A stretch of DNA of 64,000 nt, from the NCBI GenBank assembly GCA_000708835.1, contig DF236966.1, positions 248,001 through 312,000 on the forward strand, in the 5' to 3' direction. Below the pieces are notes generated by a model. That model was not told the origin of the DNA, searched no databases, and worked only from the letters and a program-made list of their open reading frames with translations. Positions 1-64,000 of this stretch are shown piece by piece. Made by a program: the position numbers and the translations under genes. Position 1 is the first letter of the stretch. The number at the start of each line of letters is the position of its first letter. This DNA comes from Klebsormidium nitens (lineage: Eukaryota > Plantae > Klebsormidiophyceae).

Positions 1-525
1 GCGCCCAACGGCAGCTTCACAGTCCCTGCAAGCTGAGCAAAGCTGCTTTACCGCCTCAAAAGAGTTTGTTTACGGATGGGCCGCTCGTCTGTGCTGAATG
101 TGGGCTGGGCTGTGCTGAAAGCTCCAGAGCGGAAGCCAAGGGCGCCCTGCACCCCTGGGGCTATACAATATCAGCTGGGGCTTCAAAAAGGCCTGATGTT
201 GCTCTCTTGACTCACGACATATCATATATCGTACGCCGATTAATATTACCCAATTTCCAACCAATTCATTTACAGGTGGAAGCTTTCATCGGTGTTCTCC
301 ATCAGTTGCGTAGAATTTTCGATGCCCTTTGGATAACATAACTGCTCAGACATGTCTTCGGACTAGCCAAACTTGGTTTCTGCCTCAGATCTTTTGCGGA
401 GCTGCACAGGGCCCCAAGATCTGTCACACCCCACCCTTAGTTACGAGTAAAGTTGCCGGGCAGCTAACCAGAAGCCAGTGTACCACCAACCCGGAAAAAC
501 TGATGCAACTTTCTCCCTTCTGCAG

Positions 526-3500
526 TGGCGGCCATCTTCAGCATTAGGCAAAAATGGCTGGGCAATCCTGTGGTGTATACATGGAACGGGCAGGACCCGT
601 GCAATCTGTGGAACGGGGTCGTTTGCTTCCAGGACCCGTTTACAGGCAGCAACAATATTGTAGGACTGTGAGTAGCTCCCGGCCCTCGGACTGCTTGCTA
701 GAATCTCTTGGGGTCTCACTACACCTATCCTGGTCGATCTGCAATCAGAGGAGCTGAACGAAGGGCATGCCCGACTGGTTAAGGCCATTATGTTTGGGCA
801 GGCGTTTCACTGTTGTTTGAATGCTGAGAGGAATGAGGCCAGTCATGAGCCCGGAGTCCTTCACAATCAAACAGACTTAGTCAACAACATTCTGCATTTT
901 TTCGTATCGAAGAATGGCACAATCCAACTTCTGAGCTCAGGTTTGGGTGCCTATGAAACGATGACACGCACGCTTGTGAGAATCAAGAATTATGTTTGGT
1001 GTATGTTTCTGCGATCCGCCTGGACTGGGCAGCTCACTCAATGGACAGGTGTTTAGAGAATTGGGTACAGGAAGGTTGCGCACGATCAAATTTTCTTCAG
1101 TCATCAGAGCATCGGAGGTGGCAAGACTATGCAGAGTGCCCTGAGGTTTCAAAAGTGCAGAAGGGCGGCCAGCCTAAAGTGAACAGAAGTAGGAACAATC
1201 AGATTCAGCCAGCTGAGAATGTTAATAGCAGAGTCGCCAAGAAATGATTCTCTCTGAAGTAGGATCTCTTGCTGAGCGTCCAGACTTTTCAAGATTTCCT
1301 TGGATAGCACAGTCAGAATGTGCCTTACTTATGGTCAATTCGTTTGGCCAGGTTGCCACTCGGTTGCTCAAGCATGAGCCAAAGCAAGTTCTTTACTTGT
1401 GCAGGAGCCTTGCAAATGCAAATGTACCTGGGCCGATCCCTCCCGAGGTCGGCAATTTCAGCCGGCTAAACTCTCTCGTCCTCACCAATAATAGGTTCAC
1501 AGGGACCATCCCCCCTGAACTGAGCAGCCTGTTCTACCTCAAGAAGATGTGAGCAGCCAAATCCTAGCCTCCATTCTAATTGCATGCAATTTCTGTCATA
1601 ATGTTTCGAACTAGGGGCCCTCCTTCCAGCTTCTTCTTCCAATAATTGGAATCTTCCAATAATTGGAATCTTCCAATAATCTTGGCAATAATTCGAGCAT
1701 GACACATCCTTTTGAGTCTCTTCTTCTGACTGTTGTAAAATCACCTAACCAGGGTTTCCAAATGAAGATTCTTGGCATCTTTACGTCAGTGTTCTGCCAG
1801 AATATGCAACAAGAACCGCTTCTTGTGGCGCTCCAACTTACCGCTACCTGCCGTGTCAGGTTTCGCAACATGTCTTTTAGTATTGGTTGGTAAGATCGTC
1901 CAGCTGCAGGAGCCAGCAACGGATTCAGGTAGCTATCTGTTCATCTTAATATTCTGGTCTCCAGGCCCTTCCTAAGACAGTGGAGCAGCGCGGATCGAGT
2001 CACAGCAGAATCTCTCAGATGAAGGTTACACGTAGCTTAGGAAGCATCAGGCGGGGGCAGAAAGGTGCAGAAAAGACTCGGAAAGGAACCACCTCGGAGT
2101 GCTGGAAGCTTGACTCACCAGTGCAGTGCGTCCCGAGGTCGATACGACCCATGTTCGATGTCTGTCCAGCTCGATCGAGAAAAGTCGAGAAAGAATTTGC
2201 GGGAAAACTCGGGGCTCTTATTCAAGCCTACTCATGTGCGAGCTCCTGTCTGCAGGCTGCTGAATAACAACCAGCTGACAGGGGGCATCCCAAGGGAGTT
2301 CGGGCTGCTTCCTGGACTCACCATCCTGTAAGGCCTTCTGCTTTAGGTGGTCAAGGGACAGCCTGTGTGAACCAATCTTGCATCCTGTTCACAATCTCTG
2401 TGCAGAAAGTTGGAAAGCCCCTTGAAGCACGCAAAGCTTGATTGAGGCCAGAAAAGGAAGCACCAAACGTGTCTGGAATCGGCTGACGGTGTTTTAGTAT
2501 GATTCACTTGGATCCATGCCGGTCTTTAAACCGATTCCGGATTGCGGTCCTGATTTGCAAACAACAGTTCGCCATAGTGGGAAAGATTCGTCGAGGTTCT
2601 TGGAAGACAGTCTCAGATGTTGCAAGATCGTGACATCATCTTGTGCATTTACTTCGTTTCTTACGTGCAGTGTTCACATCGTTTCTGCTTTGCTTCACAA
2701 GCAGTTGTATTTGATCCACTTTGTTAGCCTGAAATACAATTTGAGAGAAGACTCTCCTTCCTCAACAGAGTCGTCATCACGACCTCATTACTCTTGATTC
2801 GACGCGAATCACACTCCTTGGTGCTTTCAAGCTGCTCGTCGCATCTCGCAAGGTTTCGGATTCTCGAACCAGATCGGCGTCTAACACTGTTTCGGCTCTC
2901 TCTACAGCAACATAGACAACAACCAGCTGACCGAGCCACTCCCAGTGGAGGTCTTCACAATCACAGAGCTCCGTCAATTGTAAGCTCCACCGCGCGTCCC
3001 TCCTCTGATCCACAAATGCCGACAATACAAGCATCATACAACCTTAAATTGACAATGAAGCTCGAAATACCAGGAGACGATGAGATCGTGCATGCAACTC
3101 AATCCGCTTCTTTTCTCTGTATGGCCGCTCTTTTTGTCTGTATGGTCCCTTTGAACATTATGTGTACTCACCTTAACCCTCATATTCCAGGTTCGGCAGC
3201 AGAGTTAGTCTCTTATTCGCCAAGATTCGATAGCCGTCCACCGATATTCTCTAAGAGCTGGTCGCTGCCGAAACCTGCTCTTCCTAACCTGCCTCTATGG
3301 CATCGTTCAAAAGGCCCCGTAGTCATGTCACCCCTTCAGGCTTTTGAGGTCAACTGCCTCTCGGGCTCTGGTTCTAGGTCCTTTTCGACGTCAAAAACTT
3401 GTCCTAAGTGTCTTCCGGGTTTTCAAGCATGGCAATGCTTCCAGTTTTGCAACCCTCCAAGTCTGCTGAGCGCAAGCAGCTGTCGGGCAACGTCCCCGGG

Positions 3501-6500
3501 CCATATGCCGGCTCTCTTACCGTGTTCTGTATCACCTCCTGATATCTAGTAAAGCGAACCTAGTGCCTAACCCCCGTTTCCTCAACCCTCCAGCTCGGTG
3601 GAGAACAACCAGCTGTCCGGCAGCATTCCGGGCCAGCTACTCGGGGCGATAAACCTCCAGGCCCTCAACCTGAAGAGCAACCGGTTGAACGGCAGCATTC
3701 CGACCCTCCTGGGTAACCTCACCCAGCTGCAGAGCATGTGAGTCTGCGGCGGGTTTGCTGACGTCGCAAAGCACGCCCCGTGACGTCTTGTGACGTCAAT
3801 CGACATGCCTCAAACCGCTGAGTAGAGATTGCGTCACGTGGAAGCTGGCTCTAACCGGTGTTTCGGGAACGACAAGTTGCTGAGCCAAAAGACATTGTTT
3901 GCGCCTCCTTTGCAGCGATCTGAGCAGCAACAGCCTGACCGGAACCATTCCTGCCTCCTTGGGCAACCTGCAAACCCTGACGTTCCTGTAAGCACCGTCT
4001 CCTTCTTGTCTGATTTCTTTTGGGCCTTTTCAATTCAGTCGAAGTCCATTGCTTTCGGCCCCAGGACTTGTCCTTTATTGATGGAGATGTCGGATCACCT
4101 AGATCCCGTGATCTCTGCATCAACACTCTGCCTTCAAATTGTGCACTCAAATGTTGTTTGCAAACTCGGCTCCTTTTGAATCGGGTCGTACGTCATTTAG
4201 AAGACGAGGCGACAGCATCAGCATCAACATCAACTGCCCTTGCAGCCTCTCGAGACCATCACGTAACGCTGTCGATGTGTCTCAAATAATGGGCCCTGGT
4301 CGTTGATGAAGACGACTCATCGATTGAGAGCACCTTACGCAAAAGAGTAGCACCTTGACATCGTGCAAGCATTCTCATTGCAACCTCCTTCTGAGCAACG
4401 TGCTCATAGCGTGTGCCGAATGTTTGCAGGTCCCTGGCTAATAACCGACTGTCGGGGCAGATCCCACTGGCGCTTGCCAACGTGCTGAGTCTTCAATCAC
4501 TGTAAGGTTCCGCTTCTGTTCGTACATGCAATCACAACCTCGTTCCATTCTATTTGAATCTGCACACTTGGATCGTTGCTTCCTCTGAAAGTATGTACAG
4601 TCACCATGTCAGTCTGTTTCAGCGGACGCCTCAAACAATTTTCAACCTGGATTGCTTACAGTTAACTTGTTAGCTTACAGATGAATCTTCGAAGCATTGG
4701 CATAAATCTGCAGTTACTCTCGCTTGCTTCGAAGCTTGCTTTGCCATTCTCTGTGACGTTGCGCTGTGTGTGCGTCAATGGCTTGACACGTCTCGCCTTT
4801 CTTCTGTCATTTCGAATGCAGTCTGTGTGGGATTCTACTCTTTGCCTCCTTCCATTGGTCCGTATTCTCTGGTTTAGTCGAAATACTCGAAAGGATTGTT
4901 ATGACGATCTCGTAGGCAGTCCTACCTTCTGCTTCTACAGCTAGAACGTGAAAGTGTTGCAGTGCTGAAGACCAATTCGAAGAGGGCCAAAGGACTGAGA
5001 AGAGAATTAGAGACCGATACTTCCCTTTCGTCAATATGCTGGAAAGCCTGTAAGGTGGCTCAACACGGTGCAAAGTGCTTCCTCCCTTTCCATGCAGATG
5101 GCTCTTTAACAACACTCTCACTGGGACTATTCCAAGTCAACTGCAGTTCGTCCCGGACTTCAGGTAAGTCAACATGTGTTCTTCTCTCCTGCGAGCAATT
5201 CGTTTCAGATAGGTGGGGGAAGATACGCTGGTGACAGGCAAGGAAGGCTGCTTGTAGCTCACAATACTTTGCGGCTCTAACATGGATAGTCCTGACAAAT
5301 CTTGCATTAGCAGACACCGCTGGACTTTGGCGGCGGAGCCGCACGCCGTTCCGGACTTCGATTTCAATTCCGCTACCGTCCGCATATCCGCCAACTGAAG
5401 ACTGCATCTCTTGTCGTTTCTCAAGAGATGAAATCTCTTCCGGTCTTGTATCCCTGTTGACCACAACTCGTGAACCCTGCGCGCCTCTGTTTCGACCCCT
5501 CTTCCGTCGCTGACATCGGACTCTTCCCGGCTCCTTACCAGGGCGTTCGATAACCGACTTACGGCCCCAGCCTCTCGCATCCGCCCCTTCTCCCGGGCAG
5601 CAACACCCCGCCTCTTACTTCTCGTGTCGTCTCTCAAACTCACAGTGCGCCTCTTTTCCGCTACTGACTAAACTTCGGTTTGCTCCTAACCAGGGCGTTT
5701 GGTAACCGACTTACGGCCCCCGCTCCCGCATCCGCCCCCTCCCCCGGGCAGCTACTCCCCGGGGCTCCTGCCGCGGTCTGTTCTCCGGGCACTTCCGTCG
5801 CCTGCGCATGCCCGCAAGACGCGGGTGGGGTGGCGAACACCGGGCTGCAGTACTGCAACGGCAACGGGTCCGCGCGCAGCTCGTGCATCTGCCAGCCGCA
5901 GCGTGAGCCTTACTCTTCACTTCTCTCTCCTCTTCTCGCGAGAAGCCCTTGAAGGATGCATGATCCGGCGTCGACTTATGATTGGTTTGACAAGGTGGCA
6001 CTCGGAAATGCATCGTGAACACAGGCCGCCGTTGCGTTTACCGTACTCTCTATTGGCGAAAAGATGGCTGTTCTGTCTGACGACGAACAGTCCTCACCTT
6101 TTCCGGAAGCTCCAAGCTGAGCTCCTGGTTCCGTCCTCAGTTCTCGCACCTCGCATCCTCATCTCGCCTCCCGCAGTATACAAAGAGACAAAGCACGTAA
6201 CGAAAATGATGAAGAAACGAGGAAAGGAATCAGGAAAGAAAGGCAAATGCTTGTTCTTTCCGCAGAGTGCCGCACGTGCCCCCTGGGCCAAACTGCACGC
6301 CCCGTTCCCGCTGGTGCGGCCTGCCCTTCCGAGTGCCTGACGCCCCTGGTGGTCCTGCTGCGCATCGTGAACCTGACCATGGCGGACTTTGATAACGCTA
6401 CCGCCACGCAGTTTCGCTCCGTGCTCGCACAGCAACTAAGCCTGAGCCTGGATCAGGTGAGCAACGCACGCCAACTTTTCAGCTCCTGTGGGTAGCTTTC

Positions 6501-9500
6501 TAAATACAAAGTCCTGTAGAACGGGCTTTTTATTCCTTACGGAGGAAGAGGGCAGTGGAGACCGAAGATCTACAATCTCGAATCGAGGGCCAGGACCGAT
6601 TCGTCTGCTTACATCGCTGGTCGCAATCAGCCTTTCCACTTCCGTCCTTCATGTCTTGACAAGGAGACCGTCTTCGTCAAATCCGCAAATAATCGGTGAA
6701 AAGCACTTTCGTCTTCCACCAGCCAGTCAACCCTCTAACTAGTTAGAGGACATTCGAGATACTTTACCACTTCAACCTCACTTGACACCGTTCCTGCATC
6801 CCCAGGTCGCCCTCCTGCAAATCGCCCCGGGCAGTGTCATTGCCACTGTGGGCTTCCTTCCCCCCTCGAACGCCAACGCCACGTCACTCGACCCGCAAAT
6901 CTCCTCACGCATCGCAACCGCCCTCCTCTCGCAAAGTGTCAATCTCGGCGCCGCGTTCACCCCTTACCAGACCCTGACGGTCCTCCCAACCGTTGACACC
7001 ACCACTCCTGGCCCGACGCCGATCCCGGCGGCGCCAGTCGTGGTTAGGGTTAACCAGACTAACTGGCCCTGGGTTGTGGCGCTGCTCGTGCTGTCGATTG
7101 CGCTACTCATTGGAGTCTGCGCCATCGTAGGTGAGTCCTGGAAAGGACAGCATCATTTGCGCAGCTTTTTGGTAGCAGCTCGATTATCCTTTCAATGCTA
7201 ATTCGTCACGAGAGCTTTCAGGTTTTTCAGCTGTTGGTATGCCAGAGTTTGAGGGTTCTAACATTGAGTTTGTGACTGCACTGTTTTGAAGCCGTTGGAT
7301 TACGCACTCCTCGAGTTCAGGACCTGTTGAAGTAGGAAGCAAGGCCAAGTTGCTTCCCAGATTTCCCCTGCTAACTTCCCCTCGTCTGGGATCCCGAAAC
7401 CCTGACCCCAAGGTGTGGCTTCAAGCTGCAAGTCAGCAATTCTGAGCAACAGAAGTATACTCGGGGTAATCTACTCGATTCCAAGAGTCTGAAACTTTGC
7501 CTAACCCGTTTTCTCCTTCATTACATAGACTAACCAACTTCCTGAACCCTCCCCTCCAGCCTGGTGCTTCCTAACCGGCCGCTGCGCCCCCCCCGCGCGT
7601 CACGGCCCCTCCCCCCCGCACTCGCGCCGCTTCCAGCCGCTCCTCACCAACGACCCCGACTCCCTCGCTCTGAGGGGGGCGTCCCAGAAGACTTCTCGCG
7701 CTCTGGCGGTGCGCCCCCCCCTGATGCCGTACGTTGACATGCCCCCCTCCCGCTCCCGTTCCCATTCCAGCAACCCCCTGCTAGAGCAGCGGTACTCGGA
7801 ACCGCGGTCAGGGCCGGTTTCCGGGGCGAAGCGGCTCGTGGAGGCGGAGCGGGAGCCGCACTCGTGGAGCCCGGCCGGTGTGAATGAGCCCCCCCAGAGA
7901 GCGAACGTCGGCAAGTCGCTCTTCCAAGAGGGGATCAGGTGAGTCGGCAGTCGCTCGTTCTTGTTACCTGCTTTTCGTGTTATCATTTTGTTCCTTGCTC
8001 GCTTCTGTCCTCTTGTTCGTTTCAACTTCTCGTTTGGTTGTCTGCTCTTCCGTTCTTGGGCCGCAACTCGACTTGCCGCATCGGCTCAACCCCCTTGGAA
8101 GCGAAAGCTTTTGCTTGAAAACGGTGCGAGTTCAGAATCTGAAGCCAATCCCCAGGACAGATCTGGCCCAAGGAGCTTGAGCTTGGCTTATTGTGCCAGT
8201 CAGAGTTGTTGTTGCGACCAACTGGACCTGTGGAACCCATCCCTACCTGCAAGCATACCCGAACTTGCGTACTTTGCCTGTTCTCCCCTACGTCTGGTAA
8301 ACCCATTTTGACTTCAAGACACTTCTTTGCTGGTAACCCTAAATACCGCTCTGCAAGGCTGCTCCAACAAGATTGTCGCAAGCAAAGTGCCTCTTTCAGC
8401 AAATCGCCCCTCTCTAACCCCTTTCTCTCCCCCTGCCAAGCGGTCCAGTGAGGAGGTCGCCTTCGAGCCCCCCAAACCAACACCCTACAAGCATAACCAT
8501 ACTTTCTTAACAATCCTGATCCCCTTCAAAGACGTAGGTCTTCTGGTCTAACAGTTCTCTTTTCAACCACCACTTTGCATCGCTGCTCTGATACCGATAA
8601 ACCAAGCATAACCCCTGTTTTGACCCTCCGCATAGGCGCACTGGTGAGGAGGTCGCCTTCGAGCCCCCCATCCGCAAGGTCCCGGTCAAGATTACGTCAT
8701 TCCCTCCGCCAGAAGCGCCCGGTAGACCGACAACCGACCTCGCAGTTCCCGCTTCGATAGGCATGACGCAGCTCGGGGGCCAACTAGCGGGGCCTTCGTT
8801 CCTGAACCAGCCCGCAATGCGCCCCGCCGTCACGACTCCCCCGGAGTCGGCGGTTTTGAGTAACGTGGGCGCGAAGGAGATCCCGCTTGCGGTGTTGCAG
8901 ACTGCCACCGACAACTTCAGCGAGGTGAGGGGGGGTCTCTCAAGTTTGCGAGGTCTGTCGAGTTGCGGACAGCCGAAGATGCCGTGTCTACCCAGTGAGT
9001 AGGGCTCTTGCGCGCTCCTCGCATGTCAGAAGCGTTGCACCGGCCGCAAGGAGACGACGCACTTTTTCCGAACTTCTTCTTTGGTGACGATTCGTCCTGT
9101 TCGATTGTTTTCTTGATTTGACTCATCTTCGTAAGAAAGGGGCCCAACCACCAATCCTCTCAGAAAGCGAATTGTCTGCCGCTGTCAAGAAAGCGTACTT
9201 TGACTTGGCACCCAAAACCACAAAAAGCAGTTTTCTGACCATTCCTCATCCGTTCGTACCTCTCAGGCCAACTGGGTAGGAACCGGGGGCTTTGGCCTGG
9301 TCTACCGGGGCGTTCTGCCCGTGTCGCAGTGCCCGGAGAAAGTGCGCGGGAAAAAGCCAACGCAGGATCTAGAGGTGGCCGTCAAAGTACTGGACGTCGA
9401 CACGACGCTGTCGGACCAGCGGTTCAAGACGCAGATGGAGCTGCTGGGGCGGTTAAAGCATAAGTATCTGGTAAGCCGGACGTGAATAGGCTCCCTCTGG

Positions 9501-12500
9501 TTTAAGTAGATACCTCTTGGTGTGAACGGGGGCAGTGTGACGTTTGTTGTAGCGGCTCAAGAAGAAGTACCCAGTGAGCTGGGGTGTATAAAAGCTTCCA
9601 GATGTGAATGGATACTATTCCTACTGTAAACGGGCCCAGTGTCGAGTAAGCAAAGTTGCCGGAGCAGCAAACAAGTAGTCACATGGTGAGCGCAGAGGTG
9701 CGAGAGTGTCCCCGCCTCTAGTTCTTTGCGCGCTTCCCGGCGATTCTGACGACGTGAACCTATTGCCCTCGCAGGTTGAGCTGATTGGGTACTGCATGGA
9801 GGGCAACGTGCGCATGCTGGTGTACGAGTTCATGGCGTTCGGCAGCCTGGCAGACCACTTGCACGGTGAGGATCGCGCCACGTGTCCATCTCCCTCCCTG
9901 CTACCCCGGGGCTTTTCGCAGCATAGAAGCGCTTACAGCCTTTGTTTGAGCCGCTGAAAAACCCTACTGAAGCTTCCTGAGTAGATTTGAAGATCCAAAG
10001 TTTTCGCTGCATACTTGCGAGGTTTTGAGCGGCCCACTTTGTCAACGCCTTGCCGGGCTTGTGTGAATGTTTCCCCAATGTTTCGCCAAAGAAGTGGGGA
10101 ATGCCCTCTCATGCTGAGTGTGAATGCACTTTCTCTGCAGGGCCGCGCCCTGGGCAGCCGCAGTTCCACCATCTAGTCGAGCTGACGTGGCGCCAGCGGA
10201 TGCGGATAGCTTATGGGTCGGCACGGGGCCTCAAGTAAGTTTGAAGCGTCTTCGGTACCAACTAAAGGGATATGGGTAAAGCGCAATTGCCTGCATCCAC
10301 TTCGACTTTTCGTGACGGAATTGGCGCATGCAACATAGTGAAGAGGGTTCAAGCTAATCTCTGGGGCTCTCGATGCCGTCTGTTTGGTCGCAACAATCCT
10401 GTCGTTATCTATAACGTTCATGGCATCGCGCCACTTGCCAGCTTTTTCTTTCGTGGCAACTACGGTCCTTTGAGGACCAAAGTGATTCTCTACCATCCAT
10501 ATCGTAGGAAAGATTCCTATCATCCATCTCTCAGCAACATGGTTTTGTAACGCCCTCCTGTTGCAGCGCTCCTCACATCCGCGAACACCATACCCAGTCA
10601 TACTTTGTGCATTCTAGTCAAAGCTGCGAGTTTCACTTTTGCGCGACCTCCCTTCTTGCAGTTACCTGCACACGCCAGAGGCCCCCGCCGGAAGCTCCCC
10701 TTTGGTGAGCCCCTTCCCGGGGCGCAAGAAGAAGCCGATCGTCGTGCACCGCGACCTGTCCACCAGCAACATTCTGCTGGACGACAACATGCAGGTGAGC
10801 CGTCCGAAGTGTCCGGAGACCCGTTCCGTCATTTCGGACGGTACATACTCGACTCTGCACATGCCGTGTGTCTGAGAACAATCGTGTCTGGTAGCTGCCT
10901 TCTAGGGTCCTTTTCCAAGAAGACTGGAGCATCATCGTGTGCGTGTGAATTCAACGATTTTGTCGCCCGAAAGTACAGACGTTCAGATTGGCAGTTGATG
11001 CTCCTTCTTTCTCTTAACCAGCGTGCGGAAGCTTCACAAGTAGACGCTTCATATGTGTTTTCCTATTATTGCCGCCAGCCCTCACCAGCAAAGTGGTGCC
11101 TACAGGTGCGCGTGGTGGATTTCGGGCTGGCGCCTCTCATGCTGACGTCACCCTCGGAGGCGGGCGACAGCGCGGGCAAGCGCAGGGACGCAGACGAGAC
11201 CCCCACGCCGTCCGAGGTCGCAACGCCCGCGCATCGTAGCGCCTTGGCAAGCCCGGGCATGCGCAGTGGGGCCGCATCTGAAGGTGAGCATGGAATTGGG
11301 TTAATCTGAGTTAATCTTTTTGGTTGGGTTACTATAGGTCGATCGAGGGCCGTTGCGAGCCCGGGCATGCGCAGTGGGGCCGCTTCCGAAGGTGAGCTTG
11401 GAACTGAGTCAAAGCGGGGTTANNNNNNNNNNNNNNNNNNNNNNNNNNNNNNNNNNNNNNNNNNNNNNNNNNNNNNNNNNNNNNNNNNNNNNNNNNNNNN
11501 NNNNNNNNNNNNNNNNNNNNNNNNNNNNNNNNNNNNNNNNNNNNNNNNNNNNNNNNNNNNNNNNNNNNNNNNNNNNNNNNNNNNNNNNNNNNNNNNNNNN
11601 NNNNNNNNNNNNNNNNNNNNNNNNNNNNNNNNNNNNNNNNNNNNNNNNNNNNNNNNNNNNNNNNNNNNNNNNNNNNNNNNNNNNNNNNNNNNNNNNNNNN
11701 NNNNNNNNNNNNNNNNNNNNNNNNNNNNNNNNNNNNNNNNNNNNNNNNNNNNNNNNNNNNNNNNNNNNNNNNNNNNNNNNNNNNNNNNNNNNNNNNNNNN
11801 NNNNNNNNNNNNNNNNNNNNNNNNNNNNNNNNNNNNNNNNNNNNNNNNNNNNNNNNNNNNNNNNNNNNNNNNNNNNNNNNNNGTGAGCTTGGAACTGAGT
11901 CAAAGCGGGGTTAGGATATCTGGTTACATACTATGGATCAAATGGGCCCTTTGCAAGCCCGGGCATGCGCAGTGGGGCCGCGTCCGAAGGTGAGGTTGGA
12001 CTCTGGTTAAGCTGGGTTAATTGAACAGGATCGAGAATGATGATGGGGCAAAGGGGGCCGTTTTGCGAGCCCAGGAATGCGTGTGGGGCGGGCCATGTCT
12101 ACTGGTGAGCTTGGAATCTCGTTCAATCTGGTTTGACCTACGATGGGTCAAACGGGGGGCCTTTGCAAGCCCGGGTATGCGCAGTGGGGCCGCAATCTAA
12201 AAGTGAAGTTGAAATATCGGTTCAGCTGGATTACCGATGGATCAGGATTGATGAAGGTGGATCGAGAAAAGTCAGTCCTTGTTAAAAACCTGCCCAAGGT
12301 GACAGGCTCAAAGTCAGTCTTTCGCTTCTGTTCAACGGGCAAAATGCAGAAATGTTCGGGGGCCGAGGTCTTCAAATACAATAATCACGCCTCACGTATG
12401 TAGTGCATCTCAGCTGACGTAGTGCGTGACGTCACTCGCAGGCTACGCGTCGCCCGCCTCCCCCTCGGTGGGCTGGACCAGTCCCAAGAGCGACGTGTTT

Positions 12501-15500
12501 GCATTTGGCATCGTGCTGTTGGAACTCATCACGGGGAGCCCCCCGCTCGACGAGACGCGCAGCGAGAGCCAGCAGCACATCATCGCATGGGTGAGTTCGG
12601 GCTCCCAACTTGTAGCTCTCCTCCGGTGCAAGAAAGGGTTTCGAAACTCTTCTGTGAAACGGTGTGGCGAAAGGATTTTAGGGAGAGTTTGTTTCAATAT
12701 TTGAGACTCTTTAGGGAGAGTTTGTTTCAAATATTCGAGACTCTGAGAGCCACCGTCTAAGTGGTGAGCGGGTCTTCAAACTCGAATCCCTGACGTCATT
12801 CTCGGTCGTGTCTCGAGCAATCCAGGAATCGCGCTGTGCTCGCATCATTAGATCGCGGTCCACTACGGTAATCCAGAACAGATGTGAGAGACACTGGGCG
12901 ATGTCAAATCCTCGACGGCCGATTCTACGAGTAGCCCCTACGGAATCTGATACACAAGCCAGCCTGAGAAAGCGGCAAGCCGTTTGCTCATCAGTCGCTC
13001 CATCAGTCCCTGCGCAACCCATCACAACGCTCGCCCTTGTCGACTGCAGGCAAAGCCCCACCTGGCCAACCGCGAGACGCTGACCGAGATCGTGGACCCG
13101 AAGCTCGGTAACAGAGCGCCTCTGGTAGAGCTTTACCAGGTAAGGCCATCCGAGCCGCATTGAAAAGCGCGAAGAAAGTGCTCAGGAATGTTAGAGAGCG
13201 TTCGACAGAGCGTGCAAAATGTTCGTGAAGCGTCGAGATCCGCTGCGGAAGTGCCTGCCTTGTGTGGTGGCGCGTTTATCGGAATTGGAAGTGTTTTCGA
13301 GGGTAGTCCTGTACTAAAGCGTTTGCTCCACGATGATTCTGCTCGCCTTCATGAAGCTGGAGAAAGGTGATCTCCCCCAACGGTTCTCACTCTGATTCCG
13401 GGCCGTCCAGGATCGGCATCTGATATGAATGTATTTTGCTGTGGCCTTTCTTGCGAAGAGGAAACCCCTTCCATTGCGCAAATTTAGTGCGACCAAAGGT
13501 CCCTAGTCAGAAAATGAGCACGTCTCGCTCTGACTAGAATGCCGTCTCGAGTAGATCATTGCACCACCTCAGTTTCCGCCACGAAGTCCTGCTGCAATCT
13601 GCTTTCGTTCTGGCTTTTTTGCCCGCCACTCAGCTGTTCTCCCGACATTCCGCCGTGACCCAATTCCGCTCCCCGCAGGTTGCTGCCGTCATCTCCATGT
13701 GCATCCAGCCCGATACTCGTCTGGGACACTCCTCGACCGTAGTTAAGCCTTTGCCTAAGATTCCGCTGGATTTCGATTCCGGCCCGGCATTCCGCCCTGA
13801 CCCAATTCCGCCCTCCCCAGGTCGCCGCCGTCATCTCCATGTGCATCCAGCCCGACGAGACCGTCCGCCCGCCCATGTCCACCGTCGTGCAAATGCTCGC
13901 GCCGCTGTCCGAAGCCCCTGACCCCGACGCGCCTTCGGAGTCCGGCCGGCCGGAATCCGGCTGGAGCGGGTCGAGCGGAACCGGGACGGACCGAGGGGCC
14001 GAGAGCAGCGGAAGCTTCCGGTCCAGGGGGTTCGGGAGAGGGACGGACTTTGGCTCTGGGAGGGGGGGTGGGCCGTTCCCGCCGGGAGGGGGGGGTCCGT
14101 TTCCCCCAGGCGCCGGGGGGGGTGTCGTAAGGCCGCTCATTATGACGCGGCCGGCGGGATATCAGGAATATGTGACGCCAGAAAACGCGGAGGGGCTGCA
14201 TCCGGTGCATATGTCGCCCGAAATAAGGGTGAGTCACGGGGAGTACTTAGTAGAAAGAGGGGCGGCGGAAGCTGCTTGTCGCTTTCTTATTCCTTTGCCA
14301 GTGCCAGCTTGTGTTTGCAGGCTTTTCCTGCGTAGACTTGGCCGGAAGCGGCGAACCCGTGTGTTGGTCTATTCTTGGAGTACCGGATCTCTTGTGAATC
14401 TTTCGCAGGCTGGTGTCAATCTGGTGCTAAAATTCCCCGGCAGCCTGATGTAAAGCTACATTCTCTTTTTTTGGGCAGCCTGCGGGCCGTCCGACGAACC
14501 CGTGGAGCGTCCGCATGCCGGAATACTGTCCTAATGCAAATATTGGACCTCTTTTGCGCTGGTTTGAGGCCGTTTTCCTTTCGTATAGAAGTGTCATTTT
14601 CTTTTCTCGGCAGCCTGCGGACCGTTCAACAAACCTGTGGAGCGTCCGCATGTTGGACTATTGGACCCTTGCAAATCACTGGAGTTCGTGTGGATCTCTT
14701 GAGCTTACGTAGATTCTGATCTTCAATTTCTCGGCAGCCTGCGGACCGTTCAACGAACCTGTGGAGCGTCCGCATGCCCGCGCGCCGAATCGATGCAAAT
14801 TTCGAAGGCTCGTGGACCTCTTTTGCGCTGGTGTGTGAAGCCGCATTTCATATGAACCGTTGATTTTTCCTCGGCAGCCTGCGGACCGTCCGACGAATCT
14901 GTGGAGCGTCCGCATGCCCGAGTACCGCATCCCGGTGGAGGTGCTGGAGCAGGTGGCGCGCTCGCGTGATGCGCGCGCGGAGAAGGAGAAGGAGCCCTGG
15001 TTCCGGAGAGAGAGGAAGGGGAAGCCGCGACCGCCGTCCAACAGCAGCAGCGAGAGCTCAAGTGAGCGCGAAAAGCACGTGCATCTAGAAGGGTTTGTTT
15101 GTCAATATTGACAAAACGAGAATGAAGGAACACCAGCGAGAATGAAAATGATTTCCCGAAACCATTCTGAGCGGCACGAATTTGAAATCACGTTTGGAGA
15201 GTGCCCACTTCTGCCTCTTGATAGGAAGGCGGCGTCGAAGGCGTGGCTGTTGTCAGAGGAGCAGCATTGAGAGCCTTACGTTAAGCAGGAAATGTTCACG
15301 ATGTTTCCCAATGCAATAGTATATTCAAAAGTATCTTGGAACAATGGTGCTCTTGAGTTTTGAGTTTGATAAAACAGAGGCCACGAAAAGCGAAGAGTAG
15401 TTTGTCTCCTTCTGCTCGTCCTAATCGAGAACTACTCTTCGAAACGAACATGAATTTAGAAGGGGCCACCTTCCCCGTTCTGGATCGGGCGTGCGAAAAT

Positions 15501-16368
15501 CAACGGTTCTCTTTTGCGCAGGTTCGGACCGGACGGACCAGTTGACTCCAGACAGCGTCCTGCGAGGGTCATGGAGCCGGCCACCGCAGCGGAAGCATGG
15601 GTCGCACCAGCAAGGGAGCCAGAACCCCGCCCCAGTTGGGCCGATTGCTGACGTGTCGCGGGCGCATACGAGTGTCAGGTCAGTGGCGGCTGTCGGAGTT
15701 ATAAGAGTCGATTGCCACCTCTTGGAAGAAGGACGTTCCACCTGCCCTCCGGTTTCGACTTTTGATCGATCTGGTGAGTAGGAAGCTGCTTTCGAACAGT
15801 ACTGGGACGGGTGGGGTCAGTTAAGGGATTTGAGTGGGTGCGGGTGCGGAGCCGGTGGACTTTTGGGTTAGGATTGTAGTTACACCCGAATTGGTTTCAT
15901 GTTTACTGAGGTTATGTTTACTAGGTGGAGAATTTTCCGAACTTTTGCCCGATTTTGTGCTGACCCTCCCTGCATCCCCAGCAGCGATTCTCTACGGGGC
16001 ACCAATGCCCACAAGGATTTCTTGGTGTTGCTAGCCGTTGAGATGCCGCTGTACAACTGACGTCACAAATGTCTTGTTCGCGTCAGCTCATCGCTGCTGA
16101 CCTTCTTCGGTGCAGCATGACGTTCGCCCCCGAGAGCGAGCCTTCGACCGACTTCGACGGTCGGGAACGATTACTGGATGACGTTCCTGAAGACAGTGGT
16201 GGTTTCGTCGATCAGCCCCGAGGAAACCGGACCGTGGGTACTCCCCCGGGGAGTCATTCCCCGGGGTCCAGAAGCCGGGGGGACGAGAGCCCGGGGAAGA
16301 GGAAGCGGGGGCCGGAGAATTCAGCGGATCGGAGGGCACGTGTGAGGAGTAAAAGCCAAGGCTCGTGA
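526..16368 (+). CDS. LRR receptor-like kinase: LRRNT, about 9 LRRs, Cys-rich module, SEA-like domain, TM, Pro-rich juxtamembrane region, degenerate kinase, long C-tail. The 5' signal-peptide exon was not located.
   Basis: Phase-consistent GT-AG exons: 526-667 ([20 protein letters not shown]); LRR exons 1405-1548, 2256-2327, 2908-2979, 3594-3737, 3916-3987, 4430-4501 (72/144 nt) and 5098-5163; 5694-5902; 6266-6456; 6806-7130 ([24 protein letters not shown]); 7560-7938; 8636-8924; 9267-9470 ([13 protein letters not shown]); 9775-9865; 10141-10234; 10662-10794 (HRDLSTSN); 11106-11283 (DFG); 12442-12590; 13050-13139; 13821-14228. Tail exons 14878-15061, 15522-15678 and 16116-16368 are phase-compatible but tentative. 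Confidence 0.9.
1637..1680. repeat. 17-bp near-palindromic tandem repeat (TTCCAATAATTGGAATC x2.6) in an RLK intron
   Basis: Units at 1637, 1654 and a partial at 1671, read directly. Confidence 0.85.
5531..5610 (+). repeat. Intronic decayed copy of the 3' splice site plus first ~60 nt of RLK exon 5694-5902
   Basis: CCAG|GGCGTTCGATAACCGACTTACGGCCCC versus the genuine CCAG|GGCGTTTGGTAACCGACTTACGGCCCC. The copy frameshifts and reaches a stop. Confidence 0.85.
8430..8475 (+). repeat. Intronic copy of the start of RLK exon 8636-8924
   Basis: GTGAGGAGGTCGCCTTCGAGCCCCCC is identical at ~8448 and ~8644. Confidence 0.85.
11247..12215 (+). repeat. Tandem array of ~105-bp units, each containing the end of the DFG exon plus its 5' splice site; spans an N gap
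   Basis: Variants of GC(A/G)AGCCCGGGCATGCGCAGTGGGGCCGC...GAAG|GTGAG start at ~11257 (genuine), 11356, 11952, 12064 and 12163. A further donor half follows the gap at 11883. Confidence 0.85.
11423..11882. other. Assembly gap (460 N) inside the repeat array
   Basis: Run of N. Confidence 1.
12677..12746. repeat. ~33-bp tandem duplication in an RLK intron
   Basis: TTTAGGGAGAGTTTGTTTCAA(A)TATT(T/C)GAGACTC occurs twice in tandem. Confidence 0.85.
13655..13720 (+). repeat. Intronic copy of the acceptor plus start of RLK exon 13821
   Basis: CCCAATTCCGCTCCCCGCAG|GTTGCTGCCGTCATCTCCATGTGCATCCAGCCCGA versus the genuine CCCAATTCCGCCCTCCCCAG|GTCGCCGCCGTCATCTCCATGTGCATCCAGCCCGA. Confidence 0.9.
14465..14925 (+). 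repeat. Four tandem ~130-bp units, each carrying an acceptor plus the exon start encoding [13 protein letters not shown] or a variant
   Basis: GGCAG|CCTGCGG(A/G)CCGT...GTGGAGCGTCCGCATG with exon-like starts at 14479, 14614, 14738 and 14878. Only the last stays open into the downstream coding sequence. Confidence 0.9.
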
Positions 16369-17353
16369 CCATGAGCGGTTGGGGCTGGGATGAGAAGGGT
16401 GAATAAGAATAGATATGCGAGATGAACGGTTGGCCCTGGTAACTGCTCGGAGATCCGGAGTGGTGCCAATGCTTGCAATAAAGTAAAGGTGTTAGACGTT
16501 AGCGCTTTTCTTGCGGACTGATATCATGCTCATCAGAGCTACTGGATGCGGAGGTCATTGCTACTGTAGACACGCATGCTCGTTTACCGCGGCGATCTGC
16601 CATAAGCGAGGAGCTTTCCGGATGTTTTGGATAGAATTCAGAAGCAGGCGAAAAGTGTGCCGTTGAGAGACGACGGTGGCTGTTTCGGTTTTCCAGGTTT
16701 TCAAGGAGAGGGTGGCGGCAGCTAGGACAGAATGGATTAGTGTTAGCGAATGGGTACAATACCACGTGTGCCGTCATGCTGTTGCATGAGAAACACCGAT
16801 GGTAGATACGGTAGTGACAGTCAAGCTGATTTTATCTGCATGCATAGAGTTTTGGCATATATGCTATGCCAGCTATGAAGAAGATGAAGGTGGCATCAAC
16901 TCGAGTTGAGCCCACAACTGATTCTCCGGTTTCAACTTTTGAGCAAACCTCAAATAGGCAGCCAAATCGCATCTTTGTGGCCGGATCCATATAGACTCAG
17001 GCTGGTGCCAGCATGTGCCAGTACGGTATCGCTGAGTGGGCAATTAGTTAAGAGCTAGCATGAAGTTCGCTTGTCGATTAAATGAACTTTTACAACTCGT
17101 ACATACAGTGCACCACAATGATGATGATCTGGGGTCAGCCATGCATGAGCGCGCGCAAAACCATATTCAATGGACCAAGCTGCACACTGCCATTTACAAC
17201 TGCTGAATCATGTGCCTGTCGATCAGACCGGCCATGCATTCCTTTGCAAACAACGTTGCGTGACCTGGCACTGTTTACGCCATGGCTAATCTGCCTTCAT
17301 GTCCACGAAGGTCCGACTCAAAACCTCCGTTGAAGCCAACTGAACCGAGCAGA

Positions 17354-17411
17354 GAACCATGACCGTCTATACACCAGTTCGTGAACCATGACCGTCTATA
17401 CACCAGTTCGT
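17354..17411. repeat. Exact 29-bp tandem duplication
   Basis: GAACCATGACCGTCTATACACCAGTTCGT x2 with no spacer. Confidence 0.9.
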
Positions 17412-17655
17412 GTAAACAAATGAGGTTGTCTCCCCGGTCATGATGTTCCTACAAAGGGGTTGCCCCAAATTACAAAAAATCAGCTAGAACTTATTCCACT
17501 ACGATTGAGTTGCACCCAACGAACCGTGCGCTCAAATATCTGCAAAGGATCGCACTCAAACGCCAAATGAAAATTCCGCAACAGCAAATCGTGAATATTG
17601 CACAGCTTATTGTACACAGCTTGCTCCTAGCGCGTGTGCCTGCCACTCCCGGTTG

Positions 17656-19910
17656 TTACTTGTACTTATCCATGATACGTTTCGCTTCTGCTAACGAGTC
17701 GTCGTCTGAAGCCCCATCTCCACCGCTCCCGGAGTCATCGCTCTTCTTTGCATACATGAAGGCTGCATATGCAAGTCCTCCAACAACCTGCGCAGAAGTC
17801 AATACCGCTCAGTGTTTGAAGGGAGGAGAGGCCGTTTCTTGCTTGTGCTTGAGGCGTTTCTGCCCAGCATATCAGAAAGATGGGTGATGAATTTTAGAAA
17901 GCTAGTCAAAAGGTGCATGAAAGGTAAGCAGAGACTTGCAGCGGCGAAAACGGGATCCTCTCGAAATTGAAACAGCGCATTGTTTAAAGCGAATCACGAT
18001 TCAGAAATGTGTTTTTTCACTTTTGCAGATACCCGTTCGTGTTTGCAAAGCGGAGAGCCCTTCTCTTCGAGAAGAGAAAGAGATCAAGGACAGAATCAAA
18101 CGAGTGGGAAACAAGAGAGCCCCAATCACCTGAGGCTCGCTGTCTGGACCAGCAACTTTAGCTCAAAGAATTTTCTTTCCGACCATTTGCAGCAGCGCTC
18201 GAGCAGGAGACAATGCGAGCAAAACGTGGATCCGCTGGGACTCAATGGGAACCAACCAAGTTTTGACCTAGTTTCAAATTCGGCATCCTTTACACATGGC
18301 CTGGTGAATTAGACCTTTGCATATTTGACAGAGAGCTTTATTCCATGACACTGCCCCTGCTTGCAAATGACACAGGTGCGTTATCCTCAATCCACATGGT
18401 AAATAAAAGCTTCCCTTCTGGTTCGAGCACGCAAAATACCTTCAGCCATATCGACCAGAGAAAACACTTACCACCAGTGTGACAGCCGTGGAAACGATGC
18501 TCTTTAATAAGGACAGCAGAACCAGGCCCCCAACCACCACGACGCCGGTGCTAGCCACAGGCCTGGGAATAGAACTCTGCAAACAGTGCAATTGTCAGTA
18601 CGGAGGCGCTCTCAGACAGCAGGACTGAAGATATCACAAAAAGGTGATAACTTTTGGCGTGGCGGGGCTTTAGGAGTGCGAGTCCGCAGGCGGAGTGTTG
18701 TGAGGAAGCCATGTTAACCCAAGTGCAGAACAGAGATCAAGCAAACGGCCATTGTTGTGATGGACTCTTGGGATTCTTCGATCGACTTTCGAATCCCACT
18801 GCAAAAATCGTCGACCTCAAGGATAGTCCTGATATAGCCCCAAAATTTAGACAGTAGATTCCGAACCGGTAAGTTGCTGCTCAAACCGGACTGCACATAC
18901 CTCCATTAATCTCTGCTGTAAAGGATCTCGAGATAGTGTCATAGCAGCAACACGCAATATGAGAATTAATTCTCTTATAGGAGTAGAGACATAAACCAAA
19001 ATCTCCCAGAATTGTTGGACAGTCGACGAGCGCCCCAAAGGACACAAACATGAATCATCACAGCTTTGATTGTGAAGGTTGTTTTGAGACGCTGATTCTC
19101 ACCGGGACTAGGTCGGTTGCCACCTTGAGCCCGGTCTTGCCGGTGCCGATGACCGTTTCTATGACTGGGGAAGACATTGAAAGAGAGGCTTACAAGGGGC
19201 AGGAGAAAGCTCGGACAAAGCGAGATTCATGGACAACACAATATACGAAACACGGATTATTGATGGTAAACAAAAGGATCGAGGCACAAGAGCTCTTTTG
19301 CAGGCAGAAGAACAGATCTCTGGGTTACCAACGGACATAAGCATCTGATGATATGCAACAGGCGTGCGACGGGCCCGTGGTGCAAGCATAGGCTTAACTC
19401 CACTTTAACATCGAGCAATCAGTATAAACGATGATATTTAAGGCGCAATCACGGAGCCTTTAAGCCAACCCACACGCCAACCTTACGCACACCCACACCA
19501 ACATCAACAAGATGCAGATTCCGCTTGATCTATCTTTAAGGGGAACCTATTTTTAGTGGCGGAGCAATTTAGAAAGAAGTGCAGCGACCACACAAACAAG
19601 ATTGGTAGCCTGAGTGAGACGCCTCACGCTTGTTGCCCGACTTTGCTTCAATTGCCCTCTTTCTCAAGGAGGGCACCCCTGCTTTCTGCAAAACTTCCTG
19701 CAAGACTGGCCTCCCAGACAAAAACGAGACCGTGCCCAGGAACCTGGTATGACACAAATTGGAACACAGAGGTGCTCTTAATGCGCAACGCTGTACCGTT
19801 GGCAGGCCTCGGTCATTGGCGCGCGTGCTGTGATGCCGTGACAGCTGTGTGGAAGAAGGCGTGCAATGAAGAGCGGACAACCTGGCTGCGCAGGACGCAG
19901 TCGCAGCCAT
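17656..19910 (-). CDS. Small predicted chloroplast membrane protein of unknown function (~190 aa)
   Basis: Four phase-consistent exons: 19910-19628, 19164-19103, 18576-18472, 17787-17656. They give an Ala/Ser/Arg-rich transit-peptide-like N-terminus (MAATASCAARLSALHC...), a hydrophobic hairpin (GVVVVGGLVLLSLLKSIVSTAVTLVVVGGLAYAAFMYA) and the C-terminus DDDSLAEAKRIMDKYK*. Confidence 0.75.
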
Positions 19911-20341
19911 TGTGGGCAGGTCGCACTGTCTGCCCGCTTTCTTGATTGTTGGGCCTTCTTCTTCCTTCTGTCAGGGTTCCAGCTTGACCAAGGCGCCTTC
20001 TTTCTGAGTTTACTCGACGTGCAGAACTACCTAGATGTTTGTGTGGGCGCTCAAGCTGTGGTTGGACTGGGGCGCCAATTTTGGAGACGATTTACGCCAG
20101 TGTTTTCAAGAGCGAAAACTGTAACGTCAGGTCATGCTCTGCCGCTAGCGTTTCACTGCACTTTCAAAGCTCTGTGGACTCTGCTCCTCCGGCCCTGGGC
20201 CTGGGCAGAAATCAGCTGCATGGGAAAGTTGTGCACTGCATGAAAATTGAAATTGCGAGCTTGTCTCGCGAGCTGTATTCTGCCAGTTTACTATGCAGTG
20301 AGGTTTTCTGTTGCAGCTGATCCTGGGCCGCCCAACCAGCT

Positions 20342-20536
20342 ATGTTGCGCAGGCGCCCTACCCGCATCGAGCTGAAGCCAGAGGACAAAGAAGAGTACGA
20401 GGAGATTCGAGCAGAAAGGGCGGCTGCTGAGGCAGCGGCGGCGGCCAAAGCGCCCGGTGGCATCGAGCTCTCGCCCTTCAATATAAGGGCCCACCAGAAG
20501 CAGACTGTGCAGCAGAGAATCGGGTTCAAGGGCTAA
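20342..20536 (+). CDS. CDC26: APC/C subunit CDC26 (APC12), intronless upstream ORF
   Basis: MLRRRPTRIELKPEDKEEYEE matches the CDC26 N-terminal signature. 64 aa, directly upstream of TTM3. Confidence 0.92.
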   Translation: MLRRRPTRIELKPEDKEEYEEIRAERAAAEAAAAAKAPGGIELSPFNIRAHQKQTVQQRIGFKG

Positions 20537-20795
20537 GAGTCGCCAGTCAATTGTCCACTGGTTTGCGTGCACCGGTTTGCAGCAGCGCAAAGTGACCAAC
20601 GGTCAAGCTTCAAGCAAGAGAGTGGAGCAGGGGATTGTGCATCTTCAGGGACTACTGAGCAGTGGGGGTGCGCAAAAGAAGTTCTGAGAGCTTCTGAATT
20701 TTCTATCGGAAAATACCAGCAAACCATCTGAAATTGGACCTCCGCGGTGGCAATCGGTGGCAAGCGTACTGGAGTGGTGCATGAAAGGGTCAGTG

Positions 20796-23594
20796 ATGGA
20801 GGTTGAGGTCAAGCTGCGCCTGCCTTCGGCTGAAGCCCATGCCAAGATTGCAAAGCTGCTCGAACCGAACCATGAAGTCACACACCTGCAGGAGAACGTG
20901 TTCTTTGACGGAGCTAATGAGGAGCTGTGAGTCAGCACTCCTTTCGTTGTGAGAGCAGGACCAGCTTGTTACTGCAGCCTGTTGCAAGCAAGTAGCTGGT
21001 CAATCAGGCCACTGAGTGGCTTGAAATACGCCTTGAAAGGGCGAAGTACAAAGTGGCAGACTTGTGAGGAAGGGCGCAAATATCATCTCCAGACTTTGAA
21101 AGTCAGACTCGTCACAAACTGCTTTCAAAGCTATACGTCGTGAAGCTGGCTAGTGACTAAGGGGGTCTTCGCTTTAGTTCCAGTTGGGTAGTCCTTGGCC
21201 CCGTCGCTTGAAGCAGGCGTGTGGGTCCTTTGGCTCTGGTTCCCGAAGCTTGTGCTTTGCCATTTTCTGTGTATATTTGATTGTATACTTCAATTGCTCA
21301 AAGCCTACATTGCTTGCAGGAGCGCAAATAGAGCTATCCTTCGCTTCCGGTTTTTCAACGGGGACGACAAGTGTATCATCACAGTCAAGAAGAAGACTAT
21401 TCTCACAGACGGAGTCGGCCGATCAGAAGAGGTCAGCCATCACTAAAAGCCTTCTGCTCTTAGTATTTGTTGTTGAATCCAGTCCTCTGTATTTGCTTAC
21501 AGTTGTCTGATTGCAGAGATCCACAAGAGCACAGTAGCCCTACAGTAGTCTGCGTCCTTACTGTTGAAAACTCGCTCGTACTTACAAAACTCCTGCTTTC
21601 TTACAAGTGCGGATAAAGCTGCTGTGCCAGCTGCTCCAGATTTGAGGTTTATGTGCACAAAGATCTCACAGATTTGCACGAGTCTTCAATACAAAGGATT
21701 GCGTTTGAAGATTGTAAGCAACAGTCCACTGAACTTCTCCTCATGCCTATTGTATAACTGGTAGACCCAAAATCAGGTCTGTCAACCAGACCATTCTTGA
21801 GTGCGATATTTTTGTGTATGCAGTTGGAGGAGGAGATTGAACCTGCACTAGCCAGGGCATGTGTTGTGGAGCCATCCAAGGTGTTGACTGCAGGATCCCC
21901 TTTGTTGAACCAAATGGTAAGGATATTCCTTTGGAGATGCCTCGTTGCTCCTTATGCGGTGAAATCTAGGAAAGAAACTACAGACGCAACAAGGAAAGCA
22001 TAGCAACAAGTTCGTACACCGACGTTTGAAGCTGAGCCCCAAGGTACTGTACTTCCTGTTGTGTGTCCCAGTGGGCTGCTCACGCCCCCCACACTGTTTT
22101 AGACAAGCAGTCCCACTCTGACAAGGTCTTATATACGTTTTCTGGTCGAAAACCCCGTCTATTCGCTTTGGCGTGCCCGCTTTGAAGGACTTACTTATCT
22201 AAGTCGGACGCTTCAGAGCAAAATGCGGGAAGCAGAAAGCGGTGTCAACGCGGTCACATCTGAGCAAGTAGTGTGTTGGTTTGACGGCTGGTGGACGTCT
22301 CCCCTTCGACATTTTCCTTGGAAGAGGAGGATCAAAATCTGAGAGAAGGATAAGGCCTGTTGATAAAGAACCCTGCTGGTGCAGGTTTCCGAGTACAAGT
22401 GTACCGGTTTCAAGTGTCTCGGGGGCTTCAAGAACGTGCGCCACGTGTACCACTGGAACGACCACAAGATCGAGCTAGACGAAACTCAGGTGCGCTCAAT
22501 GCTGCAAGAGAACGCGGCCTTTTCGAATACTGGAAAGTTTGACAAAGATCTTCGAATTACGAGCGACTGTTCCTCCTCAGCCTGGAGTTCGATGTTTCGT
22601 AGTGGATTATAGTATATGGTGTATGCGAGAAGAGAAGGGCACGCCTTTCCACCTGAAGCAAGATACGATCGAATCTCATTTTCTCAAAGTGGATCATCGT
22701 GTGTGGTCTGTGCATTTGAAGAAGGAAAGGGCGTGGGTGTCCATCTGTCGAACCTGATTTTGTCGAAGAAGCCCTGCTCCTTATCCACTCTCTCCGACTC
22801 CTGACTGTGATGAGGGGAGCGCTGGCCATCTGGCTCGACCGTCAGCCATTAAGACTAATCGTCAAAGAGATCTGACTACTTTGTAAACGTATGCAAGTCG
22901 AGGCTCCTTTGTAACTTGTTTCCAGCTTTAAGCGGGTTTGCAGGCAACCTTAGAGAGGTATCCATCTGCATACAATACTGATCAATGATCAAGGGTCGAC
23001 TGTGTGCATCCTCTTAGTCAGAGCATGTCATCTCCAAAAATGATGAGGGAGATCCAAAAGCCAAGCAAAAGAATCCTCGAAGCGTCTGCATCGTCCGAGT
23101 TGCTGGCTGCTTGCGAGCTTACCGTCGAAATTCTTTGACTGTTGCAGTATGACCATGGTACAGTGTACGAGCTGGAATGCGAATCAACTGAACCGGACAG
23201 GCTCAAGGCCTTGCTGTGAGTGCCCTCTTCGATACATTGAAGGTGCCAATGCTGAACTCTTACCCTGCAGTGCCTCGTTCTGTGCAAGAAGCAGCCGTTC
23301 CCGTTATGCATAGGTGGTATTCCATGATATTTTTGACAATCCACTTTCATTCACACAAGTCGTTCCCATTCTGGGCCTCAATTTTTCTCTGTGACCCGCT
23401 TTTTGATGTTAAGTGTTGAGAATTTTCGAAAAAATCTCGATGTTTGCGTCCTTACCTTTGCTCGCCTTTTGCCTGCTCTTGACGACTTTCGCTTCGTTCA
23501 TTCCAGAGAGGAGTTCCTCAGCGCACATGGAATTGCGTATGCTTACTCGACCAGCACAAAGTTTGCCAACTTCAAGAATCGTACTCTGATATGA
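20796..23594 (+). CDS. TTM3: Triphosphate tunnel metalloenzyme 3 (CYTH domain)
   Basis: Exons 20796-20926, 21320-21431, 21824-21916, 22385-22489, 23148-23215, 23507-23594. Motifs MEVEVKLRL (ExExK), [41 protein letters not shown]. An in-frame weak ATG also sits at 20781. Confidence 0.92.
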
Positions 23595-24431
23595 AGGGGA
23601 ACTTGATTTGGATTGCGTGCGATCTTGCTGGGTATTACCTAAGCAAAAGCAGCCAGAGCTGCTATCAACTACGTGATCATGCCTGAAACATTTTAGGTAG
23701 GCTTTTTCAATGCAAGAATACATCGAGCACACCGTTTGAGCACAGGACCGCTGGTTCCTTTGGGTCTATCAATGGAATGTCCTGATATTCGCTACCGTCT
23801 GTAGGGCTCAATCTGAAGGAACGAATCTGTTTCACTCGGTCGTATGGGTTGTCGCCCATGAAGTTGCAGATTGCACACCTTTAACTGAAGGTCCGCCCAG
23901 GGTCTAGGGCCTGCATGGACCTGCGTTGGGGCCCTTGGCGGCTCAAGTGCAAATCATACTCGTGTTCGGCGTTTGAAAAGATGCTCAATGATGAGGTCTC
24001 CCGGGTTCACAAGGCTTTTAAGCATAAGCATGTGTTGTTGGTATGTTACTGATATTGACTGGAGCGTGCAATCCCATTCGATGTCGTTTCAATGGTGTTG
24101 CATGCAAAATGCTAAAAAGTGGGGGGCCAATATGCCGCAACACTTGAATATGCATGGCGGTTGAGAAATGGCCCATTGCAAAGCATCAACTTCGTTTATT
24201 ATTCATTGTAGCAACAGGGTTCGATTCCTGTGATTTTTCACATGGGCGCGCATGTAGCTCAAGCGTACATATCAGATCAATACTACAACTAGAATGTCCT
24301 CCCCCTTGGAAGTTTTGCGATGAAGGATTTAGTACGGGGTTAAGGATGTCCCGATTTCGCAGTGGGGAATTTGCTGGGGGTAGTAGGGGGGTTAGTAGCT
24401 CAAGTTTCGATCTTGGTCAATGCGGTCAACC

Positions 24432-26175
24432 GGTAAGGGTTTCGGCCAATAGGAGCACGAATAAAAATGCCTTAAGTACCGTTTAATTTGGCATGCCATT
24501 TTCTTGCTGTTCTGTGTGCGCCCTGACTGCGCGCGAGCGTACGCGTTATTGAAAAAGGCGAAGCCATCGTATTGGTGTCGTGCAAGGCCGCCGTACGACG
24601 TCTGAAAGTATATGGCGACCGTCTGCCTGGCACCTTCCCTTGCAAGTCCGCCCTTTCACCCTTATAAGTTTGGCGAATCTGTGCGCGAGGGGAATGTGGG
24701 GAACACGCAATTCCCGGAGGTGCACATAGGGCGTTTAAAAGTTGGTGTACGGCATCGGCAACCTTAACCATCCGATGGGACGCCTGATATATCGGCTTTG
24801 CAGCTGGCACTAGATTCTGGTACAGCGGGTTTCGGACCGTCTTGTCGTATTGGGCGCTCAAAGCAGGTCGGCCGCCTGTCGCAGGTCATGCGATTGGGAT
24901 TCGCACGTGTGTCAAAAAGTCGCAGGCCGTCGATCGGTTTCTTTTCAATTATCAGCGGGAACGGCAGTCCCCTGGGTAAGCTCCGGTTGAGTCAGTGTCA
25001 AGAATTGAGGTGGGTCTGTCCCACGTGGCTGGCGGCACAAAGCGCATCAAAGCCACCCGACCGTAAGATATTAATACTGTTTTAGACTTCTATATCGAAC
25101 GGCTGAGATCAATGTATGGCATGCCGAGTGCAGTACCGCGTGCTGCCAATCTAGTTGGAACATGTCATGTTAATGAAAATGGCCTCCCTAACCGGGAGGC
25201 ATTTTCGGGATTTATAGTCTGGGTTTATCTGTCTGAGTTGGTGTGGTATAGTGGTGGCATTTTCCCGGATTTTTTCCTACCATTCGTAACGCCAGTCTTN
25301 NNNNNNNNNNNNNNNNNNNNNNNNNNNNNNNNNNNNNNNNNNNNNNNNNNNNNNNNNNNNNNNNNNNNNNNNNNNNNNNNNNNNNNNNNNNNNNNNNNNN
25401 NNNNNNNNNNNNNNNNNNNNNNNNNNNNNNNNNNNNNNNNNNNNNNNNNNNNNNNNNNNNNNNNNNNNNNNNNNNNNNNNNNNNNNNNNNNNNNNNNNNN
25501 NNNNNNNNNNNNNNNNNNNNNNNNNNNNNNNNNNNNNNNNNNNNNNNNNNNNNNNNNNNNNNNNNNNNNNNNNNNNNNNNNNNNNNNNNNNNNNNNNNNN
25601 NNNNNNNNNNNNNNNNNNNNNNNNNNNNNNNNNNNNNNNNNNNNNNNNNNNNNNNNNNNNNNNNNNNNNNNNNNNNNNNNNNNNNNNNNNNNNNNNNNNN
25701 NNNNNNNNNNNNNNNNNNNNNNNNNNNNNNNNNNNNNNNNNNNNNNNNNNNNNNNNNNNNNNNNNNNNNNNNNNNNNNNNNNNNNNNNNNNNNNNNNNNN
25801 NNNNNNNNNNNNNNNNNNNNNNNNNNNNNNNNNNNNNNNNNNNNNNNNNNNNNNNNNNNNNNNNNNNNNNNNNNNNNNNNNNNNNNNNNCTTTCCTCCGG
25901 GTAGTCTGGGTTTATGTGTCTGAGTTGTGGCCTCGTGGGTGCGGCAGGGTTTGGGGGTTAGAGTGGTTCAGAGTAGGTTAGAGTGCGTTATAGTAGGTTT
26001 GAGGATACATGCATAGTAGGTATTAGGGTTTCCCCGGACAATCATTGTTGCCAGTGGACGGTTTGGATCAAGTGGAAGATGAAGCGACGGTGCGCGGTCT
26101 TCGAGGTCAATGCTCGATGGTGCCACGTTGGCAGGCGGTAAGGGTTTAGCCAATAGGATCACGAATAAAATAGCT
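24432..26175. repeat. Repeat-containing intergenic region around an N gap, possibly a transposon relic
   Basis: CGGTAAGGGTTT(C/A)GCCAATAGGA(G/T)CACGAATAAAA-like motif at ~24431 and ~26136; TAGTCTGGGTTTAT(C/G)TGTCTGAGTTG at ~25216 and ~25902. No transposase or RT ORF recognised. Confidence 0.45.
25300..25889. other. Assembly gap (590 N)
   Basis: Run of N. Confidence 1.
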
Positions 26176-26838
26176 TTACCGCGAAATTGACATGCCAATA
26201 CAGGGAGGCAATATTAGGAGGCAATTATCAAGTGCGTCAGCTAGGGTTTCGAGGCCAAATGGAGGTGATACCATACGTCCACCTGGCAGCGACTCCGAGC
26301 ATATTAGGTACAGACCGACGGGTAAATCTTTTTCCGTCAAACTTGCCATCGTGTTTCCATAGACCGTACGATCGGTAATGGGAAGGCATCCGACGGCAGA
26401 ACTTTGGTGATTGTGCCTCAAAATCGAATTAATCGATCGAATTAAAATTAATAAGTTTGACGCCGTCGCATTGAAAGAGCTTATGTACCCAGATCTACCG
26501 ATGGACGGCTGACGTTCACACTTGCTCGTGACGAGGGATCATCCAGGATCATCCTCGAACTTGTCAACCTCGAACCAATGTCATACAATGTCAAGGCGCT
26601 TCGTTTTCTCCCCGCTTTCACAACAAGTATTGCATTGTTTCTCTATCCTTACATAGGTAGCTTGTCTTGCAAAGCGTAAAAGCACCGGCTGGATGCTGAG
26701 CCTTCTTCAAAAAGAGTAGGGAGGGGTCGTCAGAACGTCTGCGTCTGCGACAGGTTTACTCTAGACTCTAGACCCCAGTTTCCAAAGTAATTGGGAGGCA
26801 AGTCCCATCCAAGCAGGCTCGAAGTGGCTGAACGCACA

Positions 26839-29696
26839 ATGGTGGTCATTGAGCTGCGCATGCAGAATCACAGCATCCCTTGGGAACATGTGCTCCCTGA
26901 TGTGGACCCCAGGAGCCTCACCGCTGGACGTGCAAAGGCCTTGCTGCAGCAAAAGCTGTGCATCTCTTCTAGGGGTATGGAGCTCCTGCTGGGGGGTTGG
27001 CAGCCGGTTCAGGAAGACCAACGCGTCCAAGATTGTTATGCAAGCTATTATCAAGCTGTCGAACTGGATAATGGGAGGGACCGCACCACATATAGTTCCT
27101 TCCCGCATGACTCTGCTGAGGTTGCGTTCGATGTGGACACAGGGCGCCTGTTCTATCATGCGCACAAAAGGCCTGCAGAAAAGAAGCTGAAGGATGAAGA
27201 GGAGCTTGCTGCCGTGTATGTCCTGGATAAGCTGGTGCTTCATGTGAAGGTAGGTTGAGATGTGCAGACCCTTCGAAAAGCACCAGTTGAGCATATTCTG
27301 ACAATGCTAGCAAGAGGTTTGAGCCAGCGGTCACATCATATTTTCAACCATTCATGTAGCCACTGTGCTTGTCACAGGACGCCAGGATAAGGTTTGATTT
27401 TATGCTGCATACGCCAAGAGTTTTGTACTGAACCAAGTCACCATCATTAAATGCGTCTGTACAAGAGCAAGCTCGATGAAGGCTTTTCTTGAGCATTCTG
27501 TCAGACTAAGCAGTCACATCATGCAGACTTGGCAGATATTTGAGGCATTTTGGAGCAGCAGACCTCGTTTATTTGGTGCTACAAACAGAAAAGTTGACTG
27601 TGGAAGGCCACTTTGGTGTTCTTGGTCTCTTTGAGAATAACAGGAATATTCTTCGTCATCTATTTGCAATTTCTGGAAGTGCTCAAAGATTCAGGTGAGA
27701 AAATGCATCAGAAGGCAACTACGTATTAGAGTGGATGCTGTGAACCTCAGACTAGAGCCTGCCCGATAGGACCTTCATTTTATCTCTCAAAAACCTTCTG
27801 ACTATTCGTGCATAGCTACTTTACGTCTTGATTGCAATGCCAGAATGTGAGATCTAGCTTTGTGACATCCAGATGCCACAACATTGTTAGATGGAGGCCT
27901 CAACTTTGCTCTCCTGTAAAAACTCTCCTGCTCAGGAGGCTGATGCCATCAGTGAAAGCAGGAACTCCGGTCTATACTACGTGCTTGTCAGAAAGTTTAT
28001 TGGTCAGACGTTGCTATGAGTTGAGCGAAGGTGTCTCAGTCTAGAAAGGGAAGCCTTTTTCAGACTGTGCTATTCATTTGGGAAGAGTCGCTATGGTCTC
28101 AATCTGCACAGACTGTTTACGTGGGGAAAGTGTACCTCAAAACATCTTGGTACAAGGGCAAAGCCTTGGGATGAGAGCTCTTAAGAAGCATGTTGACCCT
28201 CAATGTGACTAGTATAACACAACCCGGAAGGCAGAGGTGATAACTATGACATTGTGGCTCCAAGGGTAGCACAGAGCCTTCTACAAGTTTCATTAAACTG
28301 TTCAGGGGTGCAGTTGCGATTGCAAGTCATGACCTTATAGCATAGATTCATCACAAGATTCCCTGAAACTTTCGTATTCAAATCTCTCTCAAAACTTTGA
28401 GGCTACTTTGAGGATGCACTGAGTATCTGACTCTAAGTTCCCTCCTCTTGCAGACAACCCAGGCACGTCTCCCTTCTCAAAACCTGCCCTGGGGAAGAAC
28501 CAGAGGAACAGTTATCGCCTTCGTCCTCGGCCCCACTCGTGACGTCACGCGCGTTGTAACCTTGACTACAATCAACAAAAGCACGACCCTCGAGGCGCTC
28601 CAGTCGTTGATCTTTCAAGAGACGGGAATTGAGTCAAAAGAGCAGCATCTGCGGGTCATTGGTGGCACAAGTTACATCCTCGAAACTAAAGACTCTGATC
28701 GGAAGTACTGCTGGCAGCAGGGAATCAAGTCGGGCTCGTTTCTTACGGTCGAGAAGAGATGGGACGGACAAATCCAGATTTTTTGCAAGGGGCTCACCGG
28801 AAGGACGATCACTTTGAACTGTTACGGCAATGACTTGGTGGAGGACGTGAAGAGACAGATTGAACAACTGGAAGGCATCACGTCGTCAGCGCAGCGCCTC
28901 ATTCATGCGGGACAGCAGCTGCAGGATGGACTCACTCTGACAGACTGCAAAGTTCAACGGGAGGCCACTCTTCACCTTGTGCTGAGACTGGGGGGCGGCA
29001 TGTTCCACGCCTCGAGTAAGTCATCCTACCTAATCGAGGTCTTCGTTTGACGGTTGAGTCAGTGGTGCCAAGCAATCAGCAATCAGCACAATTCTTCGAT
29101 TTGCTTTGCATCTATCCAGCCCTGACTGTCGGCATCTGGCCGAGAGCTATGTCTTTTCATTGCAGCCATGGTATGGCCTAGAACAGGAGTGAACGGCGAG
29201 AGGGACGCCGCAAGTAACCGAGGAAACATGATATCGTTCTCGAAGAATCTACTGGAGCTCCGTGATTTCCGCCAGAGCTGAAAGAGCCGCTGTGGTTCTT
29301 GCCGGACGGTCGGTTTCTACCTCCTGCAGTGGGGTGCGTCGATTTGGACCAGCGGAAGATAAAGCTTTTTCAACACTTTCGATATTTATTCATACTCGTA
29401 AAAGCCATTCGCAAGATATGCTCTTGGAACCTATTGCAGGCGGCAGGATGGACTTCGAGCAGCTGCGCGCTCTGACGACGAACCTCAAGGTCAAGATGGT
29501 CCGCAAGGGTGTCTGCATCAACGAACGGACGGTCCGCATCGACGGCACAACGGAGGCCCGTCGGTTGAGCGAGGCGCTTGCGGGGCCGCACAGTGCCACG
29601 GACAAAGAGGTGCAAGAACTGGAGGCAAAGAAACGGGGCCTGGAGGAAGCGATCGCCGCGCTGAAACAGAACAGGGGGGCAACAGCAGCGGCATAA
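26839..29696 (+). CDS. Multi-ubiquitin-like-domain protein with C-terminal extension and coiled coil
   Basis: Exons ~26839-27249, 28454-29015, 29440-29696 in matching phases. The last UBL is clearly ubiquitin-like (IQIFCKGLTGRTITL...QRLIHAGQQLQDGLTLTDCKVQREATLHLVLRLGGG) and splices into MFHASSGRMDF. The two upstream units are divergent. The start codon is uncertain. Confidence 0.75.
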
Positions 29697-30826
29697 CCAG
29701 GAGTCGCCTTCTTGATTGTTTGCTTTTGACCCGGCCCCGTTCTTGCTTTTTCGCAAAACATGCTTGTTTGAACGAAGTTCAAGTTTCTCACAGAGGCAGT
29801 GATTCGATAAACTGACGTGCTTTAGGCCTGCATATCTAGTTGTAATTCAGGACATGCAGATCGGACACGTACATTAGCAGAGCTCTTGTGTTCGGTTTGC
29901 ATGGGGACCATGTCGTTGGCAGATGTAGCTGGCAGATTGGTGATCCCTTGAGAAGGAACCTAAGGCGAAGTAGCAGACTTCTTCAAGCAACCTACATAAA
30001 AAGAAAAGCCCCCAAAACCTTTATCAGGTCAAGATCAAGCTACACTGTCGGAAGGTTGCATCTATGTAGTATCTTGCCGCCAGAAGTCATAACCAAGGTT
30101 GTGTATCTTACGACCGGACTATAGGATAGCTAGCTTACTAAGCCTCGTTCATATAGATAGAGAGCCATTGAAACCATATATACTGGACACTTAGTAATAG
30201 ACCTTTGAAGTTCGCACTGAAAGATGCACCGCCGCACTGTACTCTCCACCGGTACGTGCCATACGGGAGCGTACTCGCTAAAGCGCAGCTCGAGTCTGTG
30301 TTTTGATGAGATCAGATAGATCGTATTACTCAGGGATAGATCGACGTACAAGCCATGAACGAACCGCGCGTTGTCCGATCTGGCACATGCATGCACCCCA
30401 TACGCGCGCCACAGAACATTACTACCACGGCCCCTACATACTGATATACGGAGAAAGAGACGATCTCAGTATATTCCAGATATACCTGTGTGACATCATG
30501 TGCAAGACTCTACATCAAGTTGTGTGCATAACATGGCGCTAAAGCTCGCTTGATAATTAGAGGTGGACTGCTCCGGATCGAATAAAACACGGTTCAGGAG
30601 TGTTCAATTGTAATTAGTCGAAACAACAATCCGTATGTACAGGATATCAACTCGGACTACATGCGTATTCTTGCACACGAGAACGATGGCACCAAATCCA
30701 ACGCTATGGAATGGCCTCTACCTGCGCTTCGACTAACTCTACAAAACTTACATGACAACTGTATGCCACTTGCCTCCAGATCCGCGTGCTCTGATTTGAA
30801 CGTAAAGGTATTGTCTATATCCTAAC

Positions 30827-33800
30827 TCACTTCACAAGTGCATGAATGTAATCCTCAACGTAGAACTTCTGAATGACGCCTTTCAGACCGAATGCTGACA
30901 CAGCCATGACCAGAGCCCCTAAGAGAGCATATGGACCGTAAGCTTGCGCCTTGACGACCCCGCCGCTTGCCAGCGCGGAAACTAACGCTACTATGCTTAC
31001 GGACCCAAAAGCGAGGCCCTTTTGCAGCGCTTCGAGACGACGCACGGCCTTGCTACAGGACGAGCAATGCTTTGTGTGCGACTCGTACCTGCAAAGCACG
31101 AGAGGGGCTTATTAGAGCGGCGCGGCGCTGAGAGCTTACAACACACAACCGTCGAGCATAAATGAATTCTGACGTTTCCCTACTGCAGCACCTTTTGCAT
31201 GCTTCAGACGGACTTTTACAACAAAAGATAGCACTACAGATACGATCCATCGTTTTCTGATACCGTCAGATAGTACTGATTATGAAGGCGCCCAAAGTGT
31301 AAATGATTGTGACACGGGCAGCGCCAATCACATATTTGGGCCAAGTTACGCAGCTAAGCGGTGCGTGTGATGGCAGGGTCTCGTATGATGGCAGGGTTTC
31401 GCAATTTCATAGCGCGTGGGGGGAACCAACCAAACCTCAAGCTGCGAACGACCTGGGACTGCGTGCAGGATCGTAACAGCAGAGGACTCACATTGTCGCC
31501 CTAAAGGACTGACGTTAATAAAGAACAAACCCCTTAGAACCCAGTGTTCGATGAAAGGTGACGTACCCACTGAAAGACTGTGTGGACAACGTCAGCAAGT
31601 GGGTCGGGTAATCACTAATTTGTCCATGACTCAAAGGTAACCTGGTCAGGGGTTATCACTAACCTGTCCATGAGTTCCATGCGGCCGGGCTGCGCGGCCG
31701 TGGGGGCGGGCTCGGGTTGCGGCCCAAAGTCGGGCTGGCCGCCCCCGTGCTTCGTGAGCCACCGCCGAAACGCCACGATGTACCGGTCTGATTCAAAAAA
31801 GACGCGTTTTCAGTTGTTGTCTTGAGCCGGGGGTAAAAGTAACACGTAATCAGCTTAAGGTGCTCTTGAATCTGATGTGCACGCTAAAAAGCTAAAGTCA
31901 ACTGAAAAGGGGCGGAAACATAACCGTGTAGGCTTCAAAATCTTCAAGATGTGTTGTGAGAAAGATGCGGTTAACAGAGGGTTTACACACGGAATGCGGC
32001 CTTTTCACCGTTTGACTTTGGGCTTTTCGCTTGCAGGCGCTCGAGACGTTGGCAAGTGGGAGAAAGCAGATTTGTACCAAATGCGGCTCTTGTGCTTGAT
32101 AACAAAGCCCGTCTATGAATCCCCATCGCATACTTTTCAGTGTTTCACAACTGGTCGAAGCAAGTCGCCGCTATTCAAACCAACATGGCCTCTGATTCAA
32201 GAGAGCAACCAAACGCCAACAGTTTCGCCGTGATCGCGCCTTTCAACGCCGACTTCGTTTCTGTTCTGGGAGCGTTAGGGAACGCCCAAGTATTATTCGT
32301 TTTCGAGAGCTATGTTTCCCGCGCTCACCGGCTGCAGTCGGCATGAAGTACGCCCGGCTCCAGTTGTCGGTCCCGCCACCCTCGCGCTGCAGCCGCTTCT
32401 CCTGCACCGCCCACGAGAGACACGTCAGTCTCTTCCTTCTAACAACGCGGCAATCGAAAGACTATTTGACAGCCACCAGCCGCTGGTAGATACTTGTGTC
32501 ACAGACAAGCCCGAATTACTGCACAGTGATATTGACATCACAACCCACGGGTGCCAGCCGCACGTCCCAGCAGCCGCAATCAAGTGGTAGCACGCCGCGA
32601 TGGCGCGAGTGAAGAGTTGAGTACCCACAAGCGCCGAGAGGGTCAGGCTCCGCATTCAAGAACACAAAGATTTCCAGACTTGCGTTCCGGTTGAAAAACA
32701 TCGAAGCCTAGAGGTCAAACAGTTGGATTGCCAGCTTGACTCCGATCGGAAACACTGCGGAAGGCGGAAACTCTCAGAAGAGGAAGCGTTGACCAGGAAG
32801 TCATCATTTGAACCATTTGACGACCTCGAATGATAGTTCTCGGAACTCTGGAAGGTAACAAGAATAAATCTCACCGCCAGGTGGAGGATCATGAGGTCCG
32901 AGTCGAGGATGGAGTGCTGCCGGATGTGGAGCAGCCAGCGCGGAATCAGCGCGAAGAGCCACGTGACGAAGTTTTGGGGGAAGGCGTAGAAGAGCCGCGA
33001 GCGCCCGGGGGAGACGGGCGTCAGCCAGAAACACAGCCGAATCTTCTTGCCGGAACCACCCTTGGCGGCATCCTGCGGACCAAGCAAAAGCGGGGCTATA
33101 GAAAATGGGTATAAAGCAGAAGCACAGACGATTTGTCTTGCCGGAACCACCCCTCGGCGGCATCCTGCGCATCCAAGCGAGACTGGGGCTCAGAACACGT
33201 TAGACTCCTTGAATTGGTAAGGGCCGAGTGAGCCGTGAGAATCATCAATCTGAACTGCTAACCTGGTTCAAACAGACAGGAAGCCGCGGTCAATCCGGTC
33301 GACAAGCGTTGAGACTTAAACGTTGATAATGCGCGACTGAAGCAGACTTGCCAGCTTTGGTCCAACGTGCCAGTGGCTGTTGAGAAGTGGAGAAACGGAA
33401 GCACTACCAGCTGGACGGCCAGTGGTTCATCGGGAGTGGGTGAGGTCCGCGTTCAATTGACAGTCGCTTTGGGACCGAGAGGCTTGTTTTGGGAAAGAGA
33501 CGAAGCAGAAGCAGAGCAGAAGCAAAACCGAGCGTCCAATCGCTTCGGCTCCTTTCAGAGCCTCAGTTCTAATCGAGTGACTAATCAAGGGCATGGAGAC
33601 GTTGGAAGGAAACGCTCGCGTCTTCTTCTTTGAACATTTTCATCCTAACAAACGGGAGCAGCACATCTGCACGAAGTTCGACAGAGAAGCATCATTATCC
33701 AGTACGATAGAGTACGATAGACAAGTTTCATACCTTCTCCTTGGGAGGAATGTTGATGTCCTGCGTAAAAAGCACCGGCGCGCTGAAGTCTGCCTTTCCT

Positions 33801-36661
33801 TGGGGGTGCTGCTCCGCCACGAACCCCCGTGGGTTCTCCCCCCGCAGCGTGATGCGCAGCGGCCCCGCGCGGCTGCGGTTGCTCATGATGCCGTGGTGCG
33901 CAAACGGCAGGTGGGACGGGTCCATCAGGTTCTCCACCAGAAAATCGTACCTGCGAGGGGTGGAACAAATTGCCGCCACGTTGGAGAAAGCTGACGTCAC
34001 GAAAGTACTGGCGTCTCATCGGTGTAATGCTGCAGAGGTGGTCGGGAAACGGGTGCATCGACTCCGACAGCTTCCTGATGGAAGCGAACATGCAGGGCGA
34101 CGCAGTCTTGATGACACTAGCTGTGCTCAGAATTATACGTACCGAGTTTCTCCACGAAAGCCTGACTACTATGTTGACGCTTTTGCTGATGAAACAGCTC
34201 CGCCTTCCAACAAAGTCGTACGCAAATTTACCAAACCAGATCACCGTCCTTTACTGCGGCTACTCATTTCCCCCCGGTGGATAAATCTAAGATCATGGTG
34301 CCATCAGCTGTGGCGACCAGCATCGGGAGGTTCAGAGCGTAGCATTACTACCGGTCACTCCTAGCTGCGCTGCAGCTCTATGTTTTTACGACCCAAGAAC
34401 CAACCTGCTCTTCTCGCGAGTCAAAGAGGGATGCTTACCAAAGGGAGAGACAGGCTTTCACAAACTCACCCGTAAGGGAAGTCTCGGGCGACCAGGTCCT
34501 TGCTAAACGACGGGTCGTCCATTTCCGGCACGTGCGGGGGGGGTCGTTTCAAGGCGGTGTCGGCGGTAGCTGGATCCAGCCACACCCACACAAGGCCGTT
34601 TTGAAGTAGAGTGGGGAAGGGCTGCGCACATGCCCGGGGGGACGAGTGGGCCTGCAGAGCATCGGGTTAGGGTCAGCAACGGCGGGTTAAGGTCGTTGTC
34701 GAACGAAAGCGGCTTCTCGAGCTGATCCGAAAGCAGTCACGTGCTTTTTCAGAGCAGTGTGGCTCTTCATTTCGGTGCATGATTTGAACCAGACTGAATC
34801 CCGGACTTACGGTCTAACTGCCGGAATGGCAAATACTCAACTCCTCAGCGTTTCTGGTCCGATGTTGTGGCACCCATCTGTGATAGAGCAGGTGGCAAAG
34901 ACTTCCGCTGCCAACCTCAACATCAGGGCAGGCGTGTCAGTAATGTTTTCCTACCCCTCCAGGACTCTGGATGACCGAAACCTTGACTAGCCAAAACCCT
35001 AAAGACCAAAATTCTTGGTCTTCTAAACATTCTTGGTAACAAAGCACACACGCGCTCACTGCAGCTTGCGGCCCCTCCTTCTCTGCCTGGGGGATGGACT
35101 GGCAGCGCGCGTCCCCGTCAAAGGACCACCCATGGTAGCTACACTGGAGCCGACCCGCCTCATCGATCCGACCTGAGGCACAGGAACATAATTATTTGAC
35201 AAGGCTTTCTCCATCCTAATTGTATGCTGCTGCACTGTCAGAAGTTTGCTGTGGGAATGTTGGTGGAAGGGAATGAAAGGTGTAGGGATGTCAGAGCTCG
35301 CTAGCAGGTGAGAAAGACAACGTTCCTGGCTGTACACCGTACTTCTGATGACCAAGGCGGACTGTATGTGATGTGGGTGCGGCAATTGCATTTGGCCGAT
35401 TCGGAGGGTATATTACAAGGTCCGAGGGCACAATGTCTTGAGTGGCCCAAAGCGTTAATCTTCCTCAGGGTGACTGCTCTCGTTGGCCTCCTTTTGGCAG
35501 GGCCAGAAAGGAAATTTTGCCCCAGAAAGCCAGAATCAAAATCCCTTTCCAGGGCCTTTTTAAACGGGCTCCTAGACAACTACAACCATTTTGTTCTGGA
35601 ATCGACTTTAGACCTAGGTGTTTTCCGAGGACGACAGAAGAGAATGTTCCTGCAACTGACGGTCTCCATATGCAGAAAAAGCTCTTACCACTTTGCTGCT
35701 GACTGCCCTCGAGACCATCACTCTTTACAACATCGGAGTTGGGGCAGAAGTGGGGGTGAAGGGGGGGGGGGGGAGGGGTCAAAAGCAGTGCGGCAACATA
35801 TAACTTAGTCCCATATGCATGGCACAAGGAATGCAATCAGGTAATTTAGAAGCATCCACTGACCACTACTGCAAACCCCATGCCTTTGAAGGTTCACCAT
35901 CGACCTTCACCAACCACAGGAGCAGTGCCTAAGATATGATATAGACCAAAAGTGAATCAGAAAAAGAACAACTCACCTTCGCTGAGTGGCGCCAGCCTGT
36001 GCGGGCACATATCCAAAAATGCGCGCCAGCCTCCCGGCTGCCCCTTTTCCCTTTTGTTCCGGTCCCACCATAGAACTAGAGGCTTCCCCAAAATCGTCAC
36101 TGCAAGGGGCAGCTCCTTCCGCACGTCCCGCTCCACTGCGATCGGGTACCAATTCTCCGCCCACTGGAAATCGTGTCCACCAGGTGCTGATTGGTTGGCA
36201 TCCTTCTGAGCTGGCTCGCTGCCCGGCAGGCTTTCCCCCTCTTCTTCTCTTGATAGGGTGATTGTTCCGTCCCCCTGCAAACCCCGCGCCTGCTCCTGGA
36301 ACGCTTCGACGCCGACGCTGCTGCTGCGGCATTGCTGGGTCTTTCTTGGAGATGTTTGGGACCATTTCAATTTGATTGCATCACCACTAGAAAGTTCTTT
36401 CTTGTTGTTAGGATCTTTACTTTCTCCTGAAAGTCTGCATGTGGAAACAGAAAAGCAGCTCCGACGATGCTGCTGAGAGTAGGATGATTGCCTGCTCAGA
36501 CTTTTGCTTATGCGCAGCCGATGGGAAGGTGGTGGGAAAGGGGTGATCACGCTGGATGGAAGCACACGGCAGTGTCTCTGCGTCGACCAGCCAGAAAACT
36601 TTCTGCAGGATCCGAGCGCCTGCACTTGAGCCATTGCTGCTTTAACGAATTCAGGAGCCAA
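30827..36661 (-). CDS. Chloroplast Rieske-type oxygenase of the pheophorbide a oxygenase family (PAO / ACD1-like-PTC52 / TIC55)
   Basis: Exons 36661-35977 (WYPIA...CPHRLAPLSEG), 35172-35060 (CSYHGW), 34651-34470, ~33950-33738 (ENLMDPSHLPFAHH), ~33075-32871, 32401-32329, 31787-31664 (DRYIVAFRRWL), 31088-30827 (HTKHCSSC plus two TMs). ENLMDP resembles ACD1-like/PTC52 more than PAO, but this is not decisive. Confidence 0.9.
33128..33178 (-). repeat. Intronic copy of the acceptor plus exon start of the PAO-family gene
   Basis: TCTTGCCGGAACCACCCCTCGGCGGCATCCTGCG versus the genuine TCTTGCCGGAACCACCCTTGGCGGCATCCTGCG at ~33046-33078. Confidence 0.85.
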
Positions 36662-37259
36662 CGAACAGGCTTGTTGGCAACAAAATCACTTGCGCCTCTA
36701 TCCTACTCCTTTCTCTTTGCTGTACATGTGCGGGCGAGGGGGAGGCAAGCTCACCTAGACAACAATACGTTTGTATGATGCTCAGCTACGCTAGCCTCTA
36801 GGCGCTAGCCATATGCATGCTGCCATGCTGGCGATTCGGATGTTCACGATCGAACGCGCGCGCATCCGCGATCAGCTTTTGAATCTGGGGGGTTCAGGGT
36901 TTCAACTTTATAACCGCATATGTACGTACGTGGTATACGTATTGAGATTCCTCGGACGCGGCCGCGGGTGCGGTCACGGTCGCGGCTGCCAGTCTCGTAC
37001 AGGCTGCGCGGTAGCAACAACTCAAGGAGGACACGAGCAAAGTGAACAAACACTTCCAAGTAGATTTCGAGGCAAGAGAAGCTAAGCTTGGCGCTTGCGC
37101 GCTTTCCTCTCAGCTGCTGTGGCCAGATTGTGTAGCAATATCTCTTACTGTTCTGAACCCGTTCTGAAGGGATCAACCATTGCTTCAAACAACACCGGGT
37201 CTGACACGTACGCTTGGCTCTCAACCTTCGCGGGAGCGACTTATGCGCAGGAGTCCACG

Positions 37260-38267
37260 ATGGCCTTCAGCAGGTCTCCAAGATCCACCCTTGACAAGCT
37301 CTTCGTGTTCTGTTTCCTCCTAAGCATGTTCTGCAGCGTAGCGCACGCATCTGAACTGCTCTTCAAGCGTCAAGAGAAATGCTTCGTTTCTGCAGTGGCA
37401 AGTCGCTTCGAGGGAGTTGGCAATCTGAGCCTTCCAGAACTTGACATGATCAACGCCTATTTTCGTACAAATACGACGTTCCGGAAGTTCCTTCTGCCAG
37501 ACTACCCTCCGCTGCAATTGATCAAGTGCGACGTGTTCCTTGTTCAAATGGGGGGTTTGTTCAGCTTCTACACCGCGGATCATCCGGGGGCGTGCCAAGA
37601 AGCGCCTGAAAAGCAGCTGAAACCTATGGCAGAACATTCTGCAGGAGAGAAGTTCTGGAAGTTTGAGATTAGAAATTGGCTGTGCTTCTGGCCTCTCTCA
37701 CTGGCACTCGTAGCTAACGGCATCCTTTTCATTCACTACCATACTAGGATGACGACAGCCTTGAAAGGGCAGTACGAACCCCGATGGGGAACGGTTGAGA
37801 GGGACGTTAACATCGGCGTGGTCATTTCAATGGGCTGCTTCTTCTATGGTACTTTGGGTCTAGCTGGCTATTGGGCAAATGTAGATCTTCTGCAAGAGCT
37901 TCACCTGCCAGATCCAGCTACCAATATCAATCCCCTCCTCCGGTCGAGCAATTCCACATTGGACCTCCATCGCTGCACCGTCTTAGGGGGGCCTTCCACT
38001 AAGAGTGCTCTCTTCGACTTCTATATTGGCATGCCCGAAAACATCTGCTCACAACTGCTAGCCGCGGGGGTCATTTATGCAGACTACGTTGCCAAGGGTC
38101 CAGACGATGCATTTGGCGGGGGTGGCCTTGAGCGCTTTGGTTTGCTAATGGCGCGGTGGTTCTTGTCATTCTCAACGGTGTCCGGCTCAATCCTTTTCTT
38201 GTCCGAGAAAGCGTTCCATCTGTCTTGCGTCTTCGGTCCAAAATGGATTCTGAAAATTACTAAGTAA
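37260..38267 (+). CDS. Uncharacterised multi-pass membrane protein, paralog A (intronless, ~335 aa)
   Basis: Long open ORF sharing NAYxRxNTTFRxFLLP, PPLQLIKCxV, FYTADHPG, LPDPA, LHRC and FYxGMPE with paralogs B and C. Confidence 0.85.
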   Translation: MAFSRSPRSTLDKLFVFCFLLSMFCSVAHASELLFKRQEKCFVSAVASRFEGVGNLSLPELDMINAYFRTNTTFRKFLLPDYPPLQLIKCDVFLVQMGGLFSFYTADHPGACQEAPEKQLKPMAEHSAGEKFWKFEIRNWLCFWPLSLALVANGILFIHYHTRMTTALKGQYEPRWGTVERDVNIGVVISMGCFFYGTLGLAGYWANVDLLQELHLPDPATNINPLLRSSNSTLDLHRCTVLGGPSTKSALFDFYIGMPENICSQLLAAGVIYADYVAKGPDDAFGGGGLERFGLLMARWFLSFSTVSGSILFLSEKAFHLSCVFGPKWILKITK

Positions 38268-39462
38268 GGAATAAGAGGATGGGAGAACGAGCTTAAAGTG
38301 GAACAGGTTAACAACAGGACACTGGTTTGTTACCGTCTTACTGCTTAAATATCGAAGAGACGTATCAGGTGCTATTGCAAGTTACATTTGTATGTACGGA
38401 AGGGACTTACAGTTGTCCTTGGAAAAGTCGTATAGCTTTAGTCACTAGGTACTTACGTATCACGAAGTACCTATCGGAGTGAGGACGTTGTCGGTAAATA
38501 TTGACTGTTGTAAATCCGCTTGATACGGTTTTCACACTCAACGCAACTCGACTCAGAATTATCTGCAATATGGACTCAGATGAGCGTCCTTGGGTTGAGC
38601 AACTCAATTCAAACGGCGTTGCCCAGGCTCATAAGAGCTATTTATAGGACAAAAGTAGTGCTTGTCTGAGGCACTCTCCGCCGCTCTGCTTACTAAGCCT
38701 TATAAGGCGACCCCAACTTATCTGATCGGGACATTTGCTTTACAACCAGAACTGTGCGCGGAAGCCAGCACTGCATCTATTGTCCCTGGCGAAAAGCCTG
38801 CTAAGTCCGTTCATGCTGGCGCGCGGCCGCCTCTACTCCTGCCACCATTGCGTCTCAATCACTTGACTTTGGGTCGTCACGAAACGGTTTCGAGATAGGT
38901 ACATTGCAGAGTGTTGTGATTTTGGGGTGCATCATCGAAAAAATCGTCCACCAAACTTAGGCATCACAAACGGATTGTCTATTTCATCAACTAGTGCGTC
39001 CTCGATAAGAATAACAGCACATCATCAGACTGGACTTGCATCATGGCATGAAAGACAAGTTGGCGCCCTTGTCGCGACCTGCACCTAAGGAGCCGAGATG
39101 CCTTATATAAAGGTCGTCTAAGTAGTTACATCAGTCATTGCGCATTGGGCATTTCCATTCTGTGAAGCAAGGCGGACGCGCTGCGGCAAACGGATCATCA
39201 GAAACGCGGTGATTCGTCGGCTCATGCGGCGCTTGAAGTCGCGCGGGGCCGACAAGACATCACCAAATTGCCTCGTAATATGCATGGACGCGGCTGCGCA
39301 TGCGGTCCAAATTTTCTCATGGGACGTGGAGCCGAGGCCGGCCGCGGCTCGTGGGACCGCGCCAATCGGGCGCGCCAAATACGACGTCAGCCCCGAACCG
39401 TGCATTAAGCTCTCACAAAACTGAAGCACGTAAGAGCAAAACAGCGTAGCTCTTTGGCCACC

Positions 39463-40560
39463 ATGGAAGCAAGCAAGCGCCTCTGCACGTCAGGAATCCT
39501 CGTCTTGAGCAAGTTTACAAGCATTTTGCTATTTTGCTGCACCATCATTTTCATTGCAGAGGGAGCTGCAGCCCAGGGCGCGGCAGCGGGAGAAGGAGAA
39601 ACCACACAAGTCAGGGGCGCCTTAGAAATGATTGGCAACGTAATCTTGCCTGACCCTGACGTCATAAACGCTTATCTTAGGGACAACACAACCTTCAGGA
39701 ACTTCCTGCTGCCATCAAACCCGCCGCTGCAGCTTATCAAGTGTGAGGTTTACCTCCTCCAGATAGGGGGTTTGTTCACATTCTACACCGCAGACCATCC
39801 AGGAGGGTGTGAACAGGCTCCTAGAATGGCCGTTATTCCAGAGAGCACTTATTATGCCAAGCACCCTTGGCAGTTTAAGTTGAGGAACCGGTTGTGTTCC
39901 TGGCAGAGCATGCTGGCAATTGCGGGGATACACGCTTTCGTAATTCTTTGCCTCCGTCGACTCGCAGAGACCAGAGAGGAAGTCAAGGCGGGATTCTGGG
40001 AAGTTTTTGAGCGGGTAGACGACGTTTTGCTGAATTGCGCAGCCGCTTGCGAAATGCTTGTCATCATAATAGTCATTATCGGCAGCTTCTCCTTAGGCCT
40101 CGTGCTGAACATTACTTGGGCCGAAGAGTCGCGCGTGCATTCGTTACCCCTGCCTGACCCCGCAACTAGCGTCAACCCTCTGTTGCATTCGAGCAACATA
40201 AGCCTCAGCCTCCACCGCTGCGACGTCCCTATGCCGGCTAGATTACAGAGCCAGAAAAACGACGGCTTCCTGTTCCAGTTCTACACAGGGATGCCAGAAG
40301 CTCTGTGCCCTCAGCTCTTAGCGGCACGTGCCATCTATCCAGGTTATGTATCCGAAGGACCAGAGGATTATTATGGGGGACGTGAGCTGGCAATGACACT
40401 TTTGTGCGTGATGCGCTTCTTTCTGTATCTAGTCACAGTTTCGGGCCTTTGGGCTGTCTTGTACGATGTACCCTACTTGCTCCTGGTCATTAGCGTAGCT
40501 TGTTACAAGGAGTACAGGAGCGGGGTTCGGAGCATGCTCAAGGTGGGGTTGCTTGGCTGA
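39463..40560 (+). CDS. Uncharacterised multi-pass membrane protein, paralog B (intronless, ~365 aa)
   Basis: Long open ORF with the family motifs; ends GVRSMLKVGLLG* like paralog C. Confidence 0.88.
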   Translation: MEASKRLCTSGILVLSKFTSILLFCCTIIFIAEGAAAQGAAAGEGETTQVRGALEMIGNVILPDPDVINAYLRDNTTFRNFLLPSNPPLQLIKCEVYLLQIGGLFTFYTADHPGGCEQAPRMAVIPESTYYAKHPWQFKLRNRLCSWQSMLAIAGIHAFVILCLRRLAETREEVKAGFWEVFERVDDVLLNCAAACEMLVIIIVIIGSFSLGLVLNITWAEESRVHSLPLPDPATSVNPLLHSSNISLSLHRCDVPMPARLQSQKNDGFLFQFYTGMPEALCPQLLAARAIYPGYVSEGPEDYYGGRELAMTLLCVMRFFLYLVTVSGLWAVLYDVPYLLLVISVACYKEYRSGVRSMLKVGLLG

Positions 40561-41284
40561 AATTCACTGTATTCTCGACCTTCGTTAAAAAGGTGTACCG
40601 GAAAGCTTACACGAGCTTATACTTGGTCAAAAGATGTGCGTAAGCTCGCCTGTCTGACTGTGGCTTTCAAGAACTTTGATCTACACGTTCAGATGTACAA
40701 GGAGCCAGTAGTCTGTTATCTTTGACTTTAATTTGATGATCTGATCAGTGTGAAAACCAGCTTGGACGGCTCATTCATTTAGAGTATATGCAACCGAGCG
40801 GACCGCGTCTGTGCAGACAAATCTGCCTCTTTGGTCAAAGACGTACACGTCCAGATTGCGTGCATCATGCCCGCATCCCCGCAAGTTCGCAGAAATCTGG
40901 ACATGTGTATGTCGTTGTGTGATATACCAGCTTAACGGTACGCCAGGTTCCTTGACGAAACTTATCACGCCTCCTTCGACCAATCGATTTGGACGCTGCC
41001 ATCTTGTGCCATATAGCATGCAGCAATTCGGATAGATGCATAAGATACTGGAGTGTAAGCCAGAAACACGGCCTGAAAGTTCTTTGGAAGAATAACATCA
41101 GAGAAGTAGATGCATTTGCTATGGATTGTTGAACTCAAATGCAGGTCGAGTTTTGGCTGAATAAAAGACGGCGAATGCGGTCCGCGGAATTCTAAGAAGT
41201 CAGAGCTTCCGGATTTCAGGTCGCAGTATGATCAGCAGGCGTTCAACTTGTGTTATAAGGCTCCCGTTGTCCGTTGAATAAGTG

Positions 41285-41480
41285 CGTCCCAATGATTCTC
41301 AGCCTTTTGCCTTCTTCGACTTCTTCCCCTCTTTTCTATCCTTGTCTTTTCGATTCCCTGGGCCGAGCTACCGACGCCTTTGCTTCTAAGCCGGTGCTAA
41401 GCCGTTGGCCGGCCGTTTGTCTCTACACTAAGGTAACTGCTCTTAGGCAGCTTGCCCCCCTTCGACAAAGCCTCCTCGAA
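41285..41480 (-). pseudogene. Duplicated fragment of the NAT10 terminal exon, including the stop-codon region
   Basis: Colinear high similarity to 43978-44161; for example GCCTTCTTCGACTTCTTCCCCTCTTTTCTATCCTTGTCTTTTCG is identical. The copy carries a short internal duplication. Confidence 0.88.
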
Positions 41481-41728
41481 GGGTGGCTGAGCGGTTAGAG
41501 CGGCCGCGGCCTATCAGATTGGCGACCCGCGCGCGTCAGCTCAGCACCAGCGCCGGCCAACGGCGGCCGCAGCACGCCGCGTCCCCAAGAAACCTCTGCG
41601 GTTTGAGAATCCCGGAAGCGGCGGGGTCCGGCCGCGGCTCGAGAACAAGCTCTTCACGTTACACGGAGCTTGAAAGGAATCAGACTGAGATAAAACGAAG
41701 CTGCAAACAGCGTAGCTCGTCGGCCGCC

Positions 41729-42823
41729 ATGAAGTCGAGCAAGCGTCTTTCCCCGTCAGAACTCCTGATTTTCAGCAACCTTACACGCCTTCTGCTCTTT
41801 TGCTGCACCATCGTCTATATCGCAGATGGAGTTGCAGCGCAGGGCACGGCAAAGGGTCAAGGCAAAGCCGTGCAAGTCAAAGGCTCCTTGGAGATGATTG
41901 GCAACGTAACCTTGCCTGACCCTGACGTCATAAACGCTTATGTGAGGGACAATACAACCTTCAGGAACTTCCTGCTGCCATCATACCCGCCGCTGCAGCT
42001 CATCAAGTGCGAGGTTTACCTCCTCCAGATGGGGGTTTTGTTCAACTTCTACACCGCAGACCATCCGGGGGGGTGTGAACAGGCCCCTCCCATGGCCGTT
42101 TTGCCGGAGAGCACCTACTCTGGCTGGAATCACTTTTGGTATTATAGTCTGAGGAACTGGTCGTGCTGCTGGCAAACTCTGCTGGCGCTTGTGGGAGTCC
42201 ACCTTGTTGTGATCCTTTCCCTTTTTCTGTTCGCGGACGGCAGAAGGGAAGTGGAGACCCTATTCGCGCAATTTCCGTCAGACATGCGACTTGAGCGGGA
42301 AACCGGCGAGGACGCTGTGCTGGCCCGCGCGTTTGCTTACACGGCGATTGCCTCTACTATACTCGTCCTCTGCAGCCTTTACGCTGGTCTTGCGCTAGCC
42401 ATTATCTGGTGCGATCTTGCCGTTTTACACGCACTTCCCCTGCCAGATCCGGCAGCCAGCATCAATCCTCTGTTACGGGCGAGCAGCATAAGCCTCAGCC
42501 TCCACCGTTGCGTCGTCCCGATGCCGGGATTGTATGACGAAGGCTTCCTCTTCCACTTCTACACCGGCATGCCAGAAGCCCTCTGTCCTCAGCTCTTAGC
42601 GGCACGTGCTATCTATCCAGACTACGTTTCACACGGCCCAAGCGACGAGGACGGGGGAATACTGAAATTTTGGGGGCGGTGGGCCTTCTCATTTGTCACG
42701 CTCTCGAGCCTGGCTGCTCTAGTGTGGGACGTAACCTGTTTGCTGCTTGTAGTGATTATAGCTTGTTACAAGAGGTATAAGAACGGGGTTCGGAGCATGC
42801 TCAAGGTGGGGTTGCTTGGCTGA
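41729..42823 (+). CDS. Uncharacterised multi-pass membrane protein, paralog C (intronless, ~364 aa)
   Basis: Long open ORF with the family motifs. The sequence just before the ATG (AAACAGCGTAGCTC...GGCC.CCATG) and the last ~40 nt match paralog B. Confidence 0.88.
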   Translation: MKSSKRLSPSELLIFSNLTRLLLFCCTIVYIADGVAAQGTAKGQGKAVQVKGSLEMIGNVTLPDPDVINAYVRDNTTFRNFLLPSYPPLQLIKCEVYLLQMGVLFNFYTADHPGGCEQAPPMAVLPESTYSGWNHFWYYSLRNWSCCWQTLLALVGVHLVVILSLFLFADGRREVETLFAQFPSDMRLERETGEDAVLARAFAYTAIASTILVLCSLYAGLALAIIWCDLAVLHALPLPDPAASINPLLRASSISLSLHRCVVPMPGLYDEGFLFHFYTGMPEALCPQLLAARAIYPDYVSHGPSDEDGGILKFWGRWAFSFVTLSSLAALVWDVTCLLLVVIIACYKRYKNGVRSMLKVGLLG

Positions 42824-43990
42824 AAGTCCCATATGTGCTCAACCCTTCGTGGAGAGGACCCAGTCGGAGGCAATTGAAAGCATTCGAGCTCGAGGTCGGT
42901 AAAAGACGTGCTTAGCCCGTTCTGAATCTTGCATGAGAGAAAGTTACTCTCCATGTGCTAACTGCACAAGGCGCCATATATAACATATGTTCCAACGTTA
43001 CATGTATCGCCAACGTCATCATGTTGGTGCGCTTGTTTGTTTGGGAGCTTGTGCTTGCCGATGAGCAATCTCACGTATACAACATGGGACCTCGGCCCAG
43101 CCGTTCTGACTCTGCCGTTGTTTAATTGGCAGGGACGAAAGCGTTGCTCTGACTTCAGATGTCTTAGCTAGTATGGTCGGCTTGCACTGAAGCGTTCTAT
43201 CCATTTCGAGACTTGAAATGAATGGGCACCGCAGGCAACCTGATATCAAGTCATTCAAAGCATGGAGTCGGGAAGACCGGTGTGTCTCGCATAATCAGCT
43301 CGGGCTGTCCAAAAGGGCTTCATGAACAAACGGACTTCCAGGTCATGCATGCTGCATGCTGTGATCGTCACTGGCGGGCTCTTGGTACGATTACGTAAAC
43401 GTAAAGGACCGCTCATCGGATGTAGCGAACGATGTCGCAACTGGAATGAGATCCGTATCGGCGTATGAATGCAAACACGTTGGCAATCTAGGCACGTGCA
43501 ATTTCAGTGTTCGCACACATTTTTGCCCGTCGAACGTACAGGAGATCCGACCGGTTTGATTGGTAGCTAGATTGGAGTCTGGTCTGCCAATTGGCTATCA
43601 AGTTTCCGAGTTCTATCCAAGTGCGTGCACCACGTAGACGTTGGCAACGTACACGCAGCAACTTGGCTGTTAGAGAACTGGATTGCACGGAAAGAACTGG
43701 CCGGAGCTGGAGACTAACGTAAGAATCAGCGACAGGGCAGTACAACGAAGCAGGTGCAGACTTGCAGCGAAAGCAATGCCTTAAACCTGTGGCAACCGGG
43801 TCGAGCTCGTCGACTCAGATATGGAGGAAGCCGGTAGCGGCCAGAAAAATCTGCCCGCAGAATGCGTAAGAAGACGACTTTTGGCATACATATGGAGGAC
43901 GCGCAGCAAGAAGTGCAGCAGCCGCATCCTTGGCTATAGACTCTCCTTTCTTGATAAGAAGACTGTCACACTAATTTCGTCCCAATCTTC

Positions 43991-46900
43991 TCAGCCCTTT
44001 GCCTTCTTCGACTTCTTCCCCTCTTTTCTATCCTTGTCTTTTCGCTTCCCTTCCCGAGCATCCGACGCCTTCGCTTCTAAGCCGTTGGCGGGCCCTTTAC
44101 TCTTTACACTAAGGTAACCGCTTTTAGGCAGCTTGCCCCCCTTAGACAGAGCCTCCTCAAATTCGGCGTCGCCCCGGATCGCATACCGCGACAAGTCCTC
44201 GGGTTGAAGCAGCGCCTCCACCTTTTCTCTCATCGCAGCCTGCACCAAAGACGACCGGTAAGTGAGCAGAAGAGTCTTTTTCTTTACAATCTCTGTCTCT
44301 CCACTTTCTAGCCGTATTTGAAGACAGGGACATTGCTGAGTAACACAGGCTCGAATTCCAGAAGAGAAAGCCCTAAACACATCGTAGGTGTCGAAGCTGC
44401 AACGAGGGGCAATGGTCAAGCAAAGCAGTTCTGTCCAAGACTCCTAGCTGCCCAACGCCAATTCACTCCTGGAATGGCTTCCGCCTGACAAACCGGATCT
44501 TAGCCGTTCAACCCGGGCTCTCTTCTTCACATGCCAACGCTTCCCACCGCACCAGGTCAAGAGGCAAGGCCGAAATGGGAAAGCTTTCGTTGCTTTCTGC
44601 TTCAATCCATAACAACGTCAACCTCGTACCTCCACGTCCGCAGCCCCCTCCTCCAGGTCCTCGTCGACCGTCCGATCGTGCGGCGTCATCTTCACCTCTC
44701 TGACACGTGGCAGCGCGGCCTCGATCTCACGTGCCGCCGCGCCGTGCAAGAGGCCGTGCAGCTTGCGTATCGTCTTGTTGAACAGGGCCAGGATCTGGCT
44801 GGAGGGGAGCTTCAGGTAGGCCTGGAAGAGCGACACGTGTCAGCATAATCGGCAAAGAGTCCTCGGTCAGGAAATCTTGCTGAGTACGCGTTGTTTGCGC
44901 CTTCACCCCTTGAAGGGCTTCGTTTGAATATTCTGTTTGGATGACTAACAAAACTGGCGCTTGACATACACTCGTCGTTTCTCTGCTCTACTAATGCCTT
45001 GAAACGTTGTCAATTTCTTAAAAACAACATTGTACAGAACGGATTTACATTTACCTCGACGTCCGTCAGGTCCTGGTGCTGGAGTCCGAGCGAGAGGAGG
45101 ATGGCGGCCTGGCCGTAGGAGAGCGTCGCAGGCAGCTTTTCTAGGAAGTAGAGGCGGGAGAGGGACGGCACCAAATCCAAAATCTGCGGCAGGGAGAACG
45201 CACGGAGTCAGTGAGGGTTCAACCCATAGTCATGAAAGTCCGCCGGACGGTTGTCAAAGTAACAGTGAAGCAAGGAGTGGGTTCAAAGAAGAACGTTAGA
45301 CGAATTGCAACTGCTACCGGTCCATTGACAACCGGCGAATGATCCGAAGACGACTGATCCGAAGAATTACAGATGTCGCAGAGGGCTTTGCTTTGTCAGA
45401 ACCGTACATGTGCTTGACATGACGGTGTAGCCACGAAGCTTGCCGTTTATGCGGAAGAAGAAAAAGTGGGCCAAAACCTCCTGCTAGCCCTGCACTCCTC
45501 TTTAAATCAGCTCGGAAACTTCGATCAAGGACTGCTAGCGATTGTTCCCTTCGAAGAGTCGCTACAACTTTATAAATCTCCTAGAATTCTTGTAGTAGAC
45601 AATATAGCTCTCCGAGAGCACCTTCACATGCAAGAAACACTGCATTGGATCCAATCTTTTCTCTGACCCCTTACCAGATGGTAGTCGACCAGGTTCCTGG
45701 AATACGAGTCCAGCCGCTTCATATCGTATGGCGAGAAGGTGGTGTCTCCGGCCCCCACGATGCCCTGCCCGGAAGGCCCCGCCTGGGCCTCCTGTTCGCT
45801 GAAGCTGATCTTGGGGTCAACGATGGTCAAAGCGAGCGCGGGGGGAAAGGAGCGGAAGTTGAAGCCCAGGAGCGACAGAAAGCGCCGCTTGAAGTCTGCA
45901 TGATGACGTCGTGAAGCGTCAGTGTTTGATGTCAGATCGGAGAACAGCAGACGTCGTCAGGGTCGAAACAATGGCATCCAAGAGAGCGCGGACAAATTGC
46001 TGCAAAATGGAAGTAAGTGCCGAGCAGAGCACGAGACCGCGGGAGCCCAAAACCCTGCAGAAAAGACTGGGCAGGGACTTTCCAAGCGAGAGTAGAAAGC
46101 GGATGCAGAAGCAAAAGCCTCCTTTCTTTGCCGGAAGCGGAAACGGGGCGCACCTTGGAAGAAGGGCTGCACCCAGTTGGCGCCCCCTTCAGAGAGGCTC
46201 TCGACCTCGTCCGTCTGCAGCGCCTTGAGCATGATGCACGTGTGCTCGCCCGTGATGTCATTCTGTCCGCACAGAAAAGCGAACGACAGATGTGAGCGGA
46301 GGTCTTAAGATAGCAAAACGGCATCCGCAGCCCATGCTGCAGATTCCAATCTACTCTCATCAAAAAGGATGTCGCTTCAAAGCGGTGCTAAGGCCCTGCT
46401 AAACCGCTATCGAACCGCCTTGACTACGGAGCCCCTTCTCAGCCCAAAAGAAAAGCCAGGATTCTCAAGGAATTACGGCAAAGTGCCCTGCTCACCGGCG
46501 TTTGCCACAGGTAGACGTGCGGCCTGCTTCTGCAATGCTAAACCCGCTTTTCTCTTTGGACAAATACAGGCACCGACAGGACCGCTGACGCAAAGAAGCC
46601 CACAGATAGAACCAACAAACATCCGCTCACCGGCGTTTGCCGCAGGTAGACGGGCATCATGCCGAGCCGCTTCCAGAAGTTGAACAGCTGCTGCGTGAGG
46701 CCGTATGAAACGCCCACATAGTGCAGCTTCTCCGGCCGCCGCTCCGCCAAGCTCACCAGCAGCGGGGGGAGGTCCGCCCGCGGCTTTACCTGCTCATCTT
46801 GCAGCGACGCAACCTGCAGAGGTCGACGGAATTCGTGGGTTGGAGGCAATTGCGCGGGTTAGAATGGCTGCTTTGAGGATGCGTTTTACGTCCAGGCTCA

Positions 46901-49900
46901 GCAGCAGCGGGGGAAGGTCCGTGCGCGGCGTTACCTACTCATCTTGGCAGCGACGCGACTCGCAAACGTTACAGCTTCGGATTATAGAAGTGCATGTGAA
47001 GCGTTTGTGGTTCTGCGATTTTGAGGACCAAGCGCGGCTTTACTTGTTTGTCTTGAAGCGAAGCAACCAGACAAAAAGACAAAGCAACCAGACAAATGTC
47101 GATGAATTGTAAATGTTGACAAGCGTTTCTAATAGGGTTTGTGGAAGGGTTTGCCATTGTCTGTTGTTGAAGAAGCTCAAGGGAGCAGGACTTGTCAGCA
47201 TCAGCTTTCCCAAAGGCCTGAGAAGCAGAGCATGAAATCCGCTTGAGGCGTACGATGCGCATATGAGCTGGGTGACAGGGCCCCCGCTGTCAGTTGGTTT
47301 AGCCAAAAGGGCGTTAAAGCTCTCGTCACCCGTTGACATTGGCAGCAGGGACAGATAGGTACACAAAACGCCTATCGTACAGAACGCTCGATTCATAAAG
47401 TCGAAAGGTGCTCCCACGAAAAAGAAATCTCTGTCTCACCTGCGCTGCGGCCTCGACCACGCTCTTGCTCTTCTTGGCCGCCTTCTTATCCTCCAGCTCC
47501 ACCTCCGCTAAGTCCGTCAGCTGCCCCTCGTAGTACCGCCCTAGAAGCTCCATTGCGCGGGTGCCGTAGCCGGCCTGCAGGCAGGGTCTAACGGTCAGAA
47601 TGCAAGCTTGTCATCCAACGGTCTCAGGAGGCTGACAAAGGGAGTCGAAGATTCGTACGAGCCGCCGCCTGTGTATAAGGTCTGCGAACTGCTCTTTATA
47701 ATACTCAAGATGCACCACATTACAAATTCAAAAGTTACACGTAATCAGTTTAAAATAGCCCGCTTCAAAGAAGCACCAAGCGCCGTGCAAAAGTCGGGGC
47801 CTGAATACGCAGACTCGAGCTGCACCTTGAACATGAAAAACTACGCCTTTATGTAGGAAAGGCCCTCACTCTTTGCAAGTCCGGGTGGCAGGCAATCCGC
47901 ACGACGCGCGCGCCTGAGAGGGAGGGGAACTCGGCGTCCTGGAACTGCTGCGAGATGGTCCACGGGATTAGGTCGCCCGTGGGGGATCCCCCTTGTGCCA
48001 GCGTGGCGAGCGCGGACTGGCGGCTGATCTCGCCCTCCATGCACACTTGGACCACGGCCAGGACGTCGGGGAGGGCGGACTGCGATTCGTCGACGGGACC
48101 TGAAGCGAAAAGGATAGGAGAGAGTTCATGAATTTGAAATTGAGAGGGGTTTGGAGATGAGGAGTGAATTTTTGGGAAAGGGCCATAAAGAAACTCTCTG
48201 AAGGAAAAAAGAACCTCGATGTTCTCTGCACAGGCCAGAGTGGATTAACCAATGGGAACTCCGAAGCGTGCTTCCAAGCCCCTACAAACCTTCCGAGCCC
48301 TTACGACCTTCAAGAAACGTAAGCAAAGACGGCTTTTCTATCTCGGGACATCTGATAATGAAACCCCCAACTTGGAAAAAGCGGAAGCGACGCAAACGCA
48401 ACGGTCCAAAGCTTACAACCCGAAAGGAGACTACATATTGCTACAATTTCCGAGTTTTTATACGACTTACCTAGAAGGACGAAGAGGTGATGCGCGGGCG
48501 CGTCGGACATGAGCTGCAGGTCGTTGGGCGTGTTCTTGTAGTGGCTTGCCACGTAGAGGGCCATCATTCGCTGCAAGAATAGCTCGCTCGCCTTGTGGTA
48601 CGAGAAGAGCGTGTCGCGGTTCACGTAGTACAGCTCGCACTCGGACGGGTGGGGCAGCCTGGGCCAATGGGAGCGCGACACGTCAGCAAAAGTACAGCTC
48701 GCATGCTGCCGAGGCGTGAGCAGACAGGACAACATTTCGTTGGGAGATATTAACCCACCCTTAAACCGTGAGAATCTGACAAAAGTACAGGAACGAGCCA
48801 GTCGAATCAAAGGTAGGATGACACGTCAGCAACGCAGATTAGAGAGCGGCGCCTCTCAAGAAAAGCAACCAGCAGAGTGGCGAAAGGGCTGCCTCTGAGG
48901 CGACCAACAAACGGCGTTATCGCGCGTGAGAAATCCAACCAAGGAAGTTACGCGCCTCAAAAACACCGCCCAGCAAACGTCCGGTCGCTGCCATCGCTCC
49001 CGCGATAAGCGGACATTATTCAACAGCAGTCCAGCGCGTAAATCACCCAAGGGGAAGGTTAGGGCTGACCTGCCGGTGATCCTGGGGATGTGGTCGGCAG
49101 CGTTGAGGCACAGCAGGTCGTTGAGCCACGACTCAACGGTGTCTCCGGCCGCGTACCGGATCGGCTCCGCCAGCTCCACCTCCTTGAACACACGCCCTGC
49201 ACGCAACCGTCCATATGTAACTTCTAACGTCCGAGCGTCCAGCTCCGCTTTCAAGCGTCCAAATCTGGAGCGTTCAAAGTCGAGCATCTTTCATGAAGTC
49301 CAAGACTCGAGCGCCCTTTCGTCTGTCCGTCCGACCCTGAGCCCACGGATCTAAGTTTTCGAAAGTCATTAATCCGAGCGTCCAACTTCCGACGTCTCCA
49401 CCTTGAAAATTTCAAGCTCAGCGTTCTTGTCCCCCCGAACTAAAGCCCCCCGAGCTCAAGAACCCTCAATACGACACGACGGCGTTAAGGACTATTCACG
49501 TTCCAGACCCGTCGCAATCCAGTCCCATTTGCAGAAGGCTAGAAACACCAGCTGGACTAACTTGTCGTACATGCGAGCAGAACGGAAAGTTTTCTTTTTC
49601 TCCCTCAATTCCCCCGCTTTTGACACGTCCACTTGTCAAAACGATCACTTATCGAATCGAATACGAACCGACGTGATACCAGGCGAGAGCGCGCAGAGAA
49701 AGAAAGCCCGCCGTCCACTCACCAGCCCCCTCCGTCTTCGCGCCCGCCCCCGCGGCCTCCCCGCGCGCCGCCTGCTGCTCCCTCAACTGCCCAATGAGCT
49801 TCAGCGACAGCGACCGTCCCGTCCCTTCATAACCATTCACCGTCGAGCACAGGAAAACTAGGTATGGGCCCAGAAGCTTCTTGACGACCGGTAACGGTAT

Positions 49901-52900
49901 CGCGGCGGCCTCGTCGATAACGAGGAGCTCGGCTTGCGCGAGCTTGTCGCTGTGTTGCGGCTGGACGTACTGGATGGTCTGGCGGTGCTGCCGGAAGATG
50001 TTGACGCGCACGATGGCCTTGTTGAACGCGGGGTTGGTGCTCTCGACCAGGTCGTAGTCGATGTGCTCCTGGTGGACAACGAGAGTTGGTTTGAAGATCG
50101 TGCTGACCTAAGCAATCGCATAGGAGGGGACACTTTCAAGCAGAGACCGGGCCCCCGATTGGTGACCTGTGGGCGCTATGTTAGGGAAAACAATTCCATA
50201 TCCGAGCAACAACCACGGCCTACACAGGTACGGTGCAATCATTGTTAGACCGTTGTCGATTGAAGTGTGCCTGTCTACGTCAAGTGCCAAGTGATTGCTT
50301 ACTGCGGAAAGGGGGGGTAAAACCAAACTCAAACAGGCAACCTCTTCCAGACCCGTCACACAAAACTCTAGGATTTCAGAATATTGCGACGTCTTCCGAG
50401 GAACTGTCTGACGATGCATCACGAGACAACAACGAAAATCAGATGATTTTCAGAGAGCTAACTAGAGCAAGATCGATCAGACACCCTGACAAACCGGCCG
50501 CTCACCTTGTAATCCATGGCGTCGAAGCCCTTGAAGACGAACTCGAACAGCGTCTTCAGGTTCTCGGGGCTGGGTGACGTCACGAAGATGTTCGAGTATC
50601 CCAGGGCGACGGCCCCCGCAATTGCGACTCCAAGCGCCGCCGACTTGCCCCGCCCCCGAGCCGCTGTGAGCGCCACCGTGCTCCGGAGCGTTTTCTCGGA
50701 CGCAGCGTCCAAAAAGGTGATCACGGCCTTGGCCTGCGGACGTAAGTCCCCGTAAGTTTCTGAGTCGTGGCTCGTGGGTCGCTACCATTTGGAGCCGCAA
50801 TGCTAAAGACACACTTGTTGAGAACTTATCGTCATCAAGCCGTTTCTGGCAGCGTGCCACTGTGTTCTCGACGTTCAAGTGGTTACGAGCATGAGAGCAT
50901 CCAGGGCTAGTCGATCTTTGACAACCTTTGAGGGGAACAACCTAGCGTTCGAGCCAATTCCACTTCAGACGACTCCCCACAGACGGTTCTCGGCATTCCT
51001 GAAATCCTGAACAACAGATACAGCGGTTTGCGTGAAACTTGTCCACAGCAACCTTGCCGCATTTCGCCGGACGCGAAGTCGAGAGTTAGATTGCCGAACA
51101 CGAAGTTCTTCAGAGTCCCCCCGGAAAATCCAATAGCTGCAACACTGACAGCACACGGGTTTTGAGCAGCGCATTCGCCAAAGCTTCATGGTGGGGGGGG
51201 TAGCTTCCAACTTCGTGCTCAGCGACCGAACTTTCAAGATCGCGAAAAGGCGACTCCGACCAGACTTCCCGGGGACAAGTTTGACGCAAACAGCTGTAAC
51301 GTCGCTTGTTGAGGTCAGGAGGTGAACTCCTCACCTGGTCCAGGGTCTTGCAGCGGTCCACGAGCGCCCCCATCGGCTGCGTGTCTTTGAGCGACTCCTT
51401 CAGCTCCTTCAAGTCCCGCTCCGCTTCTGTCAGCACTTCGCCGCCCTGTCGCAAACAAAATGCACTGCTGTTTCGCTTTCGATCAACTGAGTTTGTGAGA
51501 GCTACAACCAACGGCATGGGTGTTTAAGAAAGCATGCCTCCAACCAAGTGTCGGCTTCGGCTCAGACTCGATGCGCTGAAGTCGAAGTGGTAAGAAAGGA
51601 CTAGACCAGTGAGTCAGAAGGTTTGTCGATAACGAACGACTCAACGCCGCGGATGTGCGAAGCGACGGCTGAAAAGCAATCAAGTCAGGAAGGACGCTGC
51701 TATGTTCACCTCACATTAAAACAGTCCTCTCTCGCTCGATACACAGAATCCATGCCCAGTGAAAGTGCAACAATATCGTCAACAACCCGAAACAACATCA
51801 GACAGGTCCAAATCAGTTCGGGCTTGACAAACGGTGCAACGACATGACTGAAAACGACCAAACCAAAGAGGTGTCGCCGCTACATCCATCTTGCAGAAGG
51901 TGGTCCTGCTTCGTTTCAGGACACATGATCCGTCCCGGCCAGAGTGGAACCAAGACCTCAACAACAGGCTTCTATTTTAACCGACAGAATCTCACTCCGC
52001 ACAACAAAAATCTCACGGCTCACTTCGGGCGTGACGAACGGCTTGATGTTGCGGACGTGCCACCAGCTGGCTGAAGAAAGCCAAAGAGGTTGCTGGGCAA
52101 GCGGCCCTGCCTTGCACCAGATTCCATGACCCATTCATGAAAAAGAGCAAAACGATAACGCCAATAAATGAGAATTAAAGAAAAGGGTCGCAGCTCACCT
52201 CAGGTTTGACGAACGGCTTGATATTGCGGATATGCGACGAGATGGGCAGCACATTGAGCTCGTCATCCATGACGACACACCCTTGGCAGCCCGCAAGGCT
52301 CAGAATGAAGCGCTCGTTGAAGCGGCCGGTGACGTCAGCATGGGACTCGGTCCGGAAGCGGGAGTGGACGTCCTGCAGGCGTTCGACAGACGAAGGTGAT
52401 TGGGGGAAGATACGTGTAACAGAAGGGGGGTCTCAAATCTTCCGCAAGATGCCATACATCGTATGCGGCAGATCTTGAGGTAATAGGTCGAGTAGGCCAC
52501 AAGACACCAGTGATCGTTTGTTGCTTGACACTCATGCTAATTCCATTTCTTCAAGCCTTCTCTTCATCTAAAGAATCCCCAGTAATCGAGACGTTTTTCG
52601 ACTATATGTGCACAAGCCTTTCAGCTCGTATTACTCCTGAAGCAGGTCGAACATCGCCTTGAGGTACGCAGAACACATGCTTTTCGACCAAATGGACCTT
52701 GATAGCGACTTACCATTGTCATCGTGTACAGCTTGCTAAGAGACGAGAGGGAGCTCAAGAGCAAGATGATCATCCCTCCACCTTCGACGGTCTCCACTGT
52801 CCGAGCCAGCAAGTTGGGAGTCAGGGCTTCGAAGTCCTGCACACATGTTTGTTGCAACATTATAAACTGTTGACGTGACAAAAGTCGTTAAAAAGAGTCG

Positions 52901-54490
52901 AGTCCATTCGAACAAGGTGTGTCCAGAAGCTGCAGAAATCAGTGGGCGCTGGTCCCGACGCTGGCTGCTTCCAGCGAAGTCTACGGCCCAGTATGAAGCA
53001 TAACATGTAGTCCCCATACTTTATGGAGGCCGCACAATCTTGTCAGTGCTCACTCGCTGTATCTCCAATCACCAGCTTGACACTCTGATACGCAACCCAG
53101 ATCTACCTTTTTGTTACTGCACCACAGCTGGAGATATTTTCCTCCGACCAACTTGGGTCACCTCTGACCCACACGTTCCAGGACGCACAGCATGCTAATG
53201 AGGCAGCGTTGATTTGTCTTCTTCTGCCTCCTGCGGTCGCACTTGAACGTCTCCCCCCTGCGTATCTAAGCACACACCCCTTGGCAGGATTGAAAGACAG
53301 ACGTGAACCTGAAGGTCTCTCAGAACTAAGGCTCGTCCTTTTTCTGAAAGGTGATCCTTGAAATGACGGTGGTCGTAATGACTCACGGATCATATGCGTT
53401 GCTAGCTAACTCACCTGTAGGACACACATCCCAAATGTGTTCCCCAAAATCTTATGCGTCTCCGCGTAGTAGCAGTAGCGGATGTTGGTGGAGGCCATGA
53501 ACAGCGAGAAGGGGTCGTCATTCTCGGGGTCCAGCAGGCCCCGCTGCATCATCTTCTTGACCTGCTTCATGCGCTTCTTCTTGTGGCTGCACCAGGGGTT
53601 CGAGCGGCAGGGTTAATTCAATGGAGTTATCCATGATGAGCAGAATTTTCTGAAAAATCGGTCTCTGAAGACAGCGTTTGTCACCTGCTTCACGGGATTT
53701 TCAGTGTGGCTGCATAAAAGGTCGAAATGACGCGAGTTGCTCATCAGTGCCGAATGAAAATAACATGTCTAGCTTTGGAGCTCTTGCAGAAGCCGGTGGT
53801 AGTATTGGATGATGAATTGTTTTCGTCGTTTGCCCATGCGCTTTTCATTGTGGCAGTGGCCAATGATGGGGGCATGGTGTTGCCCAATGCGCTCAGCTAT
53901 GACCAGCACCAACACAAATACTTTGAAAGCAAGCGGCTCTCAGTCAAGCTAGGATAATCTCCACTCTACTTCTTTGCTGGCAACTTGTCAGCTTGAGATG
54001 AGGATGAAGAGGTGGTGAAGGTGGCGCTTACATGTTGCCAGTGTTCAAGCTAGGGTTTCAAACCCTAAAAGTATCAAAACCATTACCATGATTGCAATTG
54101 GAGCTGTAACAATTTCGACTATCATCAAATGCAGCATTGCCCTTTACTATGGATTAAGAGAGAAGTTTGACAGCAAGTGAACCTTACCACCCCTAGCATC
54201 AGGAAGCCAGATCAAATACAACTGAGCAATGTAGCATGCAAAATTGAGGCCAACTTTTATCAATTGAGCAAGGAGATTGGCACCATCTCTTTCCTGCTGA
54301 GGTACAAGTCCTTCTTGTAGCACCACAGCACCGACGGGCGAGCCTTGACCACCGCCTTTGACAGCATGTAGTGCAGATTGACCACTTGGTCCCGCCCCTT
54401 GTCACCAATGATGACAAATACTGAACGCTGGCGCGTCTTGACGCCATTTTCCACCAGCGTGCGAATGCGCGAGTCCACCTTTTTCCTCAT
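43991..54490 (-). CDS. NAT10: RNA cytidine acetyltransferase (NAT10/Kre33)
   Basis: Starts MRKKVDSRIRTLVENGV. Motifs DFEALTPNLLARTVETVEGGG, FRTESH, TAARGRGKSAALG, LLVIDEAAAIP, STVNGYEGTGRSLSLKL, YYVNRDTLFSYH, SHYKNTPNDLQLMSDAPAH, GDLIPW, VRIACHP, SYGLT. Exons include 54490-54294, 53586-53415, 52836-52714, 52372-52199, 51445-51335, 50733-50506 and the last exon 44239-43991. Confidence 0.97.
46490..47065 (-). repeat. Decayed intronic copies of both junctions of a NAT10 exon (~46631-46812)
   Basis: Donor copy CTCACCGGCGTTTGCCACAGGTAGACG at 46491 versus the genuine at 46626. Acceptor-side copies at ~46895-46965 and ~47020-47065; the latter encodes VASLQDKQVKPR versus the genuine VASLQDEQVKPR. 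Confidence 0.85.
51812..52062 (-). repeat. Two decayed copies of the donor end of NAT10 exon 52372-52199
   Basis: CTCACTTCGGGCGTGACGAACGGCTTGATGTTGCGGA (~52019) and CAGTTCGGGCTTGACAAACGG (~51814) versus the genuine CTCACCTCAGGTTTGACGAACGGCTTGATATTGCGGA (52194). Confidence 0.8.
54051..54067. promoter_or_regulatory. Inverted pair of telo-boxes (TAGGGTTT-C-AAACCCTA) in NAT10 intron 1
   Basis: Exact motif read from the sequence. Regulatory function is inferred from plant telo-box biology. Confidence 0.45.
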
Positions 54491-55259
54491 CCTGCCTCCT
54501 TGTTTGTTCTTTCAACAGCAATTCCGAACCCTGCAATCTTCAAGCTGGACCCTTCATCAACTGACGGCGCCCTCAATGGTGAAGCACAGCCTGCAAACTT
54601 CGAAACAGATCAAAGCTAGTCAACCGGCAAGAGCTTGTTGCTAGAACGGTTCATTAGAGTATGAAAGCTGGCGCACCATCAAAGCTTGGATTCTTCTCAT
54701 TGTCTTGATCAGTGATGTCAACAGCAGAACTCGTGAGCAAATAAAAGTTGTGGATCGTCAAGCTGTATTTGACCGACCATTCAAATTCAGGCGTTTTCAG
54801 TCAGATGCTGCTATTAACGAAAACCCATTATCTCCGCCGTTACCAATGCCGTCGGCATTCAAATAACCCGTGCGTTGCGTAATACGGCTGCCGTTTCGGG
54901 GCTCTTTTGACCATTTGACCTTCAAGGAACGCCCTGATATTGACTTATTTTCAGTTATCCTCGGCTTCGAGTCCTTGCAAGTTCTGGCGTTCAACAGGGT
55001 GAGACTGCCTCATCGTAGAACTTGAAGTCTGCCTGAGCTTTCAATCATCTAGCGCTGTTCTGGGCGCCACTTGGAAAGTTAAACCTATTACCTACTGTAA
55101 GGGCCAGCCTGAGGCGATTCATTGTCATTGGTTCCAGCTAGATTGGCATGATCTTCATCTCCTTTCACCTGATATAGCATTTCGCAAGGTGAGGCGTCGC
55201 TATCTGAGCAGACGGGAAGGAGACAGACAATCTAGCTACAGCCAGAAAGGGAGGGTGTG

Positions 55260-57678
55260 ATGGCTGATGAAGATGAGTACGGAGACATGGGCGGCGAGGG
55301 AGAGTGAGGACCCACCCATCTGACATTATTAAGTAGGCAGAATTTTGCACCAGGCCTTTCGAATGAAGACTCGCAAAGATGGGAGTCCTAACCTTCAAAG
55401 TATTTGTTTGCCGCTTTGGGGCTGTTGTACTGCTCAGACGCAAAGATCCAAACAGATTTTATCGGATCATGCGTGGACTTTACCTAGTTTGATTTACATG
55501 CTTGTGTAATCTCAAGCACCAGTTTGGGCATGTCAGAATGAGTGCAGAACACAGCCTATGAGCTCTAACCACCCTTTTGTTTGCCTCCACACCTCCACGG
55601 CTGCTTAACCGGTTCGTTTCTTTGCAGTTATGAAGAAGAGCCGGAGCCAGATGAGGTTCTAGAGGAGGTGCGTTGCAATAATCTGTGCTGGTTGTGAAAG
55701 CGTCAGCATTCTAAGCCTTCAGCCCGTCCCCAGCTGCTCTTTGAGTTGGTAAAGGGAGATGCCGGGAATGCAAGAATCATTGCGGCATGCCATCAATAAT
55801 TGGCCAGGAGCTTCATTGACTCGGACCGTCAGTGTTCTAAGGCCCAGTGTTCTCTCACTCTCAGCTGTGTCAGTGCCACCTTGTAAACTGAGAGCTGTGA
55901 CCCAGCCAAAACATGCCCTCATTGTGATATGTTTCACAAACATACTCTTGGTGTCTGGGCATGCTCTAACATGGATTAGGCTCTGGGATAAAGTCATAAT
56001 CCAGGGGGTTCAAGCTGACTTCGACTGTACCACGTGTCAGCTGAGAACATTTTACCACCACCTGAGAAAGCTTCTGCTCTGGCTTACGATGGGTCATTCC
56101 CATGTAAACTGCAACTCTGGAAAAGCAAGGGAGCCAACGTTGATTGGCCCTGGCAAAGCTTTTTGTCTTGATGTTGAGGGCTCAAGCTACAGGAGGCATC
56201 GTGAGCGGGTTATTGAGATGTGGTTCGCTAAAGAGAGCTTCTTATTTGTCAACGCTTGTGTTTGCATCGCATCCTCTGTTCAAAAAAGTGTTTACTATGT
56301 TTCCAGTTTTGCAACCAAATCACAAGGCGTTTTGTCATGAAAGAGTGGTTTCAAAGGCACTTGATCCGGATCGGTTTGTCCAAACCTTTCCTTCTCTGTC
56401 CAGATGAGCTTTAAGCTTTCCCAGGATGGTGAGTCGGGGACATTTCACGTTGAGACCCCAGATTGCCCCACCTCCTTGGTGCTGAAGCATCAGTGCAACG
56501 CAAATTTGTGTATTTTTCAGGAAGGGGAAGAAGAAGAAGAGGGAAAGGAGAGGGCTCCTGGAGACGAGCCTGACATCGAGATCCGGGAAGGGGAACCGGA
56601 CGAGGCGGCCGCCGACCGGCCACGGAAAACAACGCGCTTCATGACGAAGTATGAGCGGGCACGAGTGCTCGGGACGAGGGCGCTGCAAATCAGCATGAAC
56701 GCGCCCATCATGGTGGACTTGGACGCAAACGAGAGCGATCCTTTGGAGGTAAGGAGTGACTTTTCCCGAAGGATGTGTACTAAGATGGTTCGACGATGAG
56801 GGTGCGGAATACTCTAGGATGAGTGGACGCACTATGCAACATTAATGTTATGAGGGGTCTCTGTTTCTCAACTCTGATATATGCATGCGATGAATTGTAT
56901 CCCAATATGGAAGAGTTGCAGTTTTTCAAAATCAGATTGGTTGAACCTATTTTGGTTTGTGCTCGTGGAATTGGCACTCTCAGTCAGTCAGATGAATCGT
57001 CCCACCGTTTGCGTCCATTGACGTGCCTCAAAAGTCCCGCTACAAATTCAAACGTGAGACTACTGACCAGAGAGACACTCTCCCCATGTTGCGAGCAGAT
57101 TGCGATGAAGGAGCTACGAGAGCGGAAGATCCCCTTCACCATCCGGCGCTACCTTCCTGACGGCAGGTGAGGGTGGCCGTCTTCTGTCCCTCCGTCGCAT
57201 GTCATCATGAGTTGACTTCTCTCTACTTGTCTGTTCATCAGGTTTAAAGTCTCTCTGCTTGTCCATAGTCACCACCGAGCATCGCTGCAAAATCTCATTC
57301 TGGATGGGTCGCGTTTATCCCAGTTGGTCAGAGCTTCTTGTTGAAGAGCATGCACCGGTTCAAACGCGCTGGAAACGTTGCAATGTTCGTTCTCCGGCTT
57401 GTGTTTGGATCCTGGAAGGCTATGGTGAGAGCCTGGCAATCACACCCTCCGCTTTATGTCACCTCCAGCGTTGATTGTTTTCATTTATCTTGCTTGTTGC
57501 CAGCTAGGTGCCTACTAGATGCAGCAAGGTACCTATTGATGAAAAACTTTTCTCATTCGAAAACTCCATCCGTATCGAGGTAGAAGCAACCCGGTTCTCA
57601 CGACCTTGCAGCTATGAGGACTGGGGCGTGGATGAGTTGATCAATCCGGACATGGGGCGGCGGATACATAATGCCTAG
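55260..57678 (+). CDS. RPB6: Common subunit of RNA polymerases I/II/III (RPB6/RPABC2)
   Basis: Exons 55260-55303, 55628-55667, 56521-56748, 57099-57166, 57612-57678. Acidic N-terminus, [63 protein letters not shown]. Confidence 0.97.
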
Positions 57679-59779
57679 TGTTTTCTGTCGTGGAAACTCT
57701 CTGGGGGTCGTTACGGCCGTCTTTGTTCCTTACGAAGTCCAAACAAACGGGAAAAAGAGTAGAGCGAGTCTGGCATTGTAGAATTGCAGGTGCGAATAGC
57801 TTCTTGGCATTGACCATGACCGAGTTACAGCAACGAATGCTCATGCATCGGAGCCTTTGCGTGTACAAACTTGATTGATTTCTTACGGCAGCGGGGAGAC
57901 AGCAAGTAACTGGCTTCATTTCCAGTGGATCTCTTTGGATGGTGCTCAGCTTGGACGATTTTGACCCGCTCGGCAGCTTGTGAACGAGCCGAGTCTTCCG
58001 GAGCGGATTGAAGTGATGAGTAACAAGATATGCCGTCGAAGTTGCGGAACCAACTATGGCATGCTTGATGATTGTTGTAACAAGCTCTCATCCAGGCAGT
58101 TGATGATCCCCAATACTAGTATGCAAGGTTCCATGTATGTCTCTAAAATACGAATGGTGAAGTATCTGCATAAGAGTCTGACGGACTGGATTCAGATACA
58201 ACGTTGTGCTGCAAATCCTTACATAAACATGCCGCATATAGGACAGAGGGAAAGCTTAAGGAGCTAGAGGGAGCGTTCTAGATATATGGAGATCGAGCCC
58301 GGAGGTCCATGTGATCAATTGTTAAATGTGGAGGAGGCCCGGTCATGAAGGACTCAAGCCATGAGTGCAAAAACTTTGAGCATTCTTTTCGTATATGAGT
58401 CGACATAAGTACCTACGCATTACGCCCTCCGGCTTTAATGAAAGCTTGTCGAATTGGGATTGAGATACGGCTTGGATCAGACGTTTGCTTGAACGCCTTG
58501 CCAGCCGTTTGCGGGTCTAGTAGCTGGGCCTGGCTTTACAGAAACAATCTGCATTCTTATTATTACCACGGTATTGAGGTGTATTATGCTTGAATCATGA
58601 CCGTGCCTAGACGCCTTCAGGAATTTCACCATGGCATACATGTGATCCTTTGATTGCATCATATCCTTCGAATCTCTAGAGATTTAGTTGAGGTGACACA
58701 ACGAAGAGTCAAAGCTCACAATGATTATCTTTGCTTTTTTACACAGAGGATGGGAGGAAGTTCGTTGGTGGACTTCGACGGAGTCCATTCAAAGTCTATT
58801 CAATGTTGGATGGGAGATGCATGAGTGACGAGTCTTGCTTTTGGATTCGAGACATGTCAGGTGGATTCTTCCTGAAACTCGCGCCGTCAGATGATGCTGT
58901 TAGGCAACTTGAATCGTCGATTGCCAATCTGCAGAATCTTCTGCAAAGACAGGTGTCACCCTGAACTAGCCTGGGCCCTGAAGGCTGACGTAGGTAGTTT
59001 CGCACTGTACAGTGTACACTGTACAGTCAGGCGGTGCGCCCAGCGCAGACGGGCCAGCCAAAAGCCGGCGCGAGCAGAATCATAAGTAAGCAAAATGGTC
59101 ATATCCAGTATAATCCAGAGAGCCCGCAAGGTCGTAAAAATCTGATCATGTCTCTATGAAAAAGGCTCCCAAGTTCCAACAATGAATATACAGGCTTCGA
59201 AGTTCGGCGGCTCGGCAATGCTTTTGTGTCAATCTACCGGTCTACCTATTATAAGAATCTAGGTAGAGGCCGGCCGATAACACATAGGTAGGCCAGTCTA
59301 GCTCTCCGTTGAAACAGAAGGTTCGACCGGGCGCGGAGGTCTGATAGTGGGAGCGAATTCTTGACGAAGGACCATAGAAGATTTGAAGATTTGAAGTTTT
59401 TCATGGACTCCCTCGCGATGGAATATGGACCCCATATACCATATACCTATTATACCGTTACGGCCTGCTCGCTACTCGACGCTACCGGGCCGAGCGTCCG
59501 AGTCTGCGCCCGGTGTATTGCGTAGCTGTGGAATCCTGATTCTTGATTCTGATTTCTGCTTGAAGAGCAACAAGTTGAGATTCAGAATTGGAGCGCAAAA
59601 AATGGCGCGCAATTGCTGCAAGTACAGTTCAATTTGTACGTAACCTTCTCCTGACCAGGGCCCCTGCCCAGGGCAGAGCGAATCGGAAAGGGTCCTCTGA
59701 GGCAAGCTCGCAGAGGGCGTCTTGCCAAAGGATTGCAACTCCGTAGGCCACACCTTATTGCCCCTCTGCTGTGGAACTT

Positions 59780-62700
59780 ATGGCAGCCATGCCGGCCGGC
59801 CATTCTTCAAATGGGGGTGCAGCCGAAGTTGCAGGTGTCCCCGATAACAGGTTCCTGGTGCGAGGGAGGTCTGCACCGGGCGGGTATGGCATCGACGTCA
59901 GCAAGCTGGCTGGGGATGATAGTGAAGCCGAGTCTCCTCGCAGCTCCAGAGTGTCTTTTGAGCAGAGCAACGCAGGCCCGTTTTCTGACAGAAGCCTGTC
60001 CTCGAGGCGAAGTTCAGCAGTCAAGGGAGATGCCCCCCTGAAGAAGAAGAGCTGGATGAACTGGAAGCCACTGCGCGCAATTGCCCAGATTGGCACCAGC
60101 AAGTGAGGCTTCTCTAGCCTCCTGCTTGGTCTGCATCCTTTTGTAATCAGTTATCCTCCTTACGTGGCGTGTCTCTTTGTTGCTTCTGTGTCCTTTTGGC
60201 TTTCACAGTGTGCTTTGTCAGCGCAATGCACATTACGGGAGTGCTTTCTCCATTTTTGGCTGCTTTCTTGTCAACCTATTTACGAAGTAAGAGCTTGTGC
60301 GAATGATGTTTCATTCAAAATAAGGCTCCTTTAGCCAAGTGGATTGTGTATCTGGACGACCAGGGCTCCGGATATGAGAGCCTTCGAAAAGAGCTGGCTT
60401 CACACGAAAAACCGCTGTTTAATTGGGTTGAAACATTTCATTGGATCTCAGTGGCATTGTCTTGAGCTCTAGCGGCTTGAATATTTTTTCTAGGTTTGTC
60501 CTACAGCATGCCATATGCTCTGTGATCACAATGTGAAGTTCCAAACATCAGGTGTCATTGCTTTGTGGCCGGCACTGTCTTGTTTCCAAGGAAAGCCGAG
60601 CAGAGAAGCGTCTGACTGGTAGTATCAGGAAACTTTGTAAAGATAGTTTGTTCTCTTTGTGAAGAGATGATGAATTCCATGTGAGCACAAAGGCTCATGC
60701 AGAGGCAAATTGATCGGCAAGGGCCATTGCTTTGGCTTTCCGTCAGAAGCATCGGAGTTGTGACGTCGTACAGATACCAGCAGGGAAAGAGTATGTCTAC
60801 TCAAAATCTCTCGAACTTGTATGTCTGTGTCAGGAAGTTGTTTCTGAACTCGAGCATCTAGCTTTATAATCTAGATTAGACCTGTTTTCTGCACAATATC
60901 CCGGCACGATATTCTACATTGTGCAAGTCCACTTACTGGTGTACCTGTAGCCTTTCTTGAAAGTACATACCCGGTGGACCTTCGAACATTTGGTGGAGCA
61001 TATGTGGACCTTGTTTGTTTGCTTGACGCAGAAACTGGAGTTTCCAAGTTGACAGCTTTTTGCCTGGGGATGCTTGTTTGAGCATTGCGGCTTTCATCTC
61101 TCCATTTTGATGTCAATTGTGGCATTTGCAGGTGTCAACGCTTTCTCTTAACAGTGTTTGTCAGGCGGTTTTGGCTCTACACTTGCCCTTCCAGATACAA
61201 AAACCTATTGAACCCTTGTAAAATATTGTGTCCAGCGTCTCCAGAAAGCCTCTACACGCATTGCATGCCACCCTTTCTAGGTTCCATATTTGACAAAACC
61301 AGAAGGGGCAATCAGGTTCATCATTAAGATTTTCCCAAGTCAACATAGATCTTCACTCTTATGACATACAGGAAGATTCCTCTCAACTACAAGGAATAAG
61401 TGGCAGGCTTTTCGATGCTACATGCCGACGGATGGTTTCAATCCTTTTCCCCCCAGGTCCTCCTGCGTGTTCTCTCTCACGCTTCATTACATCGAGAACC
61501 TCCCGGCTACCTACAACGGCCGCCGCGTCGCCGTCAACTGGATGCGCAAGGAGAACTACGTGGACAGTAAGCCGGCCACTGTCTCGGACAGCTTCGCGGA
61601 CTTTGAGGAGATCCTGCACCTGAAATGCACCATGTACGGCGGCAAGGGAGGCACCAAGTACCTGCCAAAGAGCTCGACTCTCTCAGTGCAAGCTGTGGAC
61701 GGGGACCGAGCGATTCTGGGCCGCCACAAGCTGGATCTGTCGAGGCTGCTTCCAAGTGGCGACATCACCGGTCGCAGGGGGAGCGGAGGAGGTGGCCTTG
61801 ATGGGTCGACTGTCAGCTTCCCATTGTCGGTGGGGTCGCTGTTGGTCACCTTCGGGTACAAGGTGATTTATAGGGCTCAAAGGATGAGGTCACAGCAGAG
61901 TTTGTAGTAGGAGGTCCAAGAAAGTGGTGGGACCTGTTTTAGGCTTTGCTCAGTGGCATTATCCTTGTGTCTCCATGACTCTGGCACTCGTCTTATGATA
62001 TCAACTGCCATGTGAGCCAATGCTGTCTGCCCGAGGTCGAATATTGTTGGCCATCGTTTGCAAGTCACTCTGAAAAAGAAGGGCAATGACTGAGCAGAAC
62101 ATTTGCGCCCTTGCAAAGCTCTTGCCAACGCCTGCTACTCTAGTGCCCCTTATGCTAGCTTACTCAGTAAAGATGCCCCCTGGCATCTTCTGTGTAGCTC
62201 CGACAAACACTGGAATTGCCACCACAACTCTGAACGTTGTTGGTAATGTCTGGATCATTCTAGCTTGGTGCAGATACAGATGGGGCACTAATGGGTTTGA
62301 TATTCTGGACAAGCCTGACCGTCTGCGTACGCTGTCCTGCAGGTTGTGGATGCCCCCGAGCTCAACCGAACATGGACAGGGACTGAGATGGTGGCCCCTC
62401 GCACCGGCGCGAACCGCTTTGCTGTCTCCAAGTCTCAGAAGCTGCTAAACTACCAACCGCCATCGCCGAAAGCCCCAGAGGCGCCCGTTCACCCCGAACC
62501 GATACCAGAGGTTTTGCCGTCCCCTAGAAAGGAAACGAGAGACAGTGGGACGTCCCCTGAGGCAGCGGCTGCAGAGGCCAGGGATCGGGCGACTTCGCCT
62601 GAAGCGGAGGAAATGGGGGTGAAGGATGAGGAGGAGGTGGAAAAGAAAGTCCTGGGAGAAGGAGAGAAGGGGGATGAAGAGAAGGAAGAAGAAGCGGCTG

Positions 62701-62783
62701 CAGCGCTCGATGGGGGAGAGGCAACAGAAGAGGAGGAAGGGGCAGAGAAAGGAGGCGAAGCAATGGTTGAGGATGAAGCGCAG
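59780..62783 (+). CDS. PMI1: PLASTID MOVEMENT IMPAIRED 1 / PMIR-family NT-C2 protein, 5' part; probably continues beyond the window
   Basis: Exons 59780-60102 (WMNWKPLRAIAQIG), 61457-61862 (CVFSLTLHYIENLP...AVNWMRK, ADFEEILHLKCTMYG, LGRHKLDLSRLLP) and 62343-62783 (acidic). PMI1 versus PMIR is not resolved. Confidence 0.8.
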
Positions 62784-64000
62784 GTAAGCGCTTCTTTCTG
62801 GCAAGAAGTCCACTTATTTAAAACAAGTATGTTAGGTCCAGAAAAGCGCAGCGCCTGACTTTCCATCTGTGTGACTAGCGAGCTTGCCCTCTGCAACTCT
62901 CAGCATAGCCTGCAATGGGAGGTAAAGAGTCAAGTTTTGCTGGAGTTTGCGAATGGTTGCGGTACCTGGTGGTTGAGCTGAGTCGGCAATTCAGGTACTC
63001 GGGAGCCACTCCTCAATGGTACATGTAGTGCACAAGTTCTTGGTTGTCGTAAAAGTAGTAAGGAGCAATATTTGATGTGCCTGGATCGAAAAGGTCAGTA
63101 GGAGGAGCATTTCTGTTGGGCAATGCACACACATTAGGAAGTAGGAGGGTCTGATTGATTAAGCAGATGCAAATGCTGAGAGTACCGGCGGTTGAGCATG
63201 GCGCAGATAGTGTAGCACCTCACAAGTTGACTGTTTCGCTTCCAGGCGGAGCTATTGTGCAGCACGGCTCAGAGTAGTCCAGCCTCCTAGAGATCATTGA
63301 GTTATAGACGTTGAGCTCTGACAATGATCGATCCCACAGATTCTTCCTGTCTACTTCGAAGAAAAGAATGGTTTAAAGTCGCTTTGTTCTTTGTATTGGA
63401 GTGTCATGGCTATCCCTATCAAGGACATCGAAGCAACTCAGTTAGACTGCTTCCCAAGGGTTTTGCCTTCGTGGAAGGCCTCAGGGTTTGCCCCTTTGCA
63501 ATCGACTTGCTGCTTGCATCTTTCTGGCTGGGCTTATGTTGACCCGGTTGAGAGCAGTCCCCTCAGCGCAAATGAGGCCTCTTCTTGTCTTTGTTGTTGT
63601 ATCGTGGACAGAGTGACTCATCAGAACCAGCTTCACAATGCTGCTCAGAAGCTTTCCCTTGGAACGTCTTATACCAACTCCGAACACCTTTGGCCAGGTC
63701 AGTAAAGTAGCTGACACGAAGGGGCTAACACGTAGCTCCCTTGAAGATCAAGCCGCAATCCATAAAGTGGAATGCTTTCAGTAGTGGGTTGCTGTTTGCA
63801 ACCCAAATGGTGCACAATATTACTCGGAACAAGATTTCTTTACTAAAGGTGTGCACTTTCTGACTGTTCAAGGTACTTGTATCTGAGCCCTTTGACGATG
63901 TAGCCCAAACCCTCAACCCCGCAGGAGAAGTTTCAGCACCAGAGCCCTTTCAGAGCACCAGTTCCACCACCTCCTTCTCTTATCAATGTCTCCACCCCTC

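Follow-up and report, generated by a model that had tools for sequence, protein, structure and literature searches.

Three tandem single-exon genes of Klebsormidium nitens, here called p1, p2 and p3, encode members of an undescribed protein family, double-LPDP, which is found only in Klebsormidium and close relatives. They lie in a 64-kb window, the whole stretch of DNA that we analysed; they are under purifying selection and look functional. We lean towards reading their products as Klebsormidium-restricted secretory-pathway glycoproteins that act through their ectodomains, in surface binding, sensing or wall-linking. The genus serves as a key reference for the way green algae adapted to land, and none of the public protein sets queried contains a counterpart of p1–p3. 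For now double-LPDP ranks as an orphan family confined to one lineage, a kind that eukaryotic genomes often contain, and its interest is accordingly moderate.

Three intronless paralogues

The genes, their motifs and the probable RNA contigs that cover them have the following positions in the window.

37260–38267, + strand: p1, single-exon open reading frame (ORF) of 335 aa, double-LPDP subfamily A
37431–37442 and 37905–37916, + strand: p1 motifs, LPEL in domain 1 (D1) and LPDP in domain 2 (D2)
37527, 37593, 37974 and 38046, + strand: starts of the conserved Cys codons of p1
37078–38516, + strand: extent of the probable RNA contigs on p1 (37078–37836 and 38058–38516, runs X5–X7)
39463–40560, + strand: p2, single-exon ORF of 365 aa
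39646–39657 and 40150–40161, + strand: p2 LPDP motifs of D1 and D2
39742, 39808, 40219 and 40306, + strand: starts of the conserved Cys codons of p2
39441–39797, 40248–40432 and 40502–40747: probable RNA contigs on p2
41729–42823, + strand: p3, single-exon ORF of 364 aa, the protein that was modelled
41584–41786 and 42573–42798: probable RNA contigs on p3

All three ORFs are open from their ATG to a stop codon and contain the full set of family features, so no intron is needed in any of them. The window holds 12 ORFs of at least 200 aa, three of them being p1–p3, and this scarcity is consistent with intron-rich neighbours. The trio are paralogues (tblastn E-values of 1e-67 to 1e-134), with p2 and p3 59–62% identical to each other and p1 40–45% identical to both; they recur with a period of ~2.2–2.3 kb that is now alignable in the coding parts only. 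Probable RNA contigs, assembled from three runs whose RNA label is a guess, fall on all three ORFs, their leaders and their trailers and on none of the spacers, with zero depth at 38600–39400 in each of runs X5–X7. They are colinear with the genome, and those of p1 extend over a 5' leader of at least 182 nt and a 3' trailer of at least 249 nt with no joints. ORF calls, alignments and these colinear contigs thus agree with an earlier note on this DNA, which had placed three paralogous intronless ORFs at these coordinates.

In a second species, the orthologue of p1 (70% protein and 80% DNA identity) adjoins the same Rieske and ubiquitin-like genes, so that synteny is kept. The dN/dS ratio is 0.35 between p1 and this orthologue and 0.39 between p2 and p3.

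A family restricted to Klebsormidium and close relatives

We define double-LPDP by two copies, ~160–175 residues apart, of the pattern L-P-[DE]-P ... N ... C ... [FY]-Y ... C, with a transmembrane (TM) hairpin between them, a signal-like segment at the N-terminus and a further TM segment at the C-terminus. All of these are found in p1–p3, each with both copies, the first motif of p1 reading LPEL. Only 45 relatives emerged when 1.84 billion representatives were searched exhaustively with a profile. Those that bear a name are all K. nitens proteins called "hypothetical protein", the only name that the reference genome gives to family members; the remaining relatives examined come from contigs of one related alga, again in tandem single-ORF arrays. 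Three loci (L002, L003 and L004) carry such arrays, with 2 to 5 copies each, and the relatives outside the window are likewise single ORFs, one K. nitens copy in L003 being broken. The local amplification proposed in the earlier note accords with these arrays and with the trio itself, and the search of taxonomic range that it had called for gives the restricted distribution described here.

The family tree resolves three well-supported subfamilies, each containing pairs made up of a K. nitens protein and a protein from assembled contigs, and all three are already common to two species. p1–p3 fall in subfamily A with support of 100/100. At their C-termini, subfamily B members share a conserved peptide that reads approximately VEMQAPAGSAV (examples are VYSVELQAPAGSAV and VHNVEMQAPAGSAV) and is absent from the window genes. 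This peptide hints at a cytosolic partner in signalling or trafficking, counter to a purely outside role. The tail shared by p2 and p3, GVRSMLKVGLLG, is also kept in P0012, a relative from contigs assembled from public reads.

Searches for known relatives agree with the earlier view of an unrecognised family. None of the 35 aligned members matches any Pfam family at E ≤ 0.01, and a cutoff of E ≤ 1 adds nothing for p1 or p3 and, for p2, just a chance match to a viral methyltransferase (E = 0.25); PDB sequences, BFVD and the ESM Atlas gave no match. Foldseek and exhaustive VIA-align searches, the structural comparison that the earlier note had proposed, gave no large-pore channel, claudin or tetraspanin among the matches listed (50 per search). 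The best VIA-align Z was 6.0, from generic helical matches, and D1 alone reached at best 2.4. These searches gave no structural match pointing to a binding activity, and no link from the ectodomains to a ligand was found.

Domain architecture and probable topology

All three proteins share one layout: after an N-terminal hydrophobic segment come domain 1, two TM segments with a loop between them, domain 2, which is homologous to domain 1, and a TM region at the C-terminus. The parts of p3 are as follows.

41729–41842, + strand: residues 1–38, probable cleavable signal peptide (a heuristic call from hydropathy, family-wide run length and c-region)
41900–42103, + strand: residues 58–125, D1 core with LPDP, helix, beta-hairpin, Cys94 and Cys116, and an NTT sequon at N75
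42167–42415, + strand: residues 147–229, TM1 and TM2 joined by a variable charged loop, a helical hairpin in the model
42416–42628, + strand: residues 230–300, D2 core with LPDP, helix, beta-hairpin, Cys261 and Cys286, homologous to D1
42656–42823, + strand: residues 310–364, long C-terminal hydrophobic helix (TM3 core 328–346) and basic tail YKRYKNGVRSMLKVGLLG

The AlphaFold2 model of p3 has a mean pLDDT of 78.6 and a pTM of 0.68 overall, with pLDDT of 93–97 in the D1 core and 89–96 in the D2 core and with hairpin helices at residues 148–180 and 184–231. The internal duplication is weak but real: D1 and D2 of p3 align with a BLASTP E of 0.001, and the two family profiles align in hhalign with E = 3.3e-5 and a probability of 72%. 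Together with the two invariant Cys of each domain (C94 and C116, C261 and C286 in p3), these alignments uphold the two homologous two-Cys domains that had been described from the sequence. The last hydrophobic segment is weak in p1 (Kyte–Doolittle peak 1.38); its counterparts in p2 and p3 are 35–40 residues long and come out as one long helix in AlphaFold2, although this stretch could be two helices instead of one, which would alter the topology.

Hydropathy recovers the hydrophobic segments where the earlier note had put them, and the sequences contain the AxA-type ends VAHA, GAAA and GVAA of segment 1. The p1 N-terminus, ending in VAHA, is signal-peptide-like, and that of p3 has a basic n-region and a hydrophobic core of 12–15 residues before GVAA. 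Across the family the N-terminal hydrophobic runs are mostly 10–16 residues long and are followed by small-residue c-regions, and segment 1 is probably a cleavable signal peptide, a call that we made heuristically from hydropathy, run length and c-region. There are on average 2.1 N-glycosylation sequons in each D1 and 0.9 in each D2, and nearly none (~0) in the loop and tail; the p3 N75 column carries one in 25 of the 35 members. Lys and Arg together make up a fraction of 0.136 of the loop and 0.156 of the tail, compared with 0.076 for D1 and 0.056 for D2. Run length, c-regions, sequon placement and this charge bias favour what the earlier note had offered as an alternative, a surface protein with a signal peptide. 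Cleavage would leave a mature protein with three TM segments and its N-terminus outside; if the signal peptide stays uncleaved, the protein is a four-TM tetraspan. Instead of the plasma membrane, it may occupy the ER, Golgi or vacuole.

Conservation is concentrated in the two domains. Among the 35 members, identity is 44% in the D1 core and 40% in the D2 core, against 15–17% in the TM helices (TM1 17%, TM2 15%), 10% in the loop and 17% in the tail. All 11 invariant columns (L62, P63, N69, C94, Y108, C116, P120, L238, P239, C261 and C286) lie within D1 or D2 and none in a TM helix. Because selection has held the ectodomain cores and not the membrane helices or cytosolic parts, we think that the protein works outside the cell.

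A proposed role outside the cell

From these features we infer signal cleavage, topology, disulfides, glycans, a plasma-membrane site and, above all, a binding function, in the following way. The signal peptide would route the protein to the secretory pathway and D1 would come to lie outside, a domain of ~70 residues (LPDP, helix and beta-hairpin) with its two invariant Cys probably disulfide-bonded and usually with an N-glycan. TM1 would hold D1 in place and lead through a short, variable cytosolic hairpin loop to TM2; D2 would again lie outside, between TM2 and TM3, and the short basic tail would remain cytosolic. The paired D1 and D2 may then bind a conserved partner outside the cell, most likely a component of the cell wall or matrix or another surface protein. 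The helices would be anchors, in a protein for surface binding or sensing or in a wall-to-membrane linker rather than a pore.

A bolder version, which we think unlikely, holds that the paired LPDP ectodomains are a new extracellular fold, a Klebsormidium-specific invention for terrestrial filament life. The proteins might then be wall-to-membrane linkers, molecules for cell–cell adhesion or recognition across cross walls or, less likely, pore-forming tetraspans, and their intronless tandem spread would be a recent adaptive amplification.

Alternative readings

The layout had suggested an innexin/pannexin-like large-pore topology to the earlier note, that is, a new tetraspan channel in which segment 1 is kept as TM0 and subunits with four TM segments form a ring round a pore. 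Provided that segment 1 is uncleaved, the count is indeed that of innexins, pannexins, LRRC8 and connexins, with four hydrophobic segments and two extracellular regions of two invariant Cys each (connexins have three per region), and the internal duplication yields a twofold repeat of hydrophobic segment, domain and TM; AlphaFold2 also renders the N-terminal segment as a helix (pLDDT ~72–74). However, the N-terminal runs in most members have the length of signal peptides and are followed by cleavage-type c-regions, and so look unlike a cytosolic pore-lining helix. Large-pore channels are rings of 6 to 11 subunits and have a four-helix-bundle fold with short outside loops bridged to each other and conserved pore-lining helices, whereas double-LPDP has two homologous folded domains outside (~70-residue cores, 70–100 residues as outside loops) and TM helices that are its least conserved part, without an invariant residue. 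The Pfam search of the 35 members at E ≤ 0.01 covers innexin, connexin, pannexin-like (LRRC8), CALHM, claudin and tetraspanin if Pfam-A holds them, and it bears out the earlier remark that the likeness to channels is topological only, with no sequence similarity; nor is there a channel fold among the 50 Foldseek and 50 VIA-align matches listed. With its outer domains strongly conserved and its membrane anchors poorly so, a channel is very unlikely. We regard as unlikely a signalling receptor, whose ectodomains would perceive a cue for the TM hairpin or tail to relay to a cytosolic partner, with the decisive step inside the cell. The conserved C-terminal peptide of subfamily B and the p2/p3 tail kept in P0012 would suit it, as would tandem expansion, which is common among receptor families; yet there is no cytosolic domain, the loop and tail average only ~31 and ~20 residues at the low identities given above, the tail motifs vary between subfamilies with p1 having neither, and the loci do not share any recurring conserved neighbour, for instance a kinase.

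Two further readings concern the genes rather than the proteins. Intronless tandem genes in an intron-rich genome could have entered from outside, with a giant virus or a transposon or by horizontal transfer, for instance as amplified viral envelope or membrane proteins, and the earlier note had raised horizontal acquisition. This is highly improbable: no viral or metagenome relative was found, with IMG/VR viral contigs (searched with two motif sets), BFVD and PHROGs all without a match, the GC content (0.50–0.53) resembles that of the surroundings, ordinary host genes flank the trio with synteny kept in the second species, and the three subfamilies are common to two species. Retroposition is a possible origin of the intronless genes. 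That p1–p3 are pseudogenes, decaying or chance reading frames is extremely improbable. Their exact sequences from the chosen ATG starts are absent from a collection of 15 billion proteins, so that they lack a public annotation with these starts, and one L003 copy is broken, but against this stand three intact ORFs of 335–365 aa, dN/dS of 0.35–0.39, the 11 ectodomain residues invariant in 35 members, confident AlphaFold2 domains and probable transcripts.

Claudin/PMP22 proteins and tetraspanins resemble double-LPDP in being small polytopic surface glycoproteins of multigene families, with a function that resides in disulfide-stabilised outside regions on a helical bundle. Claudins carry the signature W-GLW-C-C in their first extracellular loop, and tetraspanins have a CCG motif in a large second loop beside a small first one. 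We rejected both: neither has a Pfam match, W-GLW-C-C is absent from the 35-member alignment, which has no CCG column either, and no fold of either group is among the matches listed. Unlike those of either group, the outside regions of double-LPDP are similar in size and homologous to each other.

Use for annotation and experiment

For experimenters, the family offers a compact, confidently modelled ectodomain for tests of wall or ligand binding, and our analysis removes the tempting, unsupported idea of innexin-like channels in a streptophyte alga. Annotators can now work with a division into three subfamilies, a double motif that is diagnostic of the family and a probable topology for its members. 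One gene model, KFL_000580110, wrongly fuses two family copies.

Three intact genes in tandem

The earlier note had proposed a trio of intronless, paralogous membrane-protein ORFs, and this is borne out by intact reading frames, mutual identities and hydropathy. In each of the three neighboring genes, p1, p2 and p3, a single frame runs from ATG to stop with all family features inside it, and spliced models are unnecessary.

Genes of the tandem trio
37260-38267, + strand, p1, ORF of 335 aa
39463-40560, + strand, p2, ORF of 365 aa
41729-42823, + strand, p3, ORF of 364 aa

Judged from their sequences, the three are paralogs, with protein identities of 59–62% between p2 and p3 and 40–45% between p1 and either (tblastn E values of 1e-67 to 1e-134). 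The copies recur with a period of 2.2–2.3 kb, and alignment at the DNA level is now limited to the coding parts and ~24 nt preceding p2 and p3, which means that the duplications are old. GC content of the region (0.50–0.53) is the same as in the remaining window. The exact p1, p2 and p3 sequences are absent from a collection of 15 billion proteins, and Rfam returned no match across 36600-44000.

Protein architecture and predicted topology

Hydropathy outlines an N-terminal hydrophobic segment, transmembrane (TM) segments at residues ~145–170 and ~190–229, and a C-terminal hydrophobic region that is weak in p1 and spans 35–40 residues in p2 and p3. The first two TM segments and their loop separate two domains, D1 and D2, each of which begins with L-P-[DE]-P and continues with an invariant Asn, a β-strand Cys, an aromatic-Tyr pair and a second Cys; a third TM segment and a tail follow D2. 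The two domains are homologous to each other, both within p3 (BLASTP E = 0.001) and between family profiles (hhalign E = 3.3e-5).

An AlphaFold2 model of p3, built from a 35-sequence alignment, reached a mean pLDDT of 78.6 and a pTM of 0.68, with pLDDT of ~90–97 in D1 and D2, each of which is modeled as a helix followed by a β-hairpin. Long TM helices are placed at residues 148–180, 184–231 and 310–363. Prediction of a three-copy complex (residues 55–350) scored 0.00 with an uncertain fold, which speaks neither for nor against self-association.

Across the family, the longest non-charged run at the N terminus begins within the first 20 residues, is mostly 10–16 residues long and gives way to a polar stretch containing small residues (as in QQSEA/A, AHA/S and GVAA/Q). 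By this heuristic, the pattern resembles a cleavable signal peptide, unlike a 20-residue anchor, in keeping with the suggestion in the earlier note that the first segment may be a signal peptide and the protein a surface protein. On average, D1 carries 2.1 N-glycosylation sequons and D2 carries 0.9, with ~0 in the loop and tail; in 25 of 35 members, one sequon column is conserved. Lys and Arg together make up a fraction of 0.136 of the loop residues and 0.156 of those in the tail, versus 0.076 in D1 and 0.056 in D2. By both the positive-inside rule and the sequons, D1 and D2 are predicted to face the cell exterior (or the lumen), with the loop and tail on the cytosolic side.

A family confined to Klebsormidium among named proteins

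We refer to p1–p3 and their relatives as the double-LPDP family. None of the 35 aligned members, the trio included, matched Pfam, and PHROGs gave no match. ESM Atlas yielded no usable match in feature searches with the whole protein or D1, and its structure search gave TM-scores of at most 0.24; Foldseek had no match at E ≤ 0.001 in either PDB or BFVD. Sequence-profile matches in PDB were designed helical proteins only, which we took as a composition artifact of the TM helices. Innexin, pannexin, LRRC8, CALHM, connexin, claudin and tetraspanin are all missing from the matches listed, including those from the comparison of the AlphaFold monomer with Foldseek, where no large-pore channel, claudin or tetraspanin was listed. 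Literature searches by K. nitens locus tag and by topic found no account of the family. The proposal of an unrecognized, novel family is thus supported by the Pfam result (0/35) and by the structure libraries.

A word-index search found 4 relatives, and an HMM run exhaustively against 1.84 billion cluster representatives recovered 45. Taxonomic range, which had been marked for checking, proved narrow in the HMM search, in that all named relatives are K. nitens ‘hypothetical proteins’ (KFL_000580110, KFL_000740030, KFL_003620100, KFL_001920120, KFL_003300020, KFL_000390070 and KFL_001450010); repeating the word-index search with the 35-member profile added only the name KFL_000740030. The other relatives are JGI proteins or proteins on contigs from public sequencing runs, and the three contig loci that we examined were all assembled from run SRR23617307. 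Searches of IMG/VR and JGI metagenome contigs with motifs of subfamilies A and B found no relatives.

A maximum-likelihood tree of every full-length relative (35 rows; fragments P0008–P0012, P0014, P0028, P0030, P0032–P0034, P0039 and P0044 are omitted) resolves three well-supported subfamilies, with the trio inside subfamily A. In every subfamily, K. nitens proteins form pairs with assembled-contig proteins, so the subfamilies predate the split of the two species. Tandem single-ORF copies recur elsewhere, with five at locus L002 and three at L004, and at the K. nitens reference locus L003 a broken copy precedes an intact one. There, the first copy is matched by three disjoint blocks and probably carries a frameshift or other break, and the second is intact at ~12036-12773; KFL_000580110 (471 aa, drawn with introns; L003:9817-13013; DF237007.1, 54351-77363) appears to merge the two.

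Within 37000-42999, a DNA run from a second organism (X9) has many short contigs that are 90–99% identical to conserved parts of the three genes, at depths of 45–240; the family may be present there in many copies, or the sample may be mixed. One of these contigs links 40561 to 41287, omitting 725 nt of spacer.

Synteny, selection and probable transcription

On L001, a contig assembled from run SRR23617307, an ortholog of p1 (70% protein and 80% DNA identity) lies beside the same Rieske gene as p1, and the ubiquitin-like gene is likewise kept farther upstream; exon-sized blocks of these two neighbors share 87–96% DNA identity with the window. In the window, they lie upstream of p1 at 28448-29050 (ubiquitin-like) and 35957-36661 on the minus strand (Rieske [2Fe-2S]), in the order kept in the SRR23617307 contig. 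The Rieske gene encodes the motif CPHRLAPLSEG, which we take to be PAO/Tic55-like.

NG86 dN/dS is 0.35 for p1 against its ortholog and 0.39 for p2 against p3, so the genes are under purifying selection, though fairly relaxed. That they are decaying ORFs is the least credible of the alternatives that we considered.

Evidence of expression comes from assembled contigs rather than reads, in runs whose RNA label is a guess. In three such runs from one 2024 study, contigs lie on all three ORFs with their leaders and trailers (p1 is covered at 37078-37836 and 38058-38516), whereas these runs leave the spacers 38600-39400 and 40800-41400 without contigs; they also show no joints. This pattern fits low-level, unspliced transcripts. 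Almost none of the sampled words occur in the other RNA-guessed runs listed for the same organism, so expression may be condition-dependent.

Proposed ectodomain function and competing explanations

Pairwise identity among the 35 members is 44% in the D1 core and 40% in the D2 core, 15–17% in each TM segment, 10% in the loop and 17% in the tail, a ranking unchanged within subfamilies A and B, and all 11 invariant columns fall inside D1 or D2. We favor reading the family as Klebsormidium-restricted, secretory-pathway glycoproteins that act through their ectodomains. Each protein would display two homologous, putatively Cys-stabilized ectodomains on three membrane helices. Since conservation is concentrated in the ectodomain cores, which are not diversifying, a conserved extracellular partner is expected, for example a different surface protein or a component of the wall or matrix, and from this we infer a role in binding, sensing or linking. 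The family is undescribed and lineage-restricted, and its confidently modeled ectodomain is unmatched in structure libraries.

The innexin/pannexin-like large-pore layout raised in the earlier note is not supported: pore-lining helices would be expected to be conserved, whereas the TM segments are poorly so, which points to interchangeable anchors, and no large-pore channel family is among the matches listed; we consider a tetraspan channel very unlikely. A signaling receptor is a more plausible, if still unlikely, alternative, to which the C-terminal peptide conserved in subfamily B and the retained tail of p2 and p3 lend some weight, but the proteins lack any cytosolic domain. Foreign or viral origin seems highly improbable, given genes in host synteny and no viral relatives among IMG/VR contigs (by motif) or BFVD structures. 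A founder gene that arose by retroposition and was then duplicated in tandem would fit the data; with subfamilies this old, any poly(A) or target-site signature would have been lost.

The subfamily B peptide, found in many members (among P0015–P0020, P0025–P0027 and P0034, and at L002 and L004), reads roughly V-[YH]-[SN]-V-E-[ML]-Q-A-P-x-G-S-A-V-COOH and often has a Cys-rich run before it, where the last TM segment meets the cytosol. Together, these may provide palmitoylation sites and a signal for docking or sorting; p1, p2 and p3 do not carry the peptide.

Other features of the window

A low-GC island (0.35 versus ~0.50 elsewhere) at 24001-26000 holds a 289-aa ATG ORF (25112-25981) that has no Pfam match and whose exact sequence is absent from the protein collection. 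In the spacer upstream of p3, 58 nt (41420-41477) differ at 5 positions from the interior of a contig in the RNA-guessed run X7 (2829 nt, depth 245) and also match three related-organism contigs in X9, with unrelated sequence on both flanks; this stretch is probably part of either a repeat or a gene with high expression.
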